64,000 nucleotides of DNA, from positions 79,119 through 143,118 of the forward strand of contig JAGCVC010000001.1 of assembly GCA_017962565.1 (NCBI GenBank). Reading direction: 5' to 3'. The notes under the pieces were generated by a model that saw only the letters and a program-made list of their open reading frames with translations, ran no database searches and was not told the origin of the DNA. The first letter of the stretch is position 1; the number at the start of each line of letters is the position of its first letter. This stretch comes from Alphaproteobacteria bacterium. GTDB lineage: Bacteria; Pseudomonadota; Alphaproteobacteria; CAAHEQ01; UBA3637. The position numbers were made by a program, and so were the translations under genes. Positions 1 to 64,000 of this stretch are shown one piece after another.

Positions 1-229
1 GAACATCGCAATGCACCGGTCATAAATCCTAACCGTGTTGAAGTTTCTCTTCGTTCAAGCACTGCTTCGTTGGGAAATGCCTCATCTAATTTTGGGGCGG
101 CTTCCTCAAACACTTCACGTTCGAATTTTTAATTTTATAAAAAAAGTTGACAATTTATAAAAAAAGTACTTGCGTTTTGTTTTAAAGTAGTGTATAAATA
201 AATTGTCAAGTTTTGAAGGAGTATTTAAA

Positions 230-454
230 ATGAAAAAAGACATTCATCCAGATTACCATGAAGTAACCGTTGTCATGACAAACGGTGAAAAGTTCACGAC
301 AAAAACAACGGCAGGTAAAGCTGGCGATACTATTCGTTTGGATATTGATCCTTTGACACATCCGGCATGGACGGGGATTCGTCGATTGGTTGATTCCGCC
401 GGACAAGTTTCAAAATTCCAAAAGCGTTTTGCTGGTTTTACAAAAAAGAGTTAG
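230..454 (+). CDS. rpmE: 50S ribosomal protein L31 (true start ATG at 230 inside the 203..454 ORF; GAAGGAG RBS 8 nt upstream)
   Basis: Translation [22 protein letters not shown]...RFAGF matches the L31 family N-terminus (MKKDIHP.YH) and length of about 74 aa. A strong RBS is present. Confidence 0.9.
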
Positions 455-460
455 TTTTGA

Positions 461-492
461 AAGGCGTCTGCATCTGTGCGGGCGTTTTTTTT
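461..492 (+). terminator. putative intrinsic terminator after rpmE (GC-rich segment followed by a T9 run)
   Basis: ggcgtctgcatctgtgcgggcg is followed by ttttttttt immediately after the rpmE stop. The stem pairing is imperfect. Confidence 0.4.
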
Positions 493-512
493 TACGAAAA
501 AAGGAGTTTAGA

Positions 513-731
513 ATGAAAGAAGCAAAAGAAGCAATTGATACAAAATTAGTAAATAAATTTTTCTGGAAAAACGGAAAAAAGAAAGAAACTGTTGCTCGCT
601 TTGGTGATAATTTTTCTTTTATTAAAGCAGAAAATTTTAAACCTCTTGGTGTAAGAAGCTTTTTAAAAGAACGAACTACACCCAAATTACCTTCTGAACT
701 ATTGAATAACGCAGGGCATCAGGGGATGTAA
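513..731 (+). CDS. small hypothetical protein (72 aa, basic)
   Basis: ATG at 513 is preceded by AAGGAG at 501-506. The product is K-rich with no recognisable domain. The upstream part of the 390..731 ORF overlaps rpmE and is probably not translated. Confidence 0.3.
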   Translation: MKEAKEAIDTKLVNKFFWKNGKKKETVARFGDNFSFIKAENFKPLGVRSFLKERTTPKLPSELLNNAGHQGM

Positions 732-798
732 GTTTCCCAAAACAAACAATTTTATAATTGCTTTCTAACACAAAAGATGTTAGTATCACCGACATTGT

Positions 799-874
799 TG
801 GGGCGTCGCCAAGTGGTAAGGCAGCGGATTCTGATTCCGCCATTTCGTTGGTTCGAATCCAGCCGCCCCAGCCA
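799..874 (+). tRNA. tRNA-Gln (anticodon CUG)
   Basis: A cloverleaf can be drawn: acceptor TGGGGCG/CGCCCCA, anticodon stem GCGGA/TCCGC with loop TTCTGAT (anticodon CTG), T-arm GTTGG-TTCGAAT-CCAGC, and an encoded 3' CCA. Confidence 0.85.
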
Positions 875-1010
875 AGTTGCATAAGTCGTCTAAAATGACG
901 ACTTTTTCTTTTATTTACAAGTAGTTGTATCAGTCCGTGTGCGAGTGCCTAAAAATATGAGATTTTTTACCTTACACGGACCAGCAATATCAAAAAGTCT
1001 TTGTTTTACA
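871..1010. repeat. copy A of a roughly 140-bp tRNA-3'-end-associated repeat (terminator-like hairpin AAGTCGTC-TAAAAT-GACGACTT plus a second inverted repeat GTCCGTGTG...CACACGGAC)
   Basis: It begins within the last bases of tRNA-Gln (CCAGCCAAGTTG). It is about 80% identical to copy C at 3194-3335, and its first 45 nt recur at 1755-1800. Confidence 0.6.
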
Positions 1011-1104
1011 ATAATGTTGTTCCGGGATTTGTCAAATTTATCCCGGAGTTTGACAATTAAAGAATCTTTGATAAAATGTAAAAAAATAAACAAAGGAGAT
1101 TAAA

Positions 1105-1734
1105 ATGATAAAAATCACTCGCAAAACAAAAACAATACTTTTAATTATGGAAATACTCTTTTTTCCATTTCTTATTTCACTTTATTTGTTTCCAAGTTTA
1201 GCGACAGAACGTTTTTGTTTTTACATGGTTCCAAATCCAGATGCCCCGATGATGAACGATGAGCTTTGGACTTGTGGATATTCACCTGCGATGTCTCTTA
1301 TTTTTGAGCCACTCTTTTTTGGGCTATTTACTTTGATTGCTTTTCTATCAACAATTATTTGGACTTTTGTTAAAAAAAAGCCAAAGTATATCATTTTTGT
1401 TCAATTTTCATGGCTTTTCTTCCCGTTTGTATGTTTATTAACGTTAAATGGTATTTTATATCAGCTTTTTCCATACGAAGGAATGTATATTGAAAGCAAT
1501 TATAACTTTTTTATTCCTGTGTTGTGGTTAATGTTATTCTCATTACTTTGGTTGATGCCTATTTTAATATCGTTTATTAGATACAAAAGAAGAAAAATTA
1601 ACAAAGAAAATTTGCAGAACAACATTTATAAATGGCTTAAATGGAGTATTTACCTGTATATAATATATGCTGTTACATTTGTAGCTTTGGCAATATTTAG
1701 TCCATTATTCAGACTTTATTTTCAGATGTTATAG
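1105..1734 (+). CDS. hypothetical polytopic membrane protein (209 aa)
   Basis: AAAGGAG RBS. Several hydrophobic helices, rich in F, L and W. No recognisable catalytic motif. Confidence 0.55.
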   Translation: MIKITRKTKTILLIMEILFFPFLISLYLFPSLATERFCFYMVPNPDAPMMNDELWTCGYSPAMSLIFEPLFFGLFTLIAFLSTIIWTFVKKKPKYIIFVQFSWLFFPFVCLLTLNGILYQLFPYEGMYIESNYNFFIPVLWLMLFSLLWLMPILISFIRYKRRKINKENLQNNIYKWLKWSIYLYIIYAVTFVALAIFSPLFRLYFQML

Positions 1735-1751
1735 TCCGTACTCTGCAAGAC

Positions 1752-1800
1752 AACTCCAGCCAAGTTGTGCAAGTCGTCTGAAAAGGCGACTTTTTTAATA
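1752..1800. repeat. copy B (truncated) of the tRNA-Gln-3'-end repeat
   Basis: CTCCAGCCAAGTTGTGCAAGTCGTCTGAAAAGGCGACTTTTTT contains the same CCAGCCAAGTTG core plus a hairpin and T-run. Confidence 0.5.
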
Positions 1801-1916
1801 GAAAAATCGATGGGGTTATTCTTAATTTAACCGGAAATATTATTCAATAATTTTTCTTGCAAATATTTTTTCCCGCTATAGACTAGAACTTAATGAAAAG
1901 TAGAAGGAAATCAAAA

Positions 1917-2258
1917 ATGTCAGATCAAAATAAAATCGTATTCAGTAAAATTCCCTATTACATAGTTTGTGTTTTGTTTGGGCTTGTTATTGGTCTGCCT
2001 TTTATATTGCCTCTTTTTTTCCCTTGGACCAAAGATTATGCAGGATGTGAACCATATTCACCTTATCCCAGTGTAAGAAGACTTCTAATACTTTCTCATT
2101 TAACATTAATATTAATTTTTATTTGTATGATTTTCTTTGCTTTGATTAGGAAAAAAGGCAAAGCATATTTTATTCATTATTTAAAGCTTTTATTGGGATC
2201 TTTGTTTTCCTTTATATTGCTCTGTTTAATCGGCTTGATTTGCGATTACTTGGCATAG
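1917..2258 (+). CDS. hypothetical small membrane protein (start ATG 1917 with GAAGGAA RBS preferred over 1893)
   Basis: Hydrophobic and predicted to span the membrane 3-4 times. No domain recognised. Confidence 0.5.
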   Translation: MSDQNKIVFSKIPYYIVCVLFGLVIGLPFILPLFFPWTKDYAGCEPYSPYPSVRRLLILSHLTLILIFICMIFFALIRKKGKAYFIHYLKLLLGSLFSFILLCLIGLICDYLA

Positions 2259-2282
2259 ATAAGGAAATGGTTTGTATCAAAC

Positions 2283-2304
2283 ACGCTGTGTCCAGCCAAT
2301 AAAA
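2283..2304. repeat. copy D (short) of the repeat core CACGCTGTGTCCAGCCAAT
   Basis: Shares CACGCTGTGTCCA(A/G)CCAA with the start of copy C at 3181. Confidence 0.35.
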
Positions 2305-2409
2305 AGCATTTTAAAATATTTGAAATTCATCTTGGCAAGTTTGTTTGACTTTTGATCATTTTTCATGTACAATACTTAGATGTGATTAATTAAAAAAAGG
2401 AAAATAAAA

Positions 2410-3024
2410 ATGACTGATGAAAGTAAAATAGAAGAATTGCCGTCTTTTTTTCAAAAGAAAATTAAAGAATTGGATAATTTTCGTGACGAAGATTTATTGT
2501 ACGGAAAAGAATGCACAAAGCGCATTTACATGGATGCTTATGCTGTCGCTAAATATTGTGTTACTTTAGATAAATTGGAAAATGAATTTATAAAAGAAAG
2601 CTCAAAAAAACAATATGAGCATGTCCCAGAATTGGATCCAAATCATTCAAATATAAGTTTTGCCATGGTTATTTCTTATGCAACACAGTATTTGGAAACA
2701 AAGGACTTGCCTCCATTTTTTCAAAGAAAAATCGAAGAAATAAACGGAAAGTCGGATGATGATTTCTTTTTTGGAAAAGATCTGACAAAAAAGCTTGTCA
2801 AAGATGCTTACGAATTTGTCAAAAACTGTGGTGATATGGCCGAATTAGAACGTTTCTTTGGACAAAAAGAAGAAGAACAATGTAAAGAAGCTTCTCAGAT
2901 TCTGAAGAATTCAGATCATTCAGGAGCAAGTTTAAGTATGGTTATAGGTTATGCAAAACAATATTTCGAAAGTGAAATAGTGGCAAGAAAAAAAGCTGCA
3001 GAGAGAATTAATGGCGGAAGATAA
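2410..3024 (+). CDS. hypothetical soluble protein with an internal two-fold duplication
   Basis: The two halves align: LPSFFQKKIKELDNFRDEDLLYGKECTKRIYMDAYAVAKYCV...NISFAMVISYATQYLE with LPPFFQRKIEEINGKSDDDFFFGKDLTKKLVKDAYEFVKNC...GASLSMVIGYAKQYFE. Confidence 0.55.
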   Translation: MTDESKIEELPSFFQKKIKELDNFRDEDLLYGKECTKRIYMDAYAVAKYCVTLDKLENEFIKESSKKQYEHVPELDPNHSNISFAMVISYATQYLETKDLPPFFQRKIEEINGKSDDDFFFGKDLTKKLVKDAYEFVKNCGDMAELERFFGQKEEEQCKEASQILKNSDHSGASLSMVIGYAKQYFESEIVARKKAAERINGGR

Positions 3025-3180
3025 GCGCTATTGCGTTAATTTAACAAGGCTTCATATTTAGAACAACAAGATGATAAAGCAAAACACAGAACAAGTAGTA
3101 TTTTCTTCGTAATTTTCTCCTTTTTTACACGCTATTTGACATTTTAATTTATTGCAACATGAAATTTATTTCGTATATTG

Positions 3181-3335
3181 CACGCTGTGTCCAACCAAGT
3201 TGTGTAAGCCGTTAAAAATGACGACTTTTTATTTTGTTAGCAAGTGGTTGTGTCAGTCCGTGTGCGAGCATTCAAAAATGTGCGATTTTTCGCCTTACAC
3301 GAACCAGCATTGTCAAAATATCCTTGTTTTTAACT
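3181..3335. repeat. copy C (full length) of the tRNA-Gln-3'-end-associated repeat
   Basis: CACGCTGTGTCCAACCAAGTTGTGTAAGCCGTT...GACGACTTTTT...GTCAGTCCGTGTGCGAG...CCTTACACGAACCAGCA aligns with 871-1010. Confidence 0.6.
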
Positions 3336-3404
3336 TTTTATTTAACGGAATATAAATTAAAGCATGCATTCTACTTTTCTGCTGAATAATTAGCCGTAGA
3401 AATT

Positions 3405-3434
3405 AAAAGAACCGTCCATTTGGACGGTTCTTTT
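3405..3434. terminator. bidirectional intrinsic terminator (perfect 10-bp stem GAACCGTCCA-TTT-TGGACGGTTC flanked by an A-run and a T-run)
   Basis: Seen directly. It lies just downstream of the stop of the minus-strand gene 3450..3755. Confidence 0.7.
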
Positions 3435-3449
3435 ATCGATTGATAGGAC

Positions 3450-3755
3450 TTAGATACCTTTTGATCCTTTTTGAGCAGCTTTAATAATTTTTACCATTTC
3501 TTTTGCTTTTTTCTCTTCTTCTTTAGCAATATCTAAAGCCGTTTTACCTTTTTCTTTTTGAGCAGCTTTAATCGTTTTTATTATTTCTTTTGCCCTTTTT
3601 TGTCTTTCTTTTGCTCTTTCTTTAGCAACATCTAAAGCAGTTTTACCTTTTTCTTTTTGAGCAGCTTTAATAATTTTTACCATTTTTTTTGCTTTTTCTT
3701 CTTTTTCTTTAGCAACATCTAAAGCTGTTTTATCTTTAACGTTTTTTGTTCCCAT
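3450..3755 (-). CDS. small protein made of three tandem 33-aa repeats (GKTALD[VI]AKE...KIIKAAQKEK), possibly a degenerate ankyrin-like repeat
   Basis: Three near-identical 33-residue units are visible in the translation, and the same repeat is visible at nucleotide level. G-x-TAL-x-A resembles the G-TPLH-A ankyrin core, and ankyrin repeats are also 33 aa long. Confidence 0.5.
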   Translation of the reverse strand: MGTKNVKDKTALDVAKEKEEKAKKMVKIIKAAQKEKGKTALDVAKERAKERQKRAKEIIKTIKAAQKEKGKTALDIAKEEEKKAKEMVKIIKAAQKGSKGI

Positions 3756-3946
3756 TTTCTCATCCTTTCATTTTATAACTTAATGGTTGATCGGTTTTTT
3801 TATTAGTTCTCAAAACCACAATATCTTATTATATCATTATTATAAAAATTTTTCAAGAAAAAAGCGGTTGTTTAATATTTCAACTTTTTACAATATAAAA
3901 AACTTTCTTAATCCGCATTCTGTATATTGTGTCCGGCCAACAAAAT

Positions 3947-5458
3947 TCAATCCATATACAACTGGGTCAAATTCATTTGCTTTCTTAAAAGTTCATGAAT
4001 ACTGAAGTTTGTTTTTTTGTAGGCTACTTTCGGATATTTATCCCCACCCTTAGCAATATAAGACGATGTTAAAACGGTATATTCTTTATCTAAATCCAAT
4101 GCATTACCTTTAATTGTAATATTCTTAATTTCCTTATCTTCGGGGGAAAAGTCATAATCAATCCCCGATGTTTGCAACAAGGCATTTGTTTTCATATCAG
4201 TCTTGTAATCAGCAATACCATGTTCTATAAATTCTTTTATTTGTTTTCCTGTTAATTGAACTAAAACAGCTTCATCATCAAACGGCAGAACATCCACCAG
4301 ATTTTGATAAAAAATCTTCCCTGCCGGTAAACCTTTTCTGATAGATCCGGAATTTAACAAAACACCATCGATGGACGGATAAGCCGAATGTAACATGTGT
4401 GTAAGATATTTTCCGATTGGGCAGTCTTTATCACAGTAATTTTTTCCGGGAGTAAAGTTAAAAGAATTTTCTAAAATAGCAATTGGCTCCGTCAAAACGG
4501 GATCTAATTGATCCTCTGCTTTTTCAATCAACTCTAATCCACGGGGATTGTTTGGAATTTTTTTGCTCATAGGAACGGTATTTCCTTGATATTTAATAAC
4601 ATGTCCTTTTGCATCAAAGGTTACCTGTAATCGCCCGACATATTGTCCCCCCATTCCCGATGTCACAATTAAAGTCTTTCCCCGATTTATCTCAACAGGA
4701 TACGGGCCGTCAGCCAGTGTTCCAAGATCATTGTTAAGCAACGAATGGGAATGTCCGCCGACAATGACATCTATTTCCGGGCATTCTTTTGCCAATTTTT
4801 TATCCGCATCCAATCCGATGTGAGATAAAACAATAATAATACTTATGCCCTGCTCTTTTAGAAAATCAATTTCTTTTGAAACAGCCTCAAAAACGGGTGT
4901 AACAGATATATTAGGATTGTTCAATATGTCTGTTTGGGGTGTTAATACACCGATAACGCCGATCTTATGCCCTTCTTTTTCTAAAATAATGGAAGGCCTG
5001 ACTAAAGGAAACAGCTCTTCTGTTTCAGATATTTTTAAATTCGCGACAACAACAGGCACAGACCATTTTTGAAAGAAAGATATTGTTTCCGATAAATTAT
5101 CATCAAATTCGTGATTACCCAAAGTAACTGCATCGTAAGGCATTTCCTCAAACAAAGGGAGTAAATATTTACTCTTTGTCAGCGTATAAAAGAAAGTGCC
5201 GGTAAAACGATCCCCCGCATCCAAAATAAGACTGTTCGATGACCTTTCTTGTTGTAAAAAAGTAATTATACGCGCAAACCCGCCCAAGCAATCTGAATCC
5301 GGTGCACAATCGTGTGTATTGTCAAATGGAAGTAAATGAGAGTGCAAATCATTTGTGTGAACTAAATTTAATGTAAAATCATTTGCCCCGTCAGCTTTAA
5401 AATTACTGCAACTACATAAGCAACAGGTAAAAAGAATAAAAAATAATTTTCTAATCAT
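3947..5458 (-). CDS. 5'-nucleotidase / UDP-sugar hydrolase family metallophosphoesterase, lipoprotein
   Basis: N-terminal signal with a Cys-rich lipobox region (FTCCLCSCSNF). Calcineurin-like phosphoesterase motifs are present (LHTNDLHSH, GDRF, GNHEFD), followed by a C-terminal 5'-nucleotidase-type domain. Confidence 0.8.
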   Translation of the reverse strand: MIRKLFFILFTCCLCSCSNFKADGANDFTLNLVHTNDLHSHLLPFDNTHDCAPDSDCLGGFARIITFLQQERSSNSLILDAGDRFTGTFFYTLTKSKYLLPLFEEMPYDAVTLGNHEFDDNLSETISFFQKWSVPVVVANLKISETEELFPLVRPSIILEKEGHKIGVIGVLTPQTDILNNPNISVTPVFEAVSKEIDFLKEQGISIIIVLSHIGLDADKKLAKECPEIDVIVGGHSHSLLNNDLGTLADGPYPVEINRGKTLIVTSGMGGQYVGRLQVTFDAKGHVIKYQGNTVPMSKKIPNNPRGLELIEKAEDQLDPVLTEPIAILENSFNFTPGKNYCDKDCPIGKYLTHMLHSAYPSIDGVLLNSGSIRKGLPAGKIFYQNLVDVLPFDDEAVLVQLTGKQIKEFIEHGIADYKTDMKTNALLQTSGIDYDFSPEDKEIKNITIKGNALDLDKEYTVLTSSYIAKGGDKYPKVAYKKTNFSIHELLRKQMNLTQLYMD

Positions 5459-5682
5459 ACAAACTTTCCTTCAGAAATTGAATGTATTTTTAACATATCA
5501 AAAAATAAAATGCAGTGCAATATCATATTGGCTTATGTATTGCGAAAACATTTTAATCTATAACTTTGAGATGTTTTTTAGATAGTGTTACACTGATAAA
5601 ATTAGCTTGAAAAATATGTTTGTATTTTTGGGAATGATGATTTATAATGATTTTGCTATAAAAGTTACTTTAAGGAGTTTCC

Positions 5683-6354
5683 ATGAAAAAAATCTTATCT
5701 GTTTTTATTTTAACATTTATAATAGCATTATCCGTAAATGCAAAAGAACAAAAAATCTATTATCGTGATAAAGTTAAATGCAATGATGAAAGAACTTTTT
5801 GCAAGGATGAAAAGGGTAACCCAATAACCGGTATTGTTGAATCAATAAAAAATGGAAAACGTATAATAGCTATAGAATATAGAAATGGCTTTAAGGAGGG
5901 CAAAAGAATAGTATATTCTTCTGATGGAATACATCCTGTACTTGAATTTTCTACAAATAGAAATGGAGATCTCGATGGTAAAAGCAAAAGCTATTGGGGT
6001 GATACACATACAATAAGAAGCAAAGCTACATGGAAAAAAGGAGAACAAAAGGGAAAAAGTATAATGTACTATAAAAGTGGAAAAAAACAGTGGACTTCGC
6101 AGATAATTGAACCGATTGAAAGTGTTGATGTTACCCCTATGAAATTTGAGTTTTTTGACAGAAACGAACAGTTGTTTGCAACATTTGATATCAACGGCAT
6201 AACATGCTACGATAAAGATAAAAAGGCCAGAAATGCGACAACTGCCGAAAAAATATTGAAGATAAACGCTATTTGGGAAGAAATGGAAAATGCGTTAACT
6301 AATCCAGAATTAAATCCAAACAAGGAACCTGACTTCACATTTTTATGTGAATAA
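5683..6354 (+). CDS. secreted repeat protein (MORN-variant / YwqK-like repeats)
   Basis: Signal peptide MKKILSVFILTFIIALSVNA. Repeated G-x-x-x-Y/W K-x-G turn motifs resemble MORN_2 repeats. The family is similar to the C-terminal half of the 14377..16044 product. Confidence 0.5.
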   Translation: MKKILSVFILTFIIALSVNAKEQKIYYRDKVKCNDERTFCKDEKGNPITGIVESIKNGKRIIAIEYRNGFKEGKRIVYSSDGIHPVLEFSTNRNGDLDGKSKSYWGDTHTIRSKATWKKGEQKGKSIMYYKSGKKQWTSQIIEPIESVDVTPMKFEFFDRNEQLFATFDINGITCYDKDKKARNATTAEKILKINAIWEEMENALTNPELNPNKEPDFTFLCE

Positions 6355-6452
6355 TTTTTATTTAAAAACCGTAGAATTTTACAGCTTGACTTTTGACAAC
6401 CCTTTCTATATGGTAAAAACAGTGTTGTTTTTATAAAAAAAAAGGAATTAAA

Positions 6453-7418
6453 ATGCATGCTATTTTAGAAAAAATACAAAAAATTGGAATTGTTCCGGTT
6501 GTAAAAATTGATAAAGCCGAAGATGCAATTCCTTTGGCAAAAGCATTATGTGCGGGCGGATTACCCTGTGCAGAAGTAACATTCAGAACAGATGCGGCCG
6601 CAGAAGCAATTGGCTTGATGGTAAAAAATTTTCCGCAAATGTGTGTCGGCGCAGGAACGGTACTGAATTCAACGCAAGTTGATGCCGCCATTCAATCGGG
6701 GGCTCAATTTATTGTTAGTCCGGGTTTAAATCCTAAAACAGTTCAATATTGCATTGATAAAAATATCCCCGTTGTTCCCGGAATCAGTTCTCCTTCGGAA
6801 ATTGAATTAGCTATTGAATTGGGATTGGATGTTGTTAAATTTTTCCCGGCAGAACAATCAGGCGGGTTGGCTAAAATTAAGGCGATGTCAGCCCCCTATA
6901 CAACAATGAAATTTATGCCAACCGGCGGCATCAATGCCAAAAATTTGAACAGTTATTTAGACTTTCCGAAAATTTTGGCTTGCGGTGGTTCTTGGATGGT
7001 TCCGGCAGATTTAATCAATAATGGCGAATTTGATAAAATTGAACAGTTAACTCGTGAAGCCGTTCAAACAATGTTAGGTTTTGAATTGGCTCACATCGGT
7101 GTAAATGAACAAAATGAAGAAAGCGCCACAAAAACAGCAGACCGTTTTTCCTATATTTTCGGTATGGAGAAAAAGGTTGGAAACAGCTCTATTTTTTCCG
7201 GTAACGCGTTGGAAGTTATGAAAGCTCCTTATTTGGGAAAGAATGGGCATATTGCGATTAAAACAAACTATATAGAAAGAGCCGTTAATTATTTGTCCTC
7301 TGTTTTGGGTGTAGAATTTGATGAAAAAACCACTAAAACAGATGCAAAAGGTAAAATGAAAGCCATTTATTTAAAAGAAGAAATTGGCGGATTTGCAGTA
7401 CATTTAGTACAAAAATAG
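6453..7418 (+). CDS. eda: 2-dehydro-3-deoxyphosphogluconate / 4-hydroxy-2-oxoglutarate aldolase with an extra C-terminal domain of about 110 aa
   Basis: The N-terminal 210 aa match the KDPG aldolase family (VPVVKID, CAGG...EVTFRT, VGAGTVL, KFFPAE). The last ~110 aa (GFELAHIGVNE...GGFAVHLVQK) are additional and resemble a small glyoxalase/VOC-like fold. Confidence 0.8.
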   Translation: MHAILEKIQKIGIVPVVKIDKAEDAIPLAKALCAGGLPCAEVTFRTDAAAEAIGLMVKNFPQMCVGAGTVLNSTQVDAAIQSGAQFIVSPGLNPKTVQYCIDKNIPVVPGISSPSEIELAIELGLDVVKFFPAEQSGGLAKIKAMSAPYTTMKFMPTGGINAKNLNSYLDFPKILACGGSWMVPADLINNGEFDKIEQLTREAVQTMLGFELAHIGVNEQNEESATKTADRFSYIFGMEKKVGNSSIFSGNALEVMKAPYLGKNGHIAIKTNYIERAVNYLSSVLGVEFDEKTTKTDAKGKMKAIYLKEEIGGFAVHLVQK

Positions 7419-7428
7419 GAGAAAAAAC

Positions 7429-8460
7429 ATGTCAAAAATAGTTACAATGGGTGAAATTATGTTGCGTTTATCAACGCCAAATTTCGAAAGATTTATTCAA
7501 GCTGATGAATTTGATATTAACTATGGCGGCGGAGAAGCAAATGTAGCAGTATCTTTGGCCAACTATGGGCATAATGCTGAATTTGTTACTGCCGTTCCAC
7601 AAAATGAAATCGGTGAATGTGCAATCGCTGCATTAAGAAAATATAATGTAGGAACAGAACATATTGCAAAAACCGGTTCCCGATTGGGCATTTATTTTCT
7701 GGAAAGCGGCTCTGCTATGCGTCCGTCTAAAGTTATCTATGACCGCGCAAATTCATCAATTTCTACCGCCACGGAAAAAGATTTTGATTTTGATGCAATT
7801 TTTAAGGATGCAGATTGGTTCCATTTTACGGGAATTACTCCGGCATTATCGGATAGTGCCGCGGAATTAACTGAAAAAGCCTTGATTGCAGCGAAAAAAC
7901 ACGGTGTTAAAGTTTCTGTTGATTTGAATTTCAGAAAAAAACTTTGGACATCGGAAAAAGCACAAAAGGTTATGACAAATTTGATGCAATATGTCGATGT
8001 TTGTATCGGGAATGAAGAAGATGCAGAATTGGTTTTGGGCTTTAAACCGGGTCAAACAGATGTCACAAGCGGAGAGTTAGAGCTCGCAGGATATAAATCT
8101 ATTTTTGAACAAATGGTTGCAAAGTTTAATTTTGAATATTGTGTATCATCTTTACGTGTCAGTCGTTCTGCTTCTGATAACGGTTGGTCAGCTTGTATAT
8201 ACAAGGCTGCTACTAAAGAATTTTATCATTCAAAAGAATATACCATTCGCCCGATTGTAGATCGTGTCGGTGGTGGTGATTCATTTGCGGCCGGCGTTAT
8301 TTGCGGTTTATTAGACGGTAAAGACTTTAAATCTGCTTTGGAATTTGCTGTCGCCGCTTCGGCTTTAAAACACACAATTCCGGGAGACTTTAATTTTGTA
8401 TCCAGAAAGGAAGTCGAAACACTTGCCGGTGGTGATGCTTCTGGACGTGTCCAAAGATAA
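7429..8460 (+). CDS. kdgK: 2-dehydro-3-deoxygluconokinase (PfkB/ribokinase-family sugar kinase)
   Basis: PfkB signatures are present, including the C-terminal GGGDSFAAG motif. The gene sits immediately downstream of eda in the classic operon arrangement. Confidence 0.8.
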   Translation: MSKIVTMGEIMLRLSTPNFERFIQADEFDINYGGGEANVAVSLANYGHNAEFVTAVPQNEIGECAIAALRKYNVGTEHIAKTGSRLGIYFLESGSAMRPSKVIYDRANSSISTATEKDFDFDAIFKDADWFHFTGITPALSDSAAELTEKALIAAKKHGVKVSVDLNFRKKLWTSEKAQKVMTNLMQYVDVCIGNEEDAELVLGFKPGQTDVTSGELELAGYKSIFEQMVAKFNFEYCVSSLRVSRSASDNGWSACIYKAATKEFYHSKEYTIRPIVDRVGGGDSFAAGVICGLLDGKDFKSALEFAVAASALKHTIPGDFNFVSRKEVETLAGGDASGRVQR

Positions 8461-8477
8461 AAAAATAACCAACAAAA

Positions 8478-8506
8478 AAAACCGTCCATTCGGGCGGTTT
8501 TTTTAT
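8478..8506 (+). terminator. intrinsic terminator after kdgK (AACCGTCCATTCGGGCGGTT plus a T-run)
   Basis: Hairpin and T7 run follow directly after the stop. Confidence 0.6.
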
Positions 8507-8542
8507 TATTTTTGCTTCACAAAAGTTACCCAAATAATACCA

Positions 8543-28200: not shown

Positions 28201-31164
28201 GCCACCCAAACTGGAATAAGCGCCTTTAAAACTGTTCAAAATCTTTTTTGTACCACTTGTTTCTGTCGTCATATTTAACGCACGTATATAAACGGAACCA
28301 TCATTTGTTCCACCGGCGGCCCTCATATTACCGCTACCACCATTATGCGTCAAAATAATTTTTCCTTGGTTGATGGCAGATCCCCCTTCACCTCCGGAAC
28401 CAGTGAAACCTTTAAGGTCTGAGTTGTACCCGGAGGAAGTAAGATAGATAAAGCCATCTTCACCATTAGTTTTTTTACCAGCAGATTTCATACCGTCTAA
28501 TTCTAATCCATCTGAAGACGAACGAATATCTATAATACCATTGTTCGTTTGCTCTATGTCTGCTCCACCTTTTGTATTTAAAGCACTATATGATGAACCT
28601 TTCTTATAAAATCCGCTTATTACAGTTGTAATAGCACCATTATTTTCAATAGTTGCTCCTTCACCCGACATAACAATAACAGATGAAGAAAGCATAGCTC
28701 CCAATGCATTAGAACTATGCATATACATGGTGACATCATTGTTACTTTCCGCCGAACCTTTTGCACCATCAATCACGTTCAAAATACCACCGTTTGAAAC
28801 ATCTATCGGATCGGCCGCAGAACCCAACATAATTTTTCCTTCATTTTTCAAGGTGGATTTTCCTGCGCCGGAACCGATGATGTAAACATGTTTAGCAACA
28901 TCAATACTATTCATCAATTCACCACTGACTATAATGGTTCCGTTATTAATTGCGGTTGTTCCATTTTCTGTCGATGCATCCGGTGTTGTATAAAGCACAG
29001 AAACGTTGTAAAGCAGATTTGTTAAATCCAACTTAATTATACCACTTGTATCGTTAACAACATACCCACCAGCAGTAGCCTCCATCACTCTTAATTCAGA
29101 TGCGCCCAAAGTGCCACCGACTTCATCGGGGAAAAGCGTACTACCGGCAACACCCGCAGAAACAGTACCTTTATTAGATACGACCTTTCCGGTTATACCC
29201 CGTGCAATATTTCTATCCAAAGTGAATGGATAAGCCGAAACATCAACGTCTTCATCAGAATTACCCAAAATGATATTAACGCTGGCAGTTGCATTGTTAA
29301 TTACATTTCGATCTGGTGCATAAATACCCCATACATTTAATGCTTCACCAAAAGCTCTGATATTAACTTCACCATCATTTATTACGTTAGCGCCTTTATT
29401 TGGTACATTCGGGCTGATACGACTGGCATCCATTGCAATAGACACATTTGCTGATTTAGCTGTCACGTTAATTATACCAGAGTTTGTAAATTCAGCTGCA
29501 GAGGATGCTTTCATACCAATCACGCCTTTGTTGGTCTTCGAACTTTCTATTGCATTTATCGTACCTCCAACTATCGTTATAGTCTTATTGCCATCTTCAT
29601 CTTCGCTTTCTATCGCACTACCTTCATTTCTTGCTTTTGAGGCATGAGCTAATTTAACTGTACCACCGCTTTCGGTCAAAGCTCCCTCACCGACACCGTT
29701 TGCCCATAAACCAACAGCAATTCTGCTGTCATTTCCAACAACGTTTATGATGCCATCTTCTCCATTTTTAGTTTCCAAACCCTCGGTTGCAATTTGACTG
29801 ACTGTATAGTTTTTGTCATTCCACGTCACATCACCGCTTCCGATTATCAGATTATTATCAACATCTACAAAGGCAATTTCATTTGCTCCATCTGTAAACG
29901 GTAAAGTATAAACACCGTTGACAACCTTATCACCATAAACACGTTTATCATCAGCCTCTTGTTGAGTAACATCTTCTACAACGAAATCTGATGCAACATC
30001 ACAATCTTTCTTTTTGCTGTTTGATGAAGAAAATCCGTCTTCGCAAATACAAAAACCGGTTGCAATGTTACAAGAACCATGTTTACCACATCTGGCATCA
30101 TAGCACAAATCTTTAATATCACAGTGGTCACCGGTATAACCTGGGTTACAAGTACAAACCGGTTTTACCGGATCGTCTTCCGAAAGTTCACATTGTCCAT
30201 TGGAGCCGCAATCCACATTATCGCAGACAAAGGCATCGCAACTATCCCCGCTGTAACCTCTATTACAAGTACATGCCATTCTTCTTTCCGAACCTTCACC
30301 GGTGTATTCGCAAGTTCCGTTACCATTACAGTTTTTATCGCAAGCTTGAGCAACAGAACAATCATCCCCTTCAAATCCCGGATAGCAAGTACAAGTTTTT
30401 GTTACCCTATCGCAACTACCTTGTCCGCTACAATTGTTCGGACAGGTTTTTTCTCTGGAACAATCTTCTCCTTCATAATCGTCATCACATGTACATGTAG
30501 CTGTTTCTTCATCGCACGTACCATGTCCGCTACAATCATTTGGGCAAGTTTGCTTTATGGAACAATCCGAACCTTCCCAACCCTTTGTACAAACACAAAT
30601 CTCTCTTTCTTCGTCATAAGTTCCGTGTCCGCTACAATCTTCTTTCTTGCTGCCGCCACCACCACCGCCGCCACCGGCTGCAATAGCTGCAACGCCACCG
30701 ACAACTGCGACACCACCGATTGTTGCCATACCGGCAGGGGTTGTCCAGAAACTTTCACCGGATTTTTTACGCCCTGCGGCACGAGAATTTCTACGTGTAT
30801 TTGCTGCCGTTGACTTTTCCGGACATACAGAACTGCCAACTGCGCCTGATTGAGAACAAAGTGCTTTCTTTTGTTCGGGAGATATGTTGTCCATACAGCT
30901 GTGGTTGGCATTGGCACCGGCCTTAATCAACGCATTGTAAGCTTTCACATTTTTTGACGCAACAGCTGAACACAAAACAGTTTTGCCGCTTCCGTCAACA
31001 ACATCGATGTCATGTCCGGCGTCCCTTAACTTTTGCAATCCTTGGACATCACCGCGTTGAGCATATTGGTAGACAGCCTGTCTGAGTGGTATAGCCGCTT
31101 TTGCTGTTCCCGAAATTCCCAAAACCAACGCAGCAAGAATTAATATCAATTTTTTGCGCAACAT
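25252..31164 (-). CDS. giant classical (type Va) autotransporter: signal peptide, 2 ankyrin repeats, Gly-rich segment, about 6 EGF/tenascin-like Cys repeats, long beta-helix-like passenger, S/G/D-rich 12-aa tandem repeats, and a C-terminal 12-strand beta-barrel ending in ...KWNF
   Basis: Signal MLRKKLILILAALVLGISGTAKA. ANK repeats G.T.L..A. EGF-like motifs CSGHGTC..C.C..G.G..C. The C-terminal ~280 aa have alternating hydrophobic beta-strands and a terminal aromatic Phe, typical of the autotransporter beta-domain. Confidence 0.8.
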   Translation of the reverse strand: MLRKKLILILAALVLGISGTAKAAIPLRQAVYQYAQRGDVQGLQKLRDAGHDIDVVDGSGKTVLCSAVASKNVKAYNALIKAGANANHSCMDNISPEQKKALCSQSGAVGSSVCPEKSTAANTRRNSRAAGRKKSGESFWTTPAGMATIGGVAVVGGVAAIAAGGGGGGGGSKKEDCSGHGTYDEEREICVCTKGWEGSDCSIKQTCPNDCSGHGTCDEETATCTCDDDYEGEDCSREKTCPNNCSGQGSCDRVTKTCTCYPGFEGDDCSVAQACDKNCNGNGTCEYTGEGSERRMACTCNRGYSGDSCDAFVCDNVDCGSNGQCELSEDDPVKPVCTCNPGYTGDHCDIKDLCYDARCGKHGSCNIATGFCICEDGFSSSNSKKKDCDVASDFVVEDVTQQEADDKRVYGDKVVNGVYTLPFTDGANEIAFVDVDNNLIIGSGDVTWNDKNYTVSQIATEGLETKNGEDGIINVVGNDSRIAVGLWANGVGEGALTESGGTVKLAHASKARNEGSAIESEDEDGNKTITIVGGTINAIESSKTNKGVIGMKASSAAEFTNSGIINVTAKSANVSIAMDASRISPNVPNKGANVINDGEVNIRAFGEALNVWGIYAPDRNVINNATASVNIILGNSDEDVDVSAYPFTLDRNIARGITGKVVSNKGTVSAGVAGSTLFPDEVGGTLGASELRVMEATAGGYVVNDTSGIIKLDLTNLLYNVSVLYTTPDASTENGTTAINNGTIIVSGELMNSIDVAKHVYIIGSGAGKSTLKNEGKIMLGSAADPIDVSNGGILNVIDGAKGSAESNNDVTMYMHSSNALGAMLSSSVIVMSGEGATIENNGAITTVISGFYKKGSSYSALNTKGGADIEQTNNGIIDIRSSSDGLELDGMKSAGKKTNGEDGFIYLTSSGYNSDLKGFTGSGGEGGSAINQGKIILTHNGGSGNMRAAGGTNDGSVYIRALNMTTETSGTKKILNSFKGAYSSLGGGESGATSGTGTIDIELTGSSRGYATGASYIGDENSETLLNSVNILANNLTNTSDATLILTGVSSERLYEKEQQGSLTYTNNLFISVAGQENNATYVNGMTGIDQSISNDGVIKIDVDLGKSKKHQIIGMRTQDNRYGMSIPTSWVEEPDSLISALGHVPLGNYMGVNYDGGYGHNEFKAVNNNTIQISVYGGSRNDLKDDDQITYREGIDDRYPFVIEYPESFLYDEEISPIGYTKNLSADSNVILKPLSIKNYSTGVLETFYPDVIGMATNSVAINNGTIDITISGNSDARAVGMLAYEGGFIQNSASGVIRFSGKTENFIPFYAYGTRVTLLDDKENKPHDFEINYATFSNKGTIEINGIEESHSATLGGSTKTTNPAYNPNNPGSYDPDDPNTWNPSGPGEVQTDDVGFYEADSWAREVYKWEKGSINGEEAWIMKYDEENSTVDSSTVPILDYYNVTNSGSASGGSSGDSSGSDSGDSSGDSSGGDSGDTSGDTGGSDSGDTSGDTGGSDSGDSSGDSGIPSGTSISSLSSVASSSDLSENVASIPSLMISQNIKFISEDGGSFSANGYHLLGEVMAGASIVQKGNEDVYVADGKGSGAFVGDGDYSDMSVISSTPLFDASYALNENNSNGIDIVMTRKPFEEVVDNSNLAQFLESNYVAGNNEEFFNKLKSFETVSSLLQGLDDLTGKQMLTRFNFEDITMMREMNFDMNEKLFHDKKQQFALSGSVSPMAFKGDTGSSSKYGLYNRHIGNFSVGLGVAFTNIYSDNSHDSDNRRDNAYQLIAPIGYKTHGFNLVSSARMGYARGNYTRTGFENKSYKGTLEKRLFGLTNEARYPLSVGEWTVEPAAEFNVLGYTQRGSEDEREFSLNVKSQSTYSVEAGIGLYLTKEEQLSKDSNLKLNVGVAAYHEFADPYKVDVEMNGMRGHFTLRDEDRSDNRGVIRSGFDYKTGPYTFYGSMTSYIDHELRANAKTGFKWNF
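26640..26830. repeat. 36-bp coding tandem repeat (about 5 copies, TATCGCCTGAATCACTTCCGCCAGTATCTCCCGAGG) encoding SGD(T/S)SGD(T/S)GGSD units in the autotransporter passenger
   Basis: Exact copies start at 26649, 26685 and 26721 (period 36), then degenerate copies. It is in-frame inside 25252..31164. Confidence 0.65.
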
Positions 31165-31439
31165 GAAAAACTCCCATTAAATAAAGAAGGTATGTCTAAT
31201 CAGACCGTATTCTTTTCTTGCCGCAGTTGCGAAAGTACCGGCAAAAATTGAACGCGTCAAAATTAAACATATCCCTTCGAACACTATATTCTCCCACAAT
31301 AATACCGTTTTGTGCATACAAATCAGAAAATCGAATCGCACGATGCACATTTTCACTCAATCTATTCAAGCACAACATAAAAAGCTTAAAAAAGTATTAA
31401 AAAAATGCAAAAAAAATGAAAAAAAACAAAAAAAGGGGG

Positions 31440-31475
31440 TTGACATCGGATTCAAAAAGGATTCTAATGGGGGCA
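31440..31475 (+). promoter_or_regulatory. putative sigma70-type promoter for the OmpA-like/TAA operon (TTGACA -17- TCTAAT)
   Basis: TTGACATCGGATTCAAAAAGGATTCTAAT lies about 30 nt upstream of AAGGGGG (RBS) and the GTG at 31502. Confidence 0.35.
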
Positions 31476-31501
31476 TGTCTAACAAAACCAAGGGGGTTAT
31501 T

Positions 31502-32221
31502 GTGAAAAAACTACTGTTAATAGGGACAATCTTAGTTGCTGTCGGCTGTGGCTGTGCACCACGCCGCGATGAGATCTGTCCGTCAAGCACATTAGCAATG
31601 TGCGAACCCGCCATCTATTTTGAGTATGATTCAGCCAAGATAGATGACAAGAACGCAGTCACGATTGACTGGATTGCACAAAAATTAAACACATACCCGG
31701 ACAGAACGGTCACATTGGCCGGCTATACGGATTTGAATGGTCGTGAAAATTACAATCTTTCGCTGTCGGGCAGACGCGCTGCGGCAATTCAGGAAGCTTT
31801 AATTTTACGCGGCGTTGATCCAAATCAAATCATCGTTGAAGCAAAAGGCATGACGGATCCCTTGGCAACAGAGGAAGACAAACAAAACTTGAACCGTCGT
31901 GTTGATGTTACTTTCGGGCATAAACAAAGAAGTTTAGCTGATGCATGCAAAGAAACTTGGGATGAACTATTCTGTTCAAAAGAAGCAGTCAAAGAAGAAG
32001 CCGACAAAGCACAACAAGATGCTTCTGCAACGGCCGAGGAAGTAAAAGAAGAAGCTAAAGCAACAGTCGCGGAAGTCAAAAAAGACGCAAACGATGCAAA
32101 AGCGGACATCAAAAACGATGTAAAAGAAATTAAAAAAGACGTCAAAGAAGATGTCAAAAATGTAAAAGAAGACGTTAAAAATGACGTCAATGATATTCAA
32201 CCAAACAAGGAAGGAAAATAA
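31502..32221 (+). CDS. OmpA/Pal-family peptidoglycan-associated lipoprotein with a K/E/D-rich repetitive C-terminal tail
   Basis: GTG at 31502 follows AAGGGGG with a 5-nt spacer; the upstream ATG at 31310 has no RBS and would precede the promoter. Signal/lipobox LLIGTILVAVGCGC. OmpA C-domain motifs are present (YFEYDSAKI...TVTLAGYTDLNG...NLSLSGRRAAA...RRVDV). Confidence 0.65.
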   Translation: MKKLLLIGTILVAVGCGCAPRRDEICPSSTLAMCEPAIYFEYDSAKIDDKNAVTIDWIAQKLNTYPDRTVTLAGYTDLNGRENYNLSLSGRRAAAIQEALILRGVDPNQIIVEAKGMTDPLATEEDKQNLNRRVDVTFGHKQRSLADACKETWDELFCSKEAVKEEADKAQQDASATAEEVKEEAKATVAEVKKDANDAKADIKNDVKEIKKDVKEDVKNVKEDVKNDVNDIQPNKEGK

Positions 32222-32223
32222 TT

Positions 32224-35200
32224 ATGAACTTAAAATTATCAAGAACAGCATTACGTGAGTTGACCAGACTATATCGTGGTGTATTATTTGCGGCGATCAT
32301 TTCAGCCGCATTTGTCGCATCCGGCGCAAGAGCTGAAGTAACAGAAGTTTCCACATGGGATGCTTTGAAAACAGGATTAACAGCTGGCTCAGATATGAAA
32401 ATGACTGGCAATATTACCATCTCGGAAGGTCTTGGAATTACCGATAAGGATAATACTGTTGACATGGATGGTAAAACTTTATCTGGAGATGCAGGCAACA
32501 CAAATGGATTTTCTATTTTTGGAGGATCTTTAGACCTTAAAAATGGAGGCACTATTTCCGACATTAACAGAAATGGTTCGACAGCTGGTGTTTTCAATGT
32601 ACAAGGGGGAGATCTTTCCTTGACAGGTGGTGATTTTACTTTCAAAAATAATACATCTACAAGAGGTGTTATCCAAGTTTGGGAAAGTGCCAATCCTTCT
32701 GAAGCTACTTTAACAACTGACGTAAATTCATTAGTGTTTAATAACAACAGTTCAACAATGGGTGGTGCTATTTATCATGAACAAAGGTATTCTGATTCTG
32801 ACGTTGTTTCTGAATTAAAAGGAAGTACTATTAAATTCGAAAATAATAAAGCTACTGCAGGTAACGGTGGTGCTATTTTGAACGTAGTTGGGGATATTTC
32901 AGTTCTCGGTGATACAAACGAGTTTTTGGGAAACAGCGCAAAGAACGCTTCAACAGACACTGTTGATAAACATTACAAACGTGGTGGTGGTGCAATTGCC
33001 AATGCTTCAGGTGAAAGCTTATATGATGCTACAATGATTGTTGGTAAAGCAACCAGCGTTAATAAATTTGAAGGAAATACTTCAATAACAAACGGCGGTG
33101 CAATTATGAACCGTGCTGTTGATGCCGATAAAAATGTAGATTTAACCATTAACGGTACATCAACATTTACTGGTAATACTGCAAAAGAAAAAGGTGGTGC
33201 GATTTACAATATTCAACAAGCTGGTCGTACTGCAACATTAACAATCAATGGTGCAGCAACATTCTCTGGTAACACAGCCAATGGCGAAGCCAATGATATT
33301 TACAATGATGCCGGTACAGTTAATTTGAATGCCGCTGCTGGTAAAGAAATCAGCTTGGCAGGTGGTATTGATGGTGCCGCAGGTACACTCAATGTCAATG
33401 GCTCCGGTACAACCGGTACAGTCAGTGTTGCAAATGCTTTGAAAAACCAAACTGTAAGTGTTACAGCCGGTGAATTGGCGTTATCAGATGTCAATTTGAC
33501 AGGTTCAACAGTCGGTGTCGCTTCCGGTGCAACACTCAATACAATTGATGGTAAGATCAATAATTATGAAGGAATTACTTTGGCTGCAGGCGCTAACTTG
33601 AAAGCCGATGTCGGTTTGGCAGGTAGCGGCTCACATGATGCTTTCACAGCCGCCGGTGCTTTCAATTTGACGGGTTTAAGCATTACTTCCGATGCAGAAT
33701 CTGAAACAACCGAATTAACATTGTCAGATCAAGCTGTTACAGTTGCCGCTGGTTTAAGCACTTATACAAGTAAACAAAAATACACCGTAGCAAACAGCGA
33801 AACAACCGGTAACATTAAACTTACCGGTTTGGGCGATGGCACAGGTGGTTTGGGTGCCGCATCCGCTGATACTTCTTCCCCAAACGTTACTCATACAATG
33901 ACGGATGACGAAGGATTTGGCGGCGGAACTGTTGCTGCAACCAACTTCGAATTAAATGGTAACAATAAATCCGTTGATCTTGATGGTGATTTGAATGTTG
34001 CTTCCGGTAAGACCTTCACAGCACAAAATGTCACATTCGAAGGTAGTAACGATATTTTGAACGCTGGTACAATGATCATCAAAGATTCAAATATCGATGT
34101 TGACCTTACAAACAACGGTGTTTTGATTTCTGACCCGACAACATATTCTGGTACAGTTACCAACAACACGACTGCTTCATTTACTGATGATACATTTACA
34201 TCAACAGCAACGTTGGCCAACAATGGTACAGCAAGCTTAACAGATACAACGTTTGAAACCGGTTCAAACATTAACGGTACCGGTACTTTGCAGTCCGTTG
34301 GCGGGACAAACGTTATCGGTGCTACTGTTACAGGTCAAGCTATCGACATCCAAGGCGGATCAACTTTACAATTGATTGAAGGTAGTAACATTGATGGTGC
34401 TGCTGTTACAACAAGTGCCGGTGGTGGTACGTTGGATTTGCGTAACGACCGTCTTGATACTTTAGGTTCAACAACATTGGGTTCAAACTTAAGTGTTAAG
34501 ATGGATGCTAACTTGAGCACAGGCGCAACAGATGCTTTCGGATCATTTACCTCTAATGGTAACACAGTTACTGTTGATGCTTTGGAATTGTTAGCATTAG
34601 GTAGTGATCAAACACTTACATTGGCCACTGGTGCTGATGCAGGTGCAGTGACATTGTCAACTGATGCTATTACAACATTACAAACTTACTACGGCACAGT
34701 TACCGACAACGGTGATGGTACAGTAACATTGAGCGGAAAGAAAACAACTGCTGATGCTGATTTGGTTGGTACATGGGGTACAGGCGATGTCATCAAAGCT
34801 TACGATGCAAGTGACAAAGCCAACACTTCCGTTGGTGCTAACTTGATGGCTTTGGATGCTCAAAAGGTAAATAAGTCAGATGTTTATACAAGTGTAATTG
34901 ACGATACTGCAGTTTCAAATGCTGATGAAAAAGTTGTTTCCGTTAAATCATTCCAAGATTCTATCCAAAACTTAATGGATAATGTATCAATCGAATGGCA
35001 ACAACAACAACAATTCGCTGATGGAATTGCTATTGGTACCGGTGGTACTGCTGTACAAATAAGTCAAAATACAGACGGTACTTTGAACGTCAATAAAGAC
35101 ATCATGATCAATGGTAACAAAGCTTTGACGACAGCAAGTGCTTTGGATGGTGCTAACTTGACAAACGGAACAGTTGCAAAAGCAGCTTTAGCTTCCGGTG

Positions 35201-38181
35201 TCCAAAGTTCTTTGGATAAAGCAGATTCAGCTATCCAAACGGTTAAAGTTAATGGCACAGCGTTGACAGTAACTTCAAATGCAGTTGACATCTTAATTGC
35301 AGAAGGTGCTACAAATGGTACAATCAAAGTGAATAATGTTGATGTTGCTGTTCATGGTTTAGGTTCAGCTGCTTACGCAGATGCTTTGACTGGAACAATT
35401 GCTGCAAACACAACATCAAATGATTTGGTATCTGCCGCACAAGTTGTTGGTTATGCACAAGCACAATTGAAGAACGATGAAACTACACCGGCTGATATCA
35501 GCTCAACCGTTTTGACAACAGTACGTGCATCGGGTTCTGCTTCAGATACAGCTTTGGTAACAGAAAAAGCTGTTGCAACTGCAGTAGAAGGTGCAACATC
35601 TGATATTCTTGATGGTACATCAGTTTTCACCGGTTTTACGATGACAAACAATGCCTCAACACCGGCTAATGTAACAATTACCAAGATTGATGATGGTAAC
35701 CACACTGACTCTACAACCACAACATTGGCTACAACTGCTACAGTGACAAAGGCTGTCACCAATTTGAAAGCCGCTAATAATACATGGACTGGTACAAACA
35801 CGTTCAATTACAGTGACGATGCTGCTGGTGCTGGCGTAACGGGCTTCTCCGTAACAGCAACAGATACTGATGCTGGAAACTCCGGAGCAAACGCTTCCAC
35901 AACGTCTTTGACCGTCAACTCCAAAACCGGTGTGACAATTACCGGTGATTTAACAGCAAACGGTAATGTCACTTTGGGTGATGCCGCAGCTGATGTGATT
36001 ACGGTCAACGGAACAGCAACATTTGGTCAACAAATCAATGCTACGAACGGAATTAAAGCCGGAACAAACACAACATTGGTTGATGGCACATTGACAGTTG
36101 GCGATGGATCAACATCCAGCACATTGACACATAATGCTTTGTCAACAGCAACCGTTAATGCTACGACAGTTAATGCCGGAACAAATGGAACAGCTTTAGC
36201 TGACAATTCATTAACATTGCATGATGGAACATATTCAACGGTATTGAGTGCTGTTCAAAAAGGAACAACTACATCCAGTTTGTTGAATGTCAGCACAGGT
36301 ATGAACGTCAATGGTGATACAACAGTTGCCGGAACATTGGGTGTAACAGGCAATACAACAGTTGGTGGTACATTGACTGTCGGTGGTGCAAATGCAATTA
36401 CCGGCACAGCTGCTTCCGGATCAACTCCTGCCACATTGGATATGAACAAAAATGCTTTAACGAATGTACAAGGTTTGACATTAACTGATGGTGCTACTAC
36501 AGCAAAGACAGCTTCTTTGACTGTTGATACAACCAGTGGTGACTTGAGTGTTAATAAGACTATTGATGCAACTCAAGGTGTCAAGTTCGGCGATGGTACA
36601 ACATTGGATAGCGTAGCAATGACTTCTGCTGATCACGGTACTGCGGATATTAAAGCTGATGCAACTGGTCAAGGTGCTGTTGTAGCTAGTGTACAAACAG
36701 TTGCTGCAACACGTGACGCAATTAATGACGACGTTACAACCGTTTTAGGTGGTATCTATAAAGTTGCGGGTACTGGTGCTGTTGTTACTTATGACAATAC
36801 AGCTCTTACAGGTGCAACCGCAACAACGCCGAACCTCGGTAAAGGTTTTGCTGATGGACAAACAAACTTGTCAGCGGCTTTACAAAATTACGCTGGTAAC
36901 GTTGCTGCTGCAACTGGTTTGACATACAACGCTGCGGGAGCAAACACAACGACATATGTAGTAAAGACTGCAACAGATGCAGCCAATTATGCTGACTTCG
37001 CAGCTGGCACATCTTTGAAAGCTGCTGTTGATCAAACCAGCAAGAATATCGGTCTTGGAATGACATCCGTAACGGCACGTTCTGTAACAGGTGGTACAAC
37101 AGCTGCAACACAAACGGTCAACCAAAACTTGTCTGCTTTGGATGCTACAATCGGTGGCGATATGACATCCGTAACAACACGTTCTGTAGCGGGTGGTACA
37201 ACAGCCGTGACACAAACAGTCAATGCTAACTTGTCTGCTTTGGATGCCGCAATTGGTGCTGATATGGCGGTCATTGGCGATACAGGTACAGGTATTGCAA
37301 ACAGAGCAACTGCTGCTTTCCAAACAAAGAAAGCAAATACGATTAACCAAAACTTGTCTGCTTTGGATGCTGCTATCGGTGTTGATATGACAGCAATTGG
37401 AACTGGCCGTACAACAACAGCTTTCCAAACAGCTGCCGGAAACAGCGTCAATGCCAACTTAACAGCTTTGGATGCTACAATCGGTGCTGATGTGACAACA
37501 ATTGCTTCTACAACAGTAAAAACAGGTGCTGGAGACAACAACGGCGTTGTTGCAACAAACACAGTTAACCAAAACTTGTCAGCTTTGAATGCTGCTGTCG
37601 GTGACATTGCTACATTAAGTGCTGGTACAGGTGCAACCGGTGACGCAATCACCAATGGAACAGGCACCGCTGCCACAACGGTTGTTCAAGCTTTGAACAA
37701 CATCGATGCAACAATGGGTAACATCCATGGCTTGTATGATGGCTCAACAGTTAACAGTTCTGTTATAGCATCAACAGTCAATGGACATTCTAACTTGGCT
37801 GTCGGAACAACAGTTGAAGATCATTTGGTCAGCATTGATAATGCCATCGGCGATCGTAATCAATTTGATCAATCTCACTACATGCAAGCTATTGATTCTG
37901 TTGCAGATGCTATGATGAGCGTTGACCACAATTTGTATCGTGTCGAAAAAGAAATGCGCGGTGGTTTTGCTTCAATGGCTGCTATGTCCGCTTTGGTACC
38001 AAACGCACGTGCCGCAGGCGATACTCAAATTTCAGTGGGTGTCGGTGCTTATCGTGATCACCAAGGTATGGCTCTCGGTGCATTCCATTACTTCAACGAC
38101 AACATCTTGGCCAACGTTGGTGCTTCCTATGGTGGCGACAAGAGTACGGTATTCCGTGCTGGTGTTACATTCGGTTGGTAA
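32224..38181 (+). CDS. giant trimeric-autotransporter-type (type Vc, YadA-like anchor) adhesin with N-terminal Pmp-like (GGAI / FxxN) repeat region and Thr/Ala-rich stalk with 35-aa repeats
   Basis: ATG lies 2 nt after the ompA-like stop, with GGAAGGAAAA RBS. Long signal MNLKLSRTALRELTRLYRGVLFAAIISAAFVASGARA. Repeated F.(N/G)N....GGAI(Y/L/M)N motifs. The C-terminal ~75 aa (GGFASMAAMSAL...ISVGVGAYRDHQGMALGAFHYFNDNILANVGASYGGD...FRAGVTFGW) match the 4-strand YadA-type membrane anchor ending in W. Confidence 0.8.
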   Translation: MNLKLSRTALRELTRLYRGVLFAAIISAAFVASGARAEVTEVSTWDALKTGLTAGSDMKMTGNITISEGLGITDKDNTVDMDGKTLSGDAGNTNGFSIFGGSLDLKNGGTISDINRNGSTAGVFNVQGGDLSLTGGDFTFKNNTSTRGVIQVWESANPSEATLTTDVNSLVFNNNSSTMGGAIYHEQRYSDSDVVSELKGSTIKFENNKATAGNGGAILNVVGDISVLGDTNEFLGNSAKNASTDTVDKHYKRGGGAIANASGESLYDATMIVGKATSVNKFEGNTSITNGGAIMNRAVDADKNVDLTINGTSTFTGNTAKEKGGAIYNIQQAGRTATLTINGAATFSGNTANGEANDIYNDAGTVNLNAAAGKEISLAGGIDGAAGTLNVNGSGTTGTVSVANALKNQTVSVTAGELALSDVNLTGSTVGVASGATLNTIDGKINNYEGITLAAGANLKADVGLAGSGSHDAFTAAGAFNLTGLSITSDAESETTELTLSDQAVTVAAGLSTYTSKQKYTVANSETTGNIKLTGLGDGTGGLGAASADTSSPNVTHTMTDDEGFGGGTVAATNFELNGNNKSVDLDGDLNVASGKTFTAQNVTFEGSNDILNAGTMIIKDSNIDVDLTNNGVLISDPTTYSGTVTNNTTASFTDDTFTSTATLANNGTASLTDTTFETGSNINGTGTLQSVGGTNVIGATVTGQAIDIQGGSTLQLIEGSNIDGAAVTTSAGGGTLDLRNDRLDTLGSTTLGSNLSVKMDANLSTGATDAFGSFTSNGNTVTVDALELLALGSDQTLTLATGADAGAVTLSTDAITTLQTYYGTVTDNGDGTVTLSGKKTTADADLVGTWGTGDVIKAYDASDKANTSVGANLMALDAQKVNKSDVYTSVIDDTAVSNADEKVVSVKSFQDSIQNLMDNVSIEWQQQQQFADGIAIGTGGTAVQISQNTDGTLNVNKDIMINGNKALTTASALDGANLTNGTVAKAALASGVQSSLDKADSAIQTVKVNGTALTVTSNAVDILIAEGATNGTIKVNNVDVAVHGLGSAAYADALTGTIAANTTSNDLVSAAQVVGYAQAQLKNDETTPADISSTVLTTVRASGSASDTALVTEKAVATAVEGATSDILDGTSVFTGFTMTNNASTPANVTITKIDDGNHTDSTTTTLATTATVTKAVTNLKAANNTWTGTNTFNYSDDAAGAGVTGFSVTATDTDAGNSGANASTTSLTVNSKTGVTITGDLTANGNVTLGDAAADVITVNGTATFGQQINATNGIKAGTNTTLVDGTLTVGDGSTSSTLTHNALSTATVNATTVNAGTNGTALADNSLTLHDGTYSTVLSAVQKGTTTSSLLNVSTGMNVNGDTTVAGTLGVTGNTTVGGTLTVGGANAITGTAASGSTPATLDMNKNALTNVQGLTLTDGATTAKTASLTVDTTSGDLSVNKTIDATQGVKFGDGTTLDSVAMTSADHGTADIKADATGQGAVVASVQTVAATRDAINDDVTTVLGGIYKVAGTGAVVTYDNTALTGATATTPNLGKGFADGQTNLSAALQNYAGNVAAATGLTYNAAGANTTTYVVKTATDAANYADFAAGTSLKAAVDQTSKNIGLGMTSVTARSVTGGTTAATQTVNQNLSALDATIGGDMTSVTTRSVAGGTTAVTQTVNANLSALDAAIGADMAVIGDTGTGIANRATAAFQTKKANTINQNLSALDAAIGVDMTAIGTGRTTTAFQTAAGNSVNANLTALDATIGADVTTIASTTVKTGAGDNNGVVATNTVNQNLSALNAAVGDIATLSAGTGATGDAITNGTGTAATTVVQALNNIDATMGNIHGLYDGSTVNSSVIASTVNGHSNLAVGTTVEDHLVSIDNAIGDRNQFDQSHYMQAIDSVADAMMSVDHNLYRVEKEMRGGFASMAAMSALVPNARAAGDTQISVGVGAYRDHQGMALGAFHYFNDNILANVGASYGGDKSTVFRAGVTFGW
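37060..37640. repeat. coding tandem repeats of about 105 nt (35 aa) in the adhesin stalk, each carrying N-Q-N-L-S-A-L-D-A-x-I-G
   Basis: Near-identical units start at 37060 and 37161. Further degenerate copies carry AACTTGTCTGCTTTGGATGC at about 37225, 37341, 37450 and 37572. Confidence 0.55.
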
Positions 38182-38199
38182 TCGAAAACAAACAAAAAA

Positions 38200-38231
38200 T
38201 ACCCCGGCTGATTTGGTCGGGGTTTTTTTGT
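38200..38231 (+). terminator. intrinsic terminator after the adhesin gene (ACCCCGGCTGATTTGGTCGGGGT plus a T7 run)
   Basis: 7-bp GC stem and T-run 20 nt after the stop. Confidence 0.65.
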
Positions 38232-38293
38232 TGCATTATTAAAAAAAATATGCTACACAGAACATATCTAACAAAAACAGAAAGGATTACAAA

Positions 38294-38944
38294 ATGAAAA
38301 AATCAAAAAAATTAATTATTTTTTGTGTCGTTGTCGCTATTTTAGTCGGTGCCGGTTTTGCTGTTAAACATGAATTGTGGAAACGCTGTCCGAATGCACA
38401 ATTTGAACGTTACTGTGAAGGTACATCCTGCCCTTATGCTCAAAAGCGTTTAAATGACGGGGAAAAGAAATCTTTTGTTACAATCAGAAAACATCAAATA
38501 GAAACAGGCAAAAACCAATTGGATGCCGAAATCTTGAAAGTTGTTTCAAAAGAAGAATTGACCGAAATCAGTTTAAAAATGCGCGCAGCTTTAGCTGATG
38601 AAATTCGTCAATCTGTTTTGGATAATATGGCTCCACGTGATAAGTTTGCCGGCAATTATGATTGTATGCGTCAAGCCTATATCAACGAATTATCAAATGA
38701 AGAAGTTTTGTTCTTGCAATCATTAAAAAATAAAAGTTTGAACGATTTACAAAATCCGCAAGTTCGTCAAATGTATTTAAATACATCTCCAAAAATTATG
38801 AAATGTATGAACGAAACTGTTCAACAAAAGTATTTGGAAGAAGTAAAAGTTTTAACAACTCCGGCTGTAGAAGAAAAGAAACCGGCTCCAAAGAAAAAGA
38901 AGGCTAAAAAAGAAGCTCCTAAGGAAGAGAAAAAAGAAGATTAA
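38294..38944 (+). CDS. hypothetical exported protein with a Lys/Glu-rich C-terminal tail
   Basis: N-terminal signal anchor MKKSKKLIIFCVVVAILVGAGFA. The C-terminus is KKPAPKKKKAKKEAPKEEKKED. Confidence 0.5.
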   Translation: MKKSKKLIIFCVVVAILVGAGFAVKHELWKRCPNAQFERYCEGTSCPYAQKRLNDGEKKSFVTIRKHQIETGKNQLDAEILKVVSKEELTEISLKMRAALADEIRQSVLDNMAPRDKFAGNYDCMRQAYINELSNEEVLFLQSLKNKSLNDLQNPQVRQMYLNTSPKIMKCMNETVQQKYLEEVKVLTTPAVEEKKPAPKKKKAKKEAPKEEKKED

Positions 38945-38950
38945 AAAAAT

Positions 38951-38982
38951 AAAAGGTCGCCCAAACGGACGGCCTTTTTTAA
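38951..38982. terminator. putative bidirectional terminator between convergent genes (GGTCGCCCAAACGGACGGCC with flanking A- and T-runs)
   Basis: Short GC stem flanked by AAAA and TTTTTT, between the stops at 38944 and 38999. Confidence 0.45.
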
Positions 38983-38998
38983 ACAGATTTAAAAAATT

Positions 38999-41380
38999 TT
39001 ACAATTCCCGAGCCAACGATAAAATATCTTCTTCTGCCGCCTTTAATTGATGGACCAACTCTTCGTTTTTATAGTAAAAATCATCCCCATGTGCAAAAAT
39101 TGCCAGGCAAATAGCATCAAACGGATTATATGCCCACCCTTTTGCCAAATTTTCAAAATAAAGGCGATCAAAATTTTCATTACAACGCAATGTCCATTTA
39201 TCCGGATGCTTTGGATCATTATATTGTCCGTCTTGCCCTGTCCAACTGGTAAAAAACGCTTGCACGCGTTTGGCCGGAGATGCCAATAAAGCGCCCCATT
39301 GCATCCGTACCAACTGTGTTAAATCACACAAAGAATCATTGTAATTAAACCGTAAATCTTTTGCCAAACCGACAGCAAATGCGCGCCGTCTTTCCCATGA
39401 TAAGTTTTTAAAGAAATTTTGAATTGACGGTAAATCATGCGTATCCAAACAAGCAACATCCGTTTTTAAAGCTTTTGACAAATGGTACAGATGGTTTTCA
39501 TCATTTGTATCCCAAAATTGGGCTATCAACAAACGCCCTAATCTGCATTTGTGCATAACACCATCTAATTGTGGCGGACGTGCACCTAAATCTTCCACAT
39601 AAATATCTGATGCTTTCAGACCGTTTTTCTTTGCTGCTGCAAGCAAAATCTTTTTTGTAATATCGGAAAAATCTTTTTTAACAAAAGGTGCCAGACCGGG
39701 AATATTCGGAGAACTGTATAAACGCCCGGAAACCTTCGAACTTTTTTCCGAAATAACAAACGGATTAATAAAGCCGATATAATGATCCACACGCAAACCG
39801 CCTTTTGCATTTTTCATTTCTTTATCAATCACATCATACCAAGCTTTACCGGCCGGCCCCAACGAACCGTCTTTATTAAATAAAAGTTTCGGATTAAACA
39901 CTTTGAAATGCCAGTTGCGCTGTTTTTCATAAAACTGATCCGCGGGCGAACCTAAAGAAAATCCTTTTAAAAACAATTTTGACCGATCAAACGGGATATG
40001 AACTTGTAAATCGGCTATATATGAAACGTCACTTTGTTTTTGATATTTTTCAAACAATGCTTCCAAGAAATCATCAAAAGATAATTTTGTTTTTGCATTT
40101 TTATATGCTTCTTTTAAAGCCTTATTATAAGCTTTTTTAACCTGCTCGAAATCAATTTCTTCGTTTGTTTTTGGCATATCATAAATAGCATTAAGCGTTT
40201 TGGTACTGATAAGACCATCTTGACATAATTTTTCCAATGGAATCAAAAAGGGATTTATTTTTGAACTGGAAACGTATGGTGAATAATTTGCTTTTTCTTT
40301 TGTCTCGCCCATGGGGCCCAATTGAATTTTATCAAAAAGGCCTCCCAGGACGTTTTTTATTCTTTTAGCACCCAACCCACAGGCCGATCCTATTCCCGTG
40401 TTTCTATAGGCACTTTCGGGGGGCATACAAGGTGCAGGCAGGCCCAATGTAATTTCTTTATCCAAAACACGGTAGCCTTTACGAATTAAAGGAACATACT
40501 TTTGTAATTTTTCGGTTAACTGTAAAACCAATTGCCGTTTGCGTCCGGCCAAAAAGTTTGTATGAGAATCCGTTCCGCCCGTTTTTATCATTTGATGGCT
40601 TGAAGCAAAATCCAAAATTGTCTTAACCCATCTGTCTGTTTCTGTTTCAGGTTCTTTTCCCGATATCATTTTATCAAAAGAATGCGACAGGGGCTGATAT
40701 AAACTCATATAAAAAACTTCCAACCCTTCAACACCTTTTTCTTTTAACACATTAAAAAAGCGTTTCAAAAAATCCGAACCATTTTCATTGGCTTTTCCAT
40801 CTAACTGAATTAAATAAGGATGTGCAACACTTAAAAAACCAAACTTATGCTTTTTAAATTGTGTGATAACTTCGTCCAATGAACGACTGAATGTCTTTGG
40901 AGGATTTTCCGCCAACCATTTTGCATACTCTTTGTCGAAAGGATTAATACCGTAATGCAATAATTCAAAATCAACCGGACGCAATAATTTATCATCAAAA
41001 TAAGATAAACTTAATTCACATCCTAAAACCAAACGAATACCGGCATATTTTAACGGATCTTTTTGTATCTGTTTTAAAACAATCGGTAAAGCATCTATTG
41101 CATCATGATCGGTAATGGCCAAAAACAAATTACGATAACCGTATTTTTCCTTAAACAAAAGCGCATTTTTTAAATAATCTTTCGGATCTGACTGCCCGCC
41201 CGACACACTTGTATGTGTATGCAATGTTATCAGCTGTTTGCCATCATCAAAATCTTTTAAAGTCAACCCTTTTAAATACGCTTTTAATTCTGCCGGCCCC
41301 ATAATGACAGAAAGCAAATCTGTATTATCTGTATTTAATCCCTTTGCCAACGTCTTTTTATATAAAACGTCTTTCATCAT
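38999..41380 (-). CDS. malQ: 4-alpha-glucanotransferase (amylomaltase, GH77, MalQ-like) fused to an N-terminal PHP-like (polymerase/histidinol-phosphatase) domain
   Basis: GH77 motifs: GIGSACGLG...LGPMGE...SPY.SSS.INPFLI, GGLRVDHYIGFINPFV, IYVEDLG. The N-terminal ~230 aa contain LITLHTHTSVSGGQ...LAITDHD, typical of PHP metal-dependent phosphoesterases. Confidence 0.65.
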   Translation of the reverse strand: MMKDVLYKKTLAKGLNTDNTDLLSVIMGPAELKAYLKGLTLKDFDDGKQLITLHTHTSVSGGQSDPKDYLKNALLFKEKYGYRNLFLAITDHDAIDALPIVLKQIQKDPLKYAGIRLVLGCELSLSYFDDKLLRPVDFELLHYGINPFDKEYAKWLAENPPKTFSRSLDEVITQFKKHKFGFLSVAHPYLIQLDGKANENGSDFLKRFFNVLKEKGVEGLEVFYMSLYQPLSHSFDKMISGKEPETETDRWVKTILDFASSHQMIKTGGTDSHTNFLAGRKRQLVLQLTEKLQKYVPLIRKGYRVLDKEITLGLPAPCMPPESAYRNTGIGSACGLGAKRIKNVLGGLFDKIQLGPMGETKEKANYSPYVSSSKINPFLIPLEKLCQDGLISTKTLNAIYDMPKTNEEIDFEQVKKAYNKALKEAYKNAKTKLSFDDFLEALFEKYQKQSDVSYIADLQVHIPFDRSKLFLKGFSLGSPADQFYEKQRNWHFKVFNPKLLFNKDGSLGPAGKAWYDVIDKEMKNAKGGLRVDHYIGFINPFVISEKSSKVSGRLYSSPNIPGLAPFVKKDFSDITKKILLAAAKKNGLKASDIYVEDLGARPPQLDGVMHKCRLGRLLIAQFWDTNDENHLYHLSKALKTDVACLDTHDLPSIQNFFKNLSWERRRAFAVGLAKDLRFNYNDSLCDLTQLVRMQWGALLASPAKRVQAFFTSWTGQDGQYNDPKHPDKWTLRCNENFDRLYFENLAKGWAYNPFDAICLAIFAHGDDFYYKNEELVHQLKAAEEDILSLAREL

Positions 41381-41501
41381 ACATCCTTAATATGCAAAAA
41401 TTTTGTTGTTTTCACCCTATCTTTTTTGATAATAGCAAATAAAAAAATTTTTTCAATTTAAAAAAATAACTGCGTTGAAATTTCACCCAAACCCCAGGTA
41501 A

Positions 41502-41786
41502 TCAGATTAGCCAATTTGCTTTTTTCTTTTTTATTTTTCTGTTTGAACAAAGTCCGCATAATTCTTTTGCAATTTCTTTTGTCGAGAAAAACAACATGCT
41601 AGGTGCATCGCAAGTGTATTTTTTTCCATTCCAAGTATATGTGATTTCCTCATTTGATTCTTTATTTTTTTCTGCAAAAAGATTCCAAAGACCAATCGGA
41701 TTGGCATAACTGATCGATGCAAAAAGTAAAAATAAAACACATGCGGCACTTAAAGTTTTCTTCATTTTCATCCCCTTTTCATACAA
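41502..41786 (-). CDS. small secreted hypothetical protein
   Basis: The signal-like N-terminus MKMKKTLSAACVLFLLFASISYA suggests the internal Met at MKMKK may be the true start. Contains a CGLCS motif. Confidence 0.4.
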   Translation of the reverse strand: MYEKGMKMKKTLSAACVLFLLFASISYANPIGLWNLFAEKNKESNEEITYTWNGKKYTCDAPSMLFFSTKEIAKELCGLCSNRKIKKKKANWLI

Positions 41787-41815
41787 ATCAGTATAAATGA
41801 TTTCGTTATGCAGTC

Positions 41816-41844
41816 AACAAAAAAGCCACATTTCTGTGGCCTTA
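41816..41844 (-). terminator. intrinsic terminator of secA (GGCCACAGAAATGTGGC plus a U-run on the minus strand)
   Basis: 6-7-bp stem and T-run immediately downstream of the secA stop. Confidence 0.6.
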
Positions 41845-41848
41845 AAGT

Positions 41849-44563
41849 TTATTGAATTTTACCGTGACAATGTTTGAACTTTTTACCACTACCACACGGA
41901 CAAGGCTCGTTTCGGCCAACCCCATGGAAATCTATTTCACCATCGTTTGGTACTTTAATGGGATCCTGCGAAACAGCCCCTGATTGATCGTAAGATGACG
42001 AACCTGCCTCATTTTTACGAATGCGAGATAACATCGGATCAAATGAATCAAATGCATCTGCACTATCGTCCGGTGTTTTGACGGGCTCTGCCGGAACAAT
42101 TCTCAACTGAGCGTGAGATGACAAAACCATCACATTTTCACGAATACGAGATAACATTGCTTCAAACAAGTTAAATGCTTCTTTCTTATATTCTACCAAA
42201 GGATCACGTTGTCCATAGGCACGCAAACCAATACCACGCCTTAACATATCCAAAGCCTGTAAATGTTCTTTCCACATTTGATCAATTGTTTGTAATAACA
42301 GTTCTTTTTCCAAAGAAGTAACGATTTGAGGATCAATACCCTTATACTTTTCTTCCATCCATTTATCAGAAAAATTCATTACTTCCGTTATCAATTTTTC
42401 CGATGAGAAATCAGATGCTTTTATCCACACTTCAATTGGTAAATCAACTGCCAATAACCGTGTTAATTCGTTGTGCAATCCTTCAATATTCCACTCATCT
42501 GCATTACTTTTTTCCGGCATAAAGTAATTGACCGTGTCTGTGATGATTTCATGACGCATTTCTTTTAATACATCATGAACAGATTCAGATTGCATTAATT
42601 CTCTGCGTTGAGCAAAAATAACTTTACGTTGATCATTCATCACATCGTCATATTTCAACACGTTTTTACGTTGATCAAAATAAAATTGTTCTACTTTTTG
42701 TTGAGCCTTGCGAATAGCTTTTGTAATCCAAGGATGAGAAATACGCTCACCTTCCGGAATACGGAAAGTTTTCAAAATACCTTTTAAACGTTCAGCCCCG
42801 AAAATGCGCATTAAGTCATCTTCCAAAGAAACGAAGAATATTGAGCGACCCGGATCTCCCTGACGACCGGAACGACCACGCAATTGGTTATCAATACGGC
42901 GATTTTCATGTCTTTCTGTTCCTATAACATACAAACCACCGGCTTCGATAACTTTTTTATGTCCCTCTTCAACTTCTTTTTCAATGCGATGTGTGATTTC
43001 AAGGCGCTTAGCTTCATCTTCAACGCCATTCAATTCTTCCTTTAAACGCATTTCAAGATTACCGCCTAACTTAATATCCGTACCACGTCCGGCCATATTA
43101 GTAGCAATAGTGACCGCACCGGGCGCACCGGCTTGTGCAATAATCAACGCTTCCCTTTCGTGGTTTTTAGCATTCAAAACTTCAAAACGAATATTTGTTT
43201 TTTTCTGTAATAGATCAGCCAAAATTTCTGATTTTCCGACAGATGTCGTTCCAACCAAAATCGGTTGACCTTTTTCATGAGCTGATACAATTTCTTTTAA
43301 AATAGCTTCATATTTTTCGGCTTGCGTTCCGTAAATAGCATCTTGTTCATCGATACGCACAATCGGCTTATTTGTCGGAACTTCTACAACACGCAAATTA
43401 TATGTTGAATCAAATTCACCGCTTTCCGTCATAGCCGTACCAGTCATACCGGCCAACTTCGGATACATGCGGAAATAGTTCTGATAAGTAACGGCGGCCA
43501 ATGTTTGGTTTTCCGGTTGAATAGTAACACCTTCTTTAGCTTCCAAAGCTTGATGCAATCCATCGGAATAACGACGGCCTTTCAAAATACGTCCCGTAAA
43601 TTCGTCAACAATAACAACTTGATCATCTTTAACAATATAGTCAACGTCACGTGAAAACATTTTATGGGCACGTAAAGCTTGTTCTACATGATGTACCAAA
43701 GAAATATTTTGTATATCATATAAAGAACCGCTTTGCATAATGCCGGCATCGCGTAACCATTGTTCTACGGCATCTATACCGGCTTCTGTCAAAATAATCT
43801 GTTTGTGCTTTTCATCTTTTTCATAATGTTCCGGCTGTAAATTATACATGATCTTATCAACAGCAATATATTTTTCGGAAGAATCCTCCGCCTGTCCGGA
43901 AATAATCAAAGGTGTTCTGGCTTCATCAATTAAAATACTGTCCACTTCATCAACAATAGCATAATTAAAAGGACGTTGAACCATATCTTCCAAACGATAA
44001 CGCATATTATCGCGCAAATAATCAAATCCGAATTCGCTGTTTGTCCCGTAAGTAATATCGCAAGCATAAGCGGCTTTTCTTCCTTCACCTTCTAAATCAT
44101 GCGTGATACAACCGACCGACAATCCCAAGAAGCGATAAATTTGCCCCATCCATTCAGCATCACGTTTTGCCAAATAATCATTTACGGTCACAACATGGAC
44201 ACCTTTTCCGGTTAAAGCATTCAAATAAACCGCCAATGTAGCTACCAATGTTTTACCTTCACCGGTTTTCATTTCGGCAATTTGTCCTTGATGTAAGACA
44301 ATACCACCAACAATTTGAACATCAAAAGGACGTTGATGTAAAGTTCTTTTAGCTCCTTCACGCACAACAGCAAATGCTTCCGGCAACAAATCATCTAACG
44401 TTTCACCCTTTTCCAAACGAGCTTTGAATTCGTCCGTTTTTGCACGTAACTGTTCGTCTGTCAATTTTTCCATTTCAGGTTCTAACGCATTTACCTGACG
44501 CACTTTTTTCATTAACTTCTTGATATATCTGTCGTTTGCAGAACCAAAAACCTTTTTAAGCAT
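41849..44563 (-). CDS. secA: preprotein translocase ATPase SecA
   Basis: Full-length match to SecA (Walker [26 protein letters not shown]-terminal zinc finger [14 protein letters not shown]). Confidence 0.95.
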
Positions 44564-44643
44564 CTAATTTAAACCTTTCTATAAAATGTTACTCTTTCAT
44601 ACATAGGTTTCTTATGTACAAAAGTCAAGTCTTCGCCCATTTT

Positions 44644-44720
44644 TGGTGTCCTTGGCGGGAGTCGAACCCACGACCTTGGGATTAGGAATCCCACGCTCTA
44701 TCCTGCTGAGCTACAAGGAC
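44644..44720 (-). tRNA. tRNA-Arg (anticodon CCU)
   Basis: The reverse complement folds as GTCCTTG-TA-GCTC-AGCAGGAT-AGAGC-G-TGGGA-TTCCTAA-TCCCA-AGGTC-GTGGG-TTCGACT-CCCGC-CAAGGAC-A-CCA. The anticodon loop TTCCTAA gives CCT. Confidence 0.85.
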
Positions 44721-44810
44721 ACGCCGCAATTTTATTCCTTATACTCTAAAAAGGAAACTTTGACAAGTTTTTTATCTTGCTTTATATTAAATAAATGAAA
44801 GGGATTTAAA

Positions 44811-45221
44811 ATGTTGATTCATGCTTCATGTGTTAAGTGGAAAAACAAGGGGATTTTACTTATAGGAGAGTCCGGTTGCGGTAAATCTACCGGGGCATTA
44901 GCTTTAATTGAAAAAGGTGCCACCCTGATTGCTGATGACTACATCAATATAGATATTCAAAACAATACCGTTTTTGCCGTTTGTCCCGATACGATTACGG
45001 GAAAAATAGAGGTGCGCGGAGTTGGTATTGTTAATATGAAATCTTTACCGCAAACACAAATTGATTTGGTTATTGATTGCAAACCGGATTTTGCGTCTGT
45101 TCCGCGTATGCCTGAAGAAAAAACACAAAATTTTTCTAATAAAGAAGTTCCCTTATATGCTCTTTGCCCTTTTGAAAACATCTTTGCACAAAAGGTTTCT
45201 CTAATCCTTGCAAGTTTGTAA
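44811..45221 (+). CDS. hprK: short-form HPr kinase/phosphorylase (C-terminal kinase domain only, alphaproteobacterial type)
   Basis: P-loop GESGCGKST. About 136 aa. Located upstream of EIIA-Man and NPr, as in the alphaproteobacterial regulatory PTS. Confidence 0.7.
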   Translation: MLIHASCVKWKNKGILLIGESGCGKSTGALALIEKGATLIADDYINIDIQNNTVFAVCPDTITGKIEVRGVGIVNMKSLPQTQIDLVIDCKPDFASVPRMPEEKTQNFSNKEVPLYALCPFENIFAQKVSLILASL

Positions 45222-45286
45222 TACTTTTTTACTTGCACTTTGAAATATCTTGTGCTACATTCTTTTTCAAGAAAAGAGGATAAAAA

Positions 45287-45685
45287 ATGATAGGCATTTT
45301 ATTAGTTACTCACGGTGATTTGGCCAAAGAAATGATTGGCGCGATGGAACACGTTGTCGGCAAACAAGATCAATTGGATATGGTTTGCATCGGCGAAAAC
45401 GATGACGTTGAAAAAAGTCGTCTGGATATTATAGAAAAAGTCAAACAATTAGACACGGGGGACGGTGTTTGCATAGCAACGGATATGTTTGGCGGTACAC
45501 CTTCAAACTTAGCTATTTCGGTTATGAAAAGCGATAAAGTGGAGGTTGTTGCCGGTTTAAACTTGCCAATGCTGATTAAATTGGTTCGTTTGCGTAATTT
45601 ACCGTTAAAACAAGTAGCGGAAGAAAGTGCACAAGCAGGACGCAAATACATCAATGTTGCCTCGGAGTTATTAAAAAATGAGTGA
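45287..45685 (+). CDS. PTS EIIA component, mannose/fructose class (regulatory PTS)
   Basis: MIGILLVTHGDLAKEMIGAMEHVVG matches EIIA-Man, including the phosphorylatable His of THG. Confidence 0.7.
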   Translation: MIGILLVTHGDLAKEMIGAMEHVVGKQDQLDMVCIGENDDVEKSRLDIIEKVKQLDTGDGVCIATDMFGGTPSNLAISVMKSDKVEVVAGLNLPMLIKLVRLRNLPLKQVAEESAQAGRKYINVASELLKNE

Positions 45686-45962
45686 TGAAGAAGCATTGGT
45701 TGAAGTGTTAACCATTTCAAATAAAAAGGGGTTGCACGCACGTGCAGCTTCTCTTTTTGTCAAACAAGTCGAACAATATGATGCAAAAGTTTGGGTTGAA
45801 AAGGACGGACAGCGCGTTTCCGGTAATTCAATCATGGGATTAATGATGTTGGCTGCGGCAAAAGGTACTCAAATCAAAGTATTATCCACCGGCAATCAAG
45901 CAAAAGAAGTCAGCAAATCCTTGTCTGACTTGGTTAATGACAGATTTCACGAAGAAGAATAA
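45678..45962 (+). CDS. ptsH: phosphocarrier protein HPr/NPr
   Basis: GLHARAA contains the His15 site. 94 aa. Overlaps the EIIA stop. Confidence 0.8.
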   Translation: MSDEEALVEVLTISNKKGLHARAASLFVKQVEQYDAKVWVEKDGQRVSGNSIMGLMMLAAAKGTQIKVLSTGNQAKEVSKSLSDLVNDRFHEEE

Positions 45963-45963
45963 T

Positions 45964-47142
45964 TTATTTTGCAGTCCTTTTAGGTGTTTGATAAAGCAAT
46001 TTTTGAATATAATACCCTTGAAACAAAGATATTCCGAGCGACTGTCCCCATTCAATTGCTCTTTTGTCATCAACATGGCATAAAATAATATGTCTTGCCT
46101 CATTTTCTTCAATACTTTTTATAAAGTCAGCTTCTTTTGAACGAGACAATAAATCTTCATTCCAAACCAATTTAATAAATTCCGCACCCAAACTTTCACG
46201 ACAAACAAACGACAAAGAATCTCCGGAAACCATATCTACACACAACCGATATCCCTGCTCTGTAATAAAACTGCGTGCGGCTAAAAAAGCAGAAAGGTTA
46301 CTGAATATATCGTGTTGCTTAATTTCCAATAAAATGCTTTTCCGACAAAGCGGATCTATGCTTTCGTTAAAATTTTGGAAATCCGGACTTAAAATTGTTT
46401 TGACAGCAATATTTAAACTGAAGTTTTTACGAAAAGCGCCGGCATCATGGTGCATCATATTTTCCAAAACACGCTTATCTAATGTTTCCAACAACCGATC
46501 CAACAACCACGGAGACTGGTAAATATCAACGGTCGGACACAATGCTTTTTTCAAATCCGCCAAAGCAACATAAATTTCTTCAAATAATTCAATAGGTTGG
46601 GCACGCCCGACCAAAGCACAAACAGCTTGCCGGCGCATTAAGCTGGACAAATCAGCCTGTCTTAATGATTTTTCCAATTGAGCCAATAGTGCCGGTGTAA
46701 AAGGCATAGAAAAATGTGTCTCCGGCAACACCGGCTGTAATTCTTGAACCCTTGAGGAAATAAAAGAGCTGTGGGAAGATGTTGATTTTGTTTCCTGTAT
46801 TAACGCTTTCAGTTTATCCAAATCATTTTTCAAGTGGTATAAATTATAAAAAGGACTTTTTCCTTTTAAATCACCGGTTAAAGAAACGCCCAAAATAAAT
46901 TGTATTTTAATCAACAAAGCGGCTATATCATCTTGATGATTTTCCGGAAAATATACAAAAATGCCTTTGACTTGATTATCCTCAAAAAACTGACATTTCT
47001 TTTCATGTTGTGCAACGGACAGCAAATCTTTTACTTCATGAAAATAATTTTCATCAATACATAACTGTAGCATATAACCTTTTGCCATAGTCGGCGTTAA
47101 AGCATCCAAAAAACGGTATAAAGGACTGCCGTTTAAAATCAT
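45964..47142 (-). CDS. hypothetical protein with a degenerate EAL-like C-terminal domain (paralog of the upstream gene)
   Basis: The C-terminus ...ILCHVDDKRAIEWGQSLGISLFQGYY resembles the EAL-domain tail (AEGVE...LGCD.AQGY), but the DDFGTG and EAL catalytic motifs are absent. Confidence 0.4.
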   Translation of the reverse strand: MILNGSPLYRFLDALTPTMAKGYMLQLCIDENYFHEVKDLLSVAQHEKKCQFFEDNQVKGIFVYFPENHQDDIAALLIKIQFILGVSLTGDLKGKSPFYNLYHLKNDLDKLKALIQETKSTSSHSSFISSRVQELQPVLPETHFSMPFTPALLAQLEKSLRQADLSSLMRRQAVCALVGRAQPIELFEEIYVALADLKKALCPTVDIYQSPWLLDRLLETLDKRVLENMMHHDAGAFRKNFSLNIAVKTILSPDFQNFNESIDPLCRKSILLEIKQHDIFSNLSAFLAARSFITEQGYRLCVDMVSGDSLSFVCRESLGAEFIKLVWNEDLLSRSKEADFIKSIEENEARHIILCHVDDKRAIEWGQSLGISLFQGYYIQKLLYQTPKRTAK

Positions 47143-48443
47143 AATTTCACCTCTTTCAGCGGAACATATGCATCCAAATGTGCTTCATGAACACATGCAG
47201 AACGCAAAGTGCCGTCAACAGCACTCCTGCGCAAACGACAATCAGCCAATGTACATTCTTGCCCAAAAGTACAGGTGTTTTTACAAATAGCGGCCAACAA
47301 AGTATCGACAAAATGCCCTTGAAATAAAGATATTCCCATTTGACGACCGAAAAGCAGAGCTTCTTCAGAACCGCAGCGTGACAAAATAATTTTTTTACCC
47401 GTTTGTTCCTTTAGAAATTTTGTTAACAACGGTTTGTCTTCCGATAATTTAGCAGACCAAAAAATCTTAAAACAATCCGCATTAAAAGATGTCATTGGAA
47501 TCATTTCCAACTCATTGATTGTAATAGCATCCAAAGCCACCAATATATTATTTTGTTTTAATTTAGTGTAGGCTTTACGGTATAAAGCCAAATCATGTAA
47601 AATATCTGACATTTGAAATTCAATCATCAGTTGGCGACCGGACATTTTGGGCAACATCTTATCAAATATTGGCAAAAAAATGCTTTGAACATTCAAGTTA
47701 ATGCTAACTAAAGACGGCCATGCTTTCAAATCTAAATCACACAAAGCGGATAACATTTGCTTATCCAACGTATCCATTAACATTGTGAACAACGCCTTAT
47801 CTGCCGTCAAATTTAAATGAGGTGCATACGCATTTTGCAGTTCAAGCAAAGAAGTAAAAAATTCCTGGCCGACTTCTTCATTTTTTTTATTTTTTTCAAA
47901 AGAAATTATACTTTGTCTGCGAATAAAATTTTTACTTTTGTTTTGTTCTATTTGATATAACAATTTTTCCAAAACTTCGGGCGTTAATTCCTTCACCAAG
48001 GCTGTTTCGGATAAATCTGAAACAACAGATTCCAAATTTTTGGGTTGAGCCTTAACTTTGGGTTGCAACAAATCAAGCAATGTATCTTTATCTTTGTCTA
48101 AAAAGAAAATTTGTTCAAAAGCTCCGGCAGATTGAGAAGAAATGAAAAAATCATCCGAAAACAAACCTTTTATTTGATACAAAATATCATCAATTGCATC
48201 CAAAACAGGATTTGCCGTTAACAACAAAAAGTCATGGTTGGAAAGCAAAAACAACCGAGCTTGCGCATGATTGAGTAACGGTTCGAAAATCTTTGAAACA
48301 ATTTCCAGTTGGTGATAGCCGCGATTTTCCGGCTGTAATTTTGACATTGCCACATAAACAGCACAAAAAGGCACATTCAAAGTTTCAATTCTTTGAATTG
48401 CTTCTATTGCTTGTTCTTCCGGTGACAAAATCTTTTTAGACAT
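47139..48443 (-). CDS. hypothetical protein with a degenerate EAL-like C-terminal domain
   Basis: INLNVQSIF...LMIEFQMSD...ILVALDAIT...ADCFKIFWSA...IILSRCGSEEALLFGRQMGISLFQGHF runs parallel to the EAL motifs (VNLS..Q / LELEITE / IALDDFG / IDKSF / AEGVE...QGY) with catalytic residues replaced. Overlaps the downstream paralog by 4 nt. Confidence 0.4.
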   Translation of the reverse strand: MSKKILSPEEQAIEAIQRIETLNVPFCAVYVAMSKLQPENRGYHQLEIVSKIFEPLLNHAQARLFLLSNHDFLLLTANPVLDAIDDILYQIKGLFSDDFFISSQSAGAFEQIFFLDKDKDTLLDLLQPKVKAQPKNLESVVSDLSETALVKELTPEVLEKLLYQIEQNKSKNFIRRQSIISFEKNKKNEEVGQEFFTSLLELQNAYAPHLNLTADKALFTMLMDTLDKQMLSALCDLDLKAWPSLVSINLNVQSIFLPIFDKMLPKMSGRQLMIEFQMSDILHDLALYRKAYTKLKQNNILVALDAITINELEMIPMTSFNADCFKIFWSAKLSEDKPLLTKFLKEQTGKKIILSRCGSEEALLFGRQMGISLFQGHFVDTLLAAICKNTCTFGQECTLADCRLRRSAVDGTLRSACVHEAHLDAYVPLKEVKL

Positions 48444-48550
48444 ATCTTTTCCTTTTTGCTTATCGTATGAGAAAATATGTTAAAAGTAAAGTAAAAGTTA
48501 CATGATATTTTTTATTTGACTTTTTTCTTTTTCATTGCTAGCATTTTTTT

Positions 48551-49363
48551 ATGATTAAGAAGTTTTTATTTTTGATTTTCTTTTCTTTTCCAGCCTTTGC
48601 TTTTACCATTCCGGAAAATTTAACGCAAGGGATGCTCGTCTATGGAACTGCGGACGAAAATGAAGAAATCTATTACGAAGACTTACCTGTTCCCGTTTAC
48701 AACGGCAAATATGTTTTTGCTTTGGGACGCAATGCACCGGATGAAATTCAAATAACAATTAAGCGCGGTTGGTTTGACAGTGAAAAAAAGCTGTTTAAAG
48801 TTGCACCGCGTGAATGGCAAAAAGATGTTTTTGACGGTGTACCAGAAAAGACAATGAAACCATCTGAAGAAGATTCAAAACGTATTGCCGAAGAACAAAA
48901 ATTATTGGACGCAGCGCGTGCAAAAAGGCCCATCAAAAACGGTTTTCCGACATGTTTTATCAAGCCGGTAGAAGAAACACGCATATCATCCGCGTTCGGT
49001 TCACAAAGAATCATTAACGGTGTTCCGCAAAGGCCACACAGTGGTGTTGATATGGCGGCTCCCGAAGGAACTCCCGTTAAAGCATCCGCAGACGGCGTTG
49101 TTATTTTAGCTCATGACGATTTATTTTATACGGGCGGAACGGTTTTAATCGAACACGGAAATGGTGTTCAAACGGGGTATTCACATTTAAGCAAAGTTGA
49201 TGTCAAAACAGGCGATATCGTTAAACAAGGTGATGTTGTCGGATCAGTCGGTATGACCGGTCGCGCAAACGGACCACATTTACACTTTACATTGGCTTGG
49301 GAAAATATCCGTGTTGCGCCGGAGTTTGAATACTGTACAAGCTGTCCCTGTGGGGACAAATAA
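48551..49363 (+). CDS. M23-family (LytM-type) metalloendopeptidase, secreted
   Basis: Signal peptide. HSGVDMAAP..GTPV.A...G.V and GYSHLS...G.VGMTG...GPHLHF are the M23 zinc-ligand motifs. Confidence 0.8.
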   Translation: MIKKFLFLIFFSFPAFAFTIPENLTQGMLVYGTADENEEIYYEDLPVPVYNGKYVFALGRNAPDEIQITIKRGWFDSEKKLFKVAPREWQKDVFDGVPEKTMKPSEEDSKRIAEEQKLLDAARAKRPIKNGFPTCFIKPVEETRISSAFGSQRIINGVPQRPHSGVDMAAPEGTPVKASADGVVILAHDDLFYTGGTVLIEHGNGVQTGYSHLSKVDVKTGDIVKQGDVVGSVGMTGRANGPHLHFTLAWENIRVAPEFEYCTSCPCGDK

Positions 49364-49427
49364 TCATTGCTATTTTCATAAAAATTTGTTATTTTACAAC
49401 TATAATATAAATGTAAAGGAAATTACT

Positions 49428-50822
49428 ATGTTAAAATTATTCAATACTCGTACACATTCTTTGGAAGAATTTAAACCGTTGGTTGGAAATCAAGTTCGTA
49501 TGTATGGTTGCGGACCGACTGTTTATAACTATGCACACATTGGCAATCAAAGGGCATATATTTTTTATGATTTACTGCGCCGTTATTTAAAATATAAAGG
49601 CTATGATGTTTTGTTTGCCATGAATATCACGGACGTTGATGATAAAACTATTCGTTCTTCACGTGAAGCCGGTAAATCTTTGCGCGAATATACAACTTTT
49701 TATATGAACGAATTTTTTAAAGATTGGGAGGTTTTAAATATTGCTCGTCCTGATAAAGTTATTCGTGCTACGGATGAAATTGAAGCCATGGTAGATACCA
49801 TTGAAATTTTAATGCAAAAAGGGCATGCTTACAAAGCCGCCAGCGGTGATATTTTCTTTAAAATTTCGACTTTTCCGGATTACGGAAAAATGGCTAATAT
49901 TGATGCCAGCAAATTAAAAGTAAATGCTGACGGTCGTTTGGCAGACGAATATGAAAAAGAAGATGCTCAAGATTTTGCTTTATGGAAAGCATGGACAGAG
50001 GCTGATGGAGATGTTTACTGGGATACGCGTATCGGTAAAGGTCGCCCGGGTTGGCATATTGAATGTTCAACCATGAGCCATAAATATCTGGGTCAACCGT
50101 TTGATATTCATACCGGCGGTGTAGATTTAATTTTTCCACACCACACTAACGAAATTGCTCAATCCGAATGCGCTTACGGTTGCTTGTTTGCAAATTTCTT
50201 TGTGCATAATGCTCATTTGATGGTAAACGGTGAAAAAATGTCGAAAAGCAAGCACAATTTCTATACCGTTCGTGATTTAATTGCTAAAGGCTATGACAAA
50301 CGTGCTATCCGTTACGAATTTTTAAAATCCAGCTATCGTCAAACATTGGATTTTATCGAAAGCAATATGGCCGGAAACAAATCCGTTATTGACAGATTGG
50401 ATAATTTTATGGAACGCTTAAATACTGCAAATGGTAGCGGATGGAATGAAACGGATAATATTGTTCAAACAGCACGCACAAATTTTGAAGAAGCAATGGA
50501 TAATGACTTGAATACACCGGAAGCATTCGCCGCTATTTTTGAATTGATGAACACGGTTAACAAAAACTTTGATTCATTATCGGCTGATGATGCCAAAAAA
50601 ATTACCGATACAATAAAATCGTTTGATACAGTATTGGGCGTTTTACCGGAAAAACAAGAACGTACTTTAACGGCGGAAGAACAAGCTTTGATTGACAAAC
50701 GACAAGCCGCTCGTACAGCAAAAGATTGGGCAACGGCAGATGCCTTAAAAGCCGAATTGATTGCTCGCGGAATTGAAGTCAAAGATACACCGACCGGACC
50801 ACAAATTCGTTTTGTAAATTAA
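49428..50822 (+). CDS. cysS: cysteine--tRNA ligase (true start ATG 49428 with AAAGGA RBS; the 49311 start is an ORF-track extension)
   Basis: Class-I HIGH (AHIGN) and KMSKS motifs. Zinc-binding Cys residues. Full-length CysS architecture. Confidence 0.93.
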   Translation: MLKLFNTRTHSLEEFKPLVGNQVRMYGCGPTVYNYAHIGNQRAYIFYDLLRRYLKYKGYDVLFAMNITDVDDKTIRSSREAGKSLREYTTFYMNEFFKDWEVLNIARPDKVIRATDEIEAMVDTIEILMQKGHAYKAASGDIFFKISTFPDYGKMANIDASKLKVNADGRLADEYEKEDAQDFALWKAWTEADGDVYWDTRIGKGRPGWHIECSTMSHKYLGQPFDIHTGGVDLIFPHHTNEIAQSECAYGCLFANFFVHNAHLMVNGEKMSKSKHNFYTVRDLIAKGYDKRAIRYEFLKSSYRQTLDFIESNMAGNKSVIDRLDNFMERLNTANGSGWNETDNIVQTARTNFEEAMDNDLNTPEAFAAIFELMNTVNKNFDSLSADDAKKITDTIKSFDTVLGVLPEKQERTLTAEEQALIDKRQAARTAKDWATADALKAELIARGIEVKDTPTGPQIRFVN

Positions 50823-50837
50823 ACGAACAAAACAAAA

Positions 50838-50866
50838 ACACCGTTTCAATCGAAGCGGTGTTTTTT
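50838..50866. terminator. bidirectional terminator between cysS and rpsT (CACCGTTTC-AATC-GAAGCGGTG plus T6)
   Basis: 9-bp stem (one G-U pair) with a T-run on the plus strand and an A-run upstream. Confidence 0.65.
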
Positions 50867-50886
50867 ATATCCAAGAATTAAAATTC

Positions 50887-51147
50887 TTACATTTTTTTGA
50901 TGGCAGCTGATAATCTGGATGTTTTGCGAGCAGCAGCGAGTTTTTTGATAACGCCTTTGCCGGCAGCTTTACCCAAAGCAGATTCAGCGTGTTTAAAGTT
51001 TTCTTGAGCTTCTTCTTTGTTTTTATTCAAAACTGCAGCTTCTACTTTTTTTACCCAAGTACGAACACTGGATAAATAAGTGTGATTAAACACTTCACGC
51101 TTTTGGTTTCTTTTAATCCGAATTCGTGCCGATTTATGATTGGCCAT
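50887..51147 (-). CDS. rpsT: 30S ribosomal protein S20
   Basis: MANHKSA.KRIKRN.KR...N matches the S20 family. 86 aa. Confidence 0.9.
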   Translation of the reverse strand: MANHKSARIRIKRNQKREVFNHTYLSSVRTWVKKVEAAVLNKNKEEAQENFKHAESALGKAAGKGVIKKLAAARKTSRLSAAIKKM

Positions 51148-51225
51148 TTTCTTTTCCCTAAAAAATAATACTAATTCAACAAAATACCGGACTCTTATAC
51201 AGTATCTTTTTTAAAATGTCAAGCA

Positions 51226-51612
51226 TTATTTTGATTTTGTTACCAATTCGAAAACAACTGTCGTCTTTTTTTTGCTTTCTGATTGTTCTTCTGTCGTGCT
51301 GATACGCAATACATCACCTTCTCGAACAAAATTTCCTTGTTCTTCTTCAACCCACCCAAGTTGAGGCAATGTTTGATGGTAAAAGTCTAAAACTTTTTTC
51401 GAATCGACTGATGCAACGGCCTTTGAAAAATAAAGCCGCCCGTCTTCAGTATCAAAATCGAATGTTTCATCATCCAATAAAGTCAAAGCATTCATCAACG
51501 GAACATCTTCCGTTCCTGTCAAAAAATCATCAGCATATACCGGAAATACGCTTATAAAAAGCGCTAACAGAGAAACTAAAAATAATTTAACCGTTTGATG
51601 GCATCGGGGCAT
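51226..51612 (-). CDS. hypothetical secreted protein (128 aa)
   Basis: N-terminal hydrophobic signal LFLVSLLALFISVFPVYA. Overlaps the upstream Sel1 gene by 26 nt. Confidence 0.4.
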   Translation of the reverse strand: MPRCHQTVKLFLVSLLALFISVFPVYADDFLTGTEDVPLMNALTLLDDETFDFDTEDGRLYFSKAVASVDSKKVLDFYHQTLPQLGWVEEEQGNFVREGDVLRISTTEEQSESKKKTTVVFELVTKSK

Positions 51613-52372
51613 TATCTAAATCCTCCTGCGAAAAGATAGATTCATTAGCTTTTGCTCGTTCGTTTCTGTTTTCACGTTCACGTGTCAAGATAGACTTTTC
51701 CGTTTTCTTCTTAGCCGGTTTGGCTGCTTGTTTATCCTTACCATCTTCTGCTTTTGCTTCTTTTACCGCCTTAGTACCCGAATATGGCAACGGATCACTA
51801 GAAGATTTCATTTTCCCGTATTTTTTCAAATCACGGGCATCGGTTTTAGCAATTTCAATTCCTTCTTTAATCTTTTCTTGTTTGGCAATTTCATCTTCCA
51901 AATCTCTTTTGACGGCTTCATTGATGGTCGGAATTAAATTTTGCAAAGATTTTGTGGATGCTTCAATATCTTGAATTGATAAAAACTGTTCAATGCTGGC
52001 ACCTAATCTGTCCGCATCAGCGTGACCGTTCAAAGCTGCGACAGTGGCCCATTTATAAGCAGCCAATTCACTTTTTGGCAACAAAATTCCCTTTTGGTAT
52101 AAACGTGCAACCTGATATTGCGCTTCCGGATGGTTATCCAAAGCAGCCGCCAACAAACAATAAGGAGCACCCTGTTTAGCATATCCGGTTTCTTCCAATA
52201 AACGCATACCGGCATCGAGCAATTCTTGTGATGTCAAACTGCTGTCACATTCCGGCGGAATAATTAATTCACGATTATCTTCCCCAAAACCCCAAAACAC
52301 TTCTTGAGCCATAACAACAGGCGCAAAAAGCGTTATAATTCCAATCAAAAACAGTTTTTTTAGCATGGCCAC
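51587..52372 (-). CDS. Sel1-like repeat (TPR-related) secreted protein with a Lys-rich C-terminal tail
   Basis: Signal MAMLKKLFLIGIITLFAPVVMA. Sel1-type repeats (A.YQVARLYQKG...A.KW...AA.NGHADA). Confidence 0.55.
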   Translation of the reverse strand: MAMLKKLFLIGIITLFAPVVMAQEVFWGFGEDNRELIIPPECDSSLTSQELLDAGMRLLEETGYAKQGAPYCLLAAALDNHPEAQYQVARLYQKGILLPKSELAAYKWATVAALNGHADADRLGASIEQFLSIQDIEASTKSLQNLIPTINEAVKRDLEDEIAKQEKIKEGIEIAKTDARDLKKYGKMKSSSDPLPYSGTKAVKEAKAEDGKDKQAAKPAKKKTEKSILTRERENRNERAKANESIFSQEDLDNAPMPSNG

Positions 52373-52505
52373 CTCTTCAAAACTTTTTTTATCATAAACA
52401 TCATTCTTTTAACATAAAGTTAATTTTTTTCAAAAATAATAGATTTAATGGCAAAGTTCTGCTACAAAGATAAAGTAAAAAAATTTTTTAGGAGATTCGA
52501 AAGTT

Positions 52506-54953
52506 ATGAAGTTGCAAAAATTTAAAAAGCCTACACCGGAAATATTGGCTCATCACATTGAATTACACATGAAGTACACATTGTGCAAACAGATGAAAGA
52601 GGCTACCAAAGAACATTTGTTCACAGCCTTGGCTTTGGCTGTTCGCGACTGGTGTATTGACCAAATGTTTGAAACAGCGTCAAGACACAGTAAAAAAGAT
52701 CCTAAAAGAGTTTATTATTTATCCATGGAATACTTGATTGGTCGATTGCTTGAAAACAACTTACATAATTTTGGCATTTATGACATTTTAGACAAAGTTA
52801 AAATTGATAATCCGATTCCTTTGCGTGAAGTATTGGATGCAGAATATGACCCGGCTTTGGGTAATGGTGGTTTAGGACGTTTGGCAGCTTGCTTTTTGGA
52901 CAGTATGGCGACAATGGGGTTACCCGGATACGGATATGGTATCAACTATCAATTCGGATTGTTCCGCCAACGCTTTGAAAACGGCTATCAAAAAGAAAGC
53001 GCTGACAGTTGGATAGAACGTGATTCGCCTTGGCAAATTGAACGAAGTGACCGCAGCTGTTATATTCCGATTCGCGGACGCATTCATTATGATGAAAAAG
53101 ATGGTGTTCGTTATCCCCGTTGGGTTGACGCTGATCATATTATGGGAATCCCTTATGATATGCCAATTGTCGGCTTTGGCGGACAAACGGTTAATTACTT
53201 AAGATTATTTTCCGCCCATGCGACAAACGCTTTGAATTTGCAAGTTTTCAACACCGGTGGTTACGTTGATGCGGTCGAAAATAATATTAAAATAGAAACT
53301 ATTTCAAAAGTTTTATACCCGTCCGACTCATTTGAAGAAGGCAGAAAATTGCGCTTATTACAGCAATATTTCTTTGTATCTTGTGCAATCAATGATATTT
53401 TGCGGCGTTTTTTGGAAGATCATGATGATTTGCATCAATTACCCGACAAAGTGGTTATTCAATTAAACGACACACATCCGACTTTGGCCATTGTTGAATT
53501 AATGCGTATTTTGATAGACGTTCATGGTTTATCTTTTGAAGATTCTTGGGATATTGTTTGCCGTACAATGGCATATACAAACCATACTTTATTACCAGAA
53601 GCTTTGGAAAAATGGAGCATTTCGTTATTTGAAGAAAACTTACCGCGACATTTATTGATTATCTATGACATCAATGAATGGCTGATGAAAAAAGTTCGTG
53701 AAGCGTTTCCGGGTGATTCGGCAAAATTGGCACGTATGTCTATTTTTGAAGAAGGCAATCAAAAGAAAGTACGTATGGCGCATTTGGCTATTGCCGGCAG
53801 TTTTTCTGTTAACGGTGTTGCTGAATTACATTCCGAACTGGTTAAGACAGATTTGGTTCCCGATTTTTATGAAATGTGGCCTAAAAAGTTTAATAACAAA
53901 ACAAACGGTGTAACACCAAGACGTTGGTTATTAGACTGTAACACCCAATTGGCTGATTTAATTTCCAGTCACATCGGTGATGAATGGATTACGGATCTGA
54001 ATCACCTAAATCAACTGAAAGCTTTTGTCAACGACAATAAGTTTTTAAAAGAATTTATGGCGGTCAAAGCCAATAACAAGCGCAATTTAGCGGAATATAT
54101 TTTTAATACAACGGGTGTTGGCGTTGATCCTGAATCCATTTTTGATGTTCAAGTTAAACGTATTCACGAATATAAACGCCAATTATTAAATGCTTTGCAT
54201 ATTATTCATCAATACTTTTCCATTGTTGAAGACGGGGTTATCTTACCAACTCCAAAAACTTATATCTTTGGTGGAAAGGCAGCTCCGGAATATACGATGG
54301 CAAAATTAATTATTAAACTGATTAACAACATTGCACGTGTGGTTAATCACGATCTAAAAGCGTCTAAACAATTGCGCGTTGCTTTTGTTCCAGATTATAA
54401 AGTTTCTGTGGCGGAAAAAATTATTCCGGCGACAGATATTTCCGAACAAATTTCAACAGCTGGTTTTGAAGCTTCCGGTACCGGTAATATGAAATTCATG
54501 ATGAACGGAGCTTTAACATTGGGAACGTTGGATGGTGCCAATATTGAAATTCGTCAAGAAGTCGGAGAAGAAAATTTCTATTTATTCGGACTGACTTCCG
54601 AACAAGTTAACGAACACCACAAAAACGGAACACATAAACCATGGGATTACTACAACTCTGATTTACGTATCAAACGCGTAATGGATGCTTTGACATCCAG
54701 TTTGTTCTGTGATGATGAACCGGGATTGTTTACACCTATTTTCCAAAACATCATGTTCAATGACTTCTATTTGATTTTGGCGGATTTTGATTCTTACTTA
54801 AAGACGCAAGAACAAATCCAAAAAGATTATTCAAATAAAATGGATTGGGCAAGAAAAGCCTTATTAAACGTGGCATGCAGCGGCAAATTTTCTTCCGACA
54901 GAACAATCAAAGAATATGCTGAAGAAATTTGGCACGTAAAATCGACTTTATAG
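52506..54953 (+). CDS. glgP: glycogen/maltodextrin phosphorylase
   Basis: Full-length match including the PLP-lysine region EASGTGNMKFMMNGALT.GT.DGANIE. Confidence 0.95.
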   Translation: MKLQKFKKPTPEILAHHIELHMKYTLCKQMKEATKEHLFTALALAVRDWCIDQMFETASRHSKKDPKRVYYLSMEYLIGRLLENNLHNFGIYDILDKVKIDNPIPLREVLDAEYDPALGNGGLGRLAACFLDSMATMGLPGYGYGINYQFGLFRQRFENGYQKESADSWIERDSPWQIERSDRSCYIPIRGRIHYDEKDGVRYPRWVDADHIMGIPYDMPIVGFGGQTVNYLRLFSAHATNALNLQVFNTGGYVDAVENNIKIETISKVLYPSDSFEEGRKLRLLQQYFFVSCAINDILRRFLEDHDDLHQLPDKVVIQLNDTHPTLAIVELMRILIDVHGLSFEDSWDIVCRTMAYTNHTLLPEALEKWSISLFEENLPRHLLIIYDINEWLMKKVREAFPGDSAKLARMSIFEEGNQKKVRMAHLAIAGSFSVNGVAELHSELVKTDLVPDFYEMWPKKFNNKTNGVTPRRWLLDCNTQLADLISSHIGDEWITDLNHLNQLKAFVNDNKFLKEFMAVKANNKRNLAEYIFNTTGVGVDPESIFDVQVKRIHEYKRQLLNALHIIHQYFSIVEDGVILPTPKTYIFGGKAAPEYTMAKLIIKLINNIARVVNHDLKASKQLRVAFVPDYKVSVAEKIIPATDISEQISTAGFEASGTGNMKFMMNGALTLGTLDGANIEIRQEVGEENFYLFGLTSEQVNEHHKNGTHKPWDYYNSDLRIKRVMDALTSSLFCDDEPGLFTPIFQNIMFNDFYLILADFDSYLKTQEQIQKDYSNKMDWARKALLNVACSGKFSSDRTIKEYAEEIWHVKSTL

Positions 54954-54964
54954 GAAAAATCAAA

Positions 54965-64000: not shown

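Follow-up and report, generated by a model that had tools for sequence, protein, structure and literature searches.

The first kilobases of the stretch of DNA analyzed here (64,000 nucleotides, hereafter the window), which comes from an uncultured human-gut alphaproteobacterium, raise the question of how single, mutually unrelated genes came to be strung behind a glutamine tRNA gene, and whether the repeats that separate them are recombination sites, portable homology, relics of larger elements or regulatory RNA.

Organization of the array downstream of tRNA-Gln

Upstream of the array lie rpmE, a 72-aa ORF and then the tRNA gene, downstream of which the array starts. The initial annotation had described a tRNA-Gln followed by direct repeats with genes between them, and ARAGORN, Rfam and repeat alignments confirmed this arrangement. 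The anchor and the repeat copies are as follows.

799..874, plus strand: tRNA-Gln (anticodon CTG), the array anchor (ARAGORN; Rfam tRNA, 55.5 bits)
868..1048, plus strand: unit W1, proximal to the tRNA and without the left arm; core CCAGCCAA at 868-875, heptamer GTTGCAT
1733..1795, plus strand: junction W2; left arm from the ORF1 stop codon, core at 1756-1763 (E = 4e-17)
2269..2304, plus strand: junction W3; only the left arm and the core, at 2292-2299 (E = 3e-4)
3170..3358, plus strand: unit W4, the full internal copy; left arm at 3170-3190, core CCAACCAA at 3191-3198 (E = 3e-54)
3912..3947, plus strand: possible degenerate terminal junction (GTATATTGTGTCCGGCCAA); a weak match (E = 0.044 in 1 kb, 2.8 across the window)

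The four copies W1 to W4 are co-oriented and separate ORF1, ORF2 and ORF3 from one another, with a decayed fourth gene in the module of ORF3. As direct repeats, positions 868-1007 and 3191-3330 are 81% identical over 140 nt (E = 7e-27), positions 1756-1795 and 868-907 are 85% identical over 40 nt (E = 3e-6), and positions 2282-2299 match 3181-3198 at 17 of 18 nt. All the copies first annotated are present, although the internal ones reach further to the left than had been described. The candidate junction at 3912-3947 abuts the stop codon of a conserved 5'-nucleotidase gene, and searches of the remaining 60 kb of the window returned 0 further copies.

Examination of the boundary between the tRNA and the first unit showed that the last 7 nt of the tRNA gene (CCAGCCA) make up the left portion of the core common to all junctions, and that the unit overlaps the tRNA by only about 8 nt (CCAGCCAA, that is CCAGCCA plus A, 868-875). 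The conserved 28 nt that precede the core in the internal copies gave a mean z of 0.12 against the tRNA 3' half; the idea that this left arm is a degenerate copy of the T-arm and acceptor was rejected, as its alignment scores were no better than those of shuffled sequence. Because the overlap is so short and the left arms are not tRNA-like, the repeats are mostly repeats of the region downstream of the tRNA and not of the tRNA itself; both features were also counted against site-specific accretion. The GC content of the cassettes (approximately 29-33%, versus 36.6% for the whole window) was counted in favor of an integron-like cassette content.

Anatomy of the junction unit

The full unit is a junction element of roughly 200 bases (about 190 nt) in which a conserved left arm leads into the core CCAGCCAA; a heptamer of variable sequence comes next, then a terminator hairpin, an inverted repeat spanning 50 nt (IR2) and a tail with a third inverted repeat. 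IR2 consists of GTCCGTGT...ACACGGAC, with arms of 8 nt rather than the 9 nt first annotated, and GTCCGTGT occurs three times per unit, once in the left arm and twice in the right arm as the inverted repeat. In W1 the hairpin (883-904) is followed by a T-run, IR2 lies at 933-940 and 974-981 ahead of the tail, and the third inverted repeat is CCGGGAT (1022-1028) with ATCCCGG (1040-1046). W4 has the heptamer GTTGTGT, a hairpin at 3206-3227, IR2 at 3256-3263 and 3297-3304, and the tail; W2, with the heptamer GTTGTGC and a hairpin at 1771-1792, has neither IR2 nor tail. The hairpins at 883-904 and 1771-1792 are terminator-like calls, and the units carry promoter-like sites as well. The layout of the unit is attP-like, and its size, which is typical of attP, and its three copies of GTCCGTGT were counted for a site-specific reading. 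Units of one array are usually only 75-85% identical to each other, and the unit alignment revealed an identical left arm type and GTCCGTGT triplet on unrelated cassettes.

The initial annotation had also offered a structured non-coding RNA or REP-like element, which in its fuller form would be a regulatory element spread by local duplication and playing no part in mobility. The unit does possess three inverted repeats, with compensatory changes in the first hairpin, and the copies are intergenic, where elements of 3' or 5' untranslated regions would be. Yet no Rfam family matches the unit, the terminator hairpin is its sole covarying part, and the IR2 stem is either invariant or carries arm mismatches without compensation, a pattern that suggests protein-binding sites and not RNA structure. 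REP and BIME sequences occur as many dispersed copies in both orientations, whereas the unit is confined to a single locus of the window and its copies are never dispersed and never inverted. The genes between the copies are mutually unrelated, which excludes duplication of gene-plus-unit modules, and orthologous loci differ in content. We consider this explanation to be highly improbable. As to GTCCGTGT alone, the possibility of a binding site for a global regulator was rejected, two copies lying outside the units in the window, about the chance expectation.

The heptamer after the core was considered as an overlap region made uniform within each array; it differs within arrays by a mean Hamming distance of 3.82, versus 4.30 under permutation (p = 0.08); this likeness within arrays is not significant and was counted against the site-specific reading.

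The cassette genes

Between and beyond the units we located the following features.

1050..1077, plus strand: promoter-like site for ORF1 (TTGACA-16-TAAAAT, TG-extended)
1105..1734, plus strand: ORF1, cassette gene for a 209-aa polytopic membrane protein without family match
1917..2258, plus strand: ORF2, cassette gene for a 113-aa membrane protein without family match
2345..2373, plus strand: promoter-like site for ORF3 (TTGACT-17-TACAAT)
2410..3024, plus strand: ORF3, cassette gene for a 204-aa soluble protein, a near-orphan with two repeats of about 90 aa
3036..3110, minus strand: decayed gene; 24 codons remain, for a lipoprotein-like N-terminus (TKKILLVLCFALSSCCSK...), and the ATG start has become ACG
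3111..3169, minus strand: leftward ribosome-binding site and promoter region (TTGCAA ... AAGGAGAAAATTA), conserved
3450..3755, minus strand: possible last cassette gene, for a 101-aa protein with three 33-aa tandem repeats; array membership uncertain

The ORF coordinates and ribosome-binding sites are as first annotated, and hydropathy agrees that the first two products are polytopic membrane proteins (about five hydrophobic segments in ORF1, three in ORF2 and none in ORF3); the rule of one ORF per interval fails at the decayed minus-strand gene between ORF3 and the last unit. ORF2 would encode 121 aa if started from the ATG at 1893. Searches of ORF1-3 and the 101-aa protein against Pfam, NCBIfam, PHROGs and PADLOC returned nothing above noise. 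ORF3 has a single clear relative (P0126), which lies inside another such array (L034), and all the database homologues of ORF1 and ORF3 with readable context lie in arrays of the tRNA-Gln type. The promoter-like site of ORF1 is kept upstream of its homologues in L007, L012 and L016, and the leftward ribosome-binding site and promoter region at 3111-3169 recurs in L007 and L027 in front of unrelated cassette genes on the minus strand. When 30 cassette proteins were compared all-against-all, only the ORF1 family and one pair in L007 were related; a diverged paralogy of ORF1 and ORF2, by tandem duplication of gene plus unit, was likewise rejected (BLASTP E = 0.4).

Distribution of the unit in related genomes

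The unit was found in approximately 13 arrays with about 30 junctions, all from related gut Alphaproteobacteria, and the 39 junction hits in 15 loci are without exception co-oriented with the tRNA. Every array whose start lies on its contig (7 of 7) begins at an intact tRNA-Gln gene, as follows.

Arrays starting at tRNA-Gln(CTG): the window, L027, L014
Arrays starting at tRNA-Gln(TTG): L007, L012/L020, L016, L019

These starts cover two isoacceptor loci in several chromosomal contexts, and no units are present near the tRNA-Arg, tRNA-Lys or tRNA-Ser genes of these loci. Only four GTDB species genomes hold the unit, in each case beside tRNA-Gln or in an array. Assemblies in which the unit is present include the 280-kb contig ERZ27256979:k141_4308345, CAKPYQ01, DFKH01 (UBA3650), CAAHEQ01 and JAXFZX01. 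A scattered REP family with no tRNA association, the outcome that would have spoken against an anchored array, is not what this distribution shows. A contig match in Aminicenantes (L018, 63% GC) was discarded as a chance pattern match without HMM support.

Modules of the arrays are uniformly 0.5-1.6 kb, with intact genes; each contains a single gene or a pair, on either strand, and in most cases a promoter of its own. The cargo comprises orphan genes, genes for lipoproteins and small membrane proteins, and two for GNAT acetyltransferases.

Cassette turnover and breakpoints

The content of the arrays changes between species and between strains. In a relative (L027), the rpmE-tRNA-Gln(CTG) locus orthologous to that of the window lacks the three modules, and genes for a 183-aa membrane protein, an 83-aa product and a 116-aa product replace ORF1-3 between like units. 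These different cassettes, together with co-oriented units at tRNA-Gln only, fit the early suggestion of a cassette-like array that lacks an integrase and is mobilised in trans. Further orthologous loci were sought through homologues of the 5'-nucleotidase (P0008, P0011, P0012, P0013, P0023) and discarded, as synteny was broken and no tRNA-Gln lay nearby.

Two near-identical strains, L012 and L020, show 98.9% identity over 3.2 kb and differ by an extra 172-aa cassette in L020, whose flanking repeats are identical at 58 of 58 positions and start exactly at CCAGCCAA; the homology of L012 and L020 stops in the tail (TTTTACAATA), and the replaced gene is a very divergent member of the ORF1 family. 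The 58 nt of available identity around this insertion suit homologous recombination or a local duplication as well as they suit site-specific recombination, and were counted against the latter. Neighbouring cassettes have independent histories: comparison of L014 with L016 showed an HD-like cassette 95% identical next to an ORF1 cassette only 74% identical, and the ORF1 cassette is the first one in the window, L012 and L016 and the third in L007. On its right-hand side, the shared ORF1 cassette breaks off directly after CCAGCCAA in each of three contexts. On the left-hand side, shared cassettes have their breakpoints within IR2, some 75 nt rightward of the core; since these should lie at the core if there were one crossover point, this position counts against the site-specific reading, as does the identity of the window array in six contigs of its species, which indicates slow turnover.

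Most of these data are also explained by RecA-dependent exchange, in which no dedicated recombinase takes part and the units would be conserved terminator and promoter linkers of about 190 nt serving as portable homology for Campbell-type insertion, for deletion between direct repeats or for allelic replacement after DNA uptake. In agreement with such exchange, neither the arrays nor the window contain a recombinase gene, the repeats on either side of the L020 insertion match perfectly over at least 58 nt, and left-hand breakpoints in IR2 and not in the core leave no one fixed breakpoint position. The endpoint in the tail of L012 and L020 and the swap of divergent ORF1-family genes are typical of allelic replacement between conserved flanks, and terminators and promoters that look functional provide a reason for unit conservation independent of recombination. 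Exchange through RecA, however, leaves unexplained why arrays start at tRNA-Gln only, at two isoacceptor loci and in several contexts, and why unrelated cassettes share a left arm and the GTCCGTGT triplet; right-hand breakpoints lie exactly at an 8-nt core, too short for RecA, and units with 75-85% identity within an array are poor substrates for it. On this evidence we see RecA-driven exchange as the chief competing explanation, a possible but rather unlikely origin of the array.

Searches for a recombinase or an outside source

No Phage_integrase match or other recombinase gene was found among the ORFs of the window, among the array ORFs scanned or at any array locus (approximately 13 arrays), a result that counts against the site-specific reading. 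The only such gene lies outside an array: in L027 a Xer-like gene adjoins priA, some 3.7 kb from the tRNA on its upstream side, opposite the array. Free, phage-borne or plasmid-borne units were likewise absent from the viral contigs scanned by pattern and from the phage and plasmid collections searched with blastn; for the viral contigs, three pattern scans and one protein scan for the unit or ORF1 were all empty. The lack of such copies was likewise counted against site-specific accretion.

These searches bear on the view, also present in the initial annotation, that the modules are remnants, namely of integrase-carrying genomic islands or prophages that integrated serially at tRNA-Gln and were later almost wholly deleted. 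Tycheposons set a precedent, their serial tRNA integration leaving partial-tRNA repeats and degenerate remnants (10.1101/2020.12.28.424599), and the window does contain the decayed gene at 3036-3110 and the truncated copies W2 and W3. Against this, some 30 junctions in the 13 or so arrays yielded neither integrase fragments nor genes for phage functions or conjugation, and the modules are uniformly small with intact genes and promoters of their own. Every junction, moreover, keeps the same complex unit, and this elaborate element, not a mere tRNA fragment, bounds unrelated cargo in different species with internal left arms that are not tRNA-derived. Decay of larger elements is therefore a most improbable origin.

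Comparison with known systems

The system is related to two known kinds, tRNA tandem accretion and integron-like arrays. Accretion arrays (Prochlorococcus tycheposons, streptococcal CIME/ICE, Dehalococcoides ssrA islands) likewise start at a tRNA 3' end, carry co-oriented attachment-site repeats between inserts, vary in content by strain and species, and appear to hold newer inserts nearest the tRNA and degenerate remnants distally. Presence/absence polymorphism with breakpoints at the core is common to both (L012 versus L020, and the right ends of ORF1), the left ends being less sharp here. The differences are that inserts are single genes of 0.5-1.6 kb instead of several to tens of kb, that genes for integrase, excisionase or replication are absent from every insert of the 13 or so arrays, and that the repeat is a composite of about 190 nt, 8 nt of it tRNA, which is the same across cargo and species. 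The interpretation first proposed, serial integration into the tRNA 3' end or a cassette-like array, is partly supported; the shared tRNA stretch is only about 8 nt, and site-specificity is a reading of ours.

Integrons, and the clusters of attC sites without integrase known as CALINs (PMC4889954), resemble the array in their one-gene cassettes mostly without functional annotation, GNAT acetyltransferases among them, in structured repeats of 60-200 nt that look like recombination sites, and in a content that is hypervariable between relatives; CALINs also have no recombinase beside the array. The attC signature RYYYAAC...GTTRRRY, in contrast, gave 0 hits in a regex scan of positions 781-4000 on both strands, and the heptamer after the core is not GTTRRRY. 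There is no intI or attI, a tRNA gene being the anchor, and the cassettes lie in both orientations with a terminator in the junction. Integron cassettes are mostly promoterless and co-oriented, whereas promoter-like sites precede ORF1, ORF3 and the minus-strand genes.

The rAID-1 arrays of Bacteroidales are also low-GC arrays of small accessory genes from the human gut, with repetitive intergenic sequences termed 'reminiscent of integrons' (10.1101/471110). They are defined by a 5' XerD-like recombinase and co-directional homologues of T6SS immunity genes (10.1101/471110), whereas the array described here has no recombinase at its 5' end, genes in both orientations and a tRNA anchor; its ORF1-3 match no immunity family (Pfam, NCBIfam, PADLOC, PHROG), and a remote kinship is possible. 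The pdif modules of Acinetobacter plasmids (PMC6449649) are similar in comprising one or two genes without their own recombinase between short bounding sites, and are presumed to be moved in trans by the housekeeping XerC/D (PMC6449649). They differ in having 28-bp alternating XerC/XerD sites, compared with composite units of about 190 nt in one orientation at all 39 junctions, and in being plasmid-borne and not chromosomal and tRNA-anchored; inspection of the unit alignment by eye revealed no dif-like 11-6-11 palindrome.

Proposed mechanism and its implications

The best reading, at about even odds in our judgement, is that the cassettes accrete through site-specific recombination and that the recombinase comes from another source. 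The comparisons show directly the anatomy of the unit, its confinement to tRNA-Gln, the common orientation of its copies, the turnover of cassettes among species and strains, and breakpoints at the core, whereas a site-specific exchange, its recombinase and a circular intermediate are inferred. The locus would then be a hypervariable array anchored at the 3' end of tRNA-Gln, its modules bounded by co-oriented recombination units whose hairpin doubles as a transcription terminator. We propose that circular cassettes, each with one unit, would insert at tRNA-proximal or internal cores and be excised again by the same site-specific recombinase, whose gene would lie at another place in the genome or on an element present only transiently. 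The older a cassette, the further it would be pushed distally, to decay there, and the outcome in the window would be three intact cassettes and one decayed gene.

We put forward more tentatively, as something that may well prove wrong, that this is a previously undescribed cassette-capture system of uncultured gut Alphaproteobacteria, similar to an integron in operation but not in construction, in which the 3' end of tRNA-Gln is the fixed insertion site, the attP-like unit is the cassette site, and the recombinase acts in trans. That the unit of such a system also supplies a terminator and outward promoters is a suggestion we make with similar reserve.

If a dedicated recombinase exists, the array would represent a second cassette-capture architecture, independent of integrons, in a little-studied human-gut lineage, and its compact, defined site of about 190 nt and universal chromosomal anchor could provide a genetic tool and help in understanding the flux of accessory genes in uncultured bacteria. 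If RecA drives the exchange, the array would be a clear natural case of portable linkers organising a hypervariable locus. Either way, the cassette genes, mostly for membrane proteins, lipoproteins and small orphan proteins, constitute a pool of strain-variable functions wholly missed by existing annotation.

A GC-rich non-coding mini-element of approximately 150 nt occupies the tRNA-adjacent site in three related species, and in L019 an internal junction as well. Its boundary is a copy, 18-20 nt long, of the 3' end of the local tRNA, and it was counted in favor of the site-specific reading; within the capture system it may serve as helper or simply travel along as a non-coding passenger.

Repeats and cassettes downstream of tRNA-Gln

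The repeats downstream of tRNA-Gln described in the initial annotation are real and were confirmed with corrections: positions 868-1007 and 3191-3330 are 81% identical over 140 nt, 1756-1795 and 868-907 are 85% identical over 40 nt, and 2282-2299 matches 3181-3198 at 17 of 18 nt. They belong to four copies (W1-W4) of a junction unit, and each interval between consecutive copies holds one of ORF1, ORF2 and ORF3.

Features of the tRNA-Gln array in the window
799-874, tRNA-Gln(CTG) (ARAGORN and Rfam)
868-1048, W1, tRNA-proximal form, left arm absent
1105-1734, ORF1
1733-1795, W2, truncated unit
1917-2258, ORF2
2269-2304, W3, truncated unit
2410-3024, +, ORF3
3036-3110, -, decayed gene of 24 codons, lipoprotein-like signal sequence, start codon ACG
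3170-3358, W4, full internal form
3450-3755, -, 101-aa protein, possible cassette gene
3912-3947, +, left-arm/core-like sequence GTATATTGTGTCCGGCCAA, possible junction

The other 60 kb of the window contain no unit-like sequence. The GC content of the array (about 29-33%) compares with 36.6% for the window, and the array is no assembly artefact because it is present in identical form in six independent metagenome assemblies. A tRNA-Arg(CCT) at 44644-44720 (-) has no adjoining unit copies or cassette-like structure, which shows that the array is specific for tRNA-Gln. A 72-aa basic ORF (513-731, +), which has a ribosome-binding site of its own, lies between rpmE and tRNA-Gln; it matches no family and is missing at the corresponding place in the relative L027.

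Anatomy of the junction unit

Alignment of 16 full copies and a junction HMM defined a unit of about 190 nt. Where the junction follows a minus-strand gene, the unit opens with a leftward-facing ribosome-binding site and promoter that are conserved; next come the left arm (about 28 nt, consensus TAGTCCGTGtATTaCcAGAC...), the core CCAGCCAA, to which the overlap with the tRNA is limited, a hypervariable heptamer, hairpin 1 with a T-run (a predicted terminator-like structure, with compensatory changes in three pairs), a conserved spacer, the second inverted repeat IR2 (GTCCGTGT, about 33 nt, ACACGGAC), a tail (cCTTaTTTTaCAAT) and the third inverted repeat IR3 (yGGGAT, N10-12, ATCCCrg). The 8-mer of IR2 is found again in the left arm, and the IR2 arms are either invariant or carry uncompensated mismatches; from their sequence, the three 8-mer copies are more suggestive of sites bound by protein than of an RNA helix. 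The initial annotation had offered a REP or structured RNA element as an alternative; we rejected it, as a poorly fitting and most improbable explanation, because the unit matches no Rfam family, its IR2 mismatches are uncompensated and it is confined to co-oriented tRNA-Gln arrays. Derivation of the left arm from a decayed tRNA 3' half was ruled out (mean z 0.12).

Distribution and exchange of cassettes

Searching with the large-inverted-repeat pattern identified four species genomes in GTDB, each a MAG of an uncultured member of Alphaproteobacteria or Pseudomonadota obtained from the human gut or comparable samples, together with a fifth match that was due to chance; the same approach matched four metagenome contigs. 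All junction matches (39 of 39, in 15 loci) are co-oriented with the tRNA, and every array whose start was captured (7/7) has an intact tRNA-Gln gene at its head; both isoacceptors occur, and the chromosomal setting varies (rpmE, SIS, alr, sua5). No junctions were found at tRNA-Arg, tRNA-Lys or tRNA-Ser in the array loci.

The comparative checks that the initial annotation proposed support its cassette-array reading. The orthologous rpmE-tRNA-Gln(CTG) locus of L027, whose 5'-nucleotidase is 61% identical to that of the window, holds three other cassettes, flanked by units of this kind. Two loci of relatives, L012 and L020, share a flank that is 98.9% identical over 3.2 kb, and L020 has one added 172-aa cassette, bounded by repeats identical at 58 of 58 positions that start exactly at CCAGCCAA. 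Between L014 and L016 an HD-like cassette is 95% identical and the adjoining ORF1 cassette 74%. In the window, L012 and L016 the ORF1 cassette occupies the first place, but in L007 the third, and in three different contexts its right-hand homology ends directly after CCAGCCAA. The cassette proteins are mutually unrelated; most are orphans, membrane proteins or lipoproteins, and there are also two GNATs and a weak HD_4 match. These sequence comparisons support the view that the modules are exchangeable cassettes. Other observations fit less well: the stretch of high identity in shared cassettes has its left-hand limit inside IR2, not at the core, which sets apart a 75-nt linker (heptamer, hairpin, spacer and left IR2 arm) with a separate history; heptamer similarity within arrays is a trend only (p = 0.08); and neither the unit nor ORF1 was found in viral contigs, phages or plasmids.

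Three species carry directly 3' of tRNA-Gln a GC-rich non-coding mini-element of about 150 nt (L007 1063-1262; L027 10184-10000 (-); L019 1121-1268, and also at an internal junction, 2090-2240), which is absent from the window. A terminator hairpin of its own forms the start of the element, and its end is a copy, 18-20 nt long, of the acceptor 3' strand of the local tRNA; this copy varies in step with that tRNA across the three species. RNAalifold gave 43 pairs, 16 with compensatory changes, from only 3 sequences, and there is no Rfam match.

Origin of the arrays

There is, we judge, an even chance that the arrays were built by integron-like or accretion-like site-specific insertion, in which unit-bearing circles would enter at tRNA-proximal or internal cores under a recombinase encoded elsewhere. 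This reading is favoured by the exclusive anchoring at tRNA-Gln, the strict co-orientation of units, the core-precise right ends, the attP-like size of the unit with its repeated 8-mer, and the tRNA copy bounding the mini-element at the same site in three species. As the initial annotation had noted for an integrase, neither the window nor any array yielded a recombinase gene; RecA-mediated exchange through the units would account for that absence and for the fuzzy left ends, and the perfect L020 repeats fit homologous as well as site-specific recombination, but it leaves the tRNA specificity and the 8-nt breakpoints unexplained, and we regard it as rather unlikely. Decay of large islands fits poorly and is very improbable.

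The locus resembles tycheposon islands, in which one integration after another leaves behind partial tRNAs and remnants, in its apparent tandem accretion at tRNA genes (10.1101/2020.12.28.424599), and in its behaviour it is like the cassette arrays of integrons and CALINs (PMC4889954), the rAID-1 clusters of gut Bacteroidales with repetitive intergenic sequences 'reminiscent of integrons' (10.1101/471110) and pdif modules (PMC6449649). It is nevertheless a member of none of these, because the window array lacks an attC signature, no intI or XerD-like gene heads it, all its sites are co-oriented, its genes lie in both orientations with their own predicted promoters, no insert in the tRNA-Gln arrays encodes an integrase, and the tRNA-derived part of the repeat is only 8 nt.

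Cassette genes and neighbouring features

Hydropathy agrees with the earlier assignment of ORF1 and ORF2 as membrane proteins and indicates that ORF3 is soluble; none of the three has a match in Pfam, NCBIfam, PHROGs or PADLOC. Among 5.8 billion protein clusters just four are homologous to ORF1, and among 1.8 billion representatives ORF3 has only two relatives, one of them clear and the other weak; every ORF1 or ORF3 relative with readable context sits in an array of the same unit. ORF3 is an internally duplicated domain of about 90 aa (DNA repeats D2/D4, 73-75% identical); its single-domain relative P0126 (119 aa, 49% identity) adjoins a GNAT gene in array L034. A homopolymer length change from T7 to T8 splits the ORF1 homologue of L012 (10001-10613); the gene could be a pseudogene or phase-variable, or the change could be an assembly error.

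The decayed gene after ORF3 lies behind the conserved leftward promoter. The 101-aa protein, with three 33-aa (99-nt) tandem repeats (KGKTALDVAKE...KIIKAAQKE) and no match in the same four databases, is encoded between W4 and a weak junction-like sequence and may represent a further cassette. That sequence, which adjoins the conserved 5'-nucleotidase gene at its stop codon, is a weak match (E 0.044 in 1 kb, 2.8 window-wide) and could, with some uncertainty, be a terminal junction that has degenerated.

On the source contig, some 7-10 kb before the window begins (L001 1-2871), there are type IV secretion genes (VirB8, CagX and a TrbI-domain giant protein); housekeeping genes separate them from the tRNA and a link to the array is not established. 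Two divergent giant genes encode a 1970-aa protein with teneurin-type EGF repeats (25252-31164, -) and an autotransporter-like protein of 1985 aa that combines a YadA anchor with PMP repeats (32224-38181, +), with an OmpA-family gene between them (31310-32221, +). The arrays of relatives also border very large Cys-rich repeat proteins (852 aa in L023, 1646 aa in L024).

What the first reader, a model, noticed from the sequence alone, without database searches (positions are those of the whole stretch)
31440..38181. OmpA/Pal-like lipoprotein gene coupled to a YadA-anchor trimeric autotransporter bearing Chlamydia-Pmp-like GGAI/FxxN repeats
The lipoprotein gene has a predicted sigma70-like promoter and a GTG start behind AAGGGGG. 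It ends 2 nt before the ATG of a 1985-aa protein whose last ~75 residues have the 4-beta-strand YadA-type anchor (...AGVTFGW), i.e. a trimeric autotransporter adhesin (TAA). The N-terminal third of this TAA carries at least 8 F.(N/G)N....GGAI(Y/L/M)N units. This is the signature motif pair of polymorphic membrane proteins, which are normally monomeric type Va autotransporters. A Pmp-like head on a trimeric anchor is a chimeric architecture I do not recognise as described. OmpA-domain lipoproteins that partner TAAs are known to assist TAA biogenesis, so the pair may be a dedicated adhesin-plus-helper operon. The lipoprotein also has a long charged repeat tail (VKEDVKN..)n that could span the periplasm.
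Basis: partly seen in the sequence, partly recalled or inferred. Interest (0 to 1): 0.7.

Follow-up and report, generated by a model that had tools for sequence, protein, structure and literature searches.

The report
Trimeric adhesin with Pmp-type beta-helix head
An uncultured gut or rumen alphaproteobacterium encodes a giant surface adhesin that has the membrane anchor of trimeric autotransporters but the beta-helix head normally seen on monomeric ones, next to a cell-wall-binding lipoprotein gene; this design recurs in a small family and I found no paper describing it.

Summary
The window holds a 239-aa OmpA-domain lipoprotein gene (31502-32221). Two nt later starts a 1985-aa gene (32224-38181) with a YadA-type anchor (Pfam E 3e-13; aligns to YadA 2lme) and Chlam_PMP repeats (56 bits). 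There are five canonical FxxN/GGAI pairs plus two degenerate ones, not eight or more.

The architecture is not a one-off chimera. About 50 database clusters share it, and all carry the conserved module 601-844, which type Va relatives lack. All 22 genome-collection loci with this anchor type are MAGs, mostly rumen or gut Alphaproteobacteria. NCBI already calls this protein "YadA-like family protein". I found no paper on the Pmp plus YadA combination.

The OmpA gene lies directly upstream of the TAA gene in five divergent loci but is missing from a close relative. It lacks the BamE-like domain of TpgA, and its charged tail is unique to this genome. Sister lineages carry a Skp-like gene downstream instead.

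Verdict: a new variant of a known kind, of moderate interest.

The parts
31440..31468 (+). Putative promoter, TTGACA-17 nt-TCTAAT. Weak: C at position 2 of the -10 hexamer.
   Evidence: Sequence read. Not listed by the promoter scan, and promoter-like sites are not enriched in the region.
31490..31496 (+). Shine-Dalgarno-like AAGGGGG, 5 nt before the GTG start.
31502..32221 (+). OmpA-family lipoprotein gene (239 aa; MBP5533961.1). It has a signal peptide with a lipobox-like LVAVGC (Cys16) and a short Cys-containing linker conserved in orthologs.
31616..31891 (+). OmpA-like peptidoglycan-binding domain (residues about 39-130). The motif GYTD..G..NYNLSLSGRRA is present, and D77, N85, S89, R92 and A93 are invariant among the five partner proteins.
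   Evidence: Pfam PF00691 E 1.5e-18; alignment A3
31949..32218 (+). Lys/Glu/Asp/Val/Ala-rich repeat tail (residues about 150-239; imperfect 33-nt repeats). It is specific to this genome.
   Evidence: TRF; absent from four orthologs; composition
32224..38181 (+). Gene for a 1985-aa type Vc (trimeric) autotransporter (MBP5533962.1, 'YadA-like family protein').
32224..32334 (+). 37-residue signal peptide with a conserved N-terminal extension (MNLKLSRTALRELTRLYRGVL...), shared with type Va and Vc relatives.
   Evidence: no ESPR Pfam match
32641..33306 (+). Pmp-type FxxN/GGAI repeat region (residues 140-361): five canonical and two degenerate units.
32335..34749 (+). Single-chain beta-helix head (residues 38 to about 842).
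33235..33657 (+). Conserved module 'midA' (residues 338-478; FSGNTANGxANDIYN...). It is strong in all YadA-anchored relatives and weak in type Va relatives.
34024..34755 (+). Conserved module 'midB' (residues 601-844; SDPTTY...NYYT). It was found only with YadA anchors or in proteins with a cut-off or unrecognised C-terminus, never in type Va relatives.
34756..37896 (+). Thr/Ala/Gly/Asn-rich stalk (residues 845-1891). It has no Pfam domain and does not fold as a monomer. It contains short helical segments and repeated 'TVNxNLSALDAxIG' units.
   Evidence: 102-nt tandem repeat at 37060-37266
37897..38178 (+). YadA-type membrane anchor: a helix plus four beta-strands (residues 1892-1985).
38201..38233 (+). 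Intrinsic-terminator-like hairpin (10 pairs, 6 G-C) plus a T-run, 20 nt after the TAA stop. This is the likely operon end.

Best explanation
This is a two-gene unit of an uncultured alphaproteobacterium, probably from the rumen or gut.

The second gene encodes a type Vc (trimeric) autotransporter adhesin with a non-canonical passenger. After a 37-residue signal peptide, each chain has an N-terminal domain of about 800 residues. This domain is a single-chain, right-handed parallel beta-helix, the fold of monomeric type Va passengers. It is built in part from Pmp-type FxxN/GGAI coils and ends in two family-specific modules (midA and midB). A threonine/alanine/glycine-rich stalk of about 1000 residues follows, and then a canonical four-strand YadA anchor.

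Inferred steps:
- Three chains form the 12-strand barrel through the Bam pathway.
- The passengers are exported from C-terminus to N-terminus.
- The trimer displays three beta-helices at the tip of a long fibre, side by side much like a phage tailspike, and these act as the adhesive surface.

The first gene encodes a Pal-like outer-membrane lipoprotein whose OmpA domain keeps the peptidoglycan-binding motif. It is probably co-transcribed and translationally coupled with the adhesin gene. My inference is that it tethers the adhesin's anchoring site to the cell wall, or stabilises the anchor. That would be functionally analogous to TpgA, but without TpgA's BamE-like binding domain.

Shown: the domain content, the fold of the head, the family distribution and the conserved gene adjacency. 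Inferred: trimerisation, adhesion, co-transcription and any physical contact between the two proteins.
For: - Anchor: PF03895 E 3.2e-13, full profile. Alignment to the YadA anchor 2lme, E 5e-7 for the single sequence and 4e-8 for the profile. Four terminal strands in the model. The anchor is highly conserved across 16 related loci.
- Pmp repeats: PF02415 56 bits in 5 stretches; TIGR01376; shuffle test 5 against 0.05.
- Stalk and anchor do not fold as a monomer (pLDDT 40.6), as expected of an obligate oligomer.
- Family: about 50 of 82 homologs carry both PF03895 and PF02415. midB occurs in every YadA-anchored relative that also has Pmp repeats and in no type Va relative. An exhaustive search of 1.84 billion representatives finds 51 proteins with midA and midB.
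- Operon: 2-nt gap, AAGGAAGG before the ATG, no terminator-like site at the junction, and a strong terminator after the TAA gene.
- Pairing: an orthologous OmpA lipoprotein gene (28-45% identical) lies 3-63 nt upstream on the same strand in five loci. One of these has a 623-aa TAA without Pmp repeats.
- Peptidoglycan-binding residues are invariant in the partner family.
Against: - Trimerisation rests only on homology of the anchor. No multimer model or experiment was possible.
- The stalk has no recognisable TAA stalk, neck or head Pfam domain, and the profile has no sequence match to solved TAA passengers.
- The Foldseek search of the head against the PDB gave nothing with E below 1e-3.
- The OmpA partner is absent from L001/L002 (P0003), whose anchor is nearly identical. 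It is also absent from L009, L015, L016 and L018 and from KFKLF-anchor members.
- No domain like the one through which TpgA binds its TAA is present.
- The charged tail is not conserved.
- Adhesin function is assumed from family knowledge, and no ligand is known.
Confidence: 0.65

Rival explanations
1. The OmpA lipoprotein is a general outer-membrane to peptidoglycan tether (a Pal or YiaD-like paralog) that merely happens to lie next to the adhesin gene. It has no specific role in the adhesin's biogenesis or anchoring.
For: - Only the generic OmpA domain matches any model. The best NCBIfam hits are YiaD, LptF and Pal, all below their cut-offs.
- There is no BamE-like or other TAA-binding domain.
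- A close relative with a near-identical anchor lacks the gene.
- KFKLF-anchor members have no such neighbour.
- In L023 and in the window the gene also neighbours a second giant surface-protein gene.
Against: - Adjacency within 3-63 nt on the same strand is kept in five loci whose OmpA proteins are only 28-45% identical. That is hard to explain without selection.
- The partners form their own ortholog group with a conserved Cys-x7-Cys linker.
- In L005 and L007 the pair occurs without the second giant gene.
Confidence: 0.3
2. The beta-helix head is a surface-displayed carbohydrate-active enzyme or glycan binder (a tailspike-like depolymerase or lyase) rather than a protein adhesin. This would suit a rumen or gut organism.
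Against: - No carbohydrate-active-enzyme Pfam family matches, even at E up to 10.
- The sequence repeats are of the Pmp adhesin type, and the top structural match is an autotransporter passenger.
- Sequence identity to the enzymes is 9-16%, and no catalytic residues were identified.
Confidence: 0.1
3. The gene is a recent or artefactual chimera, either a misassembly or a one-off fusion of a type Va Pmp-like gene with a TAA gene. In that case the architecture has no biological meaning.
For: The source is a MAG. The same signal peptide and Pmp repeats occur on type Va relatives, so recombination between such genes is plausible.
Against: - The identical protein lies on two 280-kb contigs from different assemblies.
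- About 50 divergent clusters share the same order of modules, including midB, which is never seen in type Va relatives.
- The reading frame is intact over 5.9 kb.
Confidence: 0.03

Closest known systems
Trimeric autotransporter adhesins (type Vc: YadA, Hia, BadA, AtaA, SadA)
   Same: It has a C-terminal YadA-type four-strand anchor preceded by a helix, an N-terminal signal peptide, a very long fibre-like passenger and a head-stalk-anchor order.
   Different: - No YadA_head, Hep_Hag, HIM or YadA_stalk Pfam domain is present.
- The head is a right-handed, three-sided, type Va-like beta-helix with Pmp repeats. The left-handed beta-roll and the beta-prism are said to cover most TAA heads (PMC7247746).
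- The stalk is Thr/Ala/Gly-rich with only short helices.
Chlamydial polymorphic membrane proteins (Pmp; type Va)
   Same: It carries FxxN and GGA(I/L/V) repeat pairs that pass the Pfam and TIGRFAM repeat models, and its passenger is predicted to be a beta-helix.
   Different: - The anchor is YadA-type, not the 12-strand PF03797 barrel.
- No Pmp middle domain matched.
- Only 5-7 repeats are present.
- The host is an alphaproteobacterium.
- The family has its own midA and midB modules.
TpgA of Acinetobacter (TAA-associated peptidoglycan-binding protein)
   Same: The gene is adjacent to a TAA gene, probably in the same operon, and the protein has an OmpA_C-like domain with the peptidoglycan-binding motif.
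   Different: - There is no SmpA/OmlA (BamE-like) N-terminal domain, which is the part of TpgA that binds the TAA barrel (PMC12523085).
- It is a lipoprotein.
- It is encoded upstream, whereas 91% of tpgA-like genes lie downstream.
- It scores 48.5 bits against the 350-bit cut-off of NF047726.
Pal / YiaD-type OmpA-domain lipoproteins
   Same: It has a lipobox, a short linker and an OmpA domain. The best NCBIfam matches are YiaD, LptF and Pal, over the domain region only.
   Different: - It is below every equivalog cut-off (Pal 67 against 125; YiaD 86 against 175).
- It is not in a tol-pal cluster.
- It has a conserved Cys-x7-Cys linker and, in this genome only, a 90-residue charged tail.
Phage tailspike proteins (P22, HK620, CBA120)
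   Different: There is no sequence relationship. This is an outer-membrane-anchored secretion substrate, not a virion protein, and the side-by-side arrangement here is inferred, not shown.

Membership tests
Trimeric autotransporter adhesin (type Vc) | C-terminal YadA-like anchor (PF03895): one helix plus four beta-strands per chain | tested here: met
   PF03895 50 bits against a 22.7-bit cut-off, profile 1-60/60. Aligns to YadA 2lme, E 5e-7. Four terminal strands in the model.
Trimeric autotransporter adhesin (type Vc) | Formation of an obligate homotrimer | not testable with these tools
   Only single-chain prediction is available. The stalk and anchor fold poorly as a monomer (pLDDT 40.6), which is consistent with an oligomer but not proof.
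Trimeric autotransporter adhesin (type Vc) | Canonical passenger modules (YadA head / Hep_Hag, neck / HIM, YadA_stalk coiled coil) | tested here: not met
   No such Pfam match at E up to 10 in four 500-aa segments. The profile search of the PDB hits only the anchor.
Trimeric autotransporter adhesin (type Vc) | N-terminal Sec signal peptide | tested here: inconclusive
   Residues 1-37 have a basic N-region, a hydrophobic core and ARA|EV. No signal-peptide predictor was available.
Chlamydia-type polymorphic membrane proteins | Repeated FxxN and GGA(I/L/V) motifs matching PF02415 / TIGR01376 | tested here: met
   PF02415 56.3 bits against a 20.6-bit cut-off, 5 stretches. TIGR01376 24.6 bits against 15. 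5 pairs against 0.05 in shuffles.
Chlamydia-type polymorphic membrane proteins | C-terminal monomeric 12-strand autotransporter barrel (PF03797) | tested here: not met
   No PF03797 match; a YadA anchor is present instead.
Chlamydia-type polymorphic membrane proteins | Pmp middle domain | tested here: not met
   No Pfam family other than PF02415 and PF03895 matched the passenger at E up to 10.
TpgA (TAA-associated peptidoglycan-binding protein) | SmpA/OmlA (BamE-like) N-terminal domain that binds the TAA barrel | tested here: not met
   Only about 20 residues lie between the lipobox Cys and the OmpA domain. There is no such Pfam match. The NF047726 match covers only the OmpA part, 48.5 bits against 350.
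TpgA (TAA-associated peptidoglycan-binding protein) | OmpA_C-like domain with the peptidoglycan-binding motif | tested here: met
   PF00691 E 1.5e-18. The TD...NxxLSxxRA motif is invariant in the partner family.
TpgA (TAA-associated peptidoglycan-binding protein) | Gene in an operon with, and usually downstream of, a TAA gene | tested here: inconclusive
   The gene is adjacent on the same strand with a 2-nt gap, but upstream. 91% of tpgA-like genes lie downstream.
Pal (peptidoglycan-associated lipoprotein) | Passes the Pal equivalog model and lies in a tol-pal cluster | tested here: not met
   TIGR02802 67.1 bits against 125.35 and NF008067 40.6 against 261. No tol gene was found among the neighbours scanned.

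The most novel reading that the evidence does not exclude
These proteins define an undescribed class of trimeric autotransporters, confined so far to uncultured gut and rumen Alphaproteobacteria.

In this class a Pmp-type right-handed beta-helix, the hallmark passenger of monomeric type Va autotransporters, is grafted through a dedicated adapter module (midB) onto a trimeric stalk and YadA anchor. Different lineages would have recruited different dedicated periplasmic partners: an OmpA lipoprotein upstream, or a Skp paralog downstream. They would also share their own conserved signal-peptide extension.

A recent global survey of TAAs reported that no helpers beyond TpgA and SadB exist, and that alphaproteobacterial TAAs have no alternative long signal peptide.
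Probability: 0.4. Interest if true: 0.65.

Novelty: new variant of a known kind. Interest (0 to 1): 0.55.

Why it matters
Reviews describe trimeric autotransporter heads as left-handed beta-rolls or beta-prisms, and right-handed beta-helices as the passengers of monomeric autotransporters. A natural family that puts an 800-residue type Va-like beta-helix on a type Vc anchor bears on three questions.

- It shows that passenger and anchor modules cross between the two secretion subtypes.
- It asks how three bulky beta-helices pass one 12-strand barrel and pack at the fibre tip.
- It offers a ready-made scaffold for trivalent display.

The conserved neighbours are candidate dedicated helpers of type Vc secretion: an OmpA lipoprotein without a BamE-like domain in one lineage and a Skp paralog in another. 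Only TpgA and SadB are known so far.

The limits are that the organisms are uncultured, the family is small, and nothing about function has been shown.

Tried and rejected
- The afdb50 fold library was unavailable.
- A profile of the stalk and anchor against PDB sequences found only the YadA anchor, so no link to solved TAA stalk fragments.
- AlphaFold2 of residues 860-1985 as a monomer was uninformative beyond secondary structure (pLDDT 40.6).
An 11-sequence alignment worked, but its search patterns came from the anchor. It therefore returned related anchors, none with canonical FxxN/GGAI pairs in the sequence held for the locus (several ORFs run off the locus).
- I looked for anchor residues that track the presence of the OmpA partner, by analogy with AtaA D3601 and TpgA. 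None was evident; anchors with and without a partner are nearly identical.
- I tested whether the 227-aa gene downstream of the TAA in L006 is a homolog of the window's 216-aa gene. It is not.
- I considered that the lipoprotein is Pal or TpgA. Both were rejected on the curated cut-offs and domain content.
- I considered misassembly. It was rejected.
- Four literature searches for Pmp repeats on trimeric autotransporters found nothing. The library holds open-access papers only, so absence is not proof.


Full report
**Source**

The four proteins looked up in this part of the window are exact matches to NCBI records of a MAG named 'Alphaproteobacteria bacterium' (two carry locus tags J6Y03_00425 and J6Y03_00440). 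The records are MBP5533960 (hypothetical), MBP5533961 ('OmpA family protein', 239 aa), MBP5533962 ('YadA-like family protein', 1985 aa) and MBP5533963 (hypothetical). The identical 1985-aa protein lies on two contigs of about 280 kb from different assemblies. The surrounding genes are ordinary chromosomal ones: SecA, glycogen phosphorylase, 4-alpha-glucanotransferase and glycosyltransferases.

**Checking the observation**

The ORFs are as described.
- The lipoprotein gene starts at GTG 31502, 5 nt after AAGGGGG, and stops at 32219-32221. The next ATG is at 32224, preceded by AAGGAAGG.
- Its product has a lipobox-like LVAVGC and an OmpA domain (PF00691, E 1.5e-18).
- The 1985-aa product matches YadA_anchor over the whole profile (E 3.2e-13, residues 1926-1985). 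It aligns to the solved YadA anchor 2lme over residues 1892-1985 (E 5e-7). Its model ends in exactly four beta-strands.
- It matches Chlam_PMP at 56.3 bits in five stretches against a 20.6-bit cut-off, and TIGR01376 as well.
- A motif count gives five canonical FxxN...GGAI pairs (F at 172, 205, 234, 282, 315) and two degenerate units (140, 347). Shuffled sequences give 0.05 pairs on average.

The claimed promoter (TTGACA-17-TCTAAT, 31440-31468) has C at the most conserved -10 position. The scan does not list it, and it finds no excess of promoter-like sites in the region. A strong terminator-like hairpin at 38201-38223 follows the TAA stop, and no terminator-like site lies at the junction between the two genes.

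**What the large protein is**

Residues 860-1985 do not fold as a monomer (pLDDT 40.6). They show short helices in the last 500 residues and then the four anchor strands. The region is Thr/Ala/Gly/Asn-rich with repeated 'TVNxNLSALDAxIG' units. It has no Pfam match at E up to 10 and no sequence relative among solved structures other than the anchor.

By its anchor, then, this is a type Vc autotransporter. By its head it resembles a type Va passenger. A review states that left-handed beta-rolls and beta-prisms suffice to classify most TAA heads (PMC7247746). In YadA-like heads each chain already forms its own solenoid. So the novelty lies in the class of solenoid (right-handed, three-sided, Pmp-type), not in the idea of three solenoids side by side. 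That last point rests on my own knowledge of the YadA head structure.

**It is a family, not a one-off chimera**

A word-indexed search returned 82 relatives, and about 50 of them carry both PF03895 and PF02415. Four of these carry an NCBI name, and all four are 'YadA-like family protein [Alphaproteobacteria bacterium]'.

Local HMMs built from the alignment show a fixed order of parts: signal peptide, a variable number of Pmp repeats, midA (window residues 338-478), midB (601-844), a variable stalk, then the anchor. midB is present in every YadA-anchored relative that has Pmp repeats and in none of the type Va relatives. An exhaustive phmmer search of residues 338-845 against 1.84 billion representatives found only 51 proteins at E up to 1e-3. 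Nine of the eleven I inspected are Pmp-rich proteins that end in a YadA-type anchor; the other two are cut off before any anchor.

A scan of one genome per species returned 22 loci with related anchors. All are MAGs, most labelled Alphaproteobacteria and many named for rumen, ruminant-gut or human-gut samples (RUG, RGIG, Hadza). None of these TAAs has a canonical FxxN/GGAI pair in the sequence held for the locus (several ORFs are cut off at the locus edge), yet several share the signal peptide and all share the anchor type.

The same conserved N-terminal extension (M-K-x-S-K-T-x-L-x-E-L-T-x-x-Y-R-x-V-L) heads both YadA-anchored and PF03797-anchored Pmp proteins. These bacteria therefore mix signal, Pmp-helix and anchor modules across the Va/Vc divide.

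**The lipoprotein partner**

Orthologous OmpA lipoprotein genes (28-45% identical) lie 3-63 nt upstream, on the same strand, of '...TFGW/F'-anchored TAA genes in five loci: the window, L005, L006, L007 and L023.
- The partners share a lipobox, a conserved Cys-x7-Cys linker and invariant peptidoglycan-binding residues.
- L023's TAA is only 623 aa and has no Pmp repeats, so the partner goes with the anchor lineage, not with the Pmp head.

The partner is not universal.
- It is missing in L001/L002 (P0003), whose anchor is almost identical to the window's.
- It is missing in L009, L015, L016 and L018.
- It is missing next to 'KFKLF'-anchored members.

The window protein's 90-residue charged tail is absent from all four orthologs.

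The protein is neither TpgA nor Pal. TpgA binds its TAA through a BamE-like N-domain and is encoded downstream in 91% of cases (PMC12523085). Here there is no such domain, and the TpgA and Pal models score far below their cut-offs.

**Other partners**

In 16 loci with '...YSW/YSF/YTW/YTF' anchors, a Skp/OmpH-like gene lies 15-77 nt downstream of the TAA gene. A 2026 survey of TAAs looked for helper genes only next to TAAs that have YadA heads. It reported none beyond TpgA and SadB. It also reported that alphaproteobacterial TAAs lack ESPR or any alternative long signal peptide (10.64898/2026.01.22.700529).

**Mechanism proposed**

- Sec export through the extended signal peptide.
- Bam-dependent assembly of three anchors into a 12-strand barrel.
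- C-to-N export of three chains.
- Trimerisation of the stalk and folding of three beta-helices at the tip, which serve as the adhesive surface.
- The lipoprotein, in the inner leaflet of the outer membrane, ties the site to peptidoglycan.

Only the domain content, the head fold, the family distribution and the synteny are shown. The rest is inferred from established knowledge of type V secretion.

**Rivals**

- The lipoprotein is a bystander tether (about 0.3).
- The head is a glycan-active, tailspike-like module (about 0.1).
- The gene is a chimera or artefact (about 0.03; effectively excluded).

**Novelty and score**

The proteins are already in the public databases under a generic name, and the anchor, repeats and OmpA domain are all known parts. 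The combination is what I could not find described: a Pmp-type right-handed beta-helix head with its own adapter modules on a YadA anchor, with lineage-specific OmpA or Skp neighbours (open-access literature only). I rate it a new variant of a known kind, with interest 0.55.

Noticed in passing
L003:14279-14788, L004:14951-15460, and the equivalent position in L008, L010, L013, L014, L017, L019-L021 and L024-L029: A Skp/OmpH-like gene (161-267 aa; PF03938 E 4e-10 for the L003 copy) lies 15-77 nt downstream, on the same strand, of the TAA gene in 16 loci with '...YSW/YSF' anchors. It may be a dedicated periplasmic chaperone for these adhesins. The 2026 TAA survey did not report it.
   Followed up: partly
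window 32224-32334, and the N-termini of about 50 of 83 relatives: A conserved N-terminal extension (M-K/N-x-S/K-K/L-T/S-x-L-x-E-L-T-x-x-Y-R-x-V-L) precedes the hydrophobic core of the signal peptide. It occurs on both YadA-anchored and PF03797 (type Va) proteins and is not Pfam ESPR. A recent preprint states that alphaproteobacterial autotransporters lack ESPR or any alternative long signal peptide.
   Followed up: partly
window 25252-31164 (-): A divergently transcribed 1970-aa protein with a signal peptide and an ankyrin-like N-terminus. It has at least five teneurin-type EGF domains (PF23106 / PF25024, E about 1e-27), which are unusual in bacteria, and Ser/Gly/Asp repeats. Its C-terminus looks like an outer-membrane beta-domain ending in FKWNF, but it has no PF03797 match. 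An ortholog lies directly upstream of the OmpA-TAA pair in L023 (37% identity over 419 aa). The length differs between assemblies (1958 against 1970 aa).
   Followed up: partly
window 38294-38944 (+): A 216-aa protein with an N-terminal membrane anchor or signal, six cysteines and a lysine-rich tail. It has no Pfam or NCBIfam family. [quoted passage not shown] In the window a terminator separates it from the TAA gene.
   Followed up: partly
L011:3-2329, L015:8471-12252, L018:9098-11950: Short '...TFGW'-anchored TAA-like genes lie directly upstream (34-102 nt) of a gene family whose L015 member is a clear tolB (TolB_N plus PD40 repeats). The intact ones are 483 and 792 aa (L018, L015); the L011 copy is cut off at the locus edge. 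A YadA-type anchor protein therefore appears to sit inside or next to the tol-pal region.
   Followed up: no
window 26000-38000: G+C is 0.40-0.44 across the two giant surface-protein genes, against 0.30-0.37 in the flanks. The Thr/Ala/Gly-rich coding could explain this, but foreign origin was not tested.
   Followed up: no
window 22212-25136 (-): A 974-aa protein with three glycosyltransferase family 2 domains lies immediately next to the EGF-repeat giant gene. It might glycosylate the neighbouring surface proteins.
   Followed up: no

Follow-up and report, generated by a model that had tools for sequence, protein, structure and literature searches.

Tandem degenerate GGDEF-EAL proteins of Alphaproteobacteria as candidate subunits of a nucleotide receptor

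Degenerate GGDEF-EAL proteins are among the main receptors of c-di-GMP, and few types of them are understood (LapD, FimX, TipF and CsrD). In the 64,000-nucleotide stretch of alphaproteobacterial DNA analysed here (the window), two adjacent minus-strand genes annotated as 'hypothetical protein' or 'EAL phosphodiesterase' raise the question of whether such a pair degrades a second messenger, reads it, or does neither. We call the upstream gene B and the downstream gene A. The B-A family represents a variant of the degenerate GGDEF-EAL signalling proteins that is widespread and uncharacterised, and the annotation in the window is corrected accordingly. A description of this family was not found in literature searches on tandem degenerate EAL proteins of Alphaproteobacteria or Magnetospirillum, on degenerate GGDEF/EAL heterodimers or on Fe-S EAL proteins.

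The gene pair and its conservation

The pair and the signals around it are laid out as follows.

47139..48443, minus strand: gene B, upstream paralog, 434 aa (ORF; GGDEF-like domain, linker, EAL-like barrel, four-Cys tail)
45964..47142, minus strand: gene A, downstream paralog, 392 aa (ORF; reduced GGDEF-like domain, linker, EAL-like barrel)
47139..47142, minus strand: ATGA, the stop codon of B overlapping the start codon of A (sequence read directly)
47148..47153, minus strand: GAGGTG, Shine-Dalgarno-like, for gene A, within the 3' end of gene B (sequence read directly)
48444..48550, no strand: divergent intergenic region of 107 bp, AT-rich, between B and the M23 peptidase gene (sequence)
48450-48454: AAGGA Shine-Dalgarno in this intergenic region (sequence)

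Both ORFs have exactly the coordinates listed in an earlier note on this DNA (45964-47142 and 47139-48443), and the 4-nt overlap described there is the ATGA, with the Shine-Dalgarno GAGGTG 5 nt upstream of the A start. The overlap supports translational coupling of B and A or their co-expression, the latter as proposed in that note, and B was followed by A in 80/80 related loci. A scan of 45500-48700 for promoters and terminators gave nothing above the shuffled expectation, so that the promoter of the B-A operon would be placed in 48444..48550 by position only. The two proteins are paralogs, as had been claimed, with 24% identity across ~300 aa (E 4e-27). Protein B is 100% identical to the NCBI entry 'MAG: hypothetical protein J6Y03_00485 [Alphaproteobacteria bacterium]'.

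Related loci were collected in a genome scan run with an 8-sequence alignment. The 80 loci come from alphaproteobacterial species ranging from gut MAGs to Magnetospirillum, in genomes of ~35% to over 60% GC, and the distance from the B stop to the first possible A start is typically 0-12 nt. At 50% identity, and counting matches below E 1e-30, the family forms 923 clusters; its inheritance appears to be vertical through much of the Alphaproteobacteria. In one natural fusion of 712 aa, a complete B-like protein is joined with an A-like EAL domain, and one single-copy relative lies between the flagellar fliF operon and a GGDEF gene. Members were seen in human and ruminant gut lineages and in Magnetospirillum, which is genetically tractable.

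Domain architecture of the two proteins

Sequence profiles and AF2 models divide the two proteins into the following parts.

48060..48443, minus strand: B residues 1-128, degenerate GGDEF-like domain, beta-alpha-beta-beta-alpha-beta-alpha (AF2, Foldseek, hhalign)
47994..48059, minus strand: B residues 129-150, disordered, poorly conserved interdomain linker (pLDDT <50 at 130-149; variable alignment columns)
47292..47993, minus strand: B residues 151-384, divergent EAL-like barrel (Pfam, homology to A, Foldseek, census)
47142..47291, minus strand: B residues 385-434, C-terminal tail, C391-x5-C397-x4-C402-x14-C417 (census, profile, pLDDT)
46789..47142, minus strand: A residues 1-118, GGDEF-like alpha/beta domain (AF2 elements, alignment)
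46711..46788, minus strand: A residues 119-144, disordered linker (pLDDT <50 at 119-143)
45988..46710, minus strand: A residues 145-385, divergent EAL-like barrel (profile vs PDB, hhalign vs E. coli EAL domains, census)

The Pfam EAL model (PF00563) matched A with 36.4 bits (E 4.7e-9, profile positions 58-235 of 236), above the gathering score of 31.3, and B with 23.8 bits, below it; many B orthologues carry a precomputed PF00563 match. No Pfam domain other than EAL was found in A or B. In the PDB, single-sequence phmmer searches with A and B returned nothing relevant and a family profile was needed, which matched the EAL domains 8pps and 5xgb at E 2e-6. The AF2 models (A, pLDDT 84.6 and pTM 0.77; B, pLDDT 85.2) contain two domains only. 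Their best Foldseek matches, at E ~1e-11, were PA0575, MorA, DosP and LapD for A and the GGDEF-EAL proteins MorA, PA0575, RbdA and LapD for B, and dozens of EAL structures were matched with probability 1.00, EAL-only chains giving target-normalised TM values of 0.55-0.66 (~0.6 for B). Since EAL similarity and an EAL fold were both found, the EAL assignment stands; the earlier note had named a failed HMM search together with a non-TIM-barrel fold as the evidence that would speak against it.

Other parts of that description had to be changed. The barrel starts near residue 145-150 and not after ~230 aa, and the preceding part consists in the AF2 models of ~120 aa followed by a disordered linker of ~25 aa. 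This N-terminal part had been called unrelated to known sensor domains, but its fold is GGDEF-like: Foldseek alignments of A and B to GGDEF-EAL structures run over 420-460 columns (420-450 for B) across both domains, and hhalign aligned the N-domain to a GGDEF alignment with P 2.5e-4, placing SNHDF in register with GGDEF, versus P 0.12 in a control against EAL. Because the N-domain profile had no GGDEF (PF00990) or other significant match in the PDB and Pfam, the assignment rests on the full-length Foldseek alignments and this one hhalign comparison. As modelled, the N-domain of A and B is a degenerate GGDEF-like domain that is predicted to be catalytically dead; the motif position reads SNHDF in B and is of a DNQVK type in A, and inspection by eye revealed no RxxD I-site upstream of it. 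The A domain (AF2 elements E23-27, H31-46, E51-54, E61-65, H70-84, E99-103 and H104-117) is further eroded in the clade of the window, with a deletion in the 'S.L...NR' region and loss of 'LFxxDP'.

The G(I)SLFQG(Y/H) motif at which both genes were said to end is present in both proteins, but LFQG is followed by a further 14 aa in A and 56 aa in B. No transmembrane segment was predicted in A or B, the maximum 19-residue hydropathy (1.35-1.61) falling inside folded helices. Among PADLOC models the pair had no match at E up to 0.01. A weak match to NCBIfam ThcB4 (E 0.05) was discarded as noise.

The extension of B carries the four-Cys motif of the tail. In the B orthologues, C391, C397 and C402 are present in 79/81 and C417 in 81/81, and pLDDT is ~78-89 over residues 381-430, falling below 50 only at 432-434. 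A tail profile matched Nab2-type CCCH zinc fingers in the PDB weakly (E 0.0064, borderline and driven by the Cys residues), and Pfam Nab2-zf4 matched only 1/20 tail members (E 0.028). The C-x5-C-x4-C-x3-H spacing of the Nab2 and ZC3H14 fingers is exact in Magnetospirillum-type tails of B, whereas in the clade of the window the His position is Arg or Lys, and the tail has, unlike these fingers, a fourth invariant Cys 14 residues further on. The replaced His and the fourth Cys suggest a Cys4 site, and the tail is probably a metal site, for Zn or Fe-S.

The barrel pocket and the neighbourhood of the pair

A census of 81 A orthologues and 81 B orthologues (162 sequences) identified the following kept residues.

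Gene A: Q172, C175, E189, N244, E273, D278, C301, D303, K324, W327, D358, Q375
Gene B: Q177, E194, N249, E275, D280, D305, K326, W329, Q375

In each paralog, 80-81/81 orthologues retain the four metal-1 ligands (E, N, E, D) together with the Lys and both Gln; for E189/E194, D303/D305 and K324/K326 the count is 81/81. By its invariance and equivalent strand position, E189 would be the 'EAL' Glu; hhalign had put this Glu four residues earlier, at E185, a register that was dropped (E185 is not conserved). Absent from every sequence of both paralogs are the EALxR Arg (S or A instead), the second Glu of ExxE (K, L, Q or M), the second Asp (mostly G) and the EGVE Glu, whose position is always R, K or H (H356 in A of the window, R in most species; R356 in B). 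The Asp of KxD is replaced by a hydrophobic or other residue in A and B orthologues, and loop 6, DFG(T/A)GYSS, by a shorter D-G/M-(L/V)-(T/S/N) segment in the alignments. D358 is invariant in A; at this position 54/81 B orthologues have Asp as well, and B of the window has G358. Thus, the metal-binding residues, which the earlier note took to be missing, are lost as regards the second Asp, the second Glu, the EGVE Glu and the EALxR Arg, but the metal-1 ligands and the Lys are kept. With the metal-2 ligands, the EALxR Arg and the loop-6 motif gone and a basic residue in place of the catalytic Glu, A and B appear incapable of the canonical two-metal hydrolysis of c-di-GMP, and the non-catalytic EAL-like domains proposed before agree with this loss.

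The weak Pfam scores, with B under the gathering score, could suggest that the genes are decaying, non-functional EAL duplicates whose mutual resemblance is incidental. To this reading we assign practically no probability: both ORFs are intact, the pair was kept in 80/80 loci, the family counts hundreds of clusters and many residues are invariant in both paralogs. A pseudogene or a chance reading is refuted by the same conservation data.

The invariant full metal-1 site with its Lys, in which A and B differ from the receptors LapD and FimX, could equally mean residual or different catalysis. An atypical one-metal phosphodiesterase, with the conserved Arg/Lys in place of metal 2, could be a slow c-di-GMP trigger enzyme or act on another phosphodiester substrate, one paralog perhaps being catalytic and the other regulatory. 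The four metal-1 ligands, the catalytic Lys and the always-basic EGVE position are conserved in both paralogs with a strictness typical of active sites; A has an extra invariant acid, D358, two residues downstream of the EGVE position, and the difference between A (D358, C175, C301) and B of the window (G358) recalls pairs of active and inactive subunits. We nevertheless consider such an enzyme unlikely: loop 6 is replaced by a shorter loop, and in mutagenesis of RocR and TBD1265, removing either the second Asp or the EGVE Glu reportedly abolished EAL activity. TipF, with a similar residue pattern, showed no hydrolysis even after 24 h (PMC3792480).

In this protein of Caulobacter crescentus, ESF replaces EAL and D-K replaces DD; it binds c-di-GMP with a Kd of 0.4 uM and has no PDE activity, and binding needs E211, D331 and K352 and tolerates R215L and E396A (PMC3792480). 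The residues that TipF needs are all kept in A and B, given the Glu register placed above, and the c-di-GMP receptor role suggested in the earlier note is plausible by this analogy, with the TipF-required residues invariant and the catalysis-specific ones lost. The EALxR Arg contacts a phosphate of c-di-GMP in canonical EAL domains, and its absence from A and B counts against c-di-GMP binding, though it is dispensable in TipF.

We therefore favour, tentatively, the reading that B and A are two paralogous cytoplasmic proteins that form a heterodimeric, non-enzymatic receptor of c-di-GMP or a related nucleotide. The two genes would form an operon and their products work as a heterodimer, a flexible linker connecting in each subunit the dead GGDEF-like domain to the divergent EAL-like barrel. 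The pocket of this barrel would bind c-di-GMP or a closely related (di)nucleotide together with one divalent cation and without turnover, ligand binding would shift the conformation of the heterodimer and pass the signal to a partner, and the four-Cys tail of B could bind Zn or Fe-S in a further site, either structural or sensory in function. The gene structure, the paralogy, the folds, the residue pattern, the tandem order and the fusion protein were observed; we infer heterodimerisation from the gene order and the single fusion protein only, and on other grounds nucleotide binding, the lack of hydrolysis, a metal on the tail and any output.

On the side of gene A, the window contains three genes.

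44811-45221, plus strand: short hprK (Pfam Hpr_kinase_C)
45287-45685, plus strand: EIIA-Man (Pfam EIIA-man)
45678-45962, plus strand: HPr-family gene, 'npr' in the earlier note (Pfam PTS-HPr)

The HPr-family gene is convergent with gene A, their stop codons lying 1 nt apart. All named neighbours, the short HprK, EIIA-Man, the HPr-family protein and the M23 peptidase, were confirmed, but the link to envelope remodelling drawn from the M23 peptidase was rejected for want of comparative support: it lies within 6 kb of the pair in only 6/80 loci, at varying distance, and is not adjacent even in the closest relative. The three PTS genes adjoin the pair in 9/80 loci, all of the nearest gut clade and in two arrangements, and are absent from Magnetospirillum-type loci; the PTS link is a clade-specific lead only. 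Among the 80 loci no neighbour besides the partner paralog was conserved across clades. Magnetospirillum-type loci have hldE, queG, an ApaH-like phosphatase and an ABC-2 transporter nearby, other gut clades a [FeFe]-hydrogenase and PP2C cluster, and single-copy members asmA and pilD, ftsB and grpE, or rpsT. The gene ctrA (NCBIfam equivalog, 381 bits versus a cut-off of 350) lies 38-64 nt upstream of the pair, on the same strand, in two loci, and five others have it within 5 kb. Within the 64-kb window there is no ORF with a GGDEF motif, a point against the favoured reading, and Rfam found two tRNAs only.

These neighbours bear on the possibility that the pair works independently of nucleotides as a regulatory adaptor, like the pseudoenzymes CsrD and YdiV/RflP, purely through protein-protein or protein-RNA contacts, with input in the gut clade possibly from the HPr-family protein, EIIA-Man or HprK and a possible tie to CtrA. 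Of the E. coli sequences, CsrD matches the family profile best, and NCBIfam also gave a weak CsrD match. This degenerate GGDEF-EAL protein is insensitive to c-di-GMP; unphosphorylated EIIA-Glc activates it by binding to its EAL domain (PMC5027483), and its V. cholerae homologue MshH binds EIIA-Glc as well (PMC3509428). The PTS genes beside the pair, in the window and the nine loci, the proximity of ctrA and the resemblance of the B tail to RNA-binding CCCH fingers (E 0.006) would fit such a role. Against it, the PTS adjacency is confined to one clade, and the NCBIfam CsrD equivalog NF008281 matched A with only 20.4 bits, over residues 217-326, far under its cut-off of 663, and did not match B. 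EIIA-Man and EIIA-Glc are, moreover, unrelated families. CsrD and YdiV have lost several metal-1 and Lys positions, which A and B keep in nearly every sequence, and this conservation across the 162 sequences speaks for selection on a pocket for a small ligand or a metal. The adaptor is, for us, somewhat unlikely.

Very unlikely is a more far-reaching reading, an ancient, undescribed heteromeric machine of two pseudo-GGDEF/EAL subunits in which one metal and an Arg replacing metal 2 would bind or process a ligand other than c-di-GMP, the Cys4/CCCH finger of B would sense redox state, metal or RNA, and the whole would be a core alphaproteobacterial regulator with links to both the regulatory PTS and the cell-cycle circuit of CtrA.

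The family is soluble and minimal, occurs as an ordered paralog pair in the tandem-pair lineages, and has a pocket that is remodelled yet strictly conserved. If the heterodimeric nucleotide receptor that we favour is correct, the pair would be a clean model for pseudo-enzyme pairs that read second messengers, and it could reveal a metal or redox input, through the Cys tail, into alphaproteobacterial signalling.

Comparison with known systems

The enzymatically active EAL proteins RocR, TBD1265, PdeL/YahA and PdeH share with A and B the fold and the Q, E, N, E, D, K and Q positions. They differ in having the EALxR Arg, the second Glu of ExxE, the second Asp of DDFG, the KxD Asp, the EGVE Glu and the loop-6 motif, which A and B are without.

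CsrD is, like A and B, a degenerate GGDEF-EAL protein, and the regulation of its EAL domain by the PTS parallels the PTS genes beside the gut-clade pair. Unlike A and B, it is anchored in the membrane and has a HAMP-like linker, and its sequence lacks the Asn and both Asp of the metal site.

In LapD and FimX, as in A and B, a dead GGDEF domain is followed by a dead EAL domain. Structures of LapD (6pwj, 6pwk, 3pjw) and FimX are among the best Foldseek matches, and the family profile matched V. cholerae LapD at E 0.013. LapD contains periplasmic, TM and HAMP modules, FimX contains REC and PAS modules, and the metal ligands are lost from both. Searches of A and B by Pfam, hydropathy and AF2 found neither the TM-HAMP part of LapD nor the REC-PAS part of FimX nor the TM and coiled-coil part of TipF. 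In contrast to LapD and FimX, the A/B family keeps metal ligands; it also differs in forming paralog pairs and in its much shorter GGDEF-like domain of ~115 aa.

In TipF the EAL domain is preceded by two transmembrane segments and a coiled coil, with no GGDEF-like domain; the protein comes from a single gene and has, unlike A and B, neither a paralog partner nor a Cys tail. It is, like them, alphaproteobacterial, and a single-copy relative of the A/B family lies near flagellar genes. Compared by its published residue pattern, TipF resembles A and B in retaining the 'EAL' Glu, the Lys and the first but not the second Asp.

Paralogous genes A and B in their surroundings

An earlier note, made from the sequence alone, had described two tandem minus-strand paralogs with degenerate EAL-like domains in the window. 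The coordinates and strand it gave for both open reading frames proved exact:

45964-47142, minus strand: gene A, ORF of 392 aa
47139-48443, minus strand: gene B, ORF of 434 aa

Read directly, B ends and A begins within a shared ATGA, from which both the TGA stop and the ATG start are read; the start of A is preceded at 5 nt by a GAGGTG Shine-Dalgarno site, and B has its own site, AAGGA. Paralogy was confirmed by 24% identity between A and B over ~300 residues (E 4e-27). In the EAL profile search that the earlier note had suggested, the Pfam model scored 36.4 bits on A, above its gathering score of 31.3, and 23.8 bits on B, below it, with alignments restricted in both to profile positions ~58-235. 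An NCBI protein 100% identical to B is called 'MAG: hypothetical protein J6Y03_00485 [Alphaproteobacteria bacterium]'.

The gene order is secA, short HprK, EIIA-Man, HPr-family gene, the pair (convergent with these PTS genes), a divergent M23 peptidase gene and cysS, so that the neighbours named previously (HprK, EIIA-Man, the HPr-family gene, there 'npr', and M23 peptidase) are all present. HprK is represented by its C-terminal kinase domain only, and its ORF (44811-45221, plus strand, 136 aa) aligns with the C-terminal domain model of HPr kinase (171 positions) at positions 9-86 only. The HPr-family gene and A converge, and 1 nt separates the stop codon of the former (TAA, 45960-45962) from that of the latter (45964-45966, reading TTA on the plus strand). 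As no intrinsic terminator was found between the two stops (45960-45966), the two transcripts must overlap or end inside the opposing gene. The longest cysS ORF has a GTG start (49311-49427 region) that lies across the end of the M23 peptidase gene; the Pfam match is confined to the part downstream of an internal ATG at 49428, and translation more likely starts there. Other features of the window, whose GC content is low (30-44%), are:

799-874, plus strand: tRNA-Gln(CTG), near the window start
25252-31164, minus strand: giant ORF, 1970 aa
32224-38181, plus strand: giant ORF, 1985 aa
44644-44720, minus strand: tRNA-Arg(CCT), between secA and hprK

The two tRNAs are the sole Rfam or ARAGORN matches in the 64 kb. 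Both giant ORFs, which are divergent and have signal-peptide-like N-termini, lie in the only stretch of raised GC in the window (0.40-0.44 versus 0.30-0.38 elsewhere), and are possibly adhesins, autotransporters or acquired DNA.

Distribution of the pair and conservation of its neighbours

A scan of one genome per species yielded 243 loci with relatives, and the best 80 of these (numbered L001 onwards) were analysed. In 80/80 of them an A-type gene directly follows a B-type gene on the same strand, typically with 0-12 nt from the stop of B to the first possible start of A. Hosts are human, ruminant and other gut Alphaproteobacteria MAGs, including 'Proteobacteria bacterium CAG:495', as well as Magnetospirillum, Paramagnetospirillum, Phaeospirillum, Novispirillum, Terasakiella and Telmatospirillum. 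An exhaustive profile search brought the family to 923 clusters at 50% identity (E < 1e-30). More distant members are single-copy and located:

between asmA and a prepilin peptidase gene (two loci)
between ftsB and grpE
after rpsT
L088, 7001-9116: between a flagellar operon (fliF, fliG, fliN, motA, sigma-54 activator, flhA) and a GGDEF-domain gene

L088 is the only locus with an adjacent gene of the c-di-GMP cyclase type, and no ORF with a GGDEF motif was found within the 64-kb window. Since the tandem is present in all 80 loci and distant members are single-copy, the pair arose through an old duplication of a core alphaproteobacterial gene and was retained thereafter as an ordered operon. The top match of the exhaustive search, a protein of 712 aa (P0147), consists of a complete B-like protein (16-412, no Cys tail) fused to an A-like EAL domain without N-domain (432-690). 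P0147 may be a genuine Rosetta-stone fusion, and would then hint at joint action of the two EAL domains, or else an artefact of two genes called as one.

Among the best 80 of the 243 loci, no neighbour was conserved across clades. The hprK, EIIA-Man and HPr-family genes flank the pair in the window and nine of the 80 loci, all within the nearest gut clade, downstream and convergent in the window and L001, and upstream and divergent in L003 and L005-L011. The PTS adjacency is a lead rather than evidence. A link to envelope remodelling through the M23 peptidase, which had also been suggested, was not borne out, as 6/80 loci have an M23 gene within 6 kb and even the closest relative does not have it next to the pair. 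In two gut species ctrA (NCBIfam CtrA equivalog, 381 bits versus a cut-off of 350) is located 38-64 nt upstream of B on the same strand (L002, 3983-4672; L004, 401-1087), and in five more loci of the same gut clade (L003, L005, L007, L009, L010) it follows the pair at a distance of 2-5 kb downstream; within the 64-kb window a ctrA homologue was not detected. Other gut clades (~24 loci, e.g. L019, L031, L035, L045, L060, L063, L065, L078 and L080) carry, divergently upstream of B, a cluster encoding a monomeric [FeFe]-hydrogenase-like protein (TIGR04105, 474 bits), a SpoIIE/PP2C-type phosphatase and a small NuoE-like 2Fe-2S (ferredoxin-like) protein, which looks like a sensory hydrogenase module.

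Domain architecture, EAL-like pocket and Cys tail

AlphaFold2 models built on family alignments (A: pLDDT 84.6, pTM 0.77; B: pLDDT 85.2) show in both proteins an N-terminal alpha/beta domain of ~115-128 residues with the topology beta-alpha-beta-beta-alpha-beta-alpha, a disordered linker (residues 119-143 in A, 130-149 in B) and a beta/alpha barrel that opens with a helix and two strands at ~residue 150. For both models the best Foldseek matches in the PDB were the dual GGDEF-EAL proteins PA0575, MorA, DosP, RbdA and LapD, the last a c-di-GMP receptor (E ~1e-11, 420-460 columns), followed by the EAL-only structures FimX, LapD-EAL, YahA, PA3825, RocR and TBD1265 (E 1e-7 to 1e-8, TM ~0.55-0.65). 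At the sequence level the N-terminal domain had no match in Pfam or PDB. Profile-profile comparison with a small GGDEF alignment (E. coli DosC, DgcJ, DgcP, CdgI, CsrD and DosP plus one sequence from L088) aligned it over 129 columns (P 2.5e-4), with 'SNHDF' of B in register with 'GGDEF', versus P 0.12 in the control against EAL domains. This domain lacks the cyclase motif, and no RxxD I-site was seen. From the Foldseek and profile-profile matches and these missing motifs, the architecture of A and B is degenerate GGDEF-like plus degenerate EAL-like. Thus, instead of the ~230 N-terminal residues unrelated to known sensor domains of the earlier reading, there is a GGDEF-like domain of ~115-128 residues and then the linker. 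Neither protein has a convincing transmembrane segment.

The family profile matched PDB EAL domains with E 2e-6. Canonical motifs were mapped through these alignments and by hhalign against E. coli PdeL, PdeH, CsrD and YdiV, and residues were counted in 81 A and 81 B orthologues (80 genomes plus the window). In 80-81/81 of each paralog, the residues kept are the 'YQP' Gln, the 'EAL' Glu (E189 in A, E194 in B), the Asn, the first 'ExxE' Glu, an Asp five residues beyond it, the first 'DDFG' Asp, the 'KxD' Lys with an invariant Trp after it, and the final 'QG'. Absent from 100% of A and B orthologues are the 'EALxR' Arg (replaced by Ser or Ala), the second 'ExxE' Glu, the second 'DDFG' Asp (mostly Gly, Met in the A of the window), the 'KxD' Asp and the 'EGVE' Glu, whose place is always taken by a basic residue (R/K/H). 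The hhalign register placed the 'EAL' Glu of A at E185, which was rejected because E185 is not conserved and E189, at the equivalent position in the second strand, is invariant. By the two-metal EAL mechanism established for RocR, TBD1265 and BlrP1, the surviving positions comprise all four metal-1 ligands plus the Lys; the ligands of metal 2 have been lost, as has loop 6. The claim that metal-binding residues are lacking consequently stands for metal 2 and fails for metal 1, and the pocket is remodelled rather than simply decayed. Specific to A are C175 (80/81), C301 (81/81) and D358 (81/81), and to B, besides its C-terminal tail, C357 (79/81).

This tail comprises the 56 residues of B beyond 'LFQG', with the pattern C391-x5-C397-x4-C402-x14-C417. 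The first three Cys are kept in 79/81 B orthologues, being missing in two Novispirillum loci (L070, L079), and C417 in 81/81; the B-type protein of L081 (a 5.3-Mb genome examined apart from the 81) lacks the whole tail. Going by these losses, the tail metal site would be dispensable in some lineages. The tail profile matched Nab2-type CCCH zinc fingers weakly (E 0.006), Magnetospirillum tails read exactly C-x5-C-x4-C-x3-H, and Pfam support for a zinc finger was negligible. The C-x5-C spacing is also reminiscent of Rrf2-type clusters. We read the tail as a small putative metal-binding module, for which Zn or an Fe-S cluster would be alike possible.

Possible function and known relatives

Database entries name family proteins 'hypothetical protein' or 'EAL domain-containing protein (putative c-di-GMP-specific phosphodiesterase class I)'; the latter name is probably wrong as to activity. 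It has been reported that TipF of Caulobacter, which has ESF for EAL and D-K for DD, shows no hydrolysis even after 24 h and binds c-di-GMP with a Kd of 0.4 uM, binding and function depending on E211, D331 and K352, while R215L and E396A are tolerated (PMC3792480). The A/B family keeps the positions essential in TipF and has lost the dispensable, catalysis-specific ones. Together with the GGDEF plus EAL architecture shared with LapD and FimX, this suggests as best explanation, tentatively and at slightly less than an even chance, a non-hydrolysing receptor for c-di-GMP or a related dinucleotide, in which A and B would work together as a heterodimer, B contributing a putative metal site through its Cys tail.

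Two alternatives are serious. [quoted passage not shown] EIIA-Glc also binds MshH, the V. cholerae homologue (PMC3509428). A complete metal-1 site invariant in 162 sequences (81 A and 81 B) argues against a purely protein-binding pseudoenzyme. The other is an atypical one-metal enzyme with a conserved Arg/Lys in place of metal 2; metal-1 invariance would fit binding and slow catalysis alike and does not discriminate between them.

In the literature we found no description of the paired family. The pair belongs to a known kind, the degenerate GGDEF-EAL signalling proteins, with TipF as closest documented functional precedent for the receptor reading; unusual within this kind are the obligate pairing of the paralogs in a fixed order, a pocket that is half retained and has a swapped charge, the Cys4 tail and the wide, core-like distribution.
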